In this document: positions 1-64,000 of the stretch, piece after piece
Layout: each line of letters opens with the position of its first letter
Position numbering within the stretch: position 1 is the first letter of the stretch
From: Cyanidioschyzon merolae
Taxonomy: Eukaryota
Strand: one strand, 5' to 3'
Assembly (NCBI GenBank): GCA_000091205.1
Contig: AP006490.2
Length of the DNA: 64,000 nt
The notes under the pieces: model-generated
Databases searched by the model: none
The model's input: only the letters and a program-made list of their open reading frames with translations
What the model was told of the DNA's origin: nothing
Position numbers and translations under genes: made by a program

Positions 1-543
1 TTCATCGACGAGGATCGGCAAAATGCCGGTGAAGACCGCGACTTTGCCACCCGGTAGACAGAACGCGTTCGGTTCGGGTGAATCGATGACGACAAATTCC
101 CACTGATAGTGAACGCCTGGTGGACTGATCGCCTCCGCTGAAGCCGCGATTCGTTTCCCTATTCGTTCTACGTATCTACTCGTGGCAGAAGTTGCCGGCA
201 AAATACGTCCATGGTATTGCGTCAGCACCATTTGGAAATTTGCCTTGCCGATGGCGGCCTCCTGGTCAGCAGATATATCGATCATGCGTCGCCGTTGGGT
301 CAGCGGTGCCCGATCGATATGCACCACATAATAGACAACCCCACCAGCAAAGGTCACACCAATGAAGAGCCACTGTCTGGATGAGGGCGAGCCCCATGGA
401 GAGGTTTCCTGCGACTGACGGCGACTGAAATAGACCTTAGTAGGCGGCCGCGGTGGTGACGGAGGAAATATTCCGAACCTGTGCTGCGCACTGCCAGTTC
501 GCAAGTGTCGAATCGCCTGCCAGGCGCTCCGCAGCAGGTGCAT
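1..543 (-). CDS. OMA1: OMA1-like M48-family mitochondrial metalloendopeptidase, partial. The C-terminal part, including the expected HExxH motif, lies beyond the window start.
   Basis: Absent from the ORF track because the ORF runs off the left edge. My translation of the minus strand from the ATG at 543..541 gives MHLLRSAWQAIRH...QWLFIGVTFAGGVVYYVVHIDRAPLTQRRRMIDISADQEAAIGKANFQMVLTQYHGRILPATSATSRYVERIGKRIA...GVHYQWEFVVIDSPEPNAFCLPGGKVAVFTGILPILVDE. A hydrophobic segment followed by the ...VVxSPxxNAFxLPGGKxxVFTGIL block matches the OMA1/M48 peptidase signature that precedes HExxH. Confidence 0.6.
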   Translation of the reverse strand, partial: MHLLRSAWQAIRHLRTGSAQHRFGIFPPSPPRPPTKVYFSRRQSQETSPWGSPSSRQWLFIGVTFAGGVVYYVVHIDRAPLTQRRRMIDISADQEAAIGKANFQMVLTQYHGRILPATSATSRYVERIGKRIAASAEAISPPGVHYQWEFVVIDSPEPNAFCLPGGKVAVFTGILPILVDE

Positions 544-996
544 GACGACGCGCACCGCACTCTGCTACCGACAGTCGGCAGCGCGTAACGTCCGCTGGCG
601 ACAGTGTGCAGACACGATGCCGACCTTGTTCACCACGACCGTGACAGGCACTATGCACTTTAGTGTCTGCTGAGGCTATCACACCACGTCGAGACAGGGA
701 CGCGGCGAGCAGAAGCGTACAGCGCTGCGACGAGAGCGCTCCGGCAACGCCTACGAGCTGGCGGCGAGTGTCCGAGCGTCACTGTGCTTGCTGCTCGCCA
801 CCGCTGGATCGCGCCTGTATCTATGACCGATCAGACTTTTACGGGAGTGCACGTCACCGGAGAGTTGAATACATGGAAAGCATTTTCGTTGTGCGTAATA
901 TATGCATAAGGGGTTCGCTGCGCCCCTCAACTACGCGTGAAGCAGGGCGCGAAGTGCGGCGAGGCTGGCACGCCGACGTGCTATCGTGTCCGTATC

Positions 997-1236
997 GGGG
1001 GCAATCGAGGCAAGCTCGGCACCCGGAGGATCGTGCGAATAAATCATGACTCGCAAATGATAGATATGGAGATACATCTTTATTCATGAATGTATGACGC
1101 GCTGAAGCGCTCTCTAAGGAATCGCAATGACGCTACGTTACCATGGTGCATTTACACAGGCGTTGCGAAAGACATTGTTGCAGGCAATCGAGGCAAGCTC
1201 GGCACCCGGAGGATCATGCGAATGAATCATGATTCC
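997..1236. repeat. Dispersed direct duplication. Two copies of about 54 bp (997-1050 and 1183-1236) share caatcgaggcaagctcggcacccggaggatc[g/a]tgcgaat[a/g]aatcatga.
   Basis: Read directly from the sequence. The copies are near-identical and about 185 bp apart, in an ORF-poor region. Confidence 0.6.
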
Positions 1237-2234
1237 GTAAAGCAAGTCTGTATGGTGGCAATGTTGGTGGCCCAGTGCCTTGTTGAACATGAAGCTCTAG
1301 TGCGGCTGTATGGTTGTTTCCCTAGATGACGAGAGCAATCCTGCGTTTGGGAATTGCTAGGTAGATTCAGTGATCCTGCAGCATGGAAATGCGCATATGC
1401 CTCCGTACCTACGTAGTCGACGACGAATGGATCAGTGGCGTGCATCGTCGACGGTCTTTGTGCTGCTCTTCCGCTCGGTCGTCATGATCTGCAGTAATGC
1501 GCGCATTTCTTTGCAGTATCAAGAAGGTTGATGCTCCTGTAGTGGGCAGTGTTGGCGCATCCGTGCGCGTCCGGTTCGACTCGACGATGAAGAACCAATA
1601 TGAAACCGGCGACAGTGCGTCCAGTGGATCAAATAGCGGCAGAGGCAATGCAGGGATCCGAGCGCCTTCGGAATCTCCATGCGAGGACGCGCGCTTTCAT
1701 ACTGCCACAAATCGATGCATCCAGAGGACTTTGAACGATCCTGCAGATTCATAGGCTTCCATGAACAAAAATCTAGACAAGAGATCCGTCCGCAAAACAC
1801 AGTGATGTTTGAGGGTTAAGGAGGCACCCGTACAGTCCGACCTCGCCTGCACACTTTGCACCGCTGCGACAGGGTCGGCTCACGATAGAACCAGAACAAT
1901 AACCAGTAGATCCGAGCGAAAGTATCGGTAATGGACCTTGAAAGCAGATTGAAGTATAATAGACGCTTTCCCTAATGCGAATATTTATCGAAAGAACCGG
2001 AATCCCTGGACAATGGAAACTTTGCGTCAACCTGGCTAGTGGACACGTGTCCCCGTGGGCGAGCGCCTGTGCGTCAAGACGAATTCCTGAATGCACTGGG
2101 ACACGCCGCCACGCAGTCCGCGTCAGCAGCGCTGCTGTTTGTCGGGGTTGCTCACACGTCTTTGCGTGCTACCTTGCGCAGTGAAGATAGCAATTCGCTA
2201 CCCGTAGCGGTGCTGGGGTTTGGGACTAGTCTCC

Positions 2235-2867
2235 ATGGAGACTACGTCGGACCATTTTGCGGCGGTGAACCGACGACGTCTCCGGCCGCAGAACTACAAG
2301 TGCCCACAGTGCCCGCAGGCGTTCACGTCGAAACAGCACCGTACGGTTCACGTGCGTGTCATCCACGAGAAACGTCGTGACTACGGCTGCGGGACCTGCG
2401 GTCAAACATTTTCTCGAAAAAGCGCACAGGTGAGTCATATTCGGTACGTTCACGAAGGCCGTCGTGACCACGAGTGCCCGATTTGCAAAGTACGCTTCGG
2501 GCGCCGGAACGGCCTCAACAAACACGTTGTCGCTGTTCACTGGAAACGACGAACTTTCAGATGTGACTGTGGTGCAGCCTTTACCCGAAAAGATTGTCTC
2601 CTACGGCATCAGCGGGGTGTCCACGAGGGTCAGAGCCGACCGGGGCAATCAAGCGTGCAGTCGCCCTCGTACGGGAGCGGCTTAGCGCACGGCTCCGCCG
2701 CCCTAGTGCGGACCCCGGTGCCCTCGAAAACGACCACGTCAAACGCTTCTCCCCGCTCGCCTCTATCGAAGCCGATGGCGAGCTCGGGTGCGAGCGGCGC
2801 TCCGAGTTCATCCGGTGCGTTTACGCAATCATACGCCGACAGGAATAGCCCTTTAGCTGGAACTTGA
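2235..2867 (+). CDS. C2H2 zinc-finger protein with four or five tandem C2H2 fingers and a Ser/Pro/Ala-rich tail.
   Basis: The track ORF 2220..2867 starts at TTG, and the first ATG is at 2235 (METTSDHF...). Repeated C-x2-C...H-x3-H units are visible: YKCPQCPQAFTSKQHRTVHVRVIH, YGCGTCGQTFSRKSAQVSHIRYVH, HECPICKVRFGRRNGLNKHVVAVH and FRCDCGAAFTRKDCLLRHQRGVH. Confidence 0.7.
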   Translation: METTSDHFAAVNRRRLRPQNYKCPQCPQAFTSKQHRTVHVRVIHEKRRDYGCGTCGQTFSRKSAQVSHIRYVHEGRRDHECPICKVRFGRRNGLNKHVVAVHWKRRTFRCDCGAAFTRKDCLLRHQRGVHEGQSRPGQSSVQSPSYGSGLAHGSAALVRTPVPSKTTTSNASPRSPLSKPMASSGASGAPSSSGAFTQSYADRNSPLAGT

Positions 2868-3968
2868 CGCGCTCTCTGTATAAAGTCGCTGACGCTGAGC
2901 CTTGGTGCTCGCGCCCCGGCCGCCGACCATCGCCGGCACTCCATTTTTCACCAAGTAGCTTCCAAGGAACTCGAGTGGTAAACGCAAGGGAGAGCACCAA
3001 ACACTCCTGGCAAGCGGAACACATCATTCATGCTCACGCAATACGCCTTGTGCTGCAGTTGCGCTTGCACACGTCATTACGGGATGCAAGTCGCAGCGAA
3101 GATTGCTGTGTCTCGTCGCACACCAGCCTGCTACGTATGCCGTACGTCGGTGCTAGCGATTGTGGTGTCGGTGGATGAGGCGCTCTCGAATTCTGTCCGA
3201 GAGCGTCCGCTCCGGGGCCCGGACAGCTGCGAATGCTCCACTCGTGCGACACGGTCTAGCGCAAACGATCTGTCGTACGCACTTGCGAGGCGACATCGCT
3301 CTGGAAAGATGCTGCCTGAGAGACGCTTCCGAGACTCTCGTGGAACAAGACCGGGTAGCAGTCATGCCGGCTTCGCTGATGCGCCTTCATCGATTCAATC
3401 GAGTGCGTACTGGAATAGGCCGCAGTAGTAGGATTCGATAGCGTCGATATTACTGCTCGAGCAAATAGCATTCTATTCCTCCGGCATTTACCTGGATAGG
3501 TGCATGGAGCGAAATGCAGAGCGAAGCATTGGTTTTGCGTACCCAATGACCCTCGGTTCTCGTCGTCGGTATGCACAAAACGCTCTGCACAAGATCAAAT
3601 TCGAGGTCGCTGGACCTCTGTGGCTTCTATCATTACACTACGATGCGTCCGGATGCCAACGGCAGCATGATCTCGGCTGTATGCCCACATTCGCGCATGA
3701 CACCCCCTCGCACAGCGTCAAAGCACTGCGTCATTCGCGTGCGATGGACACCTCAGTGGCGCTCGTGCCAACCAATGGTGAAGCCGCCGCTCACGGCTCG
3801 CTCGTGCGTACGCCCCGCTCAGGCATACGCCCCCGGGGCATACCGTGATGCGACACCGCCGCCAGCGCCAAACCTCGGCTACGCAGCGCATATGCTGGCT
3901 CTCTTCGAAGGCGGCCTTCAAAGCTCGACATCATCGCTTGCAGCACGCAAGGGTACCATGCCGGGCGG

Positions 3969-4991
3969 CTACCGAACCTGTACTGGGGCTCTTTCCTGTT
4001 TTTTCTCGGGGCTGCTCTCAAAACTGATGTGATCATGCTTTTCCATGGCATTCGCGTTGATCGTTGAAGCTTTTCTCGAAGCAATTTGCAGTTTCAAAAT
4101 TGAATAATAGGTCACGCCAGCCAGTGCAATAAGAATGCCGAGCAAATTCATCATCTCCAAAGGCCGCCCAAAGAACAGAAAATCGGTCAGGATAATTGCG
4201 CTCGTCTTGGCGATGCCGAGCACACAATACGTCACCGATGAGGTATAACCAATGACCATGAAAACCGAAACATTCACGCACAGTGCCGCGATCCCGGAAT
4301 ACGAAAGGAGGCGCACATTCTCCGCGGTGTAGGCATAGTCGATGACTCGCCTGCCGGGCTCTTTGCTGAACAAGTCCGCGACAAGAACAAACGGTATCAA
4401 CATGGCGGCTACCATTGGGGCGACGTAAAGCTGTAATTGCAGCGGATTTGCATCAAGTTCCTTCTGCAAGCGCCCGGTCCAGACCGCGTAGCACGCACAG
4501 GCGACGACGCTGATGAGCGCGAAGCATGTTCCCAGAGCATTGAGGTTGAAGTCGGTTGCGAACGCCACCACCATGCCCGCCACCATGATCAATAATGAAC
4601 GAACCAGCGACGTATCGAAGGATTGATTATAGAAATAAAATTCTATAAACAAAACGACCGGAGTGGACAGATGTTTCATTAGCTGATAAAAAGCCACGGA
4701 GTTATGCTGTAGCGACAGGTTACTAAACACGACGAACGATATATTTCCCAGTGCGAGTCTTGCGCACTTGCGCCAGTCCAAGTGTTTCGCTTGAAAGACG
4801 CGCACTTGCAAGAGAAGCGCCAGGCCCAGTGCTGTCACGAAATAGTGCCAGAACGTCAGGCTTGTTGCAAAGTGAAACGCCGCACGAAATACTTGCTTGT
4901 TCGCTGCGACGATGCCCACGGACGACAAAAAATTGAACGCCATGGCGGCGATACTGCGGGACGCCCCCCAGTGAGACGCTTTCGGTAGCAT
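3969..4991 (-). CDS. SLC35E3: SLC35E3-like nucleotide-sugar / triose-phosphate transporter of the TPT/DMT family.
   Basis: ATG start at 4991. The 340-aa protein is multi-TM. NLSLQHNSVAFYQLMKHLSTPVVLFIEF matches the TPT-family core [25 protein letters not shown]. Hydrophobic helices continue to the C-terminus (IGYTSSVTYCVLG..., LGILIALAGVTYYS). Confidence 0.8.
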   Translation of the reverse strand: MLPKASHWGASRSIAAMAFNFLSSVGIVAANKQVFRAAFHFATSLTFWHYFVTALGLALLLQVRVFQAKHLDWRKCARLALGNISFVVFSNLSLQHNSVAFYQLMKHLSTPVVLFIEFYFYNQSFDTSLVRSLLIMVAGMVVAFATDFNLNALGTCFALISVVACACYAVWTGRLQKELDANPLQLQLYVAPMVAAMLIPFVLVADLFSKEPGRRVIDYAYTAENVRLLSYSGIAALCVNVSVFMVIGYTSSVTYCVLGIAKTSAIILTDFLFFGRPLEMMNLLGILIALAGVTYYSILKLQIASRKASTINANAMEKHDHISFESSPEKKQERAPVQVR

Positions 4992-7079
4992 CTCCCAAAT
5001 CGTGTGAAATCAATCCGATACAGATATTATTCGTGTGGAGCGTTCGCGAGCGCGCGCCCCCTCTGAAACCACCAGCCGCTCTCGGGTATCGTCAGCGGGC
5101 TCTACGACGAGCACCCGAACCCTCTCAACAACTGAAGTAACACGTAGAACCAGTGCCTCTATCTTAAAAACACATTCAAAGTTGACGCTACGTTCTGCAG
5201 GAAGAGATCTGCGTTCTCGAGTTGAACAGTACGGATACCGCGTATGCTCCAGAAACGCGTACCGTGCTGCGTGTGCTGTTGCCGGGAACACGCACGCACG
5301 TTGGCGCGCACGCAGCGTCGAATGCACGCATACCAACAACAGATGGCGGCGGTGGCGGGTCCCGGCAACCGCGCATCATCCAAACTGGGACACTCTCCGC
5401 ATTTGTTGCTACAAAAGTGTCGGATTCGAGTAGAACACCGAATGGATCCTAGTGCTCATGCACTGAGATTGTTGCGAACCTGTTTATAGGCGTGCAGTCT
5501 CGATTCTCGACGTGCAGCGAGAAGGGCTTACGCATTCATGGGTCGTTTTCGGATGCTCGGGTGAGTCGACGCTGTGGCTCATTCGACGCTCTATTGGTGC
5601 AATTCTTGAGTCTAACGAGTATTGTTATCAAGAGGGATCATAAATTTCTAGAAGACGAGATCGTAAAATAACCGATTTCCTTAAAAAGCCCCATGCATAC
5701 AAGTCTCGGTGATTCTTCTTTTCTTACGAATTTTCCGCTCAAATCACACATGCTTCAAGTTTCCGGTGCTTCTGTTCCAGGGCAACACCGGGGTGCAGCA
5801 ATGCGCGCTTCTGGATTGGAGCGTGAAACGAGTCTACGTCATTTTTGGAAGACTTGTTCGCAAGATTACGCTGAGCGTTCACTGAAGTCGTCGCGCGAAA
5901 TCATCGATTCCGTTCGAAAGACAAATCCTGCTTTCTTTGTGCGTGTCGCCAGGACGTCATTCCACAGCAGCATAATATTTCACACAGGATATGCAACCAT
6001 AGGCTCGCTGTCACCTCTGTTTATGTGAAAAGAGGGTCTTGGCTGCGATTCGGACACGGGTCATCGCAGCGATCATCGCCAGTCGAGCGCGCGTCACGGG
6101 GTTGCACGCAGTGAGCCAGAAGCGGATCGGAATTTCTTGACCTGTTGCCGAACCTTGATTTTCCCTCAGGTACTTGTTCCATCATCGTGGACAACGTCGC
6201 GTCCCAAACATTCGATATCGAATTAGACAGCGTGCGCTTGCGTGTCCAGCGGATAGAGACCCCGCAGATGGGATCCCCTGCAAAACGCCCGTGGTCAAGG
6301 GGTACTGCATCGGTGCTAGCCTTCGTTGGCAATCAAGGGCATGTAACGAGCGACAGAGCAATCGTTCACGCGCATCGTGGCGGGCCTCGGAGCAGGAGTC
6401 GGTGTAGTAGCAGATATGGTGAACACACGGGAACAGCTTACCCCAATCACGTGTCGCCGCTGCACAAAGCGCAAGCAGGCTGTCAATGAAAAAGATAAAT
6501 CCCGCGACATCGCTACGTCGATGAGCCAGACCGCGTTCCAGAATGGATGACGAGTCATTCGGCCTCGAGGCAATTCATAACGATCGCCCTGGCGTCCAGC
6601 AGACAGCTCGTGCCATCGAATGAAGCTTACAACCAAAGTATGCGCGTAAACCTGGGCTCCGTTCAGGTTCTTCGACCAGCAACGACTCCCCGGTATCTGC
6701 TTCAGAACCACGGTCCAGTGTCGCTTCCGAGAACTGGCCTCGACGCAGCGCCAGTCCATCCGACAATGCTCAAGAAACACTGGCGGATAGTTGCGTGCGG
6801 TCCAGCGCGCTGTGCCCAGCAGCCGGGCAGCACCAAGACGCTCGCGAACCGAAAGCTGCTCCGCGCTTCCTTCACTTGCCGCTGTAGAGGAAAAGGTCGC
6901 ACATTTCCCAACAGTATAGAGTTTACGGTTCCTTCCAGGTACAGAGGTACGCTATGATCGCGGGGTTTACATACGGTGGACCGAAGCAGCCGCGTGCACC
7001 AGCGTTCCCATATTCATCAGGTCTGCCGTCGGTGCACGAGGTCACCGAGCCCACCACACGAACCAGCGCATGCTCTGCC

Positions 7080-7700
7080 TCACTTGCGATTCACGGGAAT
7101 ACGCGCCCGCAGCTTTTCTCTTTGCTCGCGAGTATCCTCCGGAAGCGGCTGCAGGTACGGAGGCAGTCCAGGGAACTTGGGCACGTTGCCAGTGTCCAGA
7201 ATAGAGCGGCGCGCTAGCGTTGAGCCCGGACGATTTTCTGCCTTGGGCGCCGCCGCAGTAGCCACAGGCTGTTGCTCTTGCTGCTGGGTCGCTCCAGTAC
7301 GCGCTTCCGCAAAGGAACGCGCCTGTGCTGTCCGCTGACGCTGCTCCTCTTCCTCCTCCTGCTTCGTCTTCGCGCGCTTGGGCACTACCTTTGGACGACC
7401 GATTGCAGCCATCGGGGCGCGGATAGGAGGTTTCGCCGCCTCTGGGACATCGTCGTCGTCGTCCTCCTCCCTCCGCTCCGGAACATCTTTAAAAGGAGAC
7501 TTGACAACACCCTTCTTGACCAACTCACTGGTCGGCGCTGTTTGCGTCACTGGCGGCTTGTAACCCGGTTCACCGGGCTGAGGTTCCGCCTGCAGCTGGG
7601 AAACCAACGCTCGCCGCGCCGTCGCAGCCCGTGTACGCCGGCTGCAGCGCGACTGAACCGCACCAGAGCGCGTTCCGATAAAACCTGAGCTGATAACAAA
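7080..7700 (-). CDS. Hypothetical Lys/Glu-rich low-complexity protein. The annotated upstream start at 8000 is probably an artefact.
   Basis: Track ORF 7080..8000 is 306 aa. Its first roughly 100 codons lie inside the 118-bp tandem array, where MYITSDCAHLCP... recurs in repeat-derived ORFs. The internal Met (MAFVISSGF...) near 7700 is the more plausible start. The C-terminus carries acidic and basic runs (EEDDDDDVPE, KTKQEEEEEQRQR) and ends NVPKFPGLPPYLQPLPEDTREQREKLRARIPVNRK. No family was recognised. Confidence 0.3.
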   Translation of the reverse strand, partial: FVISSGFIGTRSGAVQSRCSRRTRAATARRALVSQLQAEPQPGEPGYKPPVTQTAPTSELVKKGVVKSPFKDVPERREEDDDDDVPEAAKPPIRAPMAAIGRPKVVPKRAKTKQEEEEEQRQRTAQARSFAEARTGATQQQEQQPVATAAAPKAENRPGSTLARRSILDTGNVPKFPGLPPYLQPLPEDTREQREKLRARIPVNRK

Positions 7701-7899
7701 CGCCATCGCACCAGCAGACTGTATCCGAAGCAACGCACAGTACCAAACGCGTTCTTCTATGACAGGTAACGCGCACGCGACAAAAGTGTTGGCGTCTGCG
7801 TTGAACGCAGCTCGATGCCATCGCGCTGCGGTTTGCGCAGGCGGTTTCCCGCTGCGCCTCAGCGGTGCGCTGTGATCTCCGGGGTCGCCACGAGACGCC

Positions 7900-8747
7900 C
7901 GTCGACGCTGCGCCAGCAAACGGCGCGCTGCTGTGCGCCGAGGAACGCGCTGTCCCGTATCTGGGGGGCAGAGGTGCGCACAATCGGAAGTTATGTACAA
8001 TATATAGCATAGTTATATATTTATGTCGCAGGCCAGCACACGGCGCGCTGCTGTGCGTCGAGGAACGCGCTGTCCCGTACCTGGAGGCAGAGGTGCGCAC
8101 AATAAAAAGTTATGTACAATATATTGCATAGTTATATATTTATGTCGCAGGCCAGCACACGGTGCGATGTTGTGCGTCAACGCGCTGTCCCGTACCTGGG
8201 GGCAGAGGTGCGCACAATCGGAAGTTATGTACAATATATAGCATAGTTATCTATTTATGTCGCAGGCCAGCACACGGCGCGCTGCTGTGCGCCGAGGAAC
8301 GCGCTGTCCCGTATCTGGGGGGCAGAGGTGCGCACAATCGGAAGTTATGTACAATATATAGCATAGTTATATATTTATGTCGCAGGCCAGCACACGGCGC
8401 GCTGCTGTGCGTCGAGGAACGCGCTGTCCCGTACCTGGAGGCAGAGGTGCGCACAATAAAAAGTTATGTACAATATATTGCATAGTTATATATTTATGTC
8501 GCAGGCCAGCACACGGTGCGATGTTGTGCGTCAACGCGCTGTCCCGTACCTGGGGGCAGAGGTGCGCACAATAAAAAGTTATGTACAATATATTGCATAG
8601 TTATATATTTATGTCGCAGGCCAGCACACGGCGCGCTGCTGTGCGTCGAGGAACGCGCTGTCCCGCACCTGGGGGGCAGAGGTACGCACAATAAAAAGTT
8701 ATGTACAATATATTGTATAGTTATCTATTTATGTCGCAGGCCAGCAT
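7900..8747. repeat. Tandem minisatellite of about 7 copies with a 112-120 bp period.
   Basis: The unit gtcgcaggccagcacacggcgcgctgctgtgcg[cc/tc]gaggaacgcgctgtcccgta[t/c]ctgg[g/a]ggcagaggtgcgcacaat[cgga/aaaa]agttatgtacaatatat[a/t]gcatagttatatatttat recurs at 7921, 8041, 8159, 8275, 8395, 8513 and 8631. One variant lacks gaggaa. Each unit carries an AT-rich, TATA-like core. Confidence 0.9.
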
Positions 8748-10941
8748 GTACGGGTGGCATGCATCCATCGTGGTGCCATGATGTGCACTGCGCGATGAAA
8801 CCTGTCTATCCGCGAGGGCGAATGGACTTTCTCGTGAGCGCGTCAACGGTGCAAGAACCCGGACATAGCGTGCTCTTCTTATGGTGCAGGGTCGTTGCAG
8901 CTGACATCCTGCTTACCGATGTAAGGCATTCGCGCATACGCATACGACGATATTGAGGCGACCAGCAGGATTGTTCTCAGAAACGAACACCGCGTCTCCA
9001 TGGTTTGCAGAGCTGCACTCTCCATGACTCGCAAGCGCATGATCGACAGATCCCGAACGCTGTTCTCAATGAAGAACAATCAGTTGCAGCGACGGGATGC
9101 TGGTCGCGCTCTCATTGCGTTGTACGCTTCCCGTGAAGCGACATTTCGCCCCGATACCGTAGAAGAAGAATTCGTCGGCGATGCAAGCCAACGGCCCCGA
9201 CGAGCACCGTAAGCTTACCAGGTCGTATCAATCCGGAATCACCAGCGCCAGCCAATGCCTGACCCCCGTGTCGCATGCGGACTCGTATGCAGCCCAGTGC
9301 GTTCGTGGCAAATCGTCCCCGAGGGTTGAGGCTGCGTCAACGCAGCGCTCCATGTGCATTCGGGGATCTACTGTATTGGCGGCTTCTCCGGAGCATACCC
9401 AGCGCCTCGGAATAGGTGCCGAGCGGCCGCGAGCCCAGTCACCAGGCGATCTCGCGGATGGAGAACGCAGCAAACTGGTGACCCCGGGGGTATGCGACAT
9501 CGAAAAAGCTCTGCTCCTGGTTGTCGATTCAGACCAGCGTTTGCTCCAAGAGCGCCGCATCGCGTCGAGCTTTTGTCCCCCAGCGCGTAGCTTCCGTTGA
9601 CATGTCGTCGAGACGCACGCTAGCGCCACTTGTCCGCGACGTGCTTCGCGTTTACGGCGTTTCCGCTGTGCTTCGTACTGGCATGTGTTCCCGCGGACTC
9701 ATGCTGCGCTGCTTGCAGCAATTCGCACGTCCATGCATACACGAACGTGCAGAACGCGCTGGAACCAAACAAACAAAAACAACGGTTTACATGCTCCAAC
9801 GAACAGGCTCAGGCTCCGACAGCCCGGATGCATACAAACTGTGTGTCTCTCGCAACGCTCGCCCCGGTCGCCGCTGGGCGCTATGCCTCCGGTACGGCGC
9901 TTTGCGAAGTATCACTCGAGTCGTATGCCTTCTCGTCTGGTCGCTGCGCTAAACCCGAACTGTTCAGTCAAAGAGAGCATGACGCCGGGTCCGGTAAAAC
10001 TCGTAGCGGCCTCTAGCGTACTGTCACGCAACTAGCAACATATCGCTTTTCCCGATCAGCTATATCGCAAACATGCTGCGCAGCTCAGCAGTACTCCAAA
10101 CGTGCTTGGACTGTCTCGTGACTGCTACGTGGGGCGTGTGTGAAGGCACCCTCGAGCGACTAGCGTCAGGCATCGCTTTCTCCCTCTACAAAAGATACAT
10201 ACGCATGCAAACACATATCCATACGCAACCCAGACCCTCAGACAGTACGAATACACTGGATGAGAGAAGAACGCCCATCGCAACAGGCGCTGCTTTCGGT
10301 TCCTCCCGAAGAGCGCAGCCTACGCTGCTGCGTAGCGCTTTGCAGGTATGGTTGCATCATAGGGTCCCGCGTCCAGGTCCTCCACCTCTAAAACTCCACA
10401 TCGATTCCATTGAACTTTACGCGTAGTTTCCTCGGTACGACGAGAGCAGCTTCTAGCCACCGCAGAGTCGAGATCAGCCTGTCAGAGGTGTATAGGAAAC
10501 GAGCCTCAGCATGGGAACCTCAGCTGAGAGTGAGCAAACAATTGGTTTGGTTGTCATCATTTCTCGAAACCGCCTGCTGGCAAGCGTGCCACTCCAGTCG
10601 CAACTACCAGGTACCTGGCTTGTCTCGACGCAGCGGGCGCACCCGGCACCCGCTGCGTCGAAAGCACCCGTACCTTGGCAAACACCGCGTCCGCCGGTGC
10701 GACATCGTCCGGTCAAACCGTCCAACGAACACATGAACCAGTTTTGAGACTAGTGGCAGTAGCCTGCTAGCCTTTGGTCAACTTCGTTGCAGCGGGCCTT
10801 TGCCAGCGTTGCCCCACGAACGACACGTGCCCGCAAACACCTCAGACCTTGTTCCGCTTCGCAGCAGTGCCAAGTGCACAGCGGGGGCGTTCCCTGCGTA
10901 GACACCGTCCGCGGAACTCCGCTTTGTAGGCGTGTCGCGCT

Positions 10942-12621
10942 ATGGAGCCCTGGTACGCCTCCAGGGGGTCGTCACAGGTCTTTCACCGGCTCCTGGTGCC
11001 CTGGCGAGACGAACACGAATGGCTGGAGGTTTGCACCGACCTGGTAAACAGCCCGGCGACGGCGATCGCCTCTACGACCTGGCAACAGGTCCATGTCTGG
11101 AGAGCAAGGATGGCACTGCCACCAGCAATAGCGGTGCTCGTGGACGCAACTGGAAGCATGGAGCAGCTGCTCCAGACGTGTGCTGCTGTCGCAGTCGAAC
11201 CGGGTCCACCGCAGTGCTCTCGGTCGCAAGCGCTCCAGACACAGCGCCTCGCAGCAGCACTGGCCTTGTCGCGGGCAGTGAGTGTGCTTACCGACCGCGT
11301 ACAACAGCGACACAAGTATGCCCAGTCCGTGGGCAACCTTGCAAAGACGCTGGGAATCCCGGCATTGTTGGTGGAGGTTCGACACGCAACCGTTCACCAA
11401 ACGTTGCCGTCGGTGGCCGCTCTTGTCGAAGCGTACTCTGCCTGGACAGACTTTGTCCGAACACGTTATATTGAAACACGAAAGCGATCGATCGCTTCTT
11501 TCGAGAGCAACCTCCGAGCGCTGGCTCGGATGTGGTACTCGACGAGACCCGTACCGCACCACGGCGAGCAGGGTCCAATGCAGCAAGTCGCAGCGCCTCT
11601 GCTGCAGGCACCCGGTACCGCGGATACCGACTCGACAGCTGCTGCCTTTGCAGAAGCGCTCTTGCATCCCTCTGCATACGTAGAGGTGCGCTGGTTCGCG
11701 GCACTAGTCGCTCAGCACATGCTAGAGTACGCGCGTGAGACCAGTGCATCGGACAACGCGTTACCTTCTCGCGAGCGCCTCGAAGCATGGTTCCGGTATC
11801 TCTGTCCCTTGCATGAAACCTGGCCGCACTTTCTGCCGAGTCTCGTTTGTGCACTGGTAATGGCGCTGAGGACAACCGCCGTGGAAACGGAAACTGCCAC
11901 AACAGACGCAACCGGGATTTCAGGGGCAACACATTCGCCAGCAACTCCACACGCAACAGTGGTGAGCGCTTCCGTGTGGAGACCAAGCGCTGCGGTGCTC
12001 CTCGTGGGACTTTTGGAGACACTGCGAGCGCGTCTTTCACAGGCGACCTCGCTGGAACCCTGGGTCATCGATCACGACTGCCACTGGCTCGAGTGGCTTC
12101 TCCATACCCAATTTGCACAAGAAAACGATGTATTACGCCTGTACTGCGAGAGGTGGATCCAACAGAGCCGGGTCGGGAAACGTAGACAAGCACCGCGGGA
12201 ACGAACAAGTCGCACCCTGAAGAAAACGCCCGCCCTGTGGCATCAGACGAAGCGCTGGCGTTGGCGTTGGTGCTGGTGGTGGCAACACAGCCTTCGATAT
12301 CGAGCGGCTGTGAGCTGGAAAACGGGCCCTTCGCCGCGTTGGGAGCCCCAGTTCGGGCCCTTGTATGGTGCCTGGCGTCGCTGTGTGAGTTGGCCAACGT
12401 GCCCGCTGGGTACGCTTCCCGTCGGTTACGACGCTGCAGCGGTTCAGCGTGGAACCTCGCTGGGGATGTGCTCCGCGGATCCCGCTACCAACACCGTGTT
12501 CACTGCGAAGGAGAACGAGCTCGCCCAGCGTCTTGTCCAGCGGACGCTCTACCTGCTCGATGAATACGACCAAGTCGAGCACCAAGCAGGAATGAGCGCT
12601 TGCGCGGATGCGTCCACGTAG
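10942..12621 (+). CDS. LAS1: LAS1-like pre-rRNA (ITS2) processing endoribonuclease of the HEPN nuclease family.
   Basis: ATG at 10942. The N-terminus LLVPWRDEHEWLEVC...WQQVHVWRARMALPPAIAVLVDATG matches the Las1 N-terminal block (VxPWrxxxEwxxV...vWrxRxxLPxaVxxTaxL). NLAKTLGIPALLVEVRHATVHQTLPSVAALVEAYSAWTDF matches the Las1 HEPN motif (LAxxxnIPxWlVDlRHexTHxxLPSL). The C-terminal half is low-complexity. Confidence 0.75.
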   Translation: MEPWYASRGSSQVFHRLLVPWRDEHEWLEVCTDLVNSPATAIASTTWQQVHVWRARMALPPAIAVLVDATGSMEQLLQTCAAVAVEPGPPQCSRSQALQTQRLAAALALSRAVSVLTDRVQQRHKYAQSVGNLAKTLGIPALLVEVRHATVHQTLPSVAALVEAYSAWTDFVRTRYIETRKRSIASFESNLRALARMWYSTRPVPHHGEQGPMQQVAAPLLQAPGTADTDSTAAAFAEALLHPSAYVEVRWFAALVAQHMLEYARETSASDNALPSRERLEAWFRYLCPLHETWPHFLPSLVCALVMALRTTAVETETATTDATGISGATHSPATPHATVVSASVWRPSAAVLLVGLLETLRARLSQATSLEPWVIDHDCHWLEWLLHTQFAQENDVLRLYCERWIQQSRVGKRRQAPRERTSRTLKKTPALWHQTKRWRWRWCWWWQHSLRYRAAVSWKTGPSPRWEPQFGPLYGAWRRCVSWPTCPLGTLPVGYDAAAVQRGTSLGMCSADPATNTVFTAKENELAQRLVQRTLYLLDEYDQVEHQAGMSACADAST

Positions 12622-13049
12622 ACCAGCGCCAAGCGCCCAACACGTGTGCCACGAACAGCTTCTTGGCACCACACAGACTTTGGCACCTACTCGGAGATGC
12701 TAGGGGCGCGCCTCTGACCCTGTACAGTGGCGTTTTCGACGAAATGCAACACGTTCCCTTGGCGATGATGGACTTCTTCTCAGCGAGCGCACCGATAATG
12801 ATGCTGGCGTTCTCTCTGCTCCACAGGACGACGCTGGGCGGCGGGCGATACGCTGCAGGTCTCGCTGCATCCCGGAACGCACCCTCTATGCCTCGATCAC
12901 ACTGCGTACCTGTCTCTATACATACCGATCATGCAGCATTCCGTGCTTCAAATGCCTTTGCACGCCCCAGTGACTCGCAGAGGCGTTCTCGATATCACAG
13001 CGTATCACTGCTCCCGAGCCTCCAGCTGCATCTCGATGCGTCCACCGCT

Positions 13050-16000
13050 TTAAAAAATATCGGGGCATTGCGACCAGTCGTAGCGCTGCCTCGCTGACCA
13101 GTAGCGCCCGTTGAAGCTCCACTCGATATCTCCGGACTGGGGGTCGCGCTCCGGCTCAAACCAGAGGGGTTTCCAGGGTTTGCCGGCTTGTTCCCGCGCT
13201 TTCCGGGCGGCGCGTTGTTTTTCCTCGAGTCTCAGTTTCTCTGCGGTTGCTTTGGAGTAGTCCGCGTTCTCCAGGAACCGCTGATCCGGTCGAAACCGAG
13301 AGTCCGTAGGCGGCAACACCACTCGAAGTTCCTCGGTCAACTCGTTCAGTGCAATGGCGAACTGCGTCATATGAAAGGGTCCAGAGGCACCCGGCGGTGG
13401 CTCCACCGGTCTTGTCCAAACGGTTTCCGCACGAAGCACCCGCGGTTGATCCCCGAGCGGCTCCTGCAGAAACTCCACCCGGAGCGCCGACAACCAGGAA
13501 CCCGCGAGCCGCAGAGGACACTCGCGTCCGTCTGCGTCGAAAACTCGACCAGACACCGAACCGTATGTGTCGCGTGATCCCCAAAAGGCTCCAGTCTTGG
13601 TGAGTTTCACCACACACCGGTAACCGTTACGATGGTTCACAAGCACCATTTCCCCGTAATTATCGATCCACATCTTCCCCACGAGAATGTTATGGACACA
13701 AGTAGTCGCTTTCCGATATGTGATGTGATCGTCAAACTCCGGAATATGTACATGGCACTTGCCATACGGGAACACCTCAATACTCTTACCCCAGAACTTG
13801 TTGCGCACCTCACAGGTAGTGTGGTAGACCCAGCGCTTGTCACGACCGACGGCATACGAGGCACTTACCGGCGGATGATGGCTCACTTGTTCACAGAGGA
13901 CGCGAATGGAGGAGGGTTCCGGCGTCACGAATTCGAAGGTCTCCCCCAGGAGCGGGTTAAAGGGTTTTCCGGTGCGACCCAAAGTAGAAGCGTAGTGCGA
14001 CACCGCAAACGCTGCCACCAGGAGCAGACGCAGTGCAGGGTCCACGGTTGCCGCAGCGCGATCCAGGAGCGCTGCACCCTCGACATCCTCGACTAATCGT
14101 TGTAAGAAGGAAATGGGCTCATTAAACACCACAGGTATGGAGATACGGGAGAGATCCTTTCCGACAGCGTCTTTGAGAATGCTCCATAACGAAGGTTTCG
14201 GTGGCGTCTCGCTATCTGAAATAGGAAGGCGCCGACGCGGCTCACGAGGTATCGTCACGAAGGTTTCGTTTTGGGGCACTACTACAGCGGACGCACAGCT
14301 GCTCGAGGTCTCGGTAACAGCCGATGACGTCGACGACTGGAGCTGGTTATCGGCGCTCGCTGGCGGCTGCGTCAACAGGTTTGCTTCGCACAAGTTCGGC
14401 GAACGACGACGGGCCTCCGTGCTCGCCCGTCGGAGACGTTCCAGCACACGCCAAGTGCGCTCGGCTAGTGACTCACTCGATGTCGGTACCCAAGAGGGGC
14501 GTATCGCCGACGAGCCTGGTGTGAGGCTCGTCGCCGATATGCCGGCTTCGACTCCGGTCGCTTCTGTGGCGGTTGCTGTGGACGGGCTCGACCATGGCGT
14601 CGACACGACACTACCAGAGCCAGCATCGAAGAACTCATCGGTATCGCCTGTGCCATCATCCGTATCCGCGACAGAAGCGACGTGTTGACTAGGTGAACGT
14701 GACCGGTCGTTGGTTTCCCATTCAGGAGACGCTTGCGAGAACCATTCGATGCGTTCTAGTTCCCGTAGAAGAGCATCTAGTTGGCGTTGGAGTGCTGCGC
14801 CCTCGGCTTCTGCTCTAAGAGCTCGCGCCCTCTCCGCCACAAGGCGATGTCGCCAGAGAGCCCCGTCTGACTGCAGCACATGAATACACCATGTGAGCAG
14901 CTCAAGAAGCGCGCTCAGCACAGCAACCACATCGTGCGTACCACCGGCTGACTCCGTGGACGGCTCTTCATTCCAGAGGCCTTTCACGAGAACGTGCAAC
15001 AAGTCCGGAGGCGATAACTGGGTTACCGCCTCCCGTACATGCCCTTGAAATCGCACCAGCTCGGCAAGCAGCTCCTCACGAGCCTGACGAGCTTGCAGCG
15101 TTGCCTCGTCTTCCTCACCGAACTCTCGTTCCAGGCGTGCATCCTCGTCTTCTTCATCGTCATCCTCGTCGGTGGCTGTGCGATCGGCTTCAAGTTCCCC
15201 GCGACTACCCGGAGCACTTTCCCGTGAAGCTGCGACAACGACACCGGGAGTTGGACTTCGCTTGCTGGGTTGCCCGTTAGCACCCGGCTCGGACCTGCTG
15301 CTGTGGTGCGCATGTTCACTCGGTGGATGATCTCCGGCCGAGGGGTTCGCGTCTCCGGGGGTATCTCCAACTGCCTTCAGTCGTCGTGCGGCCGCTCTTC
15401 TCGCCAGGCGTTCAAAGTAGCTCTTCGAACGCAGTAATGCATCGAGCCACTGTTGACACAGGTCATTCGATTCGGCCCGCAGATGGTAGATCTGAGTCCC
15501 CGTGTCAATGATCAAACGCGATAACTCCGTATCGTGGCGAGTGATCACTGCCAGCTGCAAATTAATTCGCCCTTTGCACGCTCGTTCAACCTCTGGTGAT
15601 TCAGGAGCATTCCATGAACCGAAAAGTCGACGCGGTGACAGCAGCGATGCCACACCCGGAGCGTTCGGGTTCCCGGAAGCTGCCGCGTTCGACGTAGCGC
15701 TAAGAGCGTGGGCCTCGTCTGCGGCTCCTGCGTGAGCCGTGCGTTCGACGTAGTAGCTGAGCACACCGTTCTCGAGGACGAAGAGTCGACGTTGCCATCC
15801 CTTGAGGTAGTTGGTCCACTTGTAGAGGTGACCTTCCATTCGCGGAACACCACGAAACGGCAGGCGATCGGTTTTCGTGGACTTTAGCCTTCTGCTCGCC
15901 GGCTTGTACTCGTCTTTATCCGCTGCTGGAAGCAGTGACTGGGGCACAGCGTGTTCGGTTACAAGTGTCGTTTCCGTTGGTTCAATGGATGCTTCCTGGG

Positions 16001-16328
16001 CAGTGCTGGGTTGCACTGCAGTCCCTGGATCCGTTTCGCTCGCAACTTCAGCCCCAGGCACGCTGCACGTTTCTCTTTTTGCCTTTTCGTCATCCATTTT
16101 TGGACTTTTTCTACTAGCGCCACATTCAGCGTCTGGTGCACCGCCACTAGTCACAAAGAGACCCTTGTTGTCGTCGACGGCGTTGGACGCGGGCGCCGGC
16201 ACCAGCGTCGACTGCGCTGCTCGGTGCACTGGAGTCAGCTGCGCTAGGTTTTCCTTCGTCAACGTTCTTTCGCGAGCATTCGCATCTAGAGCGTGTTGTT
16301 CCTGTCCTAGAAAAGGGTCCCGTTCCAT
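13050..16328 (-). CDS. Oxysterol-binding protein-related protein (OSBP/ORP) with a PH domain and a C-terminal ligand-binding domain.
   Basis: The track ORF starts at TTG (16385), and the first ATG is at 16328..16326 (MERDPF...). PH-like segment: [34 protein letters not shown] fingerprint: [24 protein letters not shown] long Ser/Ala/Asp/Glu-rich linker lies between the two domains. Confidence 0.85.
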
Positions 16329-18339
16329 AGTGCCCAGCCGGGGTCCACGCTGCGACCCAGGTCCAGCTGCGTCGCTCCCGTCCAAGGGCGTTGTGCGTCG
16401 AAACGGCGGCGTTTCTAGGGACAGGCCCGCTGGCGCTTTCCCGTACGCTCGCTAGAGGCTTGCTTCTGGGGTGTGTTCCGCCCGCAGCTGGGTATCATGA
16501 AATGCTTTTTCGCCGTTTATAGCAGATGTGTTCAAAGTTCGTTCATTTGGAGAAAAAATATGAGAGAAAGGTATGATGATGATTGTGGGGGGATTCTTAT
16601 GGACCGTCATCGCCATGTACCTGGAAAAAAATCGGAAAAATCCTCTTCTCGCCGAGCATCGAGCGAAGAAGAGCAAGTGACGAGGTCGCAGACCGGACAC
16701 AGGCGAGAAAAGGTGTTTTTCCCGACTGGACAACGTCGAGAGTGTCGTGATACAGCGGGCATGAGTTCGAGAGATCCTCGCTAAGATGCGCTCAACCAGA
16801 GGCAGAGCACGCCTACGTTTTTTATGGCGAGCAGGCTTACATCCCACAAGCTTCAAGTTTTCCATCTTTTTCTTTCAAGGCAAAGCGCCGCGGTGTAGCA
16901 ATTGGTGCGGCTGGATCGACGCGGAAACGTTTGCCGCATTGACCCTAGACGACATGCATTCAAGCTTTGGGACCAAGTTCACTGAACCTGTCGTGCCAGC
17001 GTATCGATTATGTTCGAAAGCCAAGCAGTCCCGGCTTTCTGGGTATCGGTGAAAAGATATTCCATACCGGCATGCTTCCGCTCGTATGCTATGCTTCCAG
17101 AGGCTCCCGCTTCCTCTGCCCTCTCAGGAATGGACCTCAGGCTCGGACTGCGGTCATCAGAGCGAGCGCTTCCAGTGGAAAGCGTTTCATCGCTTTGCAC
17201 GAAGGGCGCATAGACGGATCGATACTGCCAGAGTCCGTCTTGAAGCTGGAGTCTAATTCCAGTCCACTTTTCGTCATGGATAAGATCGCATTCCAGAAAT
17301 TCTCCAATGAATGGAACAGCACGCGCTTGCGTGTGTTGTGGAGGGAGCACTCGCCAAGGAGATCGTCAAAAAAGAAGCCCGCGTTTGCAGGGCATCCGGC
17401 ACACGACACGAAGCAGGGCATCGGGCGGAGCCCTGTGTGTACTCGTCAAAAGAACGTACCGAGCGGTGAAGAAATCGTTCGCGCGCCCCCGGGCGCTGCG
17501 CCGAAGAGAGCGTACGCTGGACGGACGGCAACATCTTACCACGATCAAGAGGCAATGCTCGAAAGGGCGCACGAAACCCTTATTCAATGAAGATGAAGAT
17601 GGCAAGCGAAGCATAGATCGCACCCACCGGCTCTGCGTCAGATACGTGGGCAGCAACTAGAAGCCGCGGAATCGATAGGTAAACGCTGCCATCGACACGC
17701 TTGGACTGCGAAAAACGGAGCCGAAGCGTGAGCCCGGCGTCAGTAAATCCCGGAGATAAGAGATAGAGAGGAATAGCGAGCTGTCGCCTTGAAAGTACGC
17801 AGAGGCTAGTTCCAACGACAACGGAACCCGACCCGAACTTTATCGCACACGCACGAGGAGTCTATGTGAATGCGGTCCGTTTCATTCCAACAAGAGCGTC
17901 CTTGTCGCTGCGTTGCAACAGGCAAAGCGCATTGATACCGTCGACGCAGTGCGGTGCAATTTCTCTCAGGTATCACGAGCTAAATCCTTAAACAAAGCGC
18001 ATATCTCGTCGTCCGGGTTCTGAATCTCAAGTACCCATATCCGAAGATTGAAGATCAAAGCATGATTCGAGCTTGGTCAGCTTAAAGCGGCTGCGAGACA
18101 CCAGCATGCTACGCGGTCGGAAGCGCGCTACCAAAGCTCCCAGCACGCTCTGCGCACTACTGAAACACCCTCCGTGCCTTGCTCGCATTTCTGGCGGAGC
18201 AGGCGCCTGTCCAAACCAAGTTTCTCGGTGTGTCACATGCTGCTGCTGCTGCTGCTCACAGCGTTGTAGACGTGCTCGAACACAGGACGCAGCAGACGAA
18301 CCTCGCATGCCGTGGGCACAAGACGACATGCATAGTATG

Positions 18340-18410
18340 CTTGACGTACATGTTGTATATAATAGTACAGATATATATTACTTATTATATTAAATGAATT
18401 TAATGCACAT
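18340..18410 (+). promoter_or_regulatory. AT-rich, TATA-like island about 160 bp upstream of the XPB start codon. It is a candidate core promoter.
   Basis: tatataatagtacagatatatattacttattatattaaatgaatttaatg sits in otherwise GC-rich DNA. Position and composition are the only evidence. Confidence 0.2.
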
Positions 18411-18568
18411 AAAGGACACCACGCAGGCAGCAGCTGCCCCTGCGGCTATCGCGGCTACCGAACGCACCACTTCAGACCGTGCTTGGGGCTTGTACTCAGG
18501 AAATTGCCCTGAGTACCCGCCAACGATCCGTCGCTTGTCCGGGGCCAGGACCAGACTGAACGGTGCTC

Positions 18569-21472
18569 ATGGACGTTGGTGTGGAATCGGCTGCGGTACG
18601 TCGCTCGGTGCGAACAAGGAAACGCTCGCTCCGAGCTGAGGAGGCCGCACTCGACGAGGAGCTCCTCCTGGAGCACTTGGACGACGATATTGAAGACATT
18701 TTACGCTACGGTCACGATGAAGATGAAACCGAAAACGATCTAGACTATGAGGCCGAATTCGTTACCGATGAAGCCGACGGCAAGGCCGTGCAACGTCGAA
18801 GCCGTGGGAAAAGACGCCCCAGCGACGCCGACACCGACCGCTCGGCTGTTCGAGACGCTGCAGCTGAGCGACGAGCGGCAGTCCTGCAGGCTGAGAGCGA
18901 TGCCGCGAAAACCTGCTTTCGAGTTCCCACGGACTTGGCGGAGATCGCAGCACTCGAGCAGGCGCAGCTGGCAACCGGCCTTGGCGTTGACTACGCTCGT
19001 GCCTTGCACCTGAAACCGGACCATGTTCAGCGCCCCATTTGGGTGCTACCGAACGGACGAATCTTCCTGGAGGCCTTCTCACCACTCTACAGACAGGCGA
19101 GTGACTTTCTCGTTGCCGTTGCGGAGCCATATTCCAGGCCAGAGTGGATTCACGAATACCTCCTGACGCCGTACTCATTGTACGCGGCGGTGTCGGTTGG
19201 CCTCGAAACCGAGGCCATCCAAACCGTTCTAGAGCGCCTGAGCAAGACTGAACTACCGCTTTCCGTTGTCAAACTGATTGACAAGTGCACGCGCACATAC
19301 GGCAAAGCGAAACTCGTGCTTCACCACAATCGCTACTATGTACAGTCACCGTATCCCGAGGTACTGCGCTTCCTGCTCCAGGATGAGCAAATTGCTAGGG
19401 CACGCGTTCAGCCGGCAGAGGGTGCGGAAGAGTTTGGTCGGATACGTTCAGAGGCGCTTGCTGCTCAAGCCGACGTGCTTCCATGGCAGAACAAACCGCA
19501 GCATAAGGAGCACGAAGCGGAGAAAACAATGGCTCGCGAGCAGCTCATTGAACAACTCGAGCGGCAGCTCGAGGATGACACCGCCAACACCAACTCCAAC
19601 ACCAGCATGAGCACCACCAGCACCGACGATGAAGCGGATCTGCGGTTACCGCAACGACCAACCGGGACCACTGGCAAGCACGCCACTAGCGGAGGACGAG
19701 CCGGGCCCAAGTTTTTATTATCATCATCATCATCGCAGGCACCGCCACGAGACGATGAGGAAAGAGCGTTGGCAGCGGCTCGTGAGCTGGGCCTCGACGC
19801 AACCATGTTTGCGGAACAGACGCGCTTTCGAGACCTGCTCTCCTTCGAAGTTCATCCCATGGAGGTAGATCAAGTGAAACGACGCTGTCTGGAGCTGGAC
19901 TACCCGTTGCTAGAAGAGTACGACTTTCGGAACGATACCGTGAACCCATCCATTGTGATCGATCTGAAACCGCAGACTCGTATCCGCCCGTATCAGGAAA
20001 AGTCACTGGCGAAGATGTTCGGGAACGGACGTGCGCGCTCAGGTGTCATTGTGCTGCCCTGTGGAGCCGGCAAGACGCTCGTTGGAGTAACCGCCTGCTG
20101 CACAATCAAGAAGACGTGTCTGATTCTGTGTACCTCGGCGGTATCGGTGGAGCAGTGGCGACACCAGCTGCTTCTCTGGAGTACCATCGATGAACAACGC
20201 ATCACCCGTTTTACAGCAGAGCAGCGACCAAATGTGCTTGGTGATATTACCATCACCACATACACCATGGTAGCGTTCGGCGGTCGTCGCTCGTCCGAGT
20301 CCGAGCGGCTTCTACAGCAAATCCGTGAACGCGAGTGGGGCCTCATGATCCTCGATGAAGTGCATGTAGTACCGGCGAACATGTTTCGCAAAGTGCTCGG
20401 TATCGTGAAAGCGCATTCGAAACTGGGTCTCACCGCGACGCTGGTACGAGAGGATCTCCTCATTACCGATATCAACTTTCTGATCGGGCCGAAGCTCTAC
20501 GAGGCCAACTGGTTGGATCTGCAACGTCAGGGCTACCTGGCAACTGTGCAGTGCGCGGAGGTCTGGTGTCCGATGACGGCAGAGTTCTACCGCGAGTACC
20601 TGCAACGAGGTTCAGCCAAACGTCGTCTTCTGTACGCCATGAACCCTACCAAGTACCGTACGTGTGAGTTTTTGATGAAGTTCCACGAAGCGCGAGGCGA
20701 CAAAGTCATCATCTTCTCAGACAATATATTCGCGCTGCGATACTACGCGACGCTCCTGCGTCGACCTTTCATCTACGGACCGACTTCACAGACGGAACGA
20801 ATGCGCATTTTGACGCAGTTCCAGCGGAATCCTGTCTGCAACACCATCATGTTAAGCAAAGTTGGCGACACTTCGATTGACTTGCCGGAAGCGAACGTCA
20901 TCATTCAGATCAGTGGACAGTACGGCTCACGTCGCCAGGAGGCACAGCGACTGGGTCGTATTCTGCGTCCCAAGCCGCGACCCGATCAGAACTTTAACGC
21001 ATTCTACTACTCATTGGTGAGTACCGACACCAGCGAGGTGTACTTTGCCGCCAAACGACAGCAGTTCCTAATCGATCAGGGCTATGCCTTCAAGGTCATT
21101 GCGCATATTCCCGAAATGGAGACCAGTCCGAGCACCGGCATGCCCGACAAGGAGAGCGAATTGAATGCATTGGCGGCAGTTTTGGCTGCAGAGGATGCCG
21201 AAGGTGCCGATACCTCCCTGGCCGATGAGCTGCAACGTCGTCGGCTAGCGCAACTGGCCAACGCCCCGGTACCGAAAGCTCGTCGCGTTGTTCACACCAG
21301 CACCCAGAGCTTGACGGGTGCCGGCAACCTGCTCTACGGAGAGTTTACGCACGACGATGCGGTGCCAGCGGCAAGCGTGCCGCCCATGCTTGAACGGCGC
21401 GTTGTTCAGCATCCTCTATTTCGAAGACGTCGTCGACAACAGGCAGCTGCAACGAAACGTGCAAACGACTGA
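18569..21472 (+). CDS. ERCC3: TFIIH core helicase XPB/ERCC3 (SSL2/RAD25).
   Basis: Track ORF 18563 starts at GTG, and the first ATG is at 18569. Helicase motif I region: VLPCGAGKTLVGVTACCTIKKTCLILCTSAVSVEQWRHQLLLWSTI. DEVH box: MILDEVH. C-terminal XPB signature: ...QHPLFRRRRR. An acidic N-terminus and a Ser/Thr-rich low-complexity insert (TANTNSNTSMSTTSTDD...) bring the length to about 967 aa. Confidence 0.9.
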   Translation: MDVGVESAAVRRSVRTRKRSLRAEEAALDEELLLEHLDDDIEDILRYGHDEDETENDLDYEAEFVTDEADGKAVQRRSRGKRRPSDADTDRSAVRDAAAERRAAVLQAESDAAKTCFRVPTDLAEIAALEQAQLATGLGVDYARALHLKPDHVQRPIWVLPNGRIFLEAFSPLYRQASDFLVAVAEPYSRPEWIHEYLLTPYSLYAAVSVGLETEAIQTVLERLSKTELPLSVVKLIDKCTRTYGKAKLVLHHNRYYVQSPYPEVLRFLLQDEQIARARVQPAEGAEEFGRIRSEALAAQADVLPWQNKPQHKEHEAEKTMAREQLIEQLERQLEDDTANTNSNTSMSTTSTDDEADLRLPQRPTGTTGKHATSGGRAGPKFLLSSSSSQAPPRDDEERALAAARELGLDATMFAEQTRFRDLLSFEVHPMEVDQVKRRCLELDYPLLEEYDFRNDTVNPSIVIDLKPQTRIRPYQEKSLAKMFGNGRARSGVIVLPCGAGKTLVGVTACCTIKKTCLILCTSAVSVEQWRHQLLLWSTIDEQRITRFTAEQRPNVLGDITITTYTMVAFGGRRSSESERLLQQIREREWGLMILDEVHVVPANMFRKVLGIVKAHSKLGLTATLVREDLLITDINFLIGPKLYEANWLDLQRQGYLATVQCAEVWCPMTAEFYREYLQRGSAKRRLLYAMNPTKYRTCEFLMKFHEARGDKVIIFSDNIFALRYYATLLRRPFIYGPTSQTERMRILTQFQRNPVCNTIMLSKVGDTSIDLPEANVIIQISGQYGSRRQEAQRLGRILRPKPRPDQNFNAFYYSLVSTDTSEVYFAAKRQQFLIDQGYAFKVIAHIPEMETSPSTGMPDKESELNALAAVLAAEDAEGADTSLADELQRRRLAQLANAPVPKARRVVHTSTQSLTGAGNLLYGEFTHDDAVPAASVPPMLERRVVQHPLFRRRRRQQAAATKRAND

Positions 21473-21910
21473 GGCACCGCAACCTGCGTTTGCACCGGTC
21501 GTCTGCACCTAGTCAGCAAGCTCTCCTGAATTGCACGGCTTGTCGGGCGCGACTCGGGCCTCTCACATGTTCGCTCTGCGATAGGAGACGCAGGCGCGCG
21601 GACATAAGCACTGGTGCATGTAAAAACCTCCGGCGATACACAATGCGCTTCTACCCCAGTATGGATGCTACGCGCTGCACCATGAGAGTGCTTCGTTTGG
21701 GATGCTCCTTCGCTGTGAGCAATCACTTGCCTGGTCGGTGCCACCGCTGCCATTGTATACGGATGCAGGGAGCAGTCGCTGGCGATGAACGCAGGTAAAA
21801 GAGCCCGCAAAACATCGCCGTTTATCGGATTCCTCAGCAGGTAAAACATTGTCGCCGAGCAGACGCCACGTCGAAGCGAGCAGGACATTTGCCCTGGTCG
21901 ACGTGATCGG

Positions 21911-22187
21911 CTGAGGTCTGCAGCATCCGCCGTGCTATGCACACACACACACACAAACACACAACGAATGTACAACACGAACGGCAGCGCTGATGCGAAT
22001 GTGCAGTATCCGCCGTGCTATGCACACACACACACACACACACACGAACAGACAACGAATGTACAGCACGAACGGCAGCGCTGATGCGCATGTGCAGTAT
22101 CCGCCGTGCTATGCACACACACACACACACAAACACACACGAACAGACAACGAATGTACAACACGAACGGCAGCGCTGATGCGCATG
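21911..22187. repeat. Three tandem copies of a 91-93 bp unit, each containing a (CA)n microsatellite.
   Basis: The unit cag[c/t]atccgccgtgctatgcacacacacacaca...acgaatgtaca[a/g]cacgaacggcagcgctgatgcg[a/c]atgtg starts at 21911, 22004 and 22095. It lies in the 750-bp 3' intergenic region between the convergent XPB and SMC5 genes. Confidence 0.85.
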
Positions 22188-22225
22188 ACTTGACGTCTCC
22201 TGCAGAGCCGGTCGAAGCGACACCA

Positions 22226-25200
22226 CTACGCTGACGTGGACTCGGAGCTATCACCATCGGCCTGCAACCGCATATGCGGACCGTTCCATACACAATGCAT
22301 CACCAGCTGCTGGTTATACTTCAAATCCAGCAGCAACTTGGGAGAAACGAGCAGCGTCTGCGGAAACTGAGACGAGGCGTCGTCCGAGACTTGTGCCTCT
22401 TCCATCATCATCTGGATGATCGCCCGTTCATTGTGAGGGTCCATCCCTTGGTTGATTTCATCGATCACGCGTATCGGAGGACGTGCATGACGCTGCATGG
22501 CCAACAAGAACAGCATGGTGGCGACCATTTTCTCCCCGCCCGAATGATGCTGTGCGGAGAGCGTTCGAAGCGGTTCATTCGCCCGAAACTGGACCTGAAT
22601 CCGCAACGCGAGGCGCCGAAGCTCCTCGTCCTCAAGCAGGTCCACTTGTCCCGCACAGTGCAGTTGCTGCAAAAGCCGGCTGAAAGCAAGCGATATGGAA
22701 CGAACCAGGGTACGGAGATCACGTAGCCATCGCTGGGATTCCTGGTGGAGCTCACGAAGCGCAGTGGCATGCTGCGCACGTTCTCGTTCTAGTTGCTGGC
22801 GAAGCGCTTCGATCTGTTGCTGCCGTCGCTCATACACCTGGACGACTTCCGCTGAAACGCTGGTGAGGGCATCGGCCCGAGCCTGTGCCCGAGCGATGCG
22901 TTCATCGAGCTCCTCGACGCTGGTCGGGAACTGCCACGCACGGAGCTGCTGTTGCAGCGCTGCTGTAAGCGGTGCGACGGCTTCGGCCTCCTGGCGTTTC
23001 TGGCGCATCCTGCTTTTGGCTTCATCGACGCGCTGACGTGCATCGTCACGTTGTTGTAGGAGGGTCTGCATTTCCAGTGCAGCTGTGGCAAGTGAACGCT
23101 CTCCTGCGCTCAGCAGCCGTTGCTTATCGAGCATGAGCCAGGTTCGCTCAACGAGGGCAGCGATGGCGGCCTGATGCTGTGCAAGTTGCTCGGCACCAGC
23201 AATGACCAGTTGCGCATAATGGTGCGCTGCTTCCGAGGCAGCTCGCTGCCACCGTTTTCGTTTCTCGTCGTCCTTTGCTGTGTTCTGCAAGTCGCGCGCA
23301 ATTGTCTCCATGAGTGAGCGCTGCATGGTCAGTCGTTGTTGCGCGTGGCGGAGTTGTTTCCGATCCTCGAGCAGGGAGGCGAGCTCCTGCTGTAGACTTC
23401 GCTCCTGAATGCGTAGCGCTTTCTCTTGCTCGGCTAGAGCGGCGGCTTGGGCTCGCCAATGTGCCCGCTGGGCATCTAATTGTGCGAGTTGGTCGTCCAG
23501 CTGCGCCACTTGTCGTTCATCAGGCATCGCGTAGAGGCCAGCTCGTCGCCGTTGGAGCGCCTCTACCCGAATCGAAACTGATTCCGCGTTGTAGCGCGAT
23601 AGACGACTCCGGTAGCCGTTCTGCGGCGTGAAGACCGCATACACGCGATGCTTGAGCGCGAGCTCGCGAACATGTCGACCAGCCTCGGCATCAGCGACTG
23701 CAATCAAATGAATTGGTACAGCGTCGGCGAGTGCTTTTTTCAAGTTTTCCGGTGCTTCGAAACAATCGCTGAGAAAGGCACGTACGCCAAGGGGCTCCAC
23801 GCTCGCCACCGGGGCCGGTGGAGCTAACGAAACATCGGGACGCACCAACGCTATCGTATTGACGCGCCAGTGGTTTCGCTGGGACTCTTGAAACACGATT
23901 CGTTCATCCTCGGGATGCTCGAAAACGAACACCACTTCCAGCCAGCCCCCTAGTACCGTTTCCAGCACATCGCTATAGAAAGCGTCGCTGGTGCGAACTT
24001 CCAGCGGCAACGGACCCCAGACTTGACCTCGAAAGCGTCCAGCTTCTCGTTGTGCAGTTATAAACTGGTAACACTCGATAACTTGACTGTGCGGATTCCG
24101 ACGCTGTATCAGCGCGAGTCTCTGCTGCCGAATGTTACGCAGGCGATCGCGTTGGTTCTGAAGCTCTTGGAACTGACTTTGCAACGGAGCCAGATGCTGC
24201 TGTTCCAGGTTGCGCATTGCATCACTTACCGAGAGCAAGCGTTCGGCGATTTGCTGTCGCTCCCGTCGCTTTTCTTCGATGCGCTTCTCGAGTTCCGCTT
24301 CTGTCCCAGTACGTTGCATGAGCGCTGCAAGCTCCGTTTCCAACCGCTCGACCTTGTGCTGGCATCCTTCATAGTTGCGCTTGCGCTCGGCAAGGTCCTG
24401 GGCAAGGCGTGCGAGCGCATCATTGGCCTCATCGAAACGCGCTAGCGCCTCGTTCATATCGGCCTGCTGTTGCCGAGCTGCAACCGATAGGTCACTCAGA
24501 ACTTGTTTCTGGGCATCACGCTCGTGTTGCAGTTGCAGCCACTCCTGCTGCATGGCCCGCAGAGGCGCACAGAGACGCTCCCAGTCTGCACATTTGGCCC
24601 GGTACACACGATCTACGGTTTTGAACGCGTCCCTTGCCGCAATTGCCTCTTGTCGGCAGATCTCATAGATGCAGTACGGTCGGTAGAGGCGCATCTGTTC
24701 GATCTCTTGCAGAAGCGCCTGTCGCTCCTCGTAAAAGCGAAGCTGTGCCTCGAGCGCCTCATTTTGGCGAATCCAGTCTGCAAGTCGAGCTTCATGCGCG
24801 GCAAGACGACTAGCCCAGGCTGCACCATTCGCTTGCTGCTCAGCAAGCGCCTCGAATGCCTCGAGCGCTGCACTGCCGAACACTGCTCGAATCGTTTGCC
24901 GCAAAAGCTCCGTGGGTGTGCACTCGACCAGCTCCGGCACGCGCTCCTGTGGCAGAAACGTGCAGATATTGTCTAGCTGGATATCGTAGTGCGCACAGAG
25001 CTCCTCAATGGTGCGTTTCGAGACCGACTCCCCGTCGAGGGTGAATCCGCCACGACCATCGCGACTAAAGGAGCGTGATATGCGCCGTCGCGTGCCACTG
25101 GCATCCGGGTCGAAGAGTTCTACGTCAATGCGCGCTCGTTCGCAGCCGTGCTTGATGTAGGAGCTGAGCACTGGTGCTCTCGACAAGAGCTCCAGCTTGC

Positions 25201-26494
25201 CTCCAAGTCCGATGCATATTCCTGCTACAATCGAAGACTTGCCGCTGCCATTGGGGCCCACCACGAGATTTAGGGTCCTCCCAGGCCTAATCTCCATTTC
25301 ATCGAACGCGAGAAAATGGTGCAGTCGGAGACGCAGGAGTTGACCTCGACGCCAGCCCGCTGTCTCTTGCCCGGAGTGACACGATTCGGTCACTGTTGCA
25401 GCAGGGTCCAGTTGAATATGGCGCTTATCGCGATGTAGTCGCGGCCGCATTGCTGTCGTCGCCGTCGCGGCATCCGCGGGGCCAGGTTGCGATAGCGCAG
25501 CGCTTCCATGTAGAGCACTGCCTGCTGCTCTGGATGGACCACTGGATGTGACCAATCCAGTGGCAACACGTAGCGCAGGAGCTGGCGATACCTTCCCTGC
25601 TGTGTCCGCGACCTGATCCGGGCCAGTCAGAGTCTCTGCAGTAGAGCAGCGTCCGAGAGCCGCGGGCAGCGCGCTCGCCTCGCTGTGCGCTTTCTCGTCA
25701 TGAACGTCGCTCTCATCGTCGCTGCTTGAGGCAGCAGTAAGCGCTCGTTGGCTCTCGGGCCCGGTGAACGTGTTCAGTGCGGGCGGTAACGTGCGTGTGC
25801 TGGCCGTTCGGGAGCACTGGGGTATCGACTCCGGTGAAAGTCGCTTCGAGGGCGACTCGCTGCTGTCGCGCTGTGCGCGCGAAGCTACCCGCACTACTGC
25901 TGCTTCTGCTGTTGCAGCGGCGGGAACAGTAGATCTACCGTATGTGCTCGATGCGCCCCTGAAAAATTGTTCAAGCTCTTCTTCGGGCACTTGTGCACGT
26001 GTCGATGACTTTGCCGCATTACCTCGCTTCCGAACGTTAAGACGTGTCTCGCGTGTTCGTGGTGATACCTGTGCTTCCGCCTGGGAGCATTCCGCGCCTG
26101 TTGCGACTTGCGTTTTCGATGTATGCTCTGCCGTCGAGCGCCCGCTTCGAGCGGTACCGTGCTTGTGGCCTTCTTGTATCGTTTCAGGGGCGGCGGATGT
26201 GGGTCGCTGCTTGCGTTTCGCAGTAGCTTGCCTGTCCGAGTCCGCCGCGGACGTCAGGTCGGCACGACTGCCGTAGTAAACATCTACCCTCTTATGGGCC
26301 GCATGCCTTTCAGGTTCTTTTCGGATGTGCGTTCGCTTTCGGGACGGTGAGGTCGCCACAAGAGCGGGCTCGTGATCGCTCTCCGAATCACTGCAGAAGG
26401 CAAAGGGATCATCGCTTGCCGCAGTGGGTGACTCAGCGTCGATGCCCCGTCGGAGGCTGCTTTCTCGCCTCTTTTGTTGCTTTACCCGAGGCAT
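22226..26494 (-). CDS. SMC5: SMC5 (structural maintenance of chromosomes 5) with an unusually long disordered N-terminal extension.
   Basis: The track ORF starts at GTG (26584), and the first ATG is at 26494..26492. Walker A region: GQLLRLRLHHFLAFDEMEIRPGRTLNLVVGPNGSGKSSIVAGICIGLGGK. C-terminal signature and D-loop: LSGGEKMVATMLFLLAMQRHARPPIRVIDEINQGMDPHNERAI. Long coiled-coil arms lie between. About 400 aa rich in Ser/Ala/Thr/Arg precede the Walker A motif. Confidence 0.85.
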   Translation of the reverse strand: MPRVKQQKRRESSLRRGIDAESPTAASDDPFAFCSDSESDHEPALVATSPSRKRTHIRKEPERHAAHKRVDVYYGSRADLTSAADSDRQATAKRKQRPTSAAPETIQEGHKHGTARSGRSTAEHTSKTQVATGAECSQAEAQVSPRTRETRLNVRKRGNAAKSSTRAQVPEEELEQFFRGASSTYGRSTVPAAATAEAAVVRVASRAQRDSSESPSKRLSPESIPQCSRTASTRTLPPALNTFTGPESQRALTAASSSDDESDVHDEKAHSEASALPAALGRCSTAETLTGPDQVADTAGKVSPAPALRVATGLVTSSGPSRAAGSALHGSAALSQPGPADAATATTAMRPRLHRDKRHIQLDPAATVTESCHSGQETAGWRRGQLLRLRLHHFLAFDEMEIRPGRTLNLVVGPNGSGKSSIVAGICIGLGGKLELLSRAPVLSSYIKHGCERARIDVELFDPDASGTRRRISRSFSRDGRGGFTLDGESVSKRTIEELCAHYDIQLDNICTFLPQERVPELVECTPTELLRQTIRAVFGSAALEAFEALAEQQANGAAWASRLAAHEARLADWIRQNEALEAQLRFYEERQALLQEIEQMRLYRPYCIYEICRQEAIAARDAFKTVDRVYRAKCADWERLCAPLRAMQQEWLQLQHERDAQKQVLSDLSVAARQQQADMNEALARFDEANDALARLAQDLAERKRNYEGCQHKVERLETELAALMQRTGTEAELEKRIEEKRRERQQIAERLLSVSDAMRNLEQQHLAPLQSQFQELQNQRDRLRNIRQQRLALIQRRNPHSQVIECYQFITAQREAGRFRGQVWGPLPLEVRTSDAFYSDVLETVLGGWLEVVFVFEHPEDERIVFQESQRNHWRVNTIALVRPDVSLAPPAPVASVEPLGVRAFLSDCFEAPENLKKALADAVPIHLIAVADAEAGRHVRELALKHRVYAVFTPQNGYRSRLSRYNAESVSIRVEALQRRRAGLYAMPDERQVAQLDDQLAQLDAQRAHWRAQAAALAEQEKALRIQERSLQQELASLLEDRKQLRHAQQRLTMQRSLMETIARDLQNTAKDDEKRKRWQRAASEAAHHYAQLVIAGAEQLAQHQAAIAALVERTWLMLDKQRLLSAGERSLATAALEMQTLLQQRDDARQRVDEAKSRMRQKRQEAEAVAPLTAALQQQLRAWQFPTSVEELDERIARAQARADALTSVSAEVVQVYERRQQQIEALRQQLERERAQHATALRELHQESQRWLRDLRTLVRSISLAFSRLLQQLHCAGQVDLLEDEELRRLALRIQVQFRANEPLRTLSAQHHSGGEKMVATMLFLLAMQRHARPPIRVIDEINQGMDPHNERAIIQMMMEEAQVSDDASSQFPQTLLVSPKLLLDLKYNQQLVMHCVWNGPHMRLQADGDSSESTSA

Positions 26495-27239
26495 AGAGCA
26501 GCTCTCGACGGAACTGGAATTTCGTGCAACCCTGCTTGGAACCAAGGGGCAAGACGTAGAAGCGTGCCAACGACGCTGCTGCACTGTCAGGCACGAGGTC
26601 GCGCCAGCTCCCCAGGCACCGCAAGCGTGACGCTGTGTGCCCGAACCTTGCGATCAGCACCCTCGTAAGCTATTCAGCGGCTGCAGTACCTGAAGTTCCT
26701 CTTTCTGGAGCGTTCCGTAAACACTCACTGATGATCAACCGCTTCGTTGGAGTAAGTTCCGCAGCAAAACGCGCCAAAACGGTGTGAACGTTTTGCGCGC
26801 CGCTTTTGGCGCGTTCTACGACACCTGCTGAAAAGTGCGCTGTGCTGTGCTGTGCAGCGCTGCATACGCATAGAGAAACTCAAAGAGCAGTGAGGTTTTG
26901 AATACCTCGATCAGCGTGCTTTTTGTTCTTATTGGTTCGTATGTCAGGTATTGAACGAATGGGGAGCACCCAGTCGATAGGGAAAATGTCAAGGAAAGCA
27001 CTTGTGCTGTCACAGTTAACGAACGAGACGTGTCTTTGTTCGACCTGTCAGTTATTCAACGATCTGCGGGGAGAGGAACCATCCTTCTCGTTGTCCTTGT
27101 TCTAGAAATCGTACACCCAAAATGGAACCCTTCAAACTCTATTCCTATGAGTTCGCTCTTGCCAATTAATTCCATTCTATACGTTCTTTAAGACCTAGTA
27201 CAAAACTAGTCACAGGATGCCGAGGTTCCGTACTGCTGC

Positions 27240-27740
27240 TTCGAAAGGTGATGGGTAGACGTGAACGCTCGAAGCAACCGGTATAATTGTATTGGAGACC
27301 GTGCCATATTGAATGACAAACTATTGGCTTCGTCCTGAAATACGAACGCTTCGAATATGGAAGAAAGATGCTCATCTACCTCGATGAGACTTCATTCGGG
27401 GCAAATGGTACACCCTAAGACGGGTACTCAGAGAGCGACAAAGCGCTGTCTGTCAAGGACGTATAAGCGAGCGCTCGGATAATATCAGCTCCTGAGGCGA
27501 TACTGTTATGGCATCGCGTGCCGGTCACGGAACGGGCAGGCTGGTTCTGCCCCAACTCCATTTTCGAAGCACTCTTCGTGGCTTCTCCTACCCAGCTTCT
27601 TCACCCTCGATCATTCACGAATCCGCTTCTCATCACTCAAAAGCGGTCACGGAGTTTGCAGTTGCGACTCTCGTTGAGCTGCTATTCGTCCGAGCAAGTC
27701 CTTTCTAGTACAATGCAGTCCAAGGTGTCTTCTCTGTCGT
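27240..27740 (+). mobile_element. Decayed Tc1/mariner- or IS630-type DDE transposase remnant (pseudogene), broken by frameshifts and stops.
   Basis: Piecing three frames together gives ...WLRPEIRTLRIWKKDAH / MLIYLDETSFGANG / HPKTGTQRATKRCLSRTYKRALG*YQLLRRYCYGIA...SWLLLPSFFTLDHSRIRFSS...GVCSCDSR*VELLFVRASPF*. This parallels the DDE_3 consensus vvflDEssf...ygwsprGqr...kr.svigAis...vlDNasiHks...ielLflPPYSPDLNPIE. The two Asp-containing blocks are about 78 codons apart, and the third acidic position appears mutated. Confidence 0.45.
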
Positions 27741-28514
27741 CAAAAGACATTTTTGAGCTCACAGTCCAATGGACGAGTCGTTCGTGCCCCTGGCACCATT
27801 CTGTACCGAAACCGGCCCTGGACTGCTCGGGTGCTCCTCTGTTCGTGCGCATGCTCGAGTAGAAAGACGCGCTGCGGTCTGTAGGTATGCTCGTGACGGA
27901 GGAGTCACGAAAATGTACCCAGGGATTCGGGAATAGACACAGAGATGGGGTGAGCTTCAGTCGTACCGTCCACAAAGAGCGTCTGAATCGCGAAGCGAAA
28001 AGGCTGTCGTGTCTGGCCACGATAGTCATATCGTCCCGCTTTTTCGAAGAGAATGCGATGAAACCAACGGGCTTCGAAGAGAAAGTTCCTTCCCAAGACA
28101 GGACCAGGAGATACCGGAAGAAAAGCATTTGTTCCAGAAATATACGTCAGAAAACGTTCTTCAAAGCCCTGCTGCTAAAACACATCGACGGAGAGAATCT
28201 TCCCATAGATGAGATGCAGGCTGCCACTTAAGGATCGCATAGGATCCTACTTTTGAAAGGCAAACCTTGCTTCGCTCGCCTAGCCGCACCTCGTTCTCCA
28301 ACTGTTCGTAGGAACTCTGGACACGGGGCTGCCAACTAACCACATCTCTCCGGGATTTCTCGATCAAACTCTCGAATGAAAACACACCTGATGCTCGGTA
28401 CAGAGGGCTACCATATGGCCTGATCGAAGGATGAACGATGCCCAGCAACGCCTCCCAGAATACCTTGACACTTCGCTGCTGCACACCTGCGGCCAGAATG
28501 GCCATAGCGCAGAT

Positions 28515-28972
28515 GCCATAAAGTATGATACCATCCTCAAAACCCATATACGGGGCAAACATTGTCGCCATAAAGTATGATACCATCCTCAGAACCCATA
28601 TACGGGGCAAACATTGTCGCCATAAAGTATGATACCATCCTCAGAACCCATATACGGGGCAAACATTGTCGCCATAAAGTATGATACCATCCTCAAAACC
28701 CATATACGGGGCAAACATTGTCGCCATAAAGTATGATACCATCCTCAAAACCCATATACGGGGCAAACATTGTCGCCATAAAGTATGATACCATCCTCAG
28801 AACCCATATACGGGACAAACATTGTCGCCATAAAGTATGATACCATCCTCAGAACCCATATACGGGGCAAACATTGTCGCCATAAAGTATGATACCATCC
28901 TCAAAACCCATATACGGGGCAAACATTGTCGCCATAAAGTCTGATACCATCCTCAGAACCCATATACGAGAC
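28515..28972. repeat. Tandem minisatellite of about 9 copies with a 52-bp period.
   Basis: The unit ccataaagtatgataccatcctca[g/a]aacccatatacggggcaaacattgtcg repeats perfectly at 52-bp intervals (for example at 28567 and 28619). The array lies inside the AT-richer ORF-free island. Confidence 0.9.
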
Positions 28973-31119
28973 AATGTTGAACGCCTCGTGATGCGTTCCA
29001 CGTGCTCGTTGTATGCTCAGGCTACCGGCGTAGAGAAAGGGAGCGCTGATGGGAGGAGTTCTGTCTCGTGTCGATAGAAGCAGTTGACGAGCTGGCTGTG
29101 GAGCAGGCATCGAGATGGTAGCGAACCTGGAAGAGATGCCGTCGCAGCGACAGCGACCGTTACTTCAGATCCTCCAAGCTCATGGTGTTAGGTGCCGGCC
29201 TCGGAGCTACGCAAGTCGTATCCCGAGGACGGTTCAAATGCGACTACTGCCCTGCACCTTGCGCTATATCGTGCTCCCGAACAGAGCCGCTCAATACAAA
29301 TCAGAGTTTCTCCCCGCACAGAAGCGCCCTCATATCCTCTGGCGTATATTCGATATGGTTTCCATACGTAGGATTGAGAATCATTATATCACTGTAAACA
29401 GTTTTGTGGTGTATGGGTGCCTCATTGCCCTGCGACTGATCTCAACGATTAGGTGCGTAGTATTGCCACAATGTCGCGAAAAGGATTGGCGGAGCTCGCT
29501 TACGGTACCGCGTTCATATGGGGAAAATCCAAATAAAATCTCAGACACAACGGTGACCGACGGAATATCAGTTCGCACGCACTTGGTTGCACATAGGCCA
29601 AAGTGGACCAACGAGACTCATTTTGAACTGTGCAACGTAGACGAAGAGCAAGACTCGGCGTTGCGCGAGGATCCTGGGTAGAACGGCGTCCTGGTCGTCG
29701 CCGTGCCTCTCTTTTTAATCCAGACTACACAGCCCAATACCCGACGGCAAACCAGTTGGAGATGCTCGGCTTTTCCAGACCTATGTATCAAGAGCGTCGA
29801 GCATGATTGACACCAGCAGGTATCACAAGAGAGGGAATCACGGCATCGTGACCCTGTTATACGCTCTGAGCACCGTATCGTACTGAAGTGTATACTTAGT
29901 ACACTCGATCCAGAGAGAACGAGAGCATCTATGTGGCACGTGCGGACGCACCTCGGCAGACGTGTTTGAAACCGCTCTGGGATCGCCAACGATTCGTTTG
30001 TACAAAGGCCAGAAGTCCGCTTTGTCAGCTTGTTCAATGCCTTGAGAAAGGAAATGCGCGATAAAACTCGTCATTCGGATGTAGTCTACCGCGCTGGACG
30101 TGTGGGCATGCGCACGAGTAGCACGCCATTCCCCTCTGACGAGAGCGTATAACGAGTGCAGGAATCGATACTGTGCGATTACCCCTGATGCCTTCGAGAC
30201 GACATACAACCATTACGAGCACAAACACAGGACGAAACAGGTCGAGCACAAGATCGTGAAACGGTTATGGGTGCATGACCTGGTGTACTGGAAGCTGACC
30301 GAACCTCAGATATTTGAGCAATCGAAGGTGAGAGGCTCGCTGTGGAGCGATTCCACCTGCAACAGAACGTGCAAGCACTTGCTGTTGCGCGACTTGATCG
30401 CTTCGCTCAAAATCAGGAAATATCTCAAGTCCTTCCACAATTTCTCCCGGCTTTTTGTCGAGCAAGCTTTCGATAAAATCACTGAATACTCGGCATGCGC
30501 TTGGTGCTCAAGTGCTGCACGCTTCCGGTGAAAATAAAACAGGTGGCCAGGAGAATCAACAATGGATTCCCCCCTGGAGCAAGGCATTAATTGGGTACAT
30601 TCAACGAGCCAGAAAAGCTGGAGCGCTGTTCATGTATCCGTCGGGGACGATTCTCGTGGGCACTGTTGAACCGTCCTGGTAACCTCCAAGTCTACCATAC
30701 GAGTTCAAGAAACATGATCAGGATCATTCCATTCCATCCACACGTTCAACATCGACAAGCTAGCTTGGGATGTTCAGTTTACAATCTAGAAGAGCGTAAA
30801 CTATCCTGGATATAAAACTAGAACCTGACAACACCACACAAACAATGCTTTATGGAGTGCGCTTTTGCCAGATCTTGTCGCTTTGGAAGACTAGTCGCCG
30901 ATGTCCATTTCCGTTCGCAGCGCGTCAAGCAAAGAGCAGCAGACGTTTTCGGTACGGCGTTACGGAACGTTTCTTTGCTGGTCAGCTGGGCGGCAGACAT
31001 CAATCACCCTGTGACTGCAAATAGGCAGAGTTGCAGCGGGGAAGCACACGCGCTTCCACCTACAGGAGACCACAGACGGGACTCCCCTGAGGCTGTACGA
31101 GCCTTTGTACGAGTTCCGC

Positions 31120-34100
31120 ATGCAATCGGACGATGCAACGGAGCTCGGAAAGCACGCCTCTCACCAAGATCGAGAAACGCACTCGCCTGAGGATTCAGCT
31201 ACAAAAGCGCGTGCTCTGGGTACAGCAGCCGACCCGCTTGAGCGCTACAGGGCCCTGCTTAGCGACTCGCGAAGCTCGAGTTCCCGTCCGCCAGAGCTGC
31301 CTCTATTGCAGGAGCTCTATGGCGACGTTCACGCTGCCCTGGTAGACGTATGTTGTACGTTTCTAGACCGACTCGCCCGACTGCTCCAGGACGAGGCAGC
31401 TACGAGTGCGGCGCTCGGCACTGGCGAGGCGCTGCTACAGCACAACATAGCTTTACTCACCTCCGTTCGAGAGGCTCGCGCTGTGCTCCTGGATCCGGCA
31501 CAGGGCAGCCTCTGGTTTCCTTTGCGAAAAGCCTATGCGTACAGGTCTCGCCTTGCAGAGGCCGAAAAATGCTATCAGATAGCTGTGCAGGCGGAACGTA
31601 TCGCGAGACACCTCGCAACCCAAGACGTTGTCCACGACTTGACCTCTTTTGGCCGCACCCTCGCGTCATTACACGAGTCATTGGAGGAACTGCGACGCTT
31701 TCCGAGCCTCAAGGCGGCCACAGAAGAACTGTTTTCGCTCGAGGAGCGTTCCTGGTCACAGTTTCAGCAGGCCTGGCGAAAACAGCTGGCACGCTGGCTA
31801 GCCGAAATGCAACACCTGCCGAGCACAAACTTAGAAGAAACGGCTGTGAAATCCTATAACTGGCCTGGCATCGAAGTGTTCTTCCTTCGATGTCAGAGAC
31901 AGGCGGACTTTGTTGAGATTGTAGCCCGCCTTACCGCCGAAAGCATCGAGCAGCGGTTGCGAACAAACGCTGCCGTTGCACGAGTGGAAGAAGCGCTCAC
32001 CACGCTTGCCACCGAGAGCGCTCAACCAGGAAGACAATTGCGGCTCGTGTGGGGTCCGGGAGCGCTTCTCGCGGACTCGATGACAGCGACGTGGATACTG
32101 GGCGGCAAGGAGCAGCTCGAAGCGCTCCAGACGCTGGCAACGCATGTCCCCAGTGCATTAGAGCAATATCAGGAGCAGCTGCAGACGTATAGCAGGCTCT
32201 GGCAAGAACTGCTGGAGACCTCTGCTCCGGCAGCAGCGAGGGCGCCTGCTCAAAGTCCGACGACTGATACCGACTTCAAACGAGGCACCAGTGCGTCTGT
32301 GAGCTCCTCGCCGCTCGATGAGCGACAGCAGGCAGCGGCGAGCGACGCCTCCTCTGCGCAACAGCCGGATGCCTCCATATCCACCCGTCATGCTGCTCTG
32401 GTAACGATGCTCTTTCGAATGTCCTTATCACGTCTCTGGAATGAATTCACCCGCCTCGCGTCCCTGGATACTTTCCGTTCACAGCAAATCCTGGAAGCGT
32501 CTACAGCGCCAGACGGGTTCGCTCTAACCCCAGTGGCTGCGCTTGCTTCGCTCACACAGACGCTGTACCGCTCCGGTACCGAGACGCTGCGTTGTTTGTG
32601 GCACACGCTGGTGGTAACTCCAACCGACACGTCAACTGTGTCGACAGTTCGCAACGCACTGCTAGAAAAGGAACTGATTCGCGTATACGATCTCTGTCTG
32701 ATGCCACGCTTGGTTGTCGCTATGAGCGCAGGTCACGGTCTGCTGGCACCGCAAGTCCTCATGGAGGCGCCGCTTCATCCAGAGGGAACCGAAGATATCC
32801 CCGAGGTAGCTGCACTCCAGTCGCTTGCCTCAACTGGTGATGCATTCGCTATGCACTCGCCACGAACGCTCGAAGCACTCTGTGTCGAGATGCGGGCCTT
32901 ATGCGAGCAGTCTGCACAGCAGACGTGCTCGGAACGCACGCAGAACATGCGGAAAGCGACCCGTATCCTGAAGAAAATGACTGGGTTTTCAGTGAGCCTA
33001 CGTTTGGCATTTGGGCGTCGACTCGAACAGCAGTGGAAGGAGTGGCTTCCCCAGGACTGCGGTCTCAGTCTACTAGGTTCACTGCTTCCGGCAATGCAGG
33101 ATGAAGTGGTGCGTTTTCAGACATGGTTTACTGAGGCTTTCTGCAGCATGCTGCATCTAGTGCGCGTACAGCGTGCCGAGCCGTCCACCACAGTGCCTAG
33201 TCTATCACCGGGGTTGACGTCGAACGGTAGCATCGCCGAAGAGCGCTTGTCGGCGAACGATGCGAGTGACTACTCTCGAGCATTCCAGACCGTCTTCGAG
33301 GCGCTCCACGAATTGTTGAGCTGGACGCTAGATGTCGTAGCGTCCGTTGCACATCAAAAAGACGCCACACGACAGGTGCAGGAGACACAGCGGCTTGCAG
33401 AGCTTGTTCAGCTACTTGAAGACCAGCCGCTCGCTTTGCAGCGGGTTTCAGAGAGTGCCGTGTCTGCGTCAGCGTCACCGCTCGCAGTCCTCTGGGCACT
33501 AGCTCGGGATCCTGCGCTTCGGGACACCTACTTTGCAGACTGGAACGACACCGAGCACCCAGTAAGCCGTTCCGTAGAGCAGCTCGCCAGGAGTGTCGTG
33601 CCGGCGCTGGTCCAGGCTCGAACACTCATTCGGGCGCTTGGCGAAGCGCTCTTCGCGGAGACGCTGCTGCGGCTTGAAGCGACACTGCGACTTCCTGGCG
33701 TACACCCGGAACCCGACTACGATACCTCGCTGGATCTTCCGGCACTCTCCGAGCATCCCAGTGAAGCGATGATTGCCTTCGGGGAACGTCTGTTGGCCTT
33801 ACCATCGCTGCTGGAACCGGTATTGTCCAATGTGCGGAGTGTTGTGCATTTGCGTTGCCTGACACTGCCCCTGTCGCTGCCCGACGATACCGCGATGCAG
33901 AGCAACTGGGAGGCTCATATGCAGCGTATCGTTGGGCAAGTATACCGCGATTCGAGGGATATGGAACGATCGCCACGGGGATCTGGTACGAGCATCGAAC
34001 TCGCCACTGCAGCGCGATCCTGGCTGCTCTGTATGCTGACACCGCTCACCGAGAGGGCGTTTAGGGCATTGCGGGGCGCAGAGACTGAACCCTCGTTATC

Positions 34101-34185
34101 GCAGCGATCAAGGCAGGTTTCCGTAGATCGGACGTACCTCGAGCAAGTGCTTGGACGTCTCGGCTATTTCGGAAACACACGATGA
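31120..34185 (+). CDS. Large hypothetical protein of about 1020 aa, predominantly alpha-helical and Leu-rich. No family was recognised.
   Basis: A 3-kb uninterrupted ORF. The track start 31105 is TTG, and the first ATG is at 31120 (MQSDDATELG...). Leu/Ala/Glu-rich heptad-like composition runs throughout. A central low-complexity Ser/Ala/Pro segment is present (APAAARAPAQSPTTDTD...). The general look of a tethering-complex or scaffold subunit is an inference only. Confidence 0.45.
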   Translation: MQSDDATELGKHASHQDRETHSPEDSATKARALGTAADPLERYRALLSDSRSSSSRPPELPLLQELYGDVHAALVDVCCTFLDRLARLLQDEAATSAALGTGEALLQHNIALLTSVREARAVLLDPAQGSLWFPLRKAYAYRSRLAEAEKCYQIAVQAERIARHLATQDVVHDLTSFGRTLASLHESLEELRRFPSLKAATEELFSLEERSWSQFQQAWRKQLARWLAEMQHLPSTNLEETAVKSYNWPGIEVFFLRCQRQADFVEIVARLTAESIEQRLRTNAAVARVEEALTTLATESAQPGRQLRLVWGPGALLADSMTATWILGGKEQLEALQTLATHVPSALEQYQEQLQTYSRLWQELLETSAPAAARAPAQSPTTDTDFKRGTSASVSSSPLDERQQAAASDASSAQQPDASISTRHAALVTMLFRMSLSRLWNEFTRLASLDTFRSQQILEASTAPDGFALTPVAALASLTQTLYRSGTETLRCLWHTLVVTPTDTSTVSTVRNALLEKELIRVYDLCLMPRLVVAMSAGHGLLAPQVLMEAPLHPEGTEDIPEVAALQSLASTGDAFAMHSPRTLEALCVEMRALCEQSAQQTCSERTQNMRKATRILKKMTGFSVSLRLAFGRRLEQQWKEWLPQDCGLSLLGSLLPAMQDEVVRFQTWFTEAFCSMLHLVRVQRAEPSTTVPSLSPGLTSNGSIAEERLSANDASDYSRAFQTVFEALHELLSWTLDVVASVAHQKDATRQVQETQRLAELVQLLEDQPLALQRVSESAVSASASPLAVLWALARDPALRDTYFADWNDTEHPVSRSVEQLARSVVPALVQARTLIRALGEALFAETLLRLEATLRLPGVHPEPDYDTSLDLPALSEHPSEAMIAFGERLLALPSLLEPVLSNVRSVVHLRCLTLPLSLPDDTAMQSNWEAHMQRIVGQVYRDSRDMERSPRGSGTSIELATAARSWLLCMLTPLTERAFRALRGAETEPSLSQRSRQVSVDRTYLEQVLGRLGYFGNTR

Positions 34186-35005
34186 CAAACAAAAGTACAT
34201 CGGTACTCGTGATGCGCTCAGGATCGCCTGAAGCGCCAGCTCAGACGACTTTGACAGTTGCAGAGCGCATGTTCATGCAGGTCGGTGAGCGCTTGTCGGG
34301 TACTCAGTGCGGCAGCGCGTACAACAGTGATACGCTTTGTCGGCATGGATTTCCGGAGCCTGCTCTAGAGACCGCTCGTTCTGGTACTCGGATACGTGAC
34401 ATTTCCTCTGCTAGAGAACGTGTCCAAATGGCTCGAGTCAGGTCTACATACTGGCAAGTTTACTGTAATAAGTGCAACGCTCTGGGCTCAGCGGTTGCTT
34501 CGACTACTGTTTCTGTTCTTGTTCCTACCATTCCTCCCATTGCGATTCCTGTTCCTGGTGCCTCCAGTTACTTTACACCGCAGACGCATGCATTCATCAG
34601 CACACGACACGAGCTCTATGCACGGGTACGGCGGTATGAAAATCGCTCAGGCGCTTGCTGTTGCCTCACGTCAGCAAGTCCCGTCGGTGCCCCGCCGCAT
34701 CCCTCGAAACAACCAGCGCGCGATGAAGCAGGTTTCGCGAACCAGTTCTTGTTTGTACGGGATCCGATGTTCGCAGTTGTGCCTCAAGCAATGATCGTTG
34801 CCAGATACCTGTGGAACCCGCCTGCTTTTCGATAAAATGAGTGCATCTTCGACGCTCCCACACCGACGATCAACACGGAGCGCCCATGTATTCGCTGCGG
34901 ATTGTGGTGACGCAGCCAAGCCCTTGCAGACAAACGCAGGCATCTGTTCTGGTTGCCTGCGAGCATACCGACGACGCCAAGGCGTCCGGTAACCCAGCAC
35001 AGGTC

Positions 35006-36559
35006 TCAGAGCGAATTCTGGTTTTCGTGCTTTCCCTCGACAACGGATATCTCTGTGGATGCCTCTGGAGCTAGACTTGCCTCCGAACTGGGTTCTGCCT
35101 CGGCTGCACTGGACCAGAGCCAAGCAGCTGGTTCCGGAATCATCGGCTGTGCGGTAGGTAAAGCTGGTGGCTGATCATCCCTCCCAACCAGATAGATATT
35201 CATGTTCTGGTTGGCTATGGGTTCGTATATCCTCATAAACTGCATCTCCAGCTGGGTGAGCGCGGTTAAAACGCTTTCGCGCTGGGTTCGCTCCCGACCG
35301 CACCAGGTTTTGTGCACGTGCCTGCGAGCCGCCTCCAGGGTTTCGAACCCGTCATGACAGGCGGCGAGTGCTGCCCCGCGGTTTTGCTTCTCGGTCTCAT
35401 CCTGGGACCATAGGCTCATTCCCTGAAGCATACGTGCCCACGCAGTGCTCGTCCGCAGCCGAAACCGCAGATACTCTACCCACCCCTGTAAACGCTCTCC
35501 ATCGACCTCTGTCCGCGAATGCGCATCGGTGGGTGTGATGTCCTCCAGCACAGTGAGCGCTTCCTCGAAGCGCGCCATTGCCGCGTGCGCAGACGCTGCC
35601 CAGCCGCTTAGATCTTCATGTTGCGGTAGTGTGCCGGCAGTTGCTTTGGGAAGCTTTGCTCGAAATCCCCGCACAACTGCCACCATCTCCGCGTGCCCCA
35701 GACACTGGAGCAGCAGCGCGTCAATCACGGCATCCTGGAGATCAACTGGAAGCGCGGATACTGCCTCTTCATTGGGGTAATGTTCGTTCCGAATCTCCTT
35801 CAGAGCTTGAAGCTCTTCTGCTGCTTCAACAAGCAACTGTTGAACGCGTTCGCGCCGCGTATCCCACGCTGGCGCTTTGCGGGGTGCGCTCTGCTTCCGA
35901 CTGCCGTTCCGGCGTTTCGAGTCCTGATCCGGGATGCGTTCCGGATCAAAGACGCTGTCCGTGAGCTCCCCTTCTGGATCGCTCGCTACCCGCTTGGCTC
36001 GCATCAGCGTCGATAACGCCAGTGCGTACACAACGTTCACCACTTCGAAGCCGCTATCGCCTTTATGAAAGCGATCCCCTGACGCAAGCAACCCCGTCCA
36101 GGCGTACTTGGCATTTTCCTCGGCCGAGGCGTCTTCTTTGGAAAGCGCTTGCAAATATTTCGCAACGCGAGAACGCGTCAGCCTTTTGACGTGAACCCTG
36201 GTCGCCTTCGACGCCCCCGCACTGTCTGCTGCAACGTACCGTTGGCGTAACGAGAGCGCAGTGTCCGCTGCTGTTGCCTCTAGTGCTCGGGTGTACTTGC
36301 GCCCAGGAACATAGACGAAAAGGTCCACTGGAACAATCACCTCGAACTGTCCTGTGTCATGTCTACCGTCTAAAAGTGAATAGCACCCACCCATTCCTGA
36401 GACAGTGAGCGGTGCGTGAGCTTCAGTTGAAGGAGGAATTGTTTTTTTAGAACATTGGTGCGCGTCGCACAGCTTCACGTCGAAGCGAAGCTGCGATCTC
36501 CAGCGGACGCCCGCTGGCTGCGTGCACCGCGTATCGAGCGCCGTTTTTGCGGTGCGCAT
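35006..36559 (-). CDS. Hypothetical 517-aa protein, possibly BRO1-domain-like.
   Basis: ATG at 36559. The segment SGFEVVNVVYALALSTLMRAKRVASD resembles the BRO1-domain block (slxfEkasvLfNlaAlysqiA), but the similarity is weak. A basic region follows (SKRRNGSRKQSAPRKAP), and the C-terminus is Ala/Ser/Glu-rich. Confidence 0.4.
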   Translation of the reverse strand: MRTAKTALDTRCTQPAGVRWRSQLRFDVKLCDAHQCSKKTIPPSTEAHAPLTVSGMGGCYSLLDGRHDTGQFEVIVPVDLFVYVPGRKYTRALEATAADTALSLRQRYVAADSAGASKATRVHVKRLTRSRVAKYLQALSKEDASAEENAKYAWTGLLASGDRFHKGDSGFEVVNVVYALALSTLMRAKRVASDPEGELTDSVFDPERIPDQDSKRRNGSRKQSAPRKAPAWDTRRERVQQLLVEAAEELQALKEIRNEHYPNEEAVSALPVDLQDAVIDALLLQCLGHAEMVAVVRGFRAKLPKATAGTLPQHEDLSGWAASAHAAMARFEEALTVLEDITPTDAHSRTEVDGERLQGWVEYLRFRLRTSTAWARMLQGMSLWSQDETEKQNRGAALAACHDGFETLEAARRHVHKTWCGRERTQRESVLTALTQLEMQFMRIYEPIANQNMNIYLVGRDDQPPALPTAQPMIPEPAAWLWSSAAEAEPSSEASLAPEASTEISVVEGKHENQNSL

Positions 36560-37312
36560 GATGCTGGGAAGTTTTGTCGCAGATAAAGATTCAGCCTCTC
36601 GTGTCGCCTTCGACGGTGCAGGACTGAAGCACCTATGCGCTGCGCAGCATCAACGCGAACGGTTAGAGACAGACAGAAAGGGAATCGCCAACGACTCTGT
36701 GTGTTGCGTGAACTTCAGACAGAGCTTGCACACCGTGATCAAGGTTCGTTCAAGCGCTCTTGGTGGTGCAGTCAAGGGTGTTGTGCGTGGCTATCATAGT
36801 GCTTTTAGCGCTGGTATCGTTGCTGCACGGAGGCGGAGCGGCCTGACAACGTCTTGAGAGAGACGTCGGCTCCAGAAAGTGCGGCTTCCCGTTGTGTGCC
36901 CGTCTAGCGCCTGCATCTGGTTCTTATGGAGAAGCGCGTTCCGATACGGCTGGAAGCGTTGTCGGTGTGAAGGCAGCGCCATCGTCTCGCCGAGCACGGT
37001 GGCGCTAGTACGCGCGAATGCATGCCGGGCCTCCGCTGCTGACTGGCGGTGCTTCACGTGGCAGCACGTTCACGCAAGGAACAACAGCGCGTTCAGAGCG
37101 TTGCGTTGCCAGCGAGTGCCGGGGTTGCACTGCGCTACAGCCTAATGGCGTTGCTCACCTGCATGGACTAAGTGCCAGTTGGTGGATTCTGCAAAATACG
37201 GGGATTCGCTTTGATCGAATGCGAGCGCACGCCAGATGCTTCTCGGAACGCAATATGTCGTGCACGCGATCGGCATTGACGGAGACCGCACTGAGTGTTT
37301 CTTATGCAAATG

Positions 37313-37689
37313 CACTGAACAGTAGCGCATTGCTCGAATAAGCCCATGATAGGCGTCTTCCATGGATGATGTATATCGTTCGTACGTAATTGCACGAGCG
37401 CAGATACACTGAACAGTAGCGCATTGCTCGAATAAGCCCATGATAGGCGTCTTCCATGGATGATGTATATCGTTCGTACGTAATTGCACGAGCGCAGATA
37501 CACTGAACAGTAGCGCATTGCTCGAATAAGCCCATGATAGGCATCTTCCATGGATGATGTATATCGTTCGTACGTAATTGCACGAGCGCAGATACACTGA
37601 ACAGTAGCGCATTGCTCGAATAAGCCCATGATAGGCATCTTCCATGGATGATGTATATCGTTCGTATGTAATTGCACGAGCGCAGATAC
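37313..37689. repeat. Four tandem copies with a 94-bp period.
   Basis: The unit cactgaacagtagcgcattgctcgaataagcccatgataggc[g/a]tcttccatggatgatgtatatcgttcgta[c/t]gtaattgcacgagcgcagata starts at 37313, 37407, 37501 and 37595. It lies in the divergent intergenic region between the 35006..36559 gene and the cytochrome-b5-reductase-like gene. Confidence 0.9.
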
Positions 37690-38938
37690 ATAAAAGGTTT
37701 TCGCTCGTTCATGCGGTATCCTCGGCGATGCATCCATCCCATACACACCAAGCATCGATGCTGCGTCGAGTGTAGGTCACCGTAATCCGTACGAATCCAT
37801 TCCCGCCCCCGGGCAACTAGGACTCCATGCTGACGTCTTTCATGCGACTGCAACTAGGCGACGGATTCCGGTTCCGCAGATGCTTCATAGATTGTTTGCT
37901 TGTTTGCTCATCTAGTTACACATATTCAAATGACCACCAGACTTGCATGACGAAAACGACCGCGTTGCTGCACGATCATCTCGGGCTAATGCGAGACTCG
38001 TCCTCATGCACGAAAGGCCAAGTTCGGGGTTCATTCAAGTTCTTCCTAGCGATGCCACGCTCTTGCAAGCGCTCGATCTACACCGATGATCGAGACCGTC
38101 TCCAGACCTAGTCAGGACGCAAAGTCCATTCTGAGGCCCGCTTCTCGTCCCGTGACGATAGAGCGTACGTACCTCAATTATAGCGTTTCGTCGGTGAGTG
38201 TGCGGCGCATCATAGCGATGCTGCGTAGGCCAATGGTTATAGCTTTGTACGCTGTGCTGGGCAGCCGAAGGAGTTGAATGCCGTTCGAGTGCTCTGTCCG
38301 CTCTATATTGGACGCGAAACAACTGCTGTCACAATTGACCAGAGAAATGGCTATCCGGTTGGTTAGTATTCGGGAGAGAACGCTCGAAAAGACTGCGCTC
38401 TACCAAACGTTCACTTTCTTTATGCAGTCGTTGCGCGTCGCATGGACTTTGGGATGCATTCTGAACGAAGGTTACGCTTCAGGTAGTATCGGCCTGCACA
38501 AGCAGAGAGTGAGAGAGACAAACCTTGTCTGTGCTGCTCTTTGTGGGCGAAGGCCGATACAGTCTGCGCATCTTTTTTTTCTGGCAGCGTCTGTGAACGA
38601 GTATTCCGCGCCTTCATCCCCGACAACGCCTAATCAGGACATCATGGACCTCCATATGCTACTCTGAACACACCCATGTATGCCACATCATTAATAGGCG
38701 TCAAGGACTCAATGTTGGGATCTTTTATCCTGCTTGAAGATTGATCAGTTCGTGACAGGCCTGAGATACCACCAACGCACACCTGGCACAGTTGGAACGG
38801 CGACGACCGCCTTGCCTCTCCAAACGCCCGGCGCACCGTATAGTCTTTTTGGCTACGAAGCGAGCCCGTTGTCGTGCCGAGCTCTCGAGCGGTCCGCATC
38901 ATACTTCGCGGACGGTGCTCGTTTCACTTCGTGCTCAA

Positions 38939-39981
38939 TGTTGCGACTAGGTCGAATGCGTTCTCTGGCGAGCGCAGCAGCGGCTGCAACTGCGGCTGCG
39001 GTGCTATCGCTCACCACTGTTGACTCGGGCTCGAACGGGTCTCTGGGAACGCCACCAGCGGCTTTGCGTTTCAACGCGTTACTCAGACGCGCGGCTGGTA
39101 CCTGGAGCGCAGAGGCACAGTCCCTGGATCTTCGTCTTGGTGGAGGACAGCTGGTCCTTCGGCCGGATGCTTGGACGAGCTGGAAACTGGTACGAGCCAC
39201 AGCCGAGACGCCTACCACAAAGCGACTTGTTCTGGAACCTATCGCGGATCCTGAGTCCGGTATCACCGTTGCGACAAGCACGCCACTAGAAATCCCACCG
39301 ATATCTTGCGTACTTTTCCGAGCTACCCCCGGAGAGCCGGCAGGCGAACCCGTGGTCAGACCCTACAACCCTATCAGCCCGCGGTATACCAACGGCCCGC
39401 TGACATTCCTTGTGCGGCAATACCCGGACGGACGCATGTCGAACCTGTTGCACGATATGCGTCCGGGGGACACCATACAGCTTAAGGGTCCTTTCGAACA
39501 GTATCGTTTTGTGGAGAAGGATCATGCCAACCAGCAGATTGTCTTCATTGCTGGTGGCACCGGGCTAACCCCGTGCCTGCAACTAATCCATGACCTCGTG
39601 GAGCGACAGCGGGAACCGGAGCCAGAGAAGCGACCCTCCAAGTTGACGTTGATTTTTGCCAACAACACGGAAATGGAAATTTTGCTTCGCGAGGAGCTGG
39701 ATGAAATGGCTGCATCCAGTAATGGTTTCTTAGATATTCATTATTTGGTTCGGGAAGCCCCTCTGGTGCCGGGACCGCAACTCATGCAAGGAATCGTGTC
39801 GCGGCGGTATCTGGAAGAGCGCCTGCCGCCTCCGGAACAGAACCCACTGATTTTCGTGTGTGGCCCACCGGGAATGATGGAGCTGGTAAGTGGACCTAAG
39901 ACCAAGGATAAGAAGCAGGGGCAGCTCGCTGGAATCCTCCGCGATCTCGGGTACACAGAGTCCCATGTCTGGAAGCTGTAA
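38939..39981 (+). CDS. NADH-cytochrome-b5-reductase-like FAD/NAD(P)-binding oxidoreductase with a presequence-like N-terminus.
   Basis: The track ORF starts at TTG (38734), and the first ATG is at 38939 (MLRLGRMRSLASAAAAATAAAVLSL...), which is Arg/Ala-rich like a mitochondrial presequence. The FAD-binding RPYNPIS motif is present. NAD-binding motifs: FIAGGTGLTPCLQLI and FVCGPPGMM. Confidence 0.8.
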
Positions 39982-40071
39982 CGCAACGATTTATCCGAAC
40001 TTGCTGGAGTGGTACGCAGCGGCACCTCTCTAGGCATCAGGTGTGCGAGAAGCGTTGCCGTGTCCAGTAGC

Positions 40072-40100
40072 TGCCGCCGCCGCCGCCGCCGCCGCCGCTG
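40072..40100. repeat. (GCC)n trinucleotide microsatellite of about 9 units.
   Basis: ctgccgccgccgccgccgccgccgctgttgctgct lies about 90 bp downstream of the reductase stop codon. Confidence 0.9.
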
Positions 40101-42701
40101 TTGCTGCTCGTATGCGCACAGGAGACGTCCCTGGGTGCGGCTTCGAGCTTGTTCCTATTAGGTCTGCGTTTATCCAATTTTTGGCTGTAACATGGAATGG
40201 AAGCGCAACATCCAGCAGGAATGCTACTTGCTTGGTTGCCTGCGGTGCGCTGGACCACGGTTTACCCAGCACTGTATCAGCAAACAGGAATACCTACACG
40301 TACCCGTGCGTGGAGCACTTGCATCGCCTCCTGGTGATTCGCAAGTGCGAGCGCTGCTTACACGCTACGATGAAAGTGCATTTGCATCCAGCGCAGAGGC
40401 TTTTGCGGTTCCTCGCGACAACCATTGTGCAGGGCATGGTCTGGCAGATGGACTAGAAATAGCCTTGCTGTCCTTGAAAGCTGTTGATCAGAGCGGATGG
40501 CGGTGGAATGTACCCCGAAAGCTTCACCTACGAGCAGACTCGATGGATTGCGATGCTGAAACGTTAACCGGAGACGCCTGGACGAGGGTCCAGTACACTG
40601 CGGTTGGTGAGCGCTGCTCGCTTGGTTACGGAATGAACCCCGTTGTATGATTGCGTAAACGACTGGAAGTATCATGTAAGGAACGAAGTACGAATCCTGA
40701 ATGTAGATGTTCGGGTGGTCTGCCGAGTGCCCTGGTCCAGGGGCGCGGTGCCGCCGACGCTCCTCACGCAAAACGTGGACGAGCAGGTCCGATGAAGGGC
40801 GCTGCCTGGCAAGCGCCCTTTTCTCTCTGTTTCTCAAATAGAGGTGCGAGGTGGCTACCCCATGTGGATTGATCGCAAAGCCGAGCAGTTGATCGCATCC
40901 CCGGATGTCGCCAGCGCTGCTACTGCTGGTACTACTACTTCTTCGTTTGAACTGATGACTGCTTGCGAGGGTATTGTATCCCAAGCGAGTATTCGCAGTC
41001 TATTCCGTACGCAGAATCACATTGCAGCTCTGGATGCACCCTATTTTGAAGCGAATGCGGGTACACCCACCAAATAAATGGATGTTGGGCACTTGATATA
41101 CTAACTGGAGTTCACAGCCATCGACAGGATTTTCACTTCAATGCGCAACGGATCGAAGAGCGCGCCCACTAGCGAGCCCATCAGCACCATCTGTACTTCA
41201 ACTTCGGAATGAGATGGAACGGATCGTCTAAATCAGGCGCACACTCGAAAGCTTGGGTCTATTCTCGTTGTCATTAACAGCATGATTTATGAGCTTTATC
41301 TGTAATCACCTCCCTTTCCTCTTTCTGGCGTTCAACGCATCGGACCTGCGAGTCCCTGCAGTCACGTTGTCAGCAGTCGAAGGATGTTGATGGAAGCACT
41401 CAAGTCCCGATTTGGAAGTTTTCCAGTTCTCTCGATGCATTTGGTGCACAAACAGGAGTCGTGATCTACGTTTCGCCTGCGATGCAAGATTTCCCTACGT
41501 ATGAAACCTCAGTGCACCATTCGTAATAACGACACGTGACTGTGGTCACGTGTTCCTATAAATCATCTGGTAGTCCGTCTCCAAGGGTCACGCCACAGCG
41601 TGCGCAGGCCTGCTTCATCATGCGGCACATTCCGTTGACGGGTAAAGAAGGTGCCTGACGGTGGACTCCACCGAACCCGCGCCCGGTGCCATATCCTAGG
41701 ATCACGGGCTTCTTCTGGACGATCCACTCCTCGAGTACTCTGTGCTCAGCATGCGCAAGTGCACGCTGTCGCATTCGATAGAGGATACATGGAAAGCGAT
41801 GTTGTCCACGATGGATTAGGTACCTGAAAAGCAATTCATACTGGAGAAAAAATGACTTCGATTCGTCTACGCTCCCTTCCCGCAAGAACGCTGACGCGTT
41901 TTGCACTGGAGGCGATCACTACGATGATTCGTGTCCGAGTCCAAGACGCTTCTCGATGGAAACCAGACAGACAGAAGCCTCGAGGCGTACTTCCCGTGAT
42001 CGATATCATGCTGATGCGGAATGCGATTGCATCGATGGCGACGAAGAGATGAGGAGTTCGCTTTCCAACGAAAACGACGAACGGTTTACCTGAAAACTTC
42101 GTTAGAGTCTCTGGATGAACGGATGAGCAAGTCGTCAGTGGATGGCGTCGAGTGCTTTCCGTCGTCGTCCCAGGTGCGCGGCTTGCCGCGCCCACAACTT
42201 GCCCTGAAACGGAAAGATCGAAAACATGAAGCATCCGTGACATGGGCATGCTGCAGGGAAGCAACCGATACGAATGGGTCCCTGTAAGTGCAGATCGGAT
42301 AACGTTATTGGTGTTTCTACGAACCCTCGTTCGAAGGCGTCACGAAGGTGCTTGAATCCGGTGACGCAACAAAATCCATCTGCCAAGTATCGAAGGTGCC
42401 ACTCCGAAACGACGACCAGGTATCCTACTACTACGACGTTCGGATGTGTCATTTTTTATCGCCAAACGTCGAATGTCCAAGCTACAGATCTACAAAAAAG
42501 GTTGGAAGAGAACTCGTAAGACAAGAGCAGACCGCGCACATCCGTCTTTCATGTTCATTGAAGATGCGTTCAGATCACGCTGCCAGCGTACCGTGTGCTA
42601 GATCGCTCCTCTCAGCTGTTGCTCGAGCAGCTTTTCTCATAGGTGCGCCAGAAACGCCTACCTTTCCTGATGGTCTCGCTGCAACATCGCTGTCTCAAAG
42701 C

Positions 42702-42870
42702 GGGCGCTTCACCCATATCAAAGCGTTCCAGTCGGGGCCAGGAAACGCTGATCTTAATGATTCGACGTAGAGGAGGTTTCTCGTACGTATTTCTGTGTAT
42801 ATGAAAATGCTTCACCCGTATCGGAGCGCTCCAGCCCGAGGCAGGAAACGCTGATCTTGCCTATTCGACG
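42702..42870. repeat. Diverged two-copy tandem duplication of about 60 bp per copy.
   Basis: cttcacccatatcaaagcgttccagtcggggccaggaaacgctgatcttaatgattcgacg is followed by cttcacccgtatcggagcgctccagcccgaggcaggaaacgctgatcttgcctattcgacg. It lies at or just beyond the 3' end of the PUS1-like gene. Confidence 0.7.
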
Positions 42871-45182
42871 CAAGCAACTCCTTGTATATCCACTGCTCGA
42901 TCCGTGTAAAGACGCTCACAGTACGCGAGGCATTCTACAGTGCTTGGCTGACGAGGCAGTTTCCCATTTTCAGCTGCTGCCTGTAGTTCTTGGCGCAGTC
43001 TTGCGAGCTCGGGACCTGGCAGCAGATTGAAATGGATCGCCATTGTCGTTTGGATACCACGCGGAAGTTCCACAGTGCTACCCGCCCGGTGCGCTTTCTG
43101 TGGGTCCGTAGGCATTGACTGATGTCGCCTTTCCTCTGCAGCAGCGGTAACACGCTCTCGCCACAGCCGATATTGTTCCACGAGTTGCTCTTGATGACAA
43201 TACACAACCTTAGCACCTTGTGCCGGATCGAGAAAAGCTTTCCATTCTAGCTGACCAATGGCGCATACCTGGGGAATTAAGGTTTCCTGCCGAAAGCGCT
43301 GCATTCGCGCCTTGATCCTGGGACTCGGGACCAGTCGGAAGAGACGACGACGTGGATCCCAGAACGATGGTTGATAGAGCATCAGGCAGGAGCCGGGAGC
43401 GCGCCAAAAAACTACTCGATAGGGACCTTCAAGGGCGGCCTCTAACGCTTCTAGGGATAGATGGCCCCGAGCCACAAGGATCCCAGCACCGATGAGCCGC
43501 CGAATCTGATGGAGCACGAACGACTGACCTCGAACACGCACGAGGAGAAAGTCACACCCGTGATCATCCCTGCTCAAAAAGGGCTCTACATGGAAACGGT
43601 AGAGCGTTCGAAGATAATAGGGTCGGCGGAGGCGATCCAGGTGCGCAACGGGATACGCGACCTGCACCATGCGGCGAAACGGCTCCCGCGCTTCCAGCTG
43701 AACGCAGCGTGCATCATCGTGCTCGATAGGAGCCCGCTCCTTGTCCGGATGAATCTCTTGAATGACTTGCTTTGCGATATCCAGTTCTTGTTGAAAGCGT
43801 GATGGCGGGCGTGTCGTTGTGCGGGCTTGCATCGTTCCCTCCATTTCGCCTTGTGCACTGGCGTTGTTCCCGTGTCCATTCTGTGATTCGGATTCGTGAT
43901 GAGGAACTGGTCCATGCGATGATCCATCCGCATCGCTCTGTTCTTGTTCGTTTCCCTGCAAATCTGCACGATTGCGTTTGGCAGCTGCTGCCTGTACGCT
44001 CGCCCCCGAGCCTGATCGATAATGCGCCGCTGGAGATGTTGTACCAAAAAAACCTTGCGCTCGATCATCCCGAAAGCGATGCAGTGATGCGCGCCCCTTC
44101 TCATCATCATCTCGCTCGCATTGCTCGCCAGCCGTCGCATTCATCCATGTCCGGGTAGAAGCATCGGCTTCAGCGCCATCACTGCGGGATTCATGATGAT
44201 CATCTCGATCACAATCGATAGCCTCATCCTCATCGTCATCCCCATCTTCATCGTCGACATCGTCGTCATTGTCATCATCGGCCCCGTCCATGTCGCCGTT
44301 GAGCACTTTCGCTAGCGCATCATGACTCGTCTGCTTCCCGCGTCCTTGGATTCTGCGCTCTTTCCCACTAAAATTATGAAAGCGATGTGTTCCTTCGAAG
44401 CAGCGTAATGCCTGAAGGAATAGGTCCTCGCGTCCATCCAGCACCCAACGCGGCAGCAGGTAATCGTACTCACGCAGGGTGCACGCGGAACGAGCGCGGA
44501 AACCCTTGCTCATGCGTTGGCCCCCGAAAACTCGAATATTTGGTGGCAACTGGGCGTTGAGTCTGTCCACGAAAAGATCAGTTAGTTCGTCATTGCTCGT
44601 GAGGTCGCGTCTGAGGTCCAGTAGCAGTTTTGCCGACACGACATTGGCCACTGCGTGCACGCCCTTGTCGGTACGGGACGCTCGCGACCAGCAGATCTTG
44701 CTCAGTTTCATAAAGTTCAGTTCCGTTACTGCACCAATTCGATAGAGCGCTTGCGCAAGCTCGCCCTCAACGGTGCCATCGCGCAAGTCCACGGCTCTAT
44801 CGCCCGAGCCGGCCTCGTTGGCGGCAGTTGCCACTGGTTGCCGGCGTCGCGGCTCAAGAACCTGTGAGCCACGAAACTCCGTGCCAGCGTACCCGAACCA
44901 TAGGGCAATATTCCTTTTCTTCAAATTGTCTGTGGACTCAGAAGAAGCAGACTCGCTCATCGCTGAAAGCCACCGATGAGCAGTGAGCCTGATTGGCCTC
45001 GCTAGCGGGTACCAAAGCCGCTCTGGTTTGCAGCCACTAGTCCCTAACTGCTGGTCTCTGCGTAGCGTACGTGAACCTAGTTGCGTAGCGCTTCGTGTCC
45101 AAGGAAGCGTCCGTCCTCGAGAGAGGCAGCCAATGTCGGAAACACCCCAGGAGGACCAGCAAACCGTCCACAGACGCGGCAT
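42861..45182 (-). CDS. PUS1: TruA-family tRNA pseudouridine synthase, PUS1-like, with a very long acidic low-complexity insertion.
   Basis: ATG at 45182. The conserved domain starts IALWFGYAGTEFRGSQV. Catalytic-Asp motif: RTDKGVHAVANVVSAKL. PUS1-type blocks: FEGTHRFHNFS and GQSFVLHQIRRLIGAGI. About 250 aa separate these blocks, including NGDMDGADDDNDDDVDDEDGDDDEDEAIDCDRDDHHE and Ser/Gly/Asn/His-rich stretches. The first 75 aa before MSESASS... may be a targeting peptide or not translated. Confidence 0.8.
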   Translation of the reverse strand: MPRLWTVCWSSWGVSDIGCLSRGRTLPWTRSATQLGSRTLRRDQQLGTSGCKPERLWYPLARPIRLTAHRWLSAMSESASSESTDNLKKRNIALWFGYAGTEFRGSQVLEPRRRQPVATAANEAGSGDRAVDLRDGTVEGELAQALYRIGAVTELNFMKLSKICWSRASRTDKGVHAVANVVSAKLLLDLRRDLTSNDELTDLFVDRLNAQLPPNIRVFGGQRMSKGFRARSACTLREYDYLLPRWVLDGREDLFLQALRCFEGTHRFHNFSGKERRIQGRGKQTSHDALAKVLNGDMDGADDDNDDDVDDEDGDDDEDEAIDCDRDDHHESRSDGAEADASTRTWMNATAGEQCERDDDEKGRASLHRFRDDRAQGFFGTTSPAAHYRSGSGASVQAAAAKRNRADLQGNEQEQSDADGSSHGPVPHHESESQNGHGNNASAQGEMEGTMQARTTTRPPSRFQQELDIAKQVIQEIHPDKERAPIEHDDARCVQLEAREPFRRMVQVAYPVAHLDRLRRPYYLRTLYRFHVEPFLSRDDHGCDFLLVRVRGQSFVLHQIRRLIGAGILVARGHLSLEALEAALEGPYRVVFWRAPGSCLMLYQPSFWDPRRRLFRLVPSPRIKARMQRFRQETLIPQVCAIGQLEWKAFLDPAQGAKVVYCHQEQLVEQYRLWRERVTAAAEERRHQSMPTDPQKAHRAGSTVELPRGIQTTMAIHFNLLPGPELARLRQELQAAAENGKLPRQPSTVECLAYCERLYTDRAVDIQGVACVE

Positions 45183-46736
45183 ACAACGACGACTCGCCCC
45201 GAGTCCGCCACCCTGAAAGGAAGACTATCTAGCGAAGCGCCGCGCTGCAAAGTCGCAGCCGCCGCCAGTTTGGAAGCGTTGGTGCCGTCAGACAGAGCGG
45301 CTTCGCTGCACTGCCGTACTTGGGAGCAGGTACCTTTTTGTCGGGGACTGGGGGTCGCCAGTATTTGGGGACGTGGTAGCGGGCACTGCCGGGTTGACGA
45401 GCTCAGGTTTGCACGGGTGCACTGCAGGGCGGGCGGGCGGGAGGTGCTGTTGAACTGGGGTCCTCCGGGGCACCAGCTGTCGCTCACGCGCTGACAAAGT
45501 TGCTCGGGTGCTAGGAGCTCAGATCTGAACCCAAGTGACCCCAGTGAGAGTCTTTGCTGTCACAGGCAGCCTTTCATTGGACCGGTTGTGGTAAAGAGTG
45601 CGGAATCGAGGGAGGAGTTGGTTTCTGCACCTAGCGCTGTGTGCTGGTGCGGCTGTGGCTGCTCTCTGGCCTGAAAGAGCAGCTTCCGAGCCTTGGATTC
45701 CGGTTGCGGTAGACGATCAATCTGAAGGGCCAAAGACCAGGAGCGTTGTATGTCCAGCTCTGAACAGACTAGAAAACACAGCAGTTCCGTTGCGTTTGTG
45801 CTCGTCATGCAGCTCCTGGAGAGTGCTCGTTGCCTTGGAGCGCCGCATCAGGCGAAACGGTACCCGCCTTTGTGTTTTGGTCCAGAAAACAAGCTCTCTT
45901 TAGACTGAATACGACTTCGAGAGTTCTCTACCTGCAAGCTCGTTGCGGAGAGCTGTCCTTGGTTTCCTTGCCCAGCGGCGCGGTGCGCGAAGCAGATGCT
46001 GATACGGGTCTCGGGTTGGGAGCACTGCAGGCGTGTCGTGGCGGAAACAACTCGGCCTTGCAACAGGCAAAGCCGACACCTCGGCCGGACATTTACATGT
46101 CATGGTATTTCTGAACGCCATGGCAAGCCCAGGTACCCGCGTGGACAAGCATAGATGCGAGTGTTGCGTTCGCAGCCTGGACGGATAGCGACAGGGTCAC
46201 GACGAGCCCCGTGGCGTTCCAACAGCGCTCACGAATGGGAAACACTTTGCGACTCATCTCCGGAGATACCTGTTGTGTCTATCGAAACTGGATATGCTGC
46301 GCGTCCGATTGCGGGCCTCTTCGATTCGGTCCTTGCTTTTTACGATGGACAGCATCCATCGTTCATCAGAGGAAGAAACCGCCAATGTTCACAGCAACAC
46401 ATTGTTTACCGCTTTCTGCTGGGACACCACCGAGTCTGCATCGTGAAGACAGAATCCGCTCGGGCTTGCAATTTGACGGCAAAGCGAGCTGTGGCATAGC
46501 CAGAGCGGGTACAGCGGCGGGCATCGTCTCGTGCCTCGTTTCGCCATGCAGATTCGAAGCGTACGTCCAACGATCTGCTCCATGAGAGACATGCCAAGCA
46601 ACGCCAACAATGACGATGCGCGACTCTTCCCGCTACACTGCACGCGGAGGTCCGCGATTCTGTACAGTGCATTCACCGCTGTCGAGGCGGAAGCATACTA
46701 TGCAGAGAGCCCTGCCCTCATCATCGAGCGGTAGAT

Positions 46737-46757
46737 GCAGCAGCAGCAGCAGCAGCC
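46737..46757. repeat. (CAG)7 trinucleotide microsatellite.
   Basis: gcagcagcagcagcagcagcc sits inside the ORF-free 45.2-48.0 kb region. Confidence 0.9.
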
Positions 46758-48065
46758 CTGCTGCACACCTTTCGCAGACAGGGTGCTGTCGGTGTGCGGA
46801 CTTGATCACCACGAGTTGCATACATCCTTGCAGGGTTGGTATTCCCGCCACGAGGCGACTGCTAGAGCACGCGCTCGTTCTAACGAAACGGGAGCGCTAT
46901 CGTGAGCGCACGCGATCCAACATCATCGAGAGCGTTTGTCGGAGCGCCTTCCGTCAGCATGCGCTCCGCTACCCCCTGTAAAGTACCTAACTCATGCCGC
47001 CCCAAATCGTCCATCGTTGGCTATGAGCAGACAGCGCGTCCCATGTGGAGCTTTCTCGGAAAGATCCGGCTCTGCCCAGCTCTCGCGTTCGTGAGATCGT
47101 CCTCGGAGGCATCGAATGAATCTGCGCTTTTCGTCGTCACCGCCTGGACGGATCGCGCTCAGCACAGTCCTTGATATTGCTACATTCAGCGCACTTACGA
47201 TTCTCGTCGTGTCAAAAAAGCGCTTCCGTTTGCAAGACAAATCTTCCTTTCTGTGTGGCCGTCGATACACCGACATTCGACAGCGGCAGCACCATTCGTT
47301 ACATAGGATATGCTCCCAGAGGCTCCCATATCTTCGGTCTGCATGGAAACGCGTCTAGGACTCGGAATTCAGTCCACGTAGTGATTGCATCCAGTGGAGC
47401 GGCTGTCACTGTACAGCACGACGGATGCGTCGATGACTCTAGATTTTCGAACTTGATCTCTCTTCTGGACTTTCATTTCGATACTTTAAAATCTTCATCA
47501 TGAACGACCCCGCGTTCTGCAAAATAATATTCCATTTGGAAAAGAGCGTACGCTTGCACGTCAAGCGGACAGCGTACTCGCCGAGCGCACTCTCCAGCGG
47601 AAGCCGCCATGCTTCGGATACGGCTCCGGAAGCAGAAACGAGGAGGGTTGTCGCGGATAGCCTACTGTAACTGCCAAGAGAAGGTACCGAACGGGTCACA
47701 TCTCCCTATATGACAGCGCTCAGGAGTGGAAGCGGCCTGAAGGATAACCGCACAGATATCTAAGCGCAGTTCCGCGTCACCGCCGTGAAGTCCACGCTGA
47801 TGCTCGATACAAAGCGGAAGAAAACAGCAAGCATATCAAGGATTGCATGTATCGTCTCCACTTGAAATGAGTCGACAATAACCAGAAGCAACGAAATCAG
47901 GATTGGAACGTTCCCATCAACATACCTCGACTGCCTGCATCGGATGTGAACACAAGGTAGACACTGATGTCTCTTACGCTCGAGACAAAAATAAAAAAGG
48001 AAGCAGTGGCAGAAAAAACGCACCCAAGCTAGTGTTGATGACAAAATTGGCAAGAGATCCAAACA

Positions 48066-49270
48066 TGAGCGTATACGCCCACGATAAGCCCTTGCACCCG
48101 TCGCATACGATCCTCCTGCCAGTTGATCCAGAGGTAAATCCGCATCTTCGAAGGATCAAGGCACGAGAGCGTATACACCCACGATAAGCCCTTGCAACCG
48201 TCGCATACGATCCTCCTGCCAGTTGATCCAGAGGTAAATCCGCATCTTCGAAGGATCAAGGCACGAGAGCGTATACGCCCACGATAAGCCATTGCACCCG
48301 TCGCATACGATCCTCCTGCCAGTTGATCCAGAGGTAAATCCGCATCTTCGAAGGATCAAGGCACGAGAGCGTATACGCCCACGATAAGCCATTGCAACCG
48401 TCGCATACGATGCTCCTACCAGTTGATCCAGAGGTAAATCCGCATCTTCGAAGGATCAAGGCACGAGAGCGTATACGCCCACGATAAGCCATTGCACCCG
48501 TCGCATACGATCCTCCTGCCAGTTGATCCAGAGGTAAATCCGCATCTTCGAAGGATCAAGGCACGAGAGCGTATACGCCCACGATAAGCCATTGCAACCG
48601 TCGCATACGATGCTCCTACCAGTTGATCCAGAGGTAAATCCGCATCTTCGAAGGATCAAGGCACGAGAGCGTATACGCCCACGATAAGCCATTGCACCCG
48701 TCGCATACGATGCTCCTACCAGTTGATCCAGAGGTAAATCCGCATCTTCGAAGGATCAAGGCACGAGAGCGTATACGCCCACGATAAGCCATTGCACCCG
48801 TCGCATACGATGCTCCTACCAGTTGATCCAGAGGTAAATCCGCATCTTCGAAGGATCAAGGCACGAGAGCGTATACGCCCACGATAAGCCATTGCAACCG
48901 TCGCATACGATGCTCCTGCCAGTTGATCCAGAGGTAAATCCGCATCTTCGAAGGATCAAGGCACGAGAGCGTATACGCCCACGATAAGCCATTGCACCCG
49001 TCGCATACGATGCTCCTACCAGTTGATCCAGAGGTAAATCCGCATCTTCGAAGGATCAAGGCACGAGAGCGTATACGCCCACGATAAGCCATTGCAACCG
49101 TCGCATACGATGCTCCTGCCAGTTGATCCAGAGGTAAATCCGCATCTTCGAAGGATCAAGGCACGAGAGCGTATACGCCCACGATAAGCCATTGCAACCG
49201 TCGCATACGATGCTCCTACCAGTTGATCCAGAGGTAAATCCGCATCTTCGAAGGATCAAGGCACGAGAGC
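48066..49270. repeat. Twelve tandem copies with a 100-bp period.
   Basis: The unit gcacgagagcgtatacgcccacgataagcc[a/c]ttgca[c/a]ccgtcgcatacga[t/c]gctcct[a/g]ccagttgatccagaggtaaatccgcatcttcgaaggatcaag repeats with exact 100-bp phase from 48066 to 49270. The 78-aa MAYRGRIRSRALILRR... ORF family on the minus strand is generated by this repeat. Confidence 0.95.
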
Positions 49271-49312
49271 GCGAAATCGCGCGCCTCTGCCGTTGATCCA
49301 GCGCGGGATTTC
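49262..49312. repeat. GC-rich inverted repeat (hairpin-capable palindrome) at the end of the 100-bp array, about 70 bp upstream of the RAD21 ATG.
   Basis: agcgcgaaatcgcgcgc - ctctgccgttgatccag - cgcgggatttcgcgcgct. gcgcgaaatc is the reverse complement of gatttcgcgc. Confidence 0.6.
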
Positions 49313-49380
49313 GCGCGCTATCGCCCTCATCCCTCGAGGCATTTTCCGTTGTTCTTGTGCTTGTTCTGTGAACGAGAGAA

Positions 49381-51702
49381 ATGTTTTATGCGACCAGTCT
49401 CATCAAACGGCGCAGTTCATTCGCCAAAGTTTGGATTGCAGCAACACTCGGGACCGAACGTCTTCCTCGGTCCTTTCTGATTCGTGTAAGCATTGCTCGT
49501 ATCTGCAGGGAACTGCTAGAGACGATCCATATCAATGCCCTGTCATTGCGACTGGAGGCACTGCTTCTGGTCGGCATTGCGAGAATCTATGAGCGACAGG
49601 TACTACTGTTTTGCACGCTTGCGGAAGATTGGTTTAGCCGGGAGCGGTTACAAGCACGCGTCTGTATACTGTCCACCGATGGACGACAGCACGACGATTC
49701 CGCAGCGGCAGGCGCAGAGGTGGCATCAGATGCTAGTGTCGCTACAGACGCGAATGCCGCGGACGCTGACCAGTTTGCTGCGAGGAATTCGCGAGATACG
49801 CGCTACCTGTTGCACCGGATCGGGGCCAGCAGGCGGAAGCAGCTCTGCGCGCGCTACGGCAGCATCACCTGGGGCCCAGACTCGCGATCCTTGGAGCCGG
49901 TGCCCCAGCAGACGAATGCACCACATACATCTGGTGAATATTTCGCCCATGTTGATGTGCTCTGGCATCTGTACGACTCGGAGCTTTACGGGCGTCACGA
50001 AAGAGCCGCGTTGCTCGCTGCACCCCAGCATGGGTTGGTGGCGACGGCGGCGGCAGCCATGCAACCCTATGAGCTTGCGGCATCTGTTCCCGAAGCCGCC
50101 ACCGAGCCGAGCGGGAGCGTCGAGCGCGCCTGGCCGCTCTCGCCGACACCGTTTCGTGTCAACGACCAGGACACCATTACATTGAGACAGCCGCGAATTG
50201 AGTTTTCGTCTGGCAGTCTGTCGATCATTCCCCAGCTCGATGAACGGGAGAGATTCCCCGAGGACCGCGATGCAAGCGGTGACTCGAGCATCGCTCCCCG
50301 GCGACTATTAGAGGCCCTCGATGCTGCTGCTCTGGCGCTGATCCCAGATGACACAAGTGCACAGACGAATATGGCTCCATTACCCAATCATGGCAATGAA
50401 ACGACTACTGGGCATGCTCAAGACGCACCGCAACGTCTTGTCCCGAATTCGGTGCCAACGAAGGAGCAGCAGGAACGTTTGGGATCGCAACGATCGCTTC
50501 GTCGTCGCAATGCATTGTCGAGCGTAGCCTGTTTGCAGCTTGATGAGCTGGATGCGCTCGCGCTACCACCGAGGCGATTGCAAATGAATATGCATCACAC
50601 ACGGGATCTCGTGCTCGCTTGCCAGCAATCAAATCGCAGCACCAACAGTGCCACTGCAGCGCAAGGTCCCTATCACCAGTCACCGGGCACGGAGGCAGGC
50701 AGTGCTCCAACGCAGTTGCAGCGTCTCACACAGTCTCTCGATGAGAACACATACGTAAGCAACTTGCTCGCGACAAAAGACTTCGTTTATCGATGTCTTA
50801 GCCAAGGTATCTTTGCGGTTGCGGTGGCACGCACCAGCCGCCTCAGAGCTATTTTCGAGGCAGTGCTCCGCCCACATTTCGAAGCACAGCCTCAAAGGCC
50901 AGCTACGGATCCAAAGGACATGCATGGCATGCCACATGCTGGGGAAGAGCGTCATCCGCCACCAGAATCTGAGGACAACGCTCAGCTGCGAGCATCATTG
51001 CCGCAGTCTGCGTCATTTTCTGGAAGCGCTCCGGAGCGATTACGCGGTTATGCTACGGCTGATGGATTCGAGGTGCCCTCACTGGATACAGACACACCAG
51101 GCGCCTACGCGGTTGCCCTTCGTGCAGCCTCATCCGAGCACTCTGCATCGCTGCCGAGAATGACGGTGCCTGATCTGAGGCTATCGGGTGTTCCTGCTGC
51201 GCGGTCTCCATTGGATAGCGGAGACCAATGCTCCCCAGGTTTAGCGATGTCAAGAATACACACAGAACTTATGCCTGTCATGGAGAATGCAGGGCAAGGC
51301 ACATCCCATGCCTCGATAGTGTCCATCGAGGGCGACCGCAGGCCAACCGTAACGCCTCAGTCGTATCGCGAAACACTCATTCGTTGCATCGAGAGGCAGC
51401 GCGCCGGAGACGCCAGCAGTCCAGGTTCATGTCGCTGGGTCAACTTTTCCGCCCTGCTCGGTGCTTTTGTTTCCGCGTTCGACGCCAAAAACGACACACC
51501 AAGCGCACAGAGCACAGAAAATCAAACAAAGCCGTATCCCGCGGCTTGGAGCCGGCCCTGCGCGGCGCTGCTGTTCGCCACCACTTTGAAGCTCGCGACC
51601 ACAGGACAGGTTACCGCCCACCAAACAACGCCGTATGGAAGCATTGCACTGCACTGGAACGGTGACAAGGACCCGGGCACCGCGCCGATTGCGGCGTCCT
51701 AG
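49381..51702 (+). CDS. RAD21: Cohesin kleisin subunit of the RAD21/SCC1/REC8 family.
   Basis: ATG at 49381. The N-terminal kleisin domain is MFYATSLIKRRSSFAKVWIAATLGTERLPRSFLIRVSIARICRELLETIHINALSLRLEALLLVGIARIYERQV, matching MFYsqfiLaKkGpLAkiWlAAhw...LSLRLsGqLLLGVVRIYsRK. The C-terminal winged-helix block is RPCAALLFATTLKLATTGQVTAHQTTPYGSIAL, matching sRkeAArlFyqvLvLaTkgyIkveQeePYGdIli. The middle is long and low-complexity. Confidence 0.85.
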   Translation: MFYATSLIKRRSSFAKVWIAATLGTERLPRSFLIRVSIARICRELLETIHINALSLRLEALLLVGIARIYERQVLLFCTLAEDWFSRERLQARVCILSTDGRQHDDSAAAGAEVASDASVATDANAADADQFAARNSRDTRYLLHRIGASRRKQLCARYGSITWGPDSRSLEPVPQQTNAPHTSGEYFAHVDVLWHLYDSELYGRHERAALLAAPQHGLVATAAAAMQPYELAASVPEAATEPSGSVERAWPLSPTPFRVNDQDTITLRQPRIEFSSGSLSIIPQLDERERFPEDRDASGDSSIAPRRLLEALDAAALALIPDDTSAQTNMAPLPNHGNETTTGHAQDAPQRLVPNSVPTKEQQERLGSQRSLRRRNALSSVACLQLDELDALALPPRRLQMNMHHTRDLVLACQQSNRSTNSATAAQGPYHQSPGTEAGSAPTQLQRLTQSLDENTYVSNLLATKDFVYRCLSQGIFAVAVARTSRLRAIFEAVLRPHFEAQPQRPATDPKDMHGMPHAGEERHPPPESEDNAQLRASLPQSASFSGSAPERLRGYATADGFEVPSLDTDTPGAYAVALRAASSEHSASLPRMTVPDLRLSGVPAARSPLDSGDQCSPGLAMSRIHTELMPVMENAGQGTSHASIVSIEGDRRPTVTPQSYRETLIRCIERQRAGDASSPGSCRWVNFSALLGAFVSAFDAKNDTPSAQSTENQTKPYPAAWSRPCAALLFATTLKLATTGQVTAHQTTPYGSIALHWNGDKDPGTAPIAAS

Positions 51703-52040
51703 CGCATCCGAACGAGGCGAAACTTGAGCGGGTTCTCCGTCCTCTGAACCTGCACTTCACCGTTTTCTATCAAATGGAGCAAGATACCGTTGTAGTTCAC
51801 GTCAACAAATCGCAACGTAAACGGAAATTCCTCGTCTTGCTGCGGCTTTCGCCAGAACCACCGTCGAGTTCTCGGGCGCGTCACCCAGGATACCCGCGGC
51901 AAGGGGCTTGTGTTCGCGATCAGGCCAACTGCCTGACAACAGCTACGAAGGAAGCTTTCTTTACTCTTCCCAATATCGAAGACTCGGACGAACTTGGGCG
52001 CTGGTGGTTTCGCCTCGCTATAGATCGTGTCCTCTTCCAT
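51699..52040 (-). CDS. Small hypothetical ORF of about 113 aa, convergent with RAD21 and overlapping its stop codon by 4 nt. Coding status is uncertain.
   Basis: The track ORF 51699..52046 starts at TTG, and the first ATG is at 52040 (MEEDTIYSEAKPPAPKFVRVFDIGKSKESF...EFPFTLRFVDVNYNGILLHLIENGEVQVQRTENPLKFRLVRMR). The composition is neither repeat-derived nor low-complexity. No family was recognised. Confidence 0.2.
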   Translation of the reverse strand: MEEDTIYSEAKPPAPKFVRVFDIGKSKESFLRSCCQAVGLIANTSPLPRVSWVTRPRTRRWFWRKPQQDEEFPFTLRFVDVNYNGILLHLIENGEVQVQRTENPLKFRLVRMR

Positions 52041-54045
52041 ATGCAACCTATTTGTCGGGTACGGATAGCGTCAAACGCACGCTCTTACCGTCGAGTCTGT
52101 GATACAAAAGCCTGTCCTTCGAACACTGCAAGCAGCGCAGCAGCAGCGGCGAGCGCAGGGTGCAATCGCCACCTGGGCGACGACGGCGCCGCAGCGCGCT
52201 CGTGTCGAAGCACTCTGCAGTGTAGCTGCAGTAGCAGCACTGCAGCTTAGCAGCAGAGATTTTCTGGACAAAGGCGGAAATGTGCTGCCTGATTAAGTGA
52301 TGGACGCTGCTGACCTAATCGAGCTCGTTGTCGGATCCGAATACGGGGTAAGCTTCGACGCGCACGGTGAACTGCATTCTTTTGGGGTACATGCCTCGGG
52401 CGCAAGATCGTTGCATATAACGAGGGATGAGCGAGTATTTTACTGCTGTCGGCATGAAAGGAAGCGGCTGTCATTCCGTGCCAGACCTCCAGTGCGTGCA
52501 CCAGGTGTGCGGGTGTCCGGATCCGGCACTAGAACAAAAGCTGATGAGGGTCGCACACTCGCTTCCGCCCTAGCGCAGTGATTGAATGAATCTCAGCTGT
52601 TACGCACTTGCCACCTTCTGCTTCATCACCTATGCAGGCTAACGCCCGATACAATCAGCACAATCATGATGATGCTGATGGTGTTGGCAGTCCTGGTTCA
52701 AGAATGTGGCAGCGCAAAGATAATGCGCAGCGGGCTTTCGTCTCTATAAGCTGAACTTTTACGTGTACCTGATCCTGCTCACGAGCCGAATTTGTTGCTA
52801 TTTGCGCGGGCATGCCGCATCACCGTTCCACAGCCCAGGCGTTGCTCGTCCGTAACACTCCATCGTCATCCGAGTCGTAGCACAGCATCTCAACGTCTGC
52901 CGCGGGCTCCCAGTGTCCCGGTCAAACAGCTGTGTCTCTATCCAGAACTGGCTCTATTCAAGAGCGCAAGGATCGCGCCATATCTAAAAACTGTTCCATG
53001 TTCTTTCCAGGCAAACGGCGCCCAGGAAACGCTTTCCAGCCCTTGCCTTGGTCCATAACCCGTGCCTGCGTCGGATCCACAAAAGTCGGCCCCGACGGTA
53101 GGTTCGACTGCGTGGTTGCCGGACGCACCCGCACACCCGGCGCGGCAGCGCCACGTGCCGGCGTCCGCGACCCCGTTTTAGCTGCAGCAGAGGCTGCACT
53201 TCCGCCACTCTTCGCAGCTTTGCCCGAACCAAGACTTACCTTCGGAAGCGACGGAAGAGAGGGTAGTTTACCGGGCAGCTTAGGAAAACCAAGCTTTGGC
53301 AGCTTGATAGCGAACCCCTGGGCAGGAGCGTACCGGCCGCGCAACTGCAGGTCACCGGCGAGTGCCACACCAGCACCCAGAACAAGCGCTGCAGTATTCC
53401 AGTGCGCAGCACTCAAAGCACCTTGTGTGAAGACCGCTGCACTATTCATGACGTATATGAGCAAGAGTCGACGAAACCGCACCCTGTCGATACACAATCG
53501 TCGAAGAGCGCTGCGCGAAGTTCCTTAATGTAGCGATTGAGCTCGCGCTGAGCGCAGCGCTGCCGCCGGAGGTGCACGATCGCGGCGAGCTGCACGCGCT
53601 GTCAACATTCGATGCGGGTGACTGAGGCGCGTTCGCTGCGCGCTGAACCGGACACGGCAGTAGGACGTAAGAAACGACCAGAATATCCGAGAAGAAGTAT
53701 AGGTAATGTAACTTGGAGGTAGGGTGTTTGATGAATACTTCACCGTGCACTGAAAAAAACACAAAAAGAAAGGTAAAAGCGCGCAGTCGGAGAATACTAG
53801 CCAAAGTAAACGTTCTGTCAATAAAAAAACTAGCCGCAGCGGTCTGCGCTGATCACACATTTCCTATTGCCGCTGGTGCCGCTGGTGCCGCTGCTGGTGC
53901 CGCGAGAAGATTGCGCTGTTGTCTCTATATCCTTGACCACGTTCTCGTTCGTAGAATCCGCTTACGCTTCGTGCTCCGGGGGTTCTCTCATCAGGTTTCA
54001 CTTGGAAAGCGACTCTGGGCGAATCGCTTCGGGAGCAGAGCCTGA

Positions 54046-55137
54046 ATGGGTATCACGGAACAGTTGGACGAGACGGTGTCGAAGACCGAGACAAGCGGCG
54101 TGCTTCCCTCGGTGAGCGCCGTTGCCGAACTCGTAGCCGGGTGGTTTGGTTTCGATGAGGTGCAGGATCAGGATCTATACAGCGAGACGATTGCGGCTGC
54201 TGTTGCGGTGGTCGCAGGAGGCCTGATCCTCAAAGCAGCGTGGAACCAGCTGCACTGTCCACAGGCGCTGTATGCGGATAGCAGTAGCGCGCCTGCTGGA
54301 AGCAAGTCTCAGGTGCTCGTTGCTACCAAGACGAGCTCTGCTGACATTGTCACCAGTGTAGATCGTCAGATAGAAAGTGAGATTCGACGGATCCTGGTAC
54401 CAGCGTTTCCAGGCTATGCCTTTATCGGGGAAGAGTCCGCGTACGTCTCCAGCACAGTGACGATGAACGCCGCAAAAACGGGTGCACCAGCGTGGATGGT
54501 TGACCCCCTGGATGGTACGACCAATTTCGTGTCAGGTGTACCCCATATTTGCACCTCTGTGGCGTTACTCCGGGAAAGACACGTAGTTCTCGGGGCCGTC
54601 TACAATCCGCTCACAGATGATTTATGGGTAGCAGTACGCAACCGTGGTGCCTTTCTCAACGGTAGGCGCTTGTATTGTCAGCGCCATGTTCCCCTGTCGG
54701 ATGCGGTTGTTGTGACAGAGTTTGGGTATGAGCGCAGCGCCGAGGGCGCCCGGCGTATGTGCGCTGTGGTTGAGCGGCTGCTCTGTGAGCGCGTTCGAGC
54801 GATTCGCATGCTCGGTTCGGGTATCTTGGATTTGCTGTTTACAGCGCAAGGTGTCGTACATGTGGTGTACGCGGGAATTGCCGGCGAGGGCTGGCAACCC
54901 TGGGACTACGCTGCTGGTGTTCTGATTGCCAAAGAGGCCGGCTGTGTTGTCGCGTCACTCGAGTCACCACCTGGGATGACTTGTGACGGCGAGTTCCTGT
55001 CGCGCTGTGCCCATGACTTTGACATTTTCGGCCAGAGCATCCTGTGCGCATCCAGCCGTGATCTCGCCCTCGAGGTGCACCACGTCATTCGGGAAGCCTG
55101 CGATCGCGTCTCAGAAAAGCATCCGGCCGATGCATGA
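54046..55137 (+). CDS. Inositol monophosphatase-family phosphatase (IMPase or 3'(2'),5'-bisphosphate nucleotidase type).
   Basis: ATG at 54046. Metal-binding motifs: FIGEES and WMVDPLDGTTNFVSGVPHICTSVAL. C-terminal block: WDYAAGVLIAKEAG. An N-terminal extension of about 85 aa precedes the IMPase fold. Confidence 0.8.
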   Translation: MGITEQLDETVSKTETSGVLPSVSAVAELVAGWFGFDEVQDQDLYSETIAAAVAVVAGGLILKAAWNQLHCPQALYADSSSAPAGSKSQVLVATKTSSADIVTSVDRQIESEIRRILVPAFPGYAFIGEESAYVSSTVTMNAAKTGAPAWMVDPLDGTTNFVSGVPHICTSVALLRERHVVLGAVYNPLTDDLWVAVRNRGAFLNGRRLYCQRHVPLSDAVVVTEFGYERSAEGARRMCAVVERLLCERVRAIRMLGSGILDLLFTAQGVVHVVYAGIAGEGWQPWDYAAGVLIAKEAGCVVASLESPPGMTCDGEFLSRCAHDFDIFGQSILCASSRDLALEVHHVIREACDRVSEKHPADA

Positions 55138-56290
55138 GACGCGGAGCAGAGATCGCGTTCGCTGTCTACGCTAAACTGCCTGTGAAGGTGTTGCCTATAG
55201 TGGTGCCGCTAACGCGTTCTGGGAATTTTCTCGTTGCGTGCGAGGAGCCGCACCTCTGATGCGGATGTCGCAGCGTTTGTCTACGGAACAACTCGGGGAC
55301 CTCTAACCAGCCACCAAACGGCACGCTTACGCTGGGCGATCGGTGGTACCCGTTTTGACTGAAGGCCGGTTATGCATCCGCGCGCGTTCACGCTTACGCA
55401 GTCTGCAACCAGCACAACAGTTCAGTTTCGATCATTGAAGTAGATGTATTGACATGGTGGGAGGCTTTTGGTGTGATGCCGCTCGTTCAAGCACCAGGGC
55501 GATCTTCGAATGCGCTGGGCTGGATTCGGGATACGGGATCTCTGAGTGAACGGCTGCGGCATGGGTGTCCGCTGACGGCAACGGCGTCCACGGCATCCAG
55601 GCATGGATTCCCTGCCTGCCCCAGTGAAGAGCCGTGAGCGTCTCGACGCACGTTTGATTACGATGCCGCTGTTCGCGAGCGCGGTACCAGGACCCGCCAA
55701 CAGCCTGTATGCGTCCGGCGATGATCGTGTACGCGATATGCATAAGAGCAACTTTGTGCAGGAAACGCTCGACGGAGCTGCGGAGTCGGCGACGCAAGCG
55801 CACATCGCGTCTGAATGACGGACCTTGTTGGTTCTGGGTGACAGCGTCGCGAGCAGCACCTCGTCCTGGTTTTCACATCCGAAAAAGCAAGTTGCGCCCG
55901 TCATACCTCCGGTACAGGAGGTACTGCCCATGAACTTGGGCATGTCGTCGCATGCACATAAAACGACTTGCTGGCCTTGGTCTGATGACGTTGGAACTTG
56001 ATACCCGGCGATGACGCTGCGATGTGCGGATACGCGTTCTGCTGCTCGCTGCTGCGTTCCCAGGTCATCATACAGGAAAAGCGACGGGATTCCTGCACAC
56101 AACAAAATGGATGCATTGCCTTGGACATGAGCGATTTTTCAACAACGTGGCATAGTAGCGGAGACGAGCAGCATTTCGGAATCTCCCGCTTTCAAGCTGC
56201 CTTGGCTCTCTGGGACATCTCGCGGACGCCCGCAACTATCCATGCAAGGTCTGCGATTCGCCTGGCCGACGAATAAGCTTTACGCATGCG

Positions 56291-57832
56291 TTATCGTATC
56301 CAAGTGTAGCCGATGAAGATGGCAAGCGTGACGAAAACGGTACAGATCAACCACCCGCTCCCAGCTGGGATGCGCGAAACGGGTATGTATGCTAGTGGCG
56401 TCACGCCTTCTCCATCAATCAACGGTTTCGCTATATTAAACGCTGTACAAAACAGGTCCCACGCTTTGGCGAGCCGGGCCGGTGTGGGAACAGGGAGCAG
56501 CACGCGGCCACATCCGAAAACAGCCACCGCAAAGAAGTGCGCAACGAGGAGCGATGGTGACGGCTCCAGTCCGCCCAGCATTCGAATGGGATCCGCTGCA
56601 CAACGCCCGCCTAGCTGCAGATAGTCCAAAAAAGCATGCCGCATATCCTTGCGCGCTCGCTCGGGAGATCCACACAGTATGCCGTACAGAGCATTTGCCA
56701 GAATGTTGATGGTAGCGCTAAGCGGCCTTCGGTTACGATAGAACAATTCCAGATGGAATCGCAGAGCTTCATCATCATGCAGATCGGGAATCAGACGCAA
56801 GAAGCGTCGGATAAGCGCAACATCGGAGAGCGCGACCGTCATGCCCCCTCCCGTCAAAGGGTGACGCATATTAAACGAGTCACCGAGAAGAATAGCGCCC
56901 TTTAGCGCCAGCGGACGCGCCGGCATCACGCGATTGGGCATCGAGCGAAAGTCCTCCTTGGCAACAGCCGTAAGAAACGGGTGCTGCAGCGGCTCCGGAA
57001 TCTGCGGGCCGATGACTTGTTCCATATAAGTCCGTAAATCCATTTGACGACCATTGGCATCGAGCGGCAACTTGCCACCGGGTACGTCCACAAGGCAGCG
57101 CACCTCCGAGCTCGAAATCGGATAAAACAGCACAGGGGCACGATCCGTGAGCACAACGTGACCATGACCGGGAAACGGCAGCGAGCATTCCGTCAAAATC
57201 AGGCCCACAAAGTTCGACGGGACTTGATGCTGCGCCGACGGTAACGCTTGCTTACGTAGACGAGACGCACATCCGTCACACGCAATAGTGAGCGCAGCGT
57301 ACGCGACCCGCTGCTCCGTGCTCGACGTACCAGCGCGGTACACAACGCCAACCACGCGAGGCGGCCGCTGCCCCGGCCGTGCGTCAAAAAGCAGCTCTGT
57401 CACCACGCCCTCAACGAGCTCACAATTGGGCTCGGCCTGCGCAAGCTCACGCAAGCGTCTAACGAAACGCCCGTTATGGAACGAGCGCCCCAGTAACAAC
57501 GGTTGCTCAGCGGCCTTGGCGTTCTTCGGCTCCCTGCACGCTTCATTGTACTCTATACAGGAACGCCGACCCTCAAGAAACAAACCGTAACCGAACACTT
57601 GTTGCGCATCAATTCCTTCCAGTGCTGCTTCGAGACCCAGGTCTCGGAGCTTTGCGCAGCCTCCCGGCTGCAGCAGTTCACCAACAATGCGGTCTGGTTC
57701 ACGCAAGTCGCGCTCGATAGCCAGAACTCGACGCCCATCACGCGCCAGAACTGTCGCTAGTGCTGCCCCAGCGACACCAGCTCCAACAATAATGACGTCG
57801 TGTTCATTCCGAGGTATCTGTGTGTCGGTCAT
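56291..57832 (-). CDS. ERG1: Squalene monooxygenase (squalene epoxidase).
   Basis: The track ORF starts at TTG (57862), and the first ATG is at 57832 (MTDTQIPRNEHDVIIVGAGVAGAALATVLARDGRRVLAIERDLREPDRIVGELLQPGG). This FAD-binding N-terminus is near-identical to the eukaryotic squalene epoxidase consensus. A C-terminal membrane anchor is present (WLICTVFVTLAIFIGY). Confidence 0.9.
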   Translation of the reverse strand: MTDTQIPRNEHDVIIVGAGVAGAALATVLARDGRRVLAIERDLREPDRIVGELLQPGGCAKLRDLGLEAALEGIDAQQVFGYGLFLEGRRSCIEYNEACREPKNAKAAEQPLLLGRSFHNGRFVRRLRELAQAEPNCELVEGVVTELLFDARPGQRPPRVVGVVYRAGTSSTEQRVAYAALTIACDGCASRLRKQALPSAQHQVPSNFVGLILTECSLPFPGHGHVVLTDRAPVLFYPISSSEVRCLVDVPGGKLPLDANGRQMDLRTYMEQVIGPQIPEPLQHPFLTAVAKEDFRSMPNRVMPARPLALKGAILLGDSFNMRHPLTGGGMTVALSDVALIRRFLRLIPDLHDDEALRFHLELFYRNRRPLSATINILANALYGILCGSPERARKDMRHAFLDYLQLGGRCAADPIRMLGGLEPSPSLLVAHFFAVAVFGCGRVLLPVPTPARLAKAWDLFCTAFNIAKPLIDGEGVTPLAYIPVSRIPAGSGWLICTVFVTLAIFIGYTWIR

Positions 57833-58019
57833 GAACAGGAGCGCGTTCACTGTGGACCTCAAGGAGCGCCTCAGTAAGCAACCTCTGTCCTACGTTCATC
57901 GCCGCTCGGTAGCGCTCGTCGACGTCGTGGCGCGCTGGACACGTCGCACTTCCGCTGGCCGATCGCGGGCGACATCCGTGGCGCAGCGCACGCATTGCGT
58001 ATGGTGCGTGTTGATCTTC

Positions 58020-58785
58020 GATTTTCGTCTGATGGAACGTTTATGGATGGTGCAGGGATACCAGCTTCCTTGATGGATATTCGTGCTTGGCGTTGCGTCT
58101 AATCGTTCGTCTTCACTCTGCCTTCAAGTTCCATGATTGATACATATCCACTGGGTGTACAGAGAGACAGTCGATTTTCGTCTGATGGAACGTTTATAGA
58201 TGGTGCAGGGATACCAGCTTCCTTGACGGATATTCGTGCTTGGCGTGGCGTCTAATCGTTCGTCTTCACTCTACCTTCAAGTTGCATGATTGATACATAT
58301 CCACTCGGTGTACAGAGAGACAGTCGATTTTCGTCGGATGGAACGTTTATAGATGGTGCAGGGATACCAGCTTCCTTGATGGATATTCGTGCTTGGCGTG
58401 GCGTCTAATCGTTCGTCTTCACTCTACCTTCAAGTTCCATGATTGATACATTTCCACTGGGTGTACAGAGAGACAGTCGATTTTCGTCTGATGGAACGTT
58501 TATGGATGGTGCAGGGATACCAGCTTCCTTGATGGATATTCGTGCTTGGCGTGGCGTCTAATCGTTCGTCTTCACTCTACCTTCAAGTTCCATGATTGAT
58601 ACATATCCACTGGGTGTACAGAGAGACAGTCGATTTTCGTCTGATGGAACGTTTATGGATGGTGCAGGGATACCAGCTTCCTTGACGGATATTCGTGCTT
58701 GGTGTGGCGTCTAATCGTTCGTCTTCACTCTACCTTCAAGTTCCATGATTGATACATTTCCACTGGGTGTATTGCTCATTCTCCA
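58020..58785. repeat. Five tandem copies with a 153-bp period.
   Basis: The unit gattttcgtctgatggaacgtttat[g/a]gatggtgcagggataccagcttccttga[t/c]ggatattcgtgcttgg[c/t]gt[t/g]gcgtctaatcgttcgtcttcactct[g/a]ccttcaagtt[c/g]catgattgatacat[a/t]tccactgggtgtacagagagacagtc starts at 58020, 58173, 58326, 58479 and 58632. It begins 160 bp upstream of the squalene epoxidase 5' end. Stop codons occur in all frames. Confidence 0.95.
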
Positions 58786-60112
58786 CTTCCTATCGTGCGC
58801 CAAGCCCGCACTAAGTGTCCACGATATCACCATAGCGCCGGTTCGGATGCAACACGAATACTGGACGGCTTTGGCACAGCACTAGGGGCCCGCGGCGCGA
58901 GGCGGCATTCTCAAGGTGATGTCGAGGTCGTCAGTGCGAGCCGATCGAGGCGCACGAGCCCTGCACACGTGTCCATGTTGAAGCACCGATCGTACGCAGG
59001 CGAGCGTCCGTGCGAGCATACGCTTCTTAGCGCCTCTATGACAGCACTCAGGCAGCCTGCCAATGAGTTCAACAACGCGCAGATGCTATGCGAACTGCCC
59101 GTACAACCGGTAGGAACTGGTAAAAAAGGTTCGTCTTGGTCATGCAATGCAAACGCGTGAGCGCACTGAAAGGCAGGTTTTCGTTCCGCATCGCAGCATG
59201 CTGGGCAGTCTGAAACGGAGGCTACAAATGCCAGGATTCCATACGTGCCGTCAGTAGATCTGCATTCAGAGCGCGTCATCCACGGCAGCGTGTTCTTTCT
59301 GTTGCTTCTGGAGCGCGAACGGGCGTGTCAGCGTGATCAACGCCTAGGTGTCTTGGTTTCCCGGTCTGGCGCTTGTTCCGGGGAACGAAGCACGAGGAAA
59401 CGCCCACAGTATCGAGTGCCTGCGCAGGATACATGCGCGTACCCTTTACAAACGACAATGTTTCCCATTTCGCTGTGCATAAACGCAACACCATCTTCAA
59501 CCGATGCGGATCCACACGGGTCGCAGTGCGCTTTCGGCGATGATGGATATGCAGGGGATCCTCGCACTGACCGGTTTCTTCTGGCCAGGATTGGGTACAG
59601 CATTGAACCGCATGCTCGCCGCCATGCAGGCCTATGCGCGACACGTCGATGACCACACTAGACGTTGTCCACGAGCGGCTCCGGCGTACGGAGGCGGCTA
59701 CGCAGTCACGGAGCCAGGCTATGCCGCGGATCGCAGTTTACTGTTCCGTGGCTTTCAAGCCATCCTCGCGTCCATAAGCACCATTTTGCAACAGGAAATA
59801 GGAGACTGATGCCAGGTTCCAGCGTACTGGACGCGGTATCCACGCCCTACCCAAATAGCCGCTTTTCCGAACGCCTCTGTCCCGTCGCAGTACGGGCTTT
59901 CGATGCCACCTCAGACTGCTTGTTATTTTTCTTGCACCTGGATCCTGTAGTGCACAAGCCACTGCGTCATTGCAAACGAATGCAGGCGAACGTAGTGCCG
60001 CTCAGCTGGCATCGCGTCGTCAGCGGGCACAGGCGTACCGCTGCGGCGGTTTGTCCGAACGTTGTCACCGCACGAAGGGCATCGCTGTAGGCAGGGCGCC
60101 TCTGACGTTCAT

Positions 60113-61114
60113 TCAGAAGAACGCATCCCATATGGCAAACACAACTTCAACTGCCAGCAGCAACAAAATCATTCGTTCAATACGACTGTTGATGCGGAAC
60201 TCGATTTGCGAGTTCATGAGCACTAGCCCATCGCGAAGCGTTGCAAGATCAGGCTCGAGGTACGCTAAGCGCTCGCGCGCGTGAAAAACTTGCGCATCAA
60301 GTTGCTCAAAAGTGCTGCCTCGCGAGCGCCCGCGGTCCGACATCCACCCTGAACGGTATACCGCGCTCTGCTGTTTAATGAGCTCCGTTCGGGCAAAGAG
60401 CAATGCTCCAAGACTGCGCACAACATCCGGTTCACGCGAGAGAATCGTCACATCGCCACCGCGTGCCATCTGTGACGCTACTGACCGCAGGACATCGGTG
60501 AGTGCATCCACCGTCTGGAAAAAACTCCGGCACTTCATGTAATAAATAAGTGCATCGAGGGCTTCGTCCAGATATCCATCGTGATGCTCTGATATTCGGA
60601 GTTGCACTCGCCGCACCCAGGGCTCTTCAATAGCATAACTGCTTGCGCTGCCGTACAAACCGGACTCGGTGGTTGCCAGGTGTTGTCGCAACGCCGCAAG
60701 CACCGCCTCGCTTGGGGCAAGTGCTTGCATGGTGGCAACACATGCAACGCCCTGCGGACACTTTCCGATGCGTTGCGCAGTTGCTCCTGGCAGTGCCGGT
60801 AGATTGATCCTTGACTGAGGTTCGTCACGCAGCTGCTCAGCACTCTCGTCCCCAAAAGCTATGAGAATCAGGTCAACCGTACTGGAGCCGCTCAACGACT
60901 GTGCGACTGCGTTTTCCAACTGTGCAGCACATGCCCGCACTTGACAACGTCGGCGGCAGTACGTCGCTCGAGCGAGTCCGGACTGCAGGGCTCCATCACC
61001 AGCTCTCGGACACAGAGACTCGGCGCGTTCCAGTCCCCAGGGTGAACACCACGGCGTTCGTGCAGCAGACGTGCAGCCGTGCCTCCGCTTTACCGCCCAG
61101 GTGGTGCACCACAT
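60113..61114 (-). CDS. Hypothetical 333-aa protein with a single C-terminal hydrophobic helix, giving a tail-anchor-like topology.
   Basis: ATG at 61114. The C-terminus is ...LVLMNSQIEFRINSRIERMILLLLAVEVVFAIWDAFF*. No family was recognised. A CorA/Mrs2-like idea was considered and rejected because no GMN motif or second TM is present. Confidence 0.35.
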   Translation of the reverse strand: MWCTTWAVKRRHGCTSAARTPWCSPWGLERAESLCPRAGDGALQSGLARATYCRRRCQVRACAAQLENAVAQSLSGSSTVDLILIAFGDESAEQLRDEPQSRINLPALPGATAQRIGKCPQGVACVATMQALAPSEAVLAALRQHLATTESGLYGSASSYAIEEPWVRRVQLRISEHHDGYLDEALDALIYYMKCRSFFQTVDALTDVLRSVASQMARGGDVTILSREPDVVRSLGALLFARTELIKQQSAVYRSGWMSDRGRSRGSTFEQLDAQVFHARERLAYLEPDLATLRDGLVLMNSQIEFRINSRIERMILLLLAVEVVFAIWDAFF

Positions 61115-61484
61115 GAACGCGAAGCTCCAGACACCGAGTAACAGTTGAACGGCGGCACTCCGAGAGCGAACCTACAAGCCCACTGGCTTGTGGAAGTTGA
61201 ATGAGACGCTGCTGCGTACAGCGGGCCCTCGGTGAACAAACTGTCAGGCTTTAACGTCAGGTCAACTGGAATGCAGTTGCGCTTGATCTGCTCGGCTGGG
61301 GGGCCGTCCAGCGGGGAGCGTGTGAGAAATGTGGGTGTTTCTTCAGCAGAACTGGGCAAGCTTCGACGTTTCTTCGTCGGGAAGAGTGTCAACTCTGCTG
61401 GGTGCATGTGGTGCACGTCCGAACAAGTGGCGCTAATGCTGCGTGTCGAATGAATTCGGCTTTGAGGCCTCCAGCAGCGCTCTG

Positions 61485-61506
61485 TTTGTTGTTGTTGTTG
61501 TTGCTG
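61485..61506. repeat. (TTG)n trinucleotide microsatellite.
   Basis: tttgttgttgttgttgttgctgct. On the minus strand this corresponds to the QQQQQQ run in the doubtful ORF 61090..61623. Confidence 0.85.
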
Positions 61507-62310
61507 CTCACTGTCTGGTTGGTGCCGACGTTCCCGTGCGAGCAGGACGAGTCGCTTGTCCGAAGACTTGGGTACGTGACAGAAAACGATTGATGCAAGG
61601 GCGAAAACTCGGTGTCTGTTCATTGAGAGCAGGCGCTGGTATCCTTTGGACGAATACTTGGAAGCGGAGACACGTTTTCTCCATATTTACGGTTGGACAC
61701 GGGCTTCGGTACCCACTAGGTTCGGGTGTCGACGTTGCCGGCCTTTCGTGTCTACACCTTGAACCTGCGCCCTGAGGTCAGCTGCTGGTGACACAAAGCC
61801 GCGACTACGCTCTGACATGTTTCCCGGAACTGACCATGAGTAGTACTGGTCGGATAGCGTCTCCGCTATGGATACAGCACACTTTGCAGTGACCCAGTTC
61901 GTCCGCAAGCACCTTATCAGTGCACGATGAAGCGATGTATGCTGAAAGCAGCGTCGAACGAGGATCATAGTTTGAACGACCTCTCCAGATACTTTAAAGA
62001 TGCTCCAGTTTGCTCCACAGCAAACACTGCACGGAATCTGCTGCGCTCTATCGCCGCGGAAAGGAACGCTTGCGGATCGTTCGAACTCGCAAATCTGTGC
62101 ATGTGGTGCTCTGTTCATGTCAGTACGCATGGGCTCGCTGCACTTGACGCACTGGAGCGAGACTTTGGAACCCGCACGACTCGTGAACTCGGGCTCATCT
62201 TGTCGGAAATGCGAACGAATGACCGCGCAGCTCGGAGGCGAAACGCCCTTTCACGTAACACGTAGACAACATGTCATCAACATGGGTACTGCGCACACGT
62301 ACTCCCCAAA

Positions 62311-62426
62311 CATGCTAGACACGGTATGGTAGGTCACTTCAGCGTCCATCGCATGAAACTTGCAACAAACATGCTAGACACTGTATAGTAGGTCACTTCA
62401 GCGTCCATCGCATGATACACACGATG
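62311..62426. repeat. Two tandem copies of a 59-bp unit.
   Basis: catgctagacac[g/t]gtat[g/a]gtaggtcacttcagcgtccatcgcatga[aac.../tac...] starts at 62311 and 62370. Confidence 0.8.
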
Positions 62427-62973
62427 CCTCACAAAGCGCAGTCCAGGTACTTTGCCAGCGCAGTGCACCAAATCCGCGTCAAACCTGCAACCTCAGACGC
62501 TAGAATTCAAATGAAACTCTACGAGACGCCTTTTTTCAAATCAAACATATCCGTATTCGCGTACCACAGCGAGCACGGGGAGCGAAGCACAACCGAAGCA
62601 GACTGCACAGCACCAGGTATGGACGTGAGACATCACCGGTCCCGCAGCACCTCCACAGTCGCGAGCGTTCAAGAACAAGCTCAGGGAAACCGCAGCGTTC
62701 GTGCTTCCACGAACGTAACCTTGGATTCCTCACTCATCAACTTTAGCGATGCCCGTTGTGCCGCACGCGTAACAGCATACGCGCTCTGGTGGTCGCTCAT
62801 GCGCTCGGCTGTCGCCCGATACTTTTCATTCCATACACGCGCGCATATGTCTGCCAACGTATCCGCGTCGATACAGGCGCCTCGTGTTGCACGCCCGTCA
62901 CGATAGCTCATACACACACACACACGAGGCGTCTGCGTACCAGCACACGGGGTATCCGACGCACACAGCGCTT

Positions 62974-64000
62974 CTATAGCGTCGTTACCGAAACAGCCAG
63001 TGCAGTTACCGCGAGTTTGTGACCCTCGTACGTACGAATGACAGAGCCGCTTGACAGGTCCCAGAGGCACGCTCGGCGATCGCTTGAACAGCTGAAAAGA
63101 AACTCGCTGTTATCGGAAAACACCAGATCCCATGCCCATTTCTGGTGGCGTCCCAGCACCTGCGTCTGCTGCCAAGTGGCACCGACGCTCCGCTGTACGC
63201 CCCAGAGTCGGATGAAACCAGAGTCCAGGGCCATGGCCAACATTTTTCCATTTGGACTGAAGCTCGACTGGAGCACGTACCTGGTGTGTGCACTCCAAGT
63301 CGTTGAGGGTTGAAAGTCGACCGGTTCAGTGGCTGGTGTCCCAGGTCGCTGAACAACTCGCTGTCGGCTCGGGCTGCGGTTCCAGTGCTGCATTTCGGTG
63401 AGGTCACTATCTGAGCGGGTGAGTGGTATCGGTGAAGCGTCACGCAAGCGCTCGAGCTCGTAAAACTCCGCGTCTGCTTCGCCGGTGCCGGTACCGGCTT
63501 GGCATACACGCCATACATAGCAGGCGCCTTCATGGTTACAGACCGACAGCAGACTACCGTCAGCAGCGAGGGCCATGGTACTAATCGGGACGTCGTCCTG
63601 TGGCTTCAGTTCACGATTCAGACGATTCGCGATCAGATCCCATGTGCGTACAGTCCCCTGGCAGTCAGCGGATATCAGCTCCCTTTGCGATGGATGCAGA
63701 CACACCGCCGTGACCCCAGCGCGGTTACAGAATACGTGTGAACGCTTCCCTGACCGCGGATCCCAGGTGCAAATGGTACCATCTTCAGACCCTGAATAGA
63801 GCCAGCTTCCAAAAGCCTCGTACCCGACACTGACAACGTTGCCGCGATGTCCCTCTAAGCCAATGACTGGGCTAGCTACGTTGTTCAGGGCGTCGAAAAC
63901 CACGATCCGCGGGTTTGCAGCCACTGCAAGGAAGACCTTGTCTGGTGAAAACACCAGTCGGTTGATGTGAGACTCGGGAAACTGAATCGTGCGGAAGCAA
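62974..64000 (-). CDS. LST8: LST8 (GbetaL), the WD40-repeat subunit of TOR complexes. Partial: the N-terminus lies beyond the window end.
   Basis: The track shows 62974..63954 from an internal GTG. The frame stays open to position 64000 (...CFRTIQFPESHINRLVFSPDKVFLAVAANPRIVVFDALNNVASPVIGLEGHRGNVVSVGYEAFGSWLYSGSEDGTICTWDPRS...CLHPSQRELISADCQGTVRTWDL...). This is co-linear with LST8 (...[70 protein letters not shown]...WMYTGGEDCTARIWDLRS...[23 protein letters not shown]). Confidence 0.85.
   Translation of the reverse strand, partial: CFRTIQFPESHINRLVFSPDKVFLAVAANPRIVVFDALNNVASPVIGLEGHRGNVVSVGYEAFGSWLYSGSEDGTICTWDPRSGKRSHVFCNRAGVTAVCLHPSQRELISADCQGTVRTWDLIANRLNRELKPQDDVPISTMALAADGSLLSVCNHEGACYVWRVCQAGTGTGEADAEFYELERLRDASPIPLTRSDSDLTEMQHWNRSPSRQRVVQRPGTPATEPVDFQPSTTWSAHTRYVLQSSFSPNGKMLAMALDSGFIRLWGVQRSVGATWQQTQVLGRHQKWAWDLVFSDNSEFLFSCSSDRRACLWDLSSGSVIRTYEGHKLAVTALAVSVTTL

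Follow-up and report, generated by a model that had tools for sequence, protein, structure and literature searches.

The stretch of DNA analysed here, hereafter the window, comprises 64,000 nucleotides of chromosome 8 of Cyanidioschyzon merolae 10D, and seven of its ORFs were identical to annotated proteins (CMH249C, CMH252C, CMH258C and others). The genes of the window are intronless, alternate between the two strands and have a G+C content of 56-61%. An SMC-family gene and a gene encoding a 1021-aa protein are separated by 4.6 kb without long ORFs, and since these two genes are divergent the gap constitutes their shared 5' intergenic region (Table 1). The G+C content of the gap (0.47-0.53) was below that of the flanks (0.56-0.61), so the term AT-rich, applied to it in a preliminary description of this DNA, is correct in a relative sense only. 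The same description presented the gap as the one stretch that breaks an otherwise dense gene order, which did not stand, as other ORF-poor intergenic stretches of lower G+C content are located at 37-38, 41-43, 47-49 and 58-59 kb. Neither Rfam families nor tRNAs were found in the gap.

Table 1. Genes, fossil segments and repeats of the window discussed in the text (positions are counted from the first nucleotide of the window)
Feature	Position	Strand	Evidence or remark
SMC-family gene	22226-26494 (start at 26494)	minus	SMC_N, 85 bits
Putative decayed two-gene element, transposase then Fanzor1, minimum extent	27038-30429	plus	collinearity, length
Transposase fossil, N-terminal and central part	27038-27574	plus	family HMM, 57.4 bits, i-E 2.3e-19
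Peptide WKKDAH	27358-27375		off-frame read
Peptide LIYLDETSF	27371-27397		homologous frame
Peptide HPKTG...ALG	27411-27479		off-frame read
Transposase fossil, C-terminal catalytic part	27553-27786	plus	family HMM, 48.7 bits, i-E 1e-16
Peptide TLDHSRIRFSS	27603-27635		off-frame read
Peptide VELLFVRASPF	27673-27705		homologous frame
Fanzor1 fossil, N-terminal basic region, 'VKACLL' motif (profile 6-52)	28079-28219	plus	i-E 0.0012, profile search within the gap
Fanzor1 fossil (profile 54-158), 4 in-frame stops	28224-28553	plus	22.3 bits, i-E 6.7e-9
52-bp tandem array, 8.7 copies, 98% identity	28515-28968	.	TRF
Fanzor1 fossil after the array (profile 145-174), 'VAIKSDTILRTHIRDNVERL'	28928-29017	plus	weak alone (i-E 0.17, tblastn E=0.03-0.05); collinear
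Fanzor1 fossil, central part to RuvC-I (profile 237-383), 1 in-frame stop	29241-29711	plus	51.9 bits, i-E 7e-18
Fanzor1 fossil, RuvC-II/zinc-ribbon/RuvC-III (profile 509-589)	30121-30429	plus	43.4 bits, i-E 2.7e-15
1021-aa gene	31120-34185 (start at 31120)	plus	no Pfam match
Second fossil, four collinear pieces	42483-41365	minus	family profiles
Third fossil, same layout	47261-47693		weaker signal
Short CMe-1A-matching pieces	1875-2029, 16500-16575, 53661-53723, 58730-58902		blastn with CMe-1A consensus

The preliminary description had placed a decayed Tc1/mariner- or IS630-type DDE transposase at 27240-27740. A transposase family HMM built from six intact metagenomic relatives of approximately 300 aa aligned to this part of the gap in two segments, both of them ungapped, and extended the fossil to 27038-27786. 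The first segment (179 residues) covers family residues 26-204, from the helix-turn-helix region to the first catalytic Asp, in a frame whose start has the remainder 2 modulo 3, and contains five in-frame stops. Within it the helix-turn-helix region (family residues 26-110) aligns to 27038-27290, and the window gave no match to family residues 1-25. The second segment (78 residues, family residues 197-274) lies downstream of one frameshift in the frame with the remainder 1, and contains two in-frame stops; its block GVFSVVKRHF is identical to the intact relatives in 10 of 10 residues. When the transposase of L004, an intact relative, was used as the query in tblastn, the N-terminal and central part was matched with E=2e-23. 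The fossil as a whole thus has seven in-frame stops, one frameshift (near 27553-27574) and two frames. When its stitched translation was searched against 5.8 billion proteins, intact DDE_3 proteins were matched at E=3.7e-16, with 37% identity in an alignment that takes in 81% of the translation, a similarity far above chance.

The spacing of the catalytic triad was the same as in the intact relatives: the two Asp positions are 77 codons apart and the Glu position follows 35 codons later, this second stretch falling inside an ungapped alignment segment. The first catalytic Asp, in LIYLDETSF, was kept (27383-27385). The second is now His (27616-27618, where 'SIIHESASHHS' is aligned with 'vlldnvafhhs'), and the catalytic Glu is now Gln (27721-27723), so that the retained DD34E spacing carries the residues D, H and Q. 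With two of the three catalytic residues replaced and the reading frame interrupted by stops and a frameshift, the fossil is, on its sequence, an inactive relic of a DD34E enzyme, in agreement with the preliminary description. A direct Pfam profile search, proposed there as a check, fell short of the threshold on the stitched translations: with DDE_3, whose gathering cutoff is 28.6, the two-frame translations reached no more than 14.1 bits (E=0.044) in one case and 12.5 bits (E=0.14) in the other, and the raw six-frame translations gave no match to Pfam. Such a sub-threshold score is expected of a heavily mutated pseudogene. Homology to DDE_3 is transitive, as the fossil matches intact proteins for which the DDE_3 profile gives 97 bits (E=1.1e-27). 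Together the alignments support the assignment of 27038-27786 as a decayed Tc1/mariner/IS630-type DDE_3 transposase.

All five peptides on which the first assignment had been based are present where they were reported. They had been read from three frames, and two frames with one frameshift suffice. As blocks of a DDE transposase, LIYLDETSF and VELLFVRASPF are in the homologous frames, whereas WKKDAH, HPKTG...ALG and TLDHSRIRFSS are off-frame reads. The Asp-to-Asp spacing that had been considered right is indeed present as D-77-D-35-E, but the second Asp then designated, in TLDHSRI, is a frame artefact and the homologous codon encodes His.

Among 22 intact transposase sequences D141, D218 and E253 were invariant, which is the DD34E arrangement; matches of the intact relatives to HTH_Tnp_Tc3_2 and HTH_23 remained below threshold. 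More than 300 relatives were detected at E<=1e-10 and nearly all of them are metagenomic. A motif-limited scan across 185,579 genomes of prokaryotic species detected the transposase subfamily on one 2.7-kb MAG contig, and within the reach of that scan the subfamily is essentially absent from prokaryotic genomes. A close family member is carried by an 88-kb giant-virus-like scaffold (L015), where a Prim-Pol and a helicase are encoded nearby, and further members were found on contigs of IMG/VR, one of them a GVMAG.

The three closest intact transposases (L004-L006) are followed, 150-230 bp downstream and on the same strand, by an ORF of approximately 600-730 aa. These ORFs gave no Pfam match, and a single-sequence search of the PDB with the 702-aa partner protein of L004 returned nothing. 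A profile of 28 partner proteins, on the other hand, matched the Fanzor1 structures 9cf0 (1.9e-16), 8gkh (5.2e-12) and 9cer (2.1e-6). D422, E593 and D662 are invariant in the partner family, whose C-terminal motif is 'NRDxNAAxNI', and one member contains the TnpB zinc-ribbon Pfam domain. The structure matches, the D...E...D triad and the zinc ribbon identify the partner gene as Fanzor1. Fanzor1 is a eukaryotic homologue of TnpB and an RNA-guided RuvC nuclease. The pair of transposase followed by Fanzor1 was present at 8 of the 10 loci examined, which range from 21 to 65% G+C. The intact elements are bounded by imperfect inverted repeats of approximately 30 bp, TA(C/T)AC(T/C)...AAT(A/T)ATG(R)(R)ACACC, flanked by TA. 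In L004 the element spans about 380-3838, and in L016 and L017, which have an element in common, the sequences diverge directly past the right-hand TA.

The L004 partner protein was then the query of a tblastn search, in which its matches in the window were collinear and on the plus strand: residues 83-193 matched 28215-28550 (E=2e-11), residues 177-217 matched 28910-29038, residues 278-434 matched 29241-29708 (E=3e-15) and residues 519-673 matched 29969-30426 (E=6e-15). The 28-member family profile detected four segments, with i-E values of 7e-18, 2.7e-15, 6.7e-9 and 1e-3, and the weakest of these, at the N-terminus, is collinear with the stronger ones. The segment preceding the tandem array terminates in 'AIKYDTILKTHIR', which is aligned with the conserved motif 'GAxKYxTNLKNH'. 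In the central segment, which overlaps a 188-aa ORF reported by gene callers at 29115-29681, the RuvC-I Asp was kept ('EDPG', Asp at 29670-29672). In the C-terminal segment the RuvC-II Glu is now Ala ('PDAFETT') while the RuvC-III 'RD' was kept ('LLLRDLIASLKIRKY'); the D...E...RD motif of the fossil is therefore incomplete by the loss of the RuvC-II E. At least five frame segments now make up the coding sequence, and its aligned parts contain five stops. Judging from these alignments, a Fanzor1 copy collinear with the intact partner gene spans 28079-30429 as a fossil. A guide-RNA-like block conserved 3' of the stop in L004, L005 and L006 showed no similarity to the window at 30400-30720, and Rfam had no match in the gap. 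What had been described as a gene-free island around the transposase thus appears to be the rest of the same element, and the transposase can no longer be called the only mobile-element signature of the window, given the Fanzor1 fossil and the CMe-1A pieces and further transposase-derived copies described below.

The Fanzor1 fossil is interrupted by the tandem array, past which the coding alignment resumes with the same motif. Each 52-bp unit re-encodes 'AIKYDTILRTHIR', the conserved Fanzor1 motif 'GAxKYxTNLKNH', and tblastn matches were obtained for each unit. On this sequence evidence the array is a minisatellite grown from dead Fanzor1 coding sequence. In two environmental strain assemblies (L001 and L007) the copy number was 2.8 in one and below 2 in the other, a difference that could be either real variation or assembly collapse.

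The distance from transposase residue 26 to Fanzor1 residue 673 is 3392 bp in the window, or approximately 2990 bp when some 400 bp of extra array units are subtracted, and the same interval in intact L004 measures 3034 bp. By extrapolation the original ends would lie near 26.9 kb and 30.6-30.7 kb. An inverted-repeat scan, a motif search and nhmmer recognised no terminal inverted repeats and no TA target-site duplication in the window: the consensus motif of the inverted repeats, with up to 3 mismatches allowed, gave 0 matches, and an nhmmer profile of six aligned termini gave no match at the expected positions. Two candidates were rejected. The inverted pair 27162-27178/30578-30594 (17 nt, 82%) has its left arm within the transposase alignment and chance pairs are similar, and a candidate chosen by eye at approximately 26.94 kb was not supported by the nhmmer scan. 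Since no shared ends are recognisable, the case for a single insertion is made by the order, strand and spacing of the two fossils and by their combined length. These lead us to conclude that the gap very probably holds one dead DD34E Tc1/mariner/IS630 transposon of approximately 3.4 kb that carried Fanzor1 and decayed after its insertion. The low G+C content of such an element accounts for the AT-rich island, as the intact elements L004-L006 have a G+C content of 0.45-0.48 compared with 0.47-0.53 for the island.

Instead of one composite element, a mariner-type transposase and a Fanzor1-only element could have been inserted independently and come to lie side by side by chance. No ends shared by the two fossils could be defined, and a suitable Fanzor1-only element is common in C. 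merolae: the CMe-1A family was reported at approximately 150 copies (PMC3627910), and a count of 253 copies, about 5% of the genome, was given in an earlier study (PMC1955436). Against two insertions, the strand, order, spacing and overall length of both fossils are those of the intact composite elements. The gap is also without CMe-1A DNA similarity, as blastn with the 3169-bp CMe-1A consensus gave no match in 26.5-31.2 kb. The Fanzor1 fossil is, moreover, closer to the L004-type protein, which matched it in four segments with values down to 3e-15, than to the CMe-1 protein, which matched in one segment, the C-terminal one (30121-30429), at 2.7e-10. We therefore consider two independent insertions improbable.

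The recovered syntenic contigs (L001-L003 and L007-L014) come from C. merolae-like strains that are approximately 99% identical, and all of them carry the fossil, so neither an empty site nor a deeper comparison was available. Between the window and L001 the transposase part differed at 11 of 749 positions, compared with 6 of 1495, 11 of 3066 and 6 of 1554 in three flanking coding regions. Small as these counts are, they fit a relaxation of constraint in the transposase part. The 3' part of the Fanzor1 fossil differed at 8 of 1461 positions, which we read as no more than in coding sequence, the counts for this part being too small to demonstrate neutrality. The identity among strains, together with the ORFs that gene callers report in several of the strain assemblies, might be taken to indicate a host gene that still functions, or an ORF domesticated from the transposase or from Fanzor1, the candidates being the 188-aa ORF mentioned above and a 237-aa ORF across 27.5-28.2 kb in other strains. 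The identity reflects how close the strains are, given that neighbouring non-coding DNA shows the same level of similarity. As for the ORFs, they are pieces of the fossils or read them out of frame (P0100 does so in the C-terminal region of the transposase), catalytic residues have been lost, stops and frame changes occur throughout, and the accession numbering suggests that GenBank annotates no protein in the gap. A host gene at this site is thus very unlikely. That the transposon arrived as part of an integrated giant-virus fragment is hardly credible, despite the low G+C content of the island, the giant-virus-like contigs that carry close family members (L015 and those of IMG/VR, including the GVMAG) and the same association made for mariner-Fanzor1 elements by Bao and Jurka in 2013 (PMC3627910), because the array and the two genes of the element take up approximately three quarters of the gap, and the remaining 0.5 kb or so on each side showed no viral gene signal in HMM and ORF scans.

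The single dead transposon that we favour for the gap is accompanied by further traces of mobile elements, among them at least three more decayed transposase-derived copies in the 64-kb window. The second fossil in Table 1 consists of pieces that correspond to transposase residues 3-182 and 195-227 ('IVDNIAFHVSSI'), followed by residues 468-515 and 560-590 ('NRDLSASINILRLL') of the Fanzor1 profile; from its sequence it looks like an internally deleted transposase-Fanzor1 unit. The third fossil has the same layout, and the DNA at 5888-6242 shares 69-71% identity with parts of the second and third fossils (E=2e-9 and 7e-9). Of the four short pieces that match CMe-1A, three derive from the 5'-end (TE-N2_CMe) region of the consensus.

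In its living form, as in the intact environmental relatives, the element would have encoded a transposase of approximately 300 aa, made up of an N-terminal helix-turn-helix and a D-D-E core, upstream of a Fanzor1 protein of approximately 700 aa on the same strand, in a unit of about 3.5 kb bounded by inverted repeats of approximately 30 bp and flanked by TA. From what is known of the family, the transposase would excise this unit and reinsert it at TA sites, while Fanzor1 and its guide RNA, to judge by the literature on other Fanzor1 proteins, may help the element to persist. The C. merolae copy landed in the shared 5' intergenic region of the two flanking genes and became fixed there. Its decay proceeded mainly by point substitutions and small indels, and the minisatellite arose afterwards by the expansion of 52 bp of the dead Fanzor1 gene. 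The element is today non-functional spacer DNA.

As a dead transposon the element does nothing by itself and its uses are modest. Its meaning lies in what it connects, namely a few relics of bacterial-like transposases, an abundant Fanzor1 repeat of unknown class and the intact mariner-Fanzor1 elements of the same lineage in environmental eukaryotes and giant viruses. The locus could, as a tentative reading that we hold to be possible rather than probable, represent, at full length, the decayed autonomous type of element from which the C. merolae Fanzor1 repeats descended, a lineage that would have entered and spread on DD34E mariner-type transposons; giant viruses possibly delivered such transposons to Cyanidioschyzon. 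If the ancestor reading is true, many more unrecognised mariner-Fanzor1 relics should be present in the low-GC intergenic islands of this supposedly transposon-poor genome. The element suggests a route by which Fanzor1 may have entered and spread in a minimal-genome model alga, and suggests that class II relics have been under-counted. Transposon fossils can account for intergenic low-GC 'islands' in C. merolae, which bears on promoter and intergenic annotation, and such fossils can seed minisatellites whose copy number apparently varies among strains.

Solved Fanzor1 proteins, those of Parasitella parasitica (9cf0), Spizellomyces punctatus (8gkh) and Guillardia theta (9cer), have an NRDxNA motif that aligns with the partner family. 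The relationship is remote, as seen from the failure of the single-sequence search, and the copy in the window differs from the solved proteins by the loss of the RuvC-II Glu and of the reading frame. The transposase fossil resembles the Pfam DDE_3 (PF13358)/IS630-Tc1 DD34E enzymes in the order of its blocks and in the D-77-D-35-E spacing, although it scores below the threshold of that profile.

Among composite elements, the closest in organisation are those described by Bao and Jurka in 2013, who defined Fanzor1 and reported Mariner/Tc1 elements as its frequent carriers (PMC3627910). In PUl-1 and PUl-2 of Pythium ultimum a mariner-type transposase is located upstream of Fanzor1, with terminal inverted repeats of 24-33 bp and TA duplications (PMC3627910). 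Both are built like our intact relatives, with a transposase of approximately 300 aa and then Fanzor1 on the same strand in a unit of 3.5-3.8 kb with terminal inverted repeats and TA flanks, and the PUl-1 transposase is 29% identical to those of the relatives (E=1e-19). PUl-1 is distant in sequence and has no direct match to the window, where the copy is dead and without recognisable ends. The same study associated mariner-Fanzor1 elements with giant viruses (PMC3627910). The PGv-1-type elements of giant-virus genomes, compared here by their description, likewise link a mariner-type transposase to Fanzor1, but PGv-1 has three genes, including one for a GIY-YIG nuclease.

Within C. merolae the comparison is with CMe-1A, a Fanzor1 family whose 3169-bp consensus represents approximately 150 copies of about 80% identity and has neither a transposase nor terminal inverted repeats, its class being given as unknown (PMC3627910). 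Nozaki et al. (2007) had described 253 copies of a 'WSV486-like' interspersed repeat, amounting to about 5% of the genome (PMC1955436), and this repeat is evidently CMe-1A. In their account the class II transposase-related elements numbered only eight, and these resembled bacterial transposases weakly (PMC1955436). CMe-1A belongs to the same genome and the same Fanzor1 subfamily as the element in the window, and along approximately 690 residues the CMe-1 protein shares 43% identity with the partner protein of the intact relatives. Unlike CMe-1A, the window element has a DDE_3 transposase fossil upstream of its Fanzor1 gene. The absence of CMe-1A DNA similarity from the gap and the better match to the transposase-linked lineage point to a separate, transposase-bearing lineage within that subfamily. 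A literature search returned no further paper that connects C. merolae with Fanzor or mariner elements. Both mariner-Fanzor1 elements and the Fanzor1 repeats of C. merolae have been known since 2013, and the element described here adds one more.

Besides the main fossil, profile matches detected a second transposase-Fanzor1 fossil on the opposite strand of the window. Its transposase pieces covered family residues 3-182 and then 195-227 ('IVDNIAFHVSSI'), and its Fanzor1 pieces covered profile positions 468-515 and then 560-590 ('NRDLSASINILRLL'). The individual matches were weak (local i-E 6e-4 to 0.26) yet collinear, and on its sequence the locus looks like a transposase-Fanzor1 unit with an internal deletion. 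This fossil was sited in a low-GC intergenic stretch and was more decayed than the main fossil. In a third fossil, transposase residues 140-213 were matched at a local i-E of 7e-4 and were followed by a weak match to Fanzor profile positions 471-520. The DNA of 5888-6242 was similar to parts of the 41.8-kb copy (E=7e-9) and of the 47.2-kb copy (E=2e-9), and this identity indicated an old transposase-derived repeat family with at least three copies within the 64-kb window.

Features located in the window (unless a contig is named) and in related loci
Feature	Position	Strand	Detail
Second transposase-Fanzor1 fossil	42483-41365	-	four collinear pieces; profile matches
Third fossil, transposase then Fanzor as in the second	47261-47693	+	profile matches
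DNA similar to other fossil copies	5888-6242	+	DNA identity 69-71%
Predicted ORF, protein P0100	27518-28231	+	
52-bp minisatellite	28515-28968; L007 7559-7706; L001 about 17586-17681		
Conserved non-coding block, immediately 3' of Fanzor1 stop codon	L004 3635-3838; L006 3357-3449; L005 3516-3560		
Tandem array, ~100-bp period	48067-49271		about 1.2 kb; 96-98% identity
Repeat, ~94-bp period	about 37336-37653		
Dispersed duplication	7912-8038 / 8620-8746		
Dispersed duplication	58018-58159 / 58630-58771		
Imperfect palindrome	26765-26815		AAAACGCGCCAAAAC ... CTTTTGGCGCGTT; seen by eye
CMe-1A-like piece	1875-2029	-	match to consensus
CMe-1A-like piece	16500-16575	+	matches consensus positions 834-908
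CMe-1A-like piece	53661-53723	-	match to consensus
CMe-1A-like piece	58730-58902	+	match to consensus

The conserved block downstream of Fanzor1 in the closest intact relatives (L004-L006) contained a hairpin that apparently co-varies (GAGAGTT..AACTCTC versus AGAGGAT..ATTCTCT), and we regard this block as a candidate scaffold of the element's guide (omega) RNA. Members of the transposase subfamily were also found on giant-virus-like contigs, namely an 88.7-kb scaffold (L015) and three IMG/VR contigs (L018, L019 and L020), and L018 and L020 carried the Fanzor1 partner as well. The giant-virus-like signs in this set were Prim-Pol and ResIII/DEAD helicase neighbours and a GVMAG. Since the G+C content of the transposase loci examined ranged from 21% to 65%, the data suggest that the subfamily has spread horizontally and widely.

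The ORF across the transposase/Fanzor junction is predicted to encode 237 aa in other C. merolae-like strains, where two stops are absent, versus 114 aa in strain 10D. The longer form starts off-frame in the transposase C-terminal region and extends into the Fanzor N-terminal fossil; the P0100 cluster comprised 22 sequences on 20 contigs. The 52-bp minisatellite was present in 8.7 copies in 10D and in 2.8 and <2 copies in two environmental assemblies, a spread explained either by variation in repeat number or by collapse of the array during assembly.

The two repeats with periods near 100 bp and both dispersed duplications (91% and 96% identity) all lie in low-GC intergenic regions. The palindrome sits in the spacer that separates the transposon fossil from the SMC-family gene, about 270 bp 5' of that gene's start codon. 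The four short CMe-1A-like pieces showed 70-90% identity to the consensus, and all except 16500-16575 came from the 5'-end (TE-N2_CMe) region. CMe-1A is a Fanzor1 repeat family already known from C. merolae.

Follow-up and report, generated by a model that had tools for sequence, protein, structure and literature searches.

What is a 1.2-kb block of nearly identical 100-bp repeats doing directly upstream of a cohesin-subunit gene in the alga Cyanidioschyzon merolae, and does it have any bearing on how that gene is expressed? A reading made from the letters of the DNA (hereafter, the sequence-only reading) had placed the block in what should be the promoter of a kleisin gene and had proposed that it could act as a regulatory or insulator element or as a fragile site. 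The answer depends on whether the array is real, on how widely and in which lineages it is found, and on how it is related to the short stretch that separates it from the gene. All positions given below are those of the window, i.e. the whole 64,000-nucleotide stretch of DNA that was analysed. The minisatellites of this window are not described in the C. merolae genome papers, and a note on the resequencing of strain 10D reports no nuclear repeat differences.

The locus and its genes

The array is located on chromosome 8 of C. merolae 10D, within a divergent intergenic region of 4198 bp, of which it makes up 29 per cent. The array and the two genes that border the region are:

48067-49271, no strand assigned: minisatellite array with a 100-bp unit repeated head to tail 12.05 times, GC 53 per cent (TRF)
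49381-51702, plus strand: CMH252C, Rad21/Rec8-like alpha-kleisin (cohesin subunit), 773 aa, exact match to BAM79899.1 (CYME_CMH252C)
42861-45182, minus strand: tRNA pseudouridine synthase I-like gene, the divergent neighbour, exact match to BAM79898.1, also identified by Pfam

The downstream gene had been called RAD21. Its product matches Pfam domains at both its N-terminal end (Rad21_Rec8_N, PF04825; E = 2.9e-16, 60 bits against a cut-off of 23.1) and its C-terminal end (Rad21_Rec8, PF04824; E = 2.1e-5, 24.1 bits against a cut-off of 22.7), which bears out its identity as a kleisin of the Rad21/Rec8 type, a designation that does not distinguish the mitotic from the meiotic paralogue. The gene is listed with an expression of about 100 TPM in a wild-type culture in sheet 1 of Table S1 of PMC11376382; no mention of CMH252C was found in the literature searched. 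A search for a hidden gene in the interval from the pseudouridine-synthase gene to the array yielded short ORFs only, without a Pfam match.

Structure and coding potential of the array

TRF reports a repeat with a period of 100, 12.1 copies, 98 per cent matches, no indels and a score of 2277, with a total length of 1205 bp. In a repeat search, the start-to-start spacing of the units is exactly 100 all along the array, and a 53-nt part of the unit that does not vary was found 12 times in the window and never in 100 shuffles. The near-perfect array of twelve 100-bp copies described in the sequence-only reading is thus present. Its end had been placed about 110 bp before the start codon, and the measured distance to the annotated ATG of CMH252C (49381) is 109 nt. 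Structurally, the array is a minisatellite, a class with head-to-tail units of ~10-100 bp that extend over 0.1-20 kb.

Pairwise identity among the 10D copies is 95-100 per cent, with a mean of 98 per cent. The copies differ at five positions of the unit (11, 25, 31, 46 and 52), and not at 3-4 positions as had been counted previously, and these five sites combine into seven haplotypes. All five are situated in the first half of the unit, an arrangement with a chance probability of only about 0.04, and positions 53-100 show no variation in any copy seen, either in 10D or in the metagenome strains described below. The invariant second half of the unit could reflect constraint rather than homogenisation.

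Specifically, two 200-bp dimers are duplicated: copies 3-4 are the same as copies 5-6, and copies 8-9 are the same as copies 10-11, so the array grew partly by 200-bp steps. Together with the high copy-to-copy identity, these dimers agree with the earlier suggestion of recent expansion or homogenisation.

The minus strand of the array contains a set of open reading frames:

48029-49259, minus strand: overlapping 61-87-aa ORFs of the MAYRGRIRSRALILRR... family, a by-product of the repeat and not genes

The 78-aa MAYRGRIRSRALILRR... ORFs, which are on the minus strand within the array, had already been called spurious. We agree with this assessment: all six reading frames of the array contain stops, and a Pfam search of the repeat ORFs returned no match. 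No frame stays open for more than 99 aa, and the 100 bp of the unit are not divisible by 3. No match to Rfam was found in the whole window at the gathering threshold or in positions 45100-49450 at E<=1, and ARAGORN found no tRNA. On both strands and in two phases, the unit folds no better than its shuffles (z from -0.1 to -1.7); it therefore has neither the RNA-family match nor the better-than-chance folding expected of a small-RNA cluster. The array is without a protein product and without a match among known RNA families, as is usual for a non-coding minisatellite.

Occurrence of the array in metagenomes

We gathered metagenome contigs that encode kleisin variants at least 98 per cent identical, and additionally scanned the JGI metagenome contigs with a 33-nt probe derived from the unit. 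The loci obtained (L001-L011) represent ten independent contigs from different samples, with L005 and L011 located on one contig. In the flanks of the array, the ten contigs are ~99.3 per cent identical to the window, and all ten have the same left or right junction with the array.

Eight of the ten contigs end inside the array, and the remaining two span it. The spanning contigs carry three copies (L001) and five copies (L005), compared to 12 copies in 10D, but both are short-read assemblies in which the repeat has probably collapsed. We treat these low numbers as probable collapse because a neighbouring 153-bp array is also reduced, from 4.9 copies in the window to 1.9 copies in L001. At the left edge of the array, copies 1-2 have one variant pattern that is common to 10D, L005, L009 and L010. 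Because the locus and its junctions are reproduced in independent contigs, the array is a genuine feature of the species, with the exact count of 12 resting on the reference sequence. The worry that the array might be an assembly artefact, which accompanied its first description, is largely removed by these ten contigs and their matching junctions.

No other copy of the unit was found in the 64-kb window, and the 33-nt probe matched four contigs in the JGI metagenome collection, all of which represent this locus. Within the window and the JGI metagenome contigs, the unit is therefore confined to a single locus, as expected of a minisatellite, and does not occur at several loci, as a dispersed satellite would. 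The sequence-only reading had raised membership in such a dispersed family as a point to be checked, and these searches speak against it.

Lineage distribution and companion arrays

A word-based search for kleisin homologues recovered only the protein's own 90 per cent cluster, whereas an exhaustive HMMER search identified two full-length orthologues, with 35 and 32 per cent identity. The corresponding loci, L012 (NCBI GCA_026122185.1) and L013/L014 (metagenomes), are from more distant Cyanidiophyceae. The gene order is kept at these loci (oxidoreductase, pseudouridine synthase, kleisin, inositol monophosphatase and squalene epoxidase), and the intergenic region between the synthase and the kleisin genes is 1.19 kb long in L012 and 1.16 kb long in L013/L014, compared to 4.2 kb in C. 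merolae. The array is absent from both syntenic orthologous loci. Since two syntenic intergenic regions are without such an array, we regard it as specific to the C. merolae lineage.

At L012, a (CGCA)10.5 microsatellite is situated at -111 to -70 relative to the kleisin ATG. The spot upstream of the kleisin gene seems to be repeat-prone in more than one lineage.

Within the window, the array has company. Six minisatellites, all of them intergenic, make up 6.1 per cent of the sequence, and the array upstream of CMH252C is the largest. No relatedness was found among the six window arrays, and the gene-proximal flanks of two of them (A1 and A6) have no homology to their own units. Half of the arrays (three of the six) stop 109-205 bp short of a start codon, and there are hints that the arrays are non-randomly related to promoters.

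Relationship between the array and the proximal promoter

Two overlapping features occupy the space between the last full unit and the start codon:

49272-49380, plus strand: proximal promoter / 5' leader of CMH252C, 109 bp, invariant across the six metagenome strains in which it is covered
49267-49301, no strand assigned: degenerate, truncated "13th unit", consisting of the head GAGCGCGAAATCGCGC, a 31-nt deletion relative to the unit, and then CTGCC-GTTGATCCAG

The array does not occupy the kleisin promoter outright, as the sequence-only reading had it, since a 109-bp proximal stretch remains between the array and the ATG. This stretch has no variable sites, compared to 13 per kb in the coding sequence; about 1.4 sites would be expected in a stretch of this length, and the difference is not statistically significant. 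It contains two inverted matches to the motif TTTSSCGC and can be recognised as a unit copy that has degenerated and been truncated.

The resemblance to the unit is as follows. In the right flank of the array, the terminal GAGCG is followed by the left arm of a palindrome and then by CTGCC-GTTGATCCAG, where 15 of 16 positions agree with unit positions 49-65. The local alignment of the right flank with the unit has a score of 25, which was reached by two of 1000 shuffles, and outside the 12 units and the right flank the window contains no copy of the 10-mer GTTGATCCAG. No homology to the unit was found in the left flank: its score is equalled by 505 of 1000 shuffles, and a 9-mer near-match there does not fit the register of the units and is no better than chance.

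An intermediate form is present in one of the metagenome strains. The last full unit of L008 starts with GAGCGCGAAATCGCGCAC... and not with the usual GAGCGTATACGCCCAC..., and thus has the head of the palindrome arm on an otherwise normal unit. In a three-way alignment, the 10D flank corresponds to an L008-type head, the 31-nt deletion and the conserved middle of the unit. Because the right flank matches the unit better than nearly all shuffles and because the L008 unit is intermediate between the two, we conclude from their similarity that the array units are homologous by common descent to the proximal promoter. Either a promoter segment would have been duplicated, with its interior copies subsequently diverged and homogenised, or the promoter would be the degenerate edge of the array; these are two descriptions of one history. 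On either description, the locus would record the birth of a tandem array from a gene's own proximal promoter, with the L008 allele documenting an intermediate step.

The palindrome and candidate E2F sites

The palindrome that begins at the edge of the array consists of two arms:

49269-49284, minus strand: palindrome left arm GCGCGAAATCGCGCGC, 16 nt, with TTTCGCGC on the minus strand at 49269-49276
49301-49318, plus strand: palindrome right arm GCGCGGGATTTCGCGCGC, 18 nt, with TTTCGCGC on the plus strand at 49309-49316

A GC-rich inverted repeat with 17-bp arms had been described here. The palindrome exists, but its arms are 16 and 18 nt long. When read by eye, the arms are complementary at 15 of 16 positions and are separated by a 16-nt spacer; an imperfect version of the palindrome has arms of 37 nt at 78 per cent. 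Hairpin potential of the region 49255-49335 is above that of shuffles (z = -3.1 on the plus strand and -2.7 on the minus strand). Since the left arm overlaps the TRF-defined array by 3 nt, the palindrome directly abuts it. The palindrome had been viewed as a separator between the array and the gene, but it is better read as a pair of cis-regulatory sites.

The in-vitro consensus of E2F is TTTSSCGC (PMC3069401). Both TTTCGCGC sites are exact 8/8 matches to this consensus in inverted orientation, 40 bp apart and 65-112 nt from the ATG of CMH252C, with the right one 65-72 nt upstream of the ATG. The proximal promoter therefore has the consensus matches by which an E2F-regulated promoter is recognized. 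TTTSSCGC shows no overall enrichment in the window (14 observed versus 14.9 expected). Inverted TTTSSCGC pairs within 50 bp of each other occur twice in the 64-kb window, compared to about 0.2 pairs expected by chance, as estimated from the density of the motif. The second pair (TTTGGCGC at 26771/26805) lies in front of an SMC5-like gene, 277-318 bp from the first ATG of that gene.

In the orthologous promoters, no TT(T)SSCGC was found in the 1.7 kb upstream of the L012 kleisin, and the L013 kleisin promoter has one 7/8 match to TTTSSCGC, inside a CGCGCG tract. All that the orthologous kleisin promoters share is a CGCGC-rich tract at about -60 to -110. The sites are thus not conserved, which is weak negative evidence given how distant these lineages are (35 per cent kleisin identity). 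In C. merolae, an RB-E2F-DP pathway activates S-phase genes (PMC8504449, PMC11376382), and the cohesin gene smc1 has an S-phase peak (PMC2646357).

We consider the chances slightly better than even that the TTTCGCGC pair represents E2F-DP sites of CMH252C. A competing explanation, which is possible but which we hold to be less probable, is that the palindrome is not an E2F pair at all and is either a generic CGCG-rich tract (CGCG-box, CpG-type, or prone to cruciform or Z-DNA formation) or the scar of the repeat's degenerate end. The orthologous promoters favour it, as they keep the CGCGC-rich tract and not the TTTSSCGC pair, and so does the chance-level frequency of the motif in the window. 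In human cells, moreover, TTTSSCGC is found in only 12 per cent of the top 10,000 E2F1 ChIP-seq peaks, which is the same share as in random promoters (PMC3069401). Yet the same orthologous promoters retain CGCGC, the core of E2F binding in vivo (PMC3069401), and a generic tract would not readily account for two exact inverted matches so close to each other and to the ATG of an S-phase-type gene, for the scarcity of such pairs expected by chance, or for the position of the sole other pair in 64 kb in front of another SMC-complex gene. If the E2F assignment is right, the pair would be a concrete candidate E2F element for a cohesin gene in an alga whose E2F targets are defined by expression only.

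Explanations of the array

The explanation that we think probably correct is that the array is a locus-specific, young and ordinary promoter-adjacent minisatellite that is near-neutral, with the gene driven from the 109-bp edge and its putative E2F sites. The array would have originated by tandem duplication of a promoter-proximal segment of CMH252C. Replication slippage or unequal exchange would have enlarged it, by one and by two units at a time, and would have homogenised its copies. The copy at the outer edge, which is the least homogenised, would persist as the present 109-bp proximal promoter. It is this proximal stretch, and not the array, that would drive CMH252C, with the two inverted TTTCGCGC elements predicted to bind E2F-DP and to confer G1/S-phase expression on the cohesin gene. 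Having lost the E2F-like head, the interior units most likely serve as a near-neutral spacer whose copy number may drift between strains.

That the array is probably near-neutral is drawn from the absence of signal. We adopted this reading because the array is young, lineage-specific and accompanied by many other arrays. The regulatory, insulator and fragile-site roles originally proposed are weakened for related reasons, as the array is absent from two related lineages and five unrelated minisatellites are present in the same 64 kb. If right, the near-neutral reading matters little, and the array is one more unstable minisatellite.

We find it unlikely, although far from negligible, that the array is instead a functional cis-regulatory module composed of amplified, promoter-derived factor sites, whose role would be that of enhancer, factor sink or boundary element separating the divergent genes, and whose copy number would tune cohesin expression. 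Each unit has C[A/C]GTTGATCC-type and inverted GGATCAA motifs, and its CAGTTG / CCGTTG sequences would fit CNGTTR, the Myb core. CTGCC(A)GTTGATCCAG is also common to the unit and the spacer between the two E2F-like arms, and the 10-mer is found nowhere else in the window. The half-unit that bears these motifs is invariant in all copies and strains, but homogenisation alone would leave it so. In each of the three lineages, a GATCC-containing element precedes the ATG by ~70-90 nt, a pattern that was noticed post hoc and by eye. TTGATCC, however, has six copies outside the array compared to ~8 estimated from sequence length alone, and the RAD21 copy is the only one in a promoter. Tandem repeats in yeast promoters reportedly modulate expression, and the termination of three of the six window arrays within 109-205 bp of a start codon would fit such a role. 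Against it, the five other arrays are unrelated in sequence yet occupy comparable intergenic positions, and both related lineages lack the array while keeping the gene and its synteny.

A narrower version of this idea, which we regard as improbable, is that the array is a working and recently amplified promoter-derived block in which the number of copies would determine how much of the kleisin is expressed or when, or which would insulate the gene from its divergent neighbour. It takes its lead from the invariant half-unit, which carries the GTTGATCCAG element of the palindrome spacer. In a wider form of this reading, the minisatellites next to promoters in an otherwise minimal genome, 6 per cent of the window here, might generally give rise to differences in expression among hot-spring strains.

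There is very little to recommend the view that the array consists of tandem small non-coding RNA genes (e.g. snoRNAs) or marks a centromere, a replication origin or a recombination hot spot. Tandem snoRNA arrays do exist in some protists, and minisatellites can act as recombination hot spots. A centromere is at odds with the GC content of the array (53 per cent), as the centromeres of C. merolae are said to be A+T-rich single regions without satellites. A hot spot would be compatible with the sexual cycle that is now known in the group (PMC13353863). RNA genes are contradicted by the lack of an Rfam match even at E<=1 and of a tRNA, by unit folding that resembles shuffles on either strand and in two phases, and by the absence of RNAi machinery from the alga (PMC11376382).

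Similarly remote is the view that the array, or its 12-copy size, is an artefact of the reference assembly: the contigs that span it do have just three and five copies, but its presence and both junctions recur in ten independent contigs, short-read assemblers typically break in such an array (as in eight of the ten contigs) or collapse it (as with the 153-bp array of L001), the five variable sites make the copies distinguishable as seven haplotypes, and the reference has been described as finished and "100%-complete" (PMC1955436).

Our verdict is thus that the array is a real but ordinary feature, whose sequence is already contained in the public finished genome and in automatic repeat tracks. 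C. merolae permits precise editing by homologous recombination, which makes the effects of promoter minisatellites testable in a eukaryote with a very small genome.

Comparison with known repeats and promoters

Like centromeric satellites and other satellite families, the array is arranged in tandem, head to tail, and its copies are homogenised. Unlike them, it is one 1.2-kb locus that is neither dispersed nor megabase-scale, and it is not A+T-rich.

In having two exact inverted TTTCGCGC sites near the start of a gene whose product S phase requires, the proximal promoter resembles the inverted E2F pairs of the adenovirus E2, DHFR and E2F1 promoters, a likeness that here is one of sequence and position; the p107 promoter has tandem E2F sites (PMC2891812). 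A further parallel is that S-phase genes of the host are driven by an RB-E2F-DP pathway (PMC8504449, PMC11376382). What sets the TTTCGCGC pair apart from these promoters is its lack of conservation in the orthologous promoters of both related lineages and its location in a degenerate repeat unit.

The closest counterparts are promoter repeats such as the human INS 5' VNTR, the MAOA uVNTR and the promoter repeats of yeast, which likewise consist of head-to-tail units, tens of bp long, upstream of one gene at a single locus. High identity among copies, two-unit duplications and a degenerate edge copy are further points of likeness. The copy number also differs between assemblies (3, 5 and 12), the first two figures being from short-read assemblies in which the repeat has probably collapsed. 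The array differs from these VNTRs in its 100-bp unit, which is at the long end of the range, and in that its unit appears, from demonstrable sequence matches, to be derived from the proximal promoter of its own gene.

Tandem repeats and promoter variation

Minisatellites make up 6.1 per cent of the window (six arrays), and all six arrays are intergenic. They show no sequence relatedness to one another, and three of the six end close upstream of a start codon. The C. merolae genome papers examined do not discuss these minisatellites.

Minisatellite arrays of the window
7912-8746, unit of 120 bp; gap of 205 bp to the ATG at 7706, minus strand
21940-22187, unit of 91 bp
28515-28968, unit of 52 bp
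37306-37690, unit of 94 bp
48067-49271, unit of 100 bp, upstream of the kleisin gene CMH252C; gap of 109 bp to the ATG at 49381, plus strand
58018-58771, unit of 153 bp; gap of 186 bp to the ATG at about 57832, minus strand

The metagenome contig L008, which represents one strain carrying the same kleisin locus, has a variant last unit in the array upstream of CMH252C.

L008 5988-6089, minus strand, variant last array unit of 102 bp, counterpart of the last unit before window position 49267

The head of this unit is GAGCGCGAAATCGCGCAC in place of GAGCGTATACGCCCAC, and GAGCGCGAAATCGCGCAC corresponds to the left palindrome arm, including TTTCGCGC; the L008 strain therefore has three E2F-like sites. 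The unit is a natural intermediate linking the array unit and the promoter.

In L012, the syntenic locus of a more distant relative (NCBI GCA_026122185.1), a microsatellite takes the place that the GC palindrome has in C. merolae.

L012 5890-5931, (CGCA)10.5 microsatellite, positions -111 to -70 relative to the kleisin ATG

The 9-bp microsatellite TGCCGCTGG, located upstream of an inositol-monophosphatase gene, has 2.9 copies in strain 10D (window 53868-53893) versus 11.9 copies in the metagenome strain L005 (10488-10594). This difference may be a genuine length polymorphism, because the 107-bp tract is perhaps short enough to be resolved by short-read assembly.

A second inverted E2F-consensus pair

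Besides the pair upstream of CMH252C, the window contains a single inverted pair of E2F-consensus matches. It precedes an SMC5-like gene with an SMC_N domain, whose first ATG is at 26494, and the distance from this ATG is 277-318 bp.

26771 (minus strand) and 26805 (plus strand), within 26760-26820, inverted pair of TTTGGCGC, matching the consensus

An additional TTTTGCGCGCC is located between the two matches.

Annotation of neighboring genes

The pseudouridine synthase has 773 amino acids in the reference annotation, whereas gene callers applied to metagenome contigs consistently place its start 74 codons later (699 amino acids).

44961-45182, minus strand, annotated N-terminal extension of the pseudouridine synthase

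The gene calls suggest that the annotated extension may not be translated, in which case the intergenic region would be 4.4 kb long.

Directly after CMH252C, a published expression table (PMC11376382) lists CMH254C, described as a "hypothetical protein", with a value of about 5,500 TPM. Its likely candidate is an ORF within 51703-54045.

52958-53497, minus strand, ORF of 163-179 amino acids
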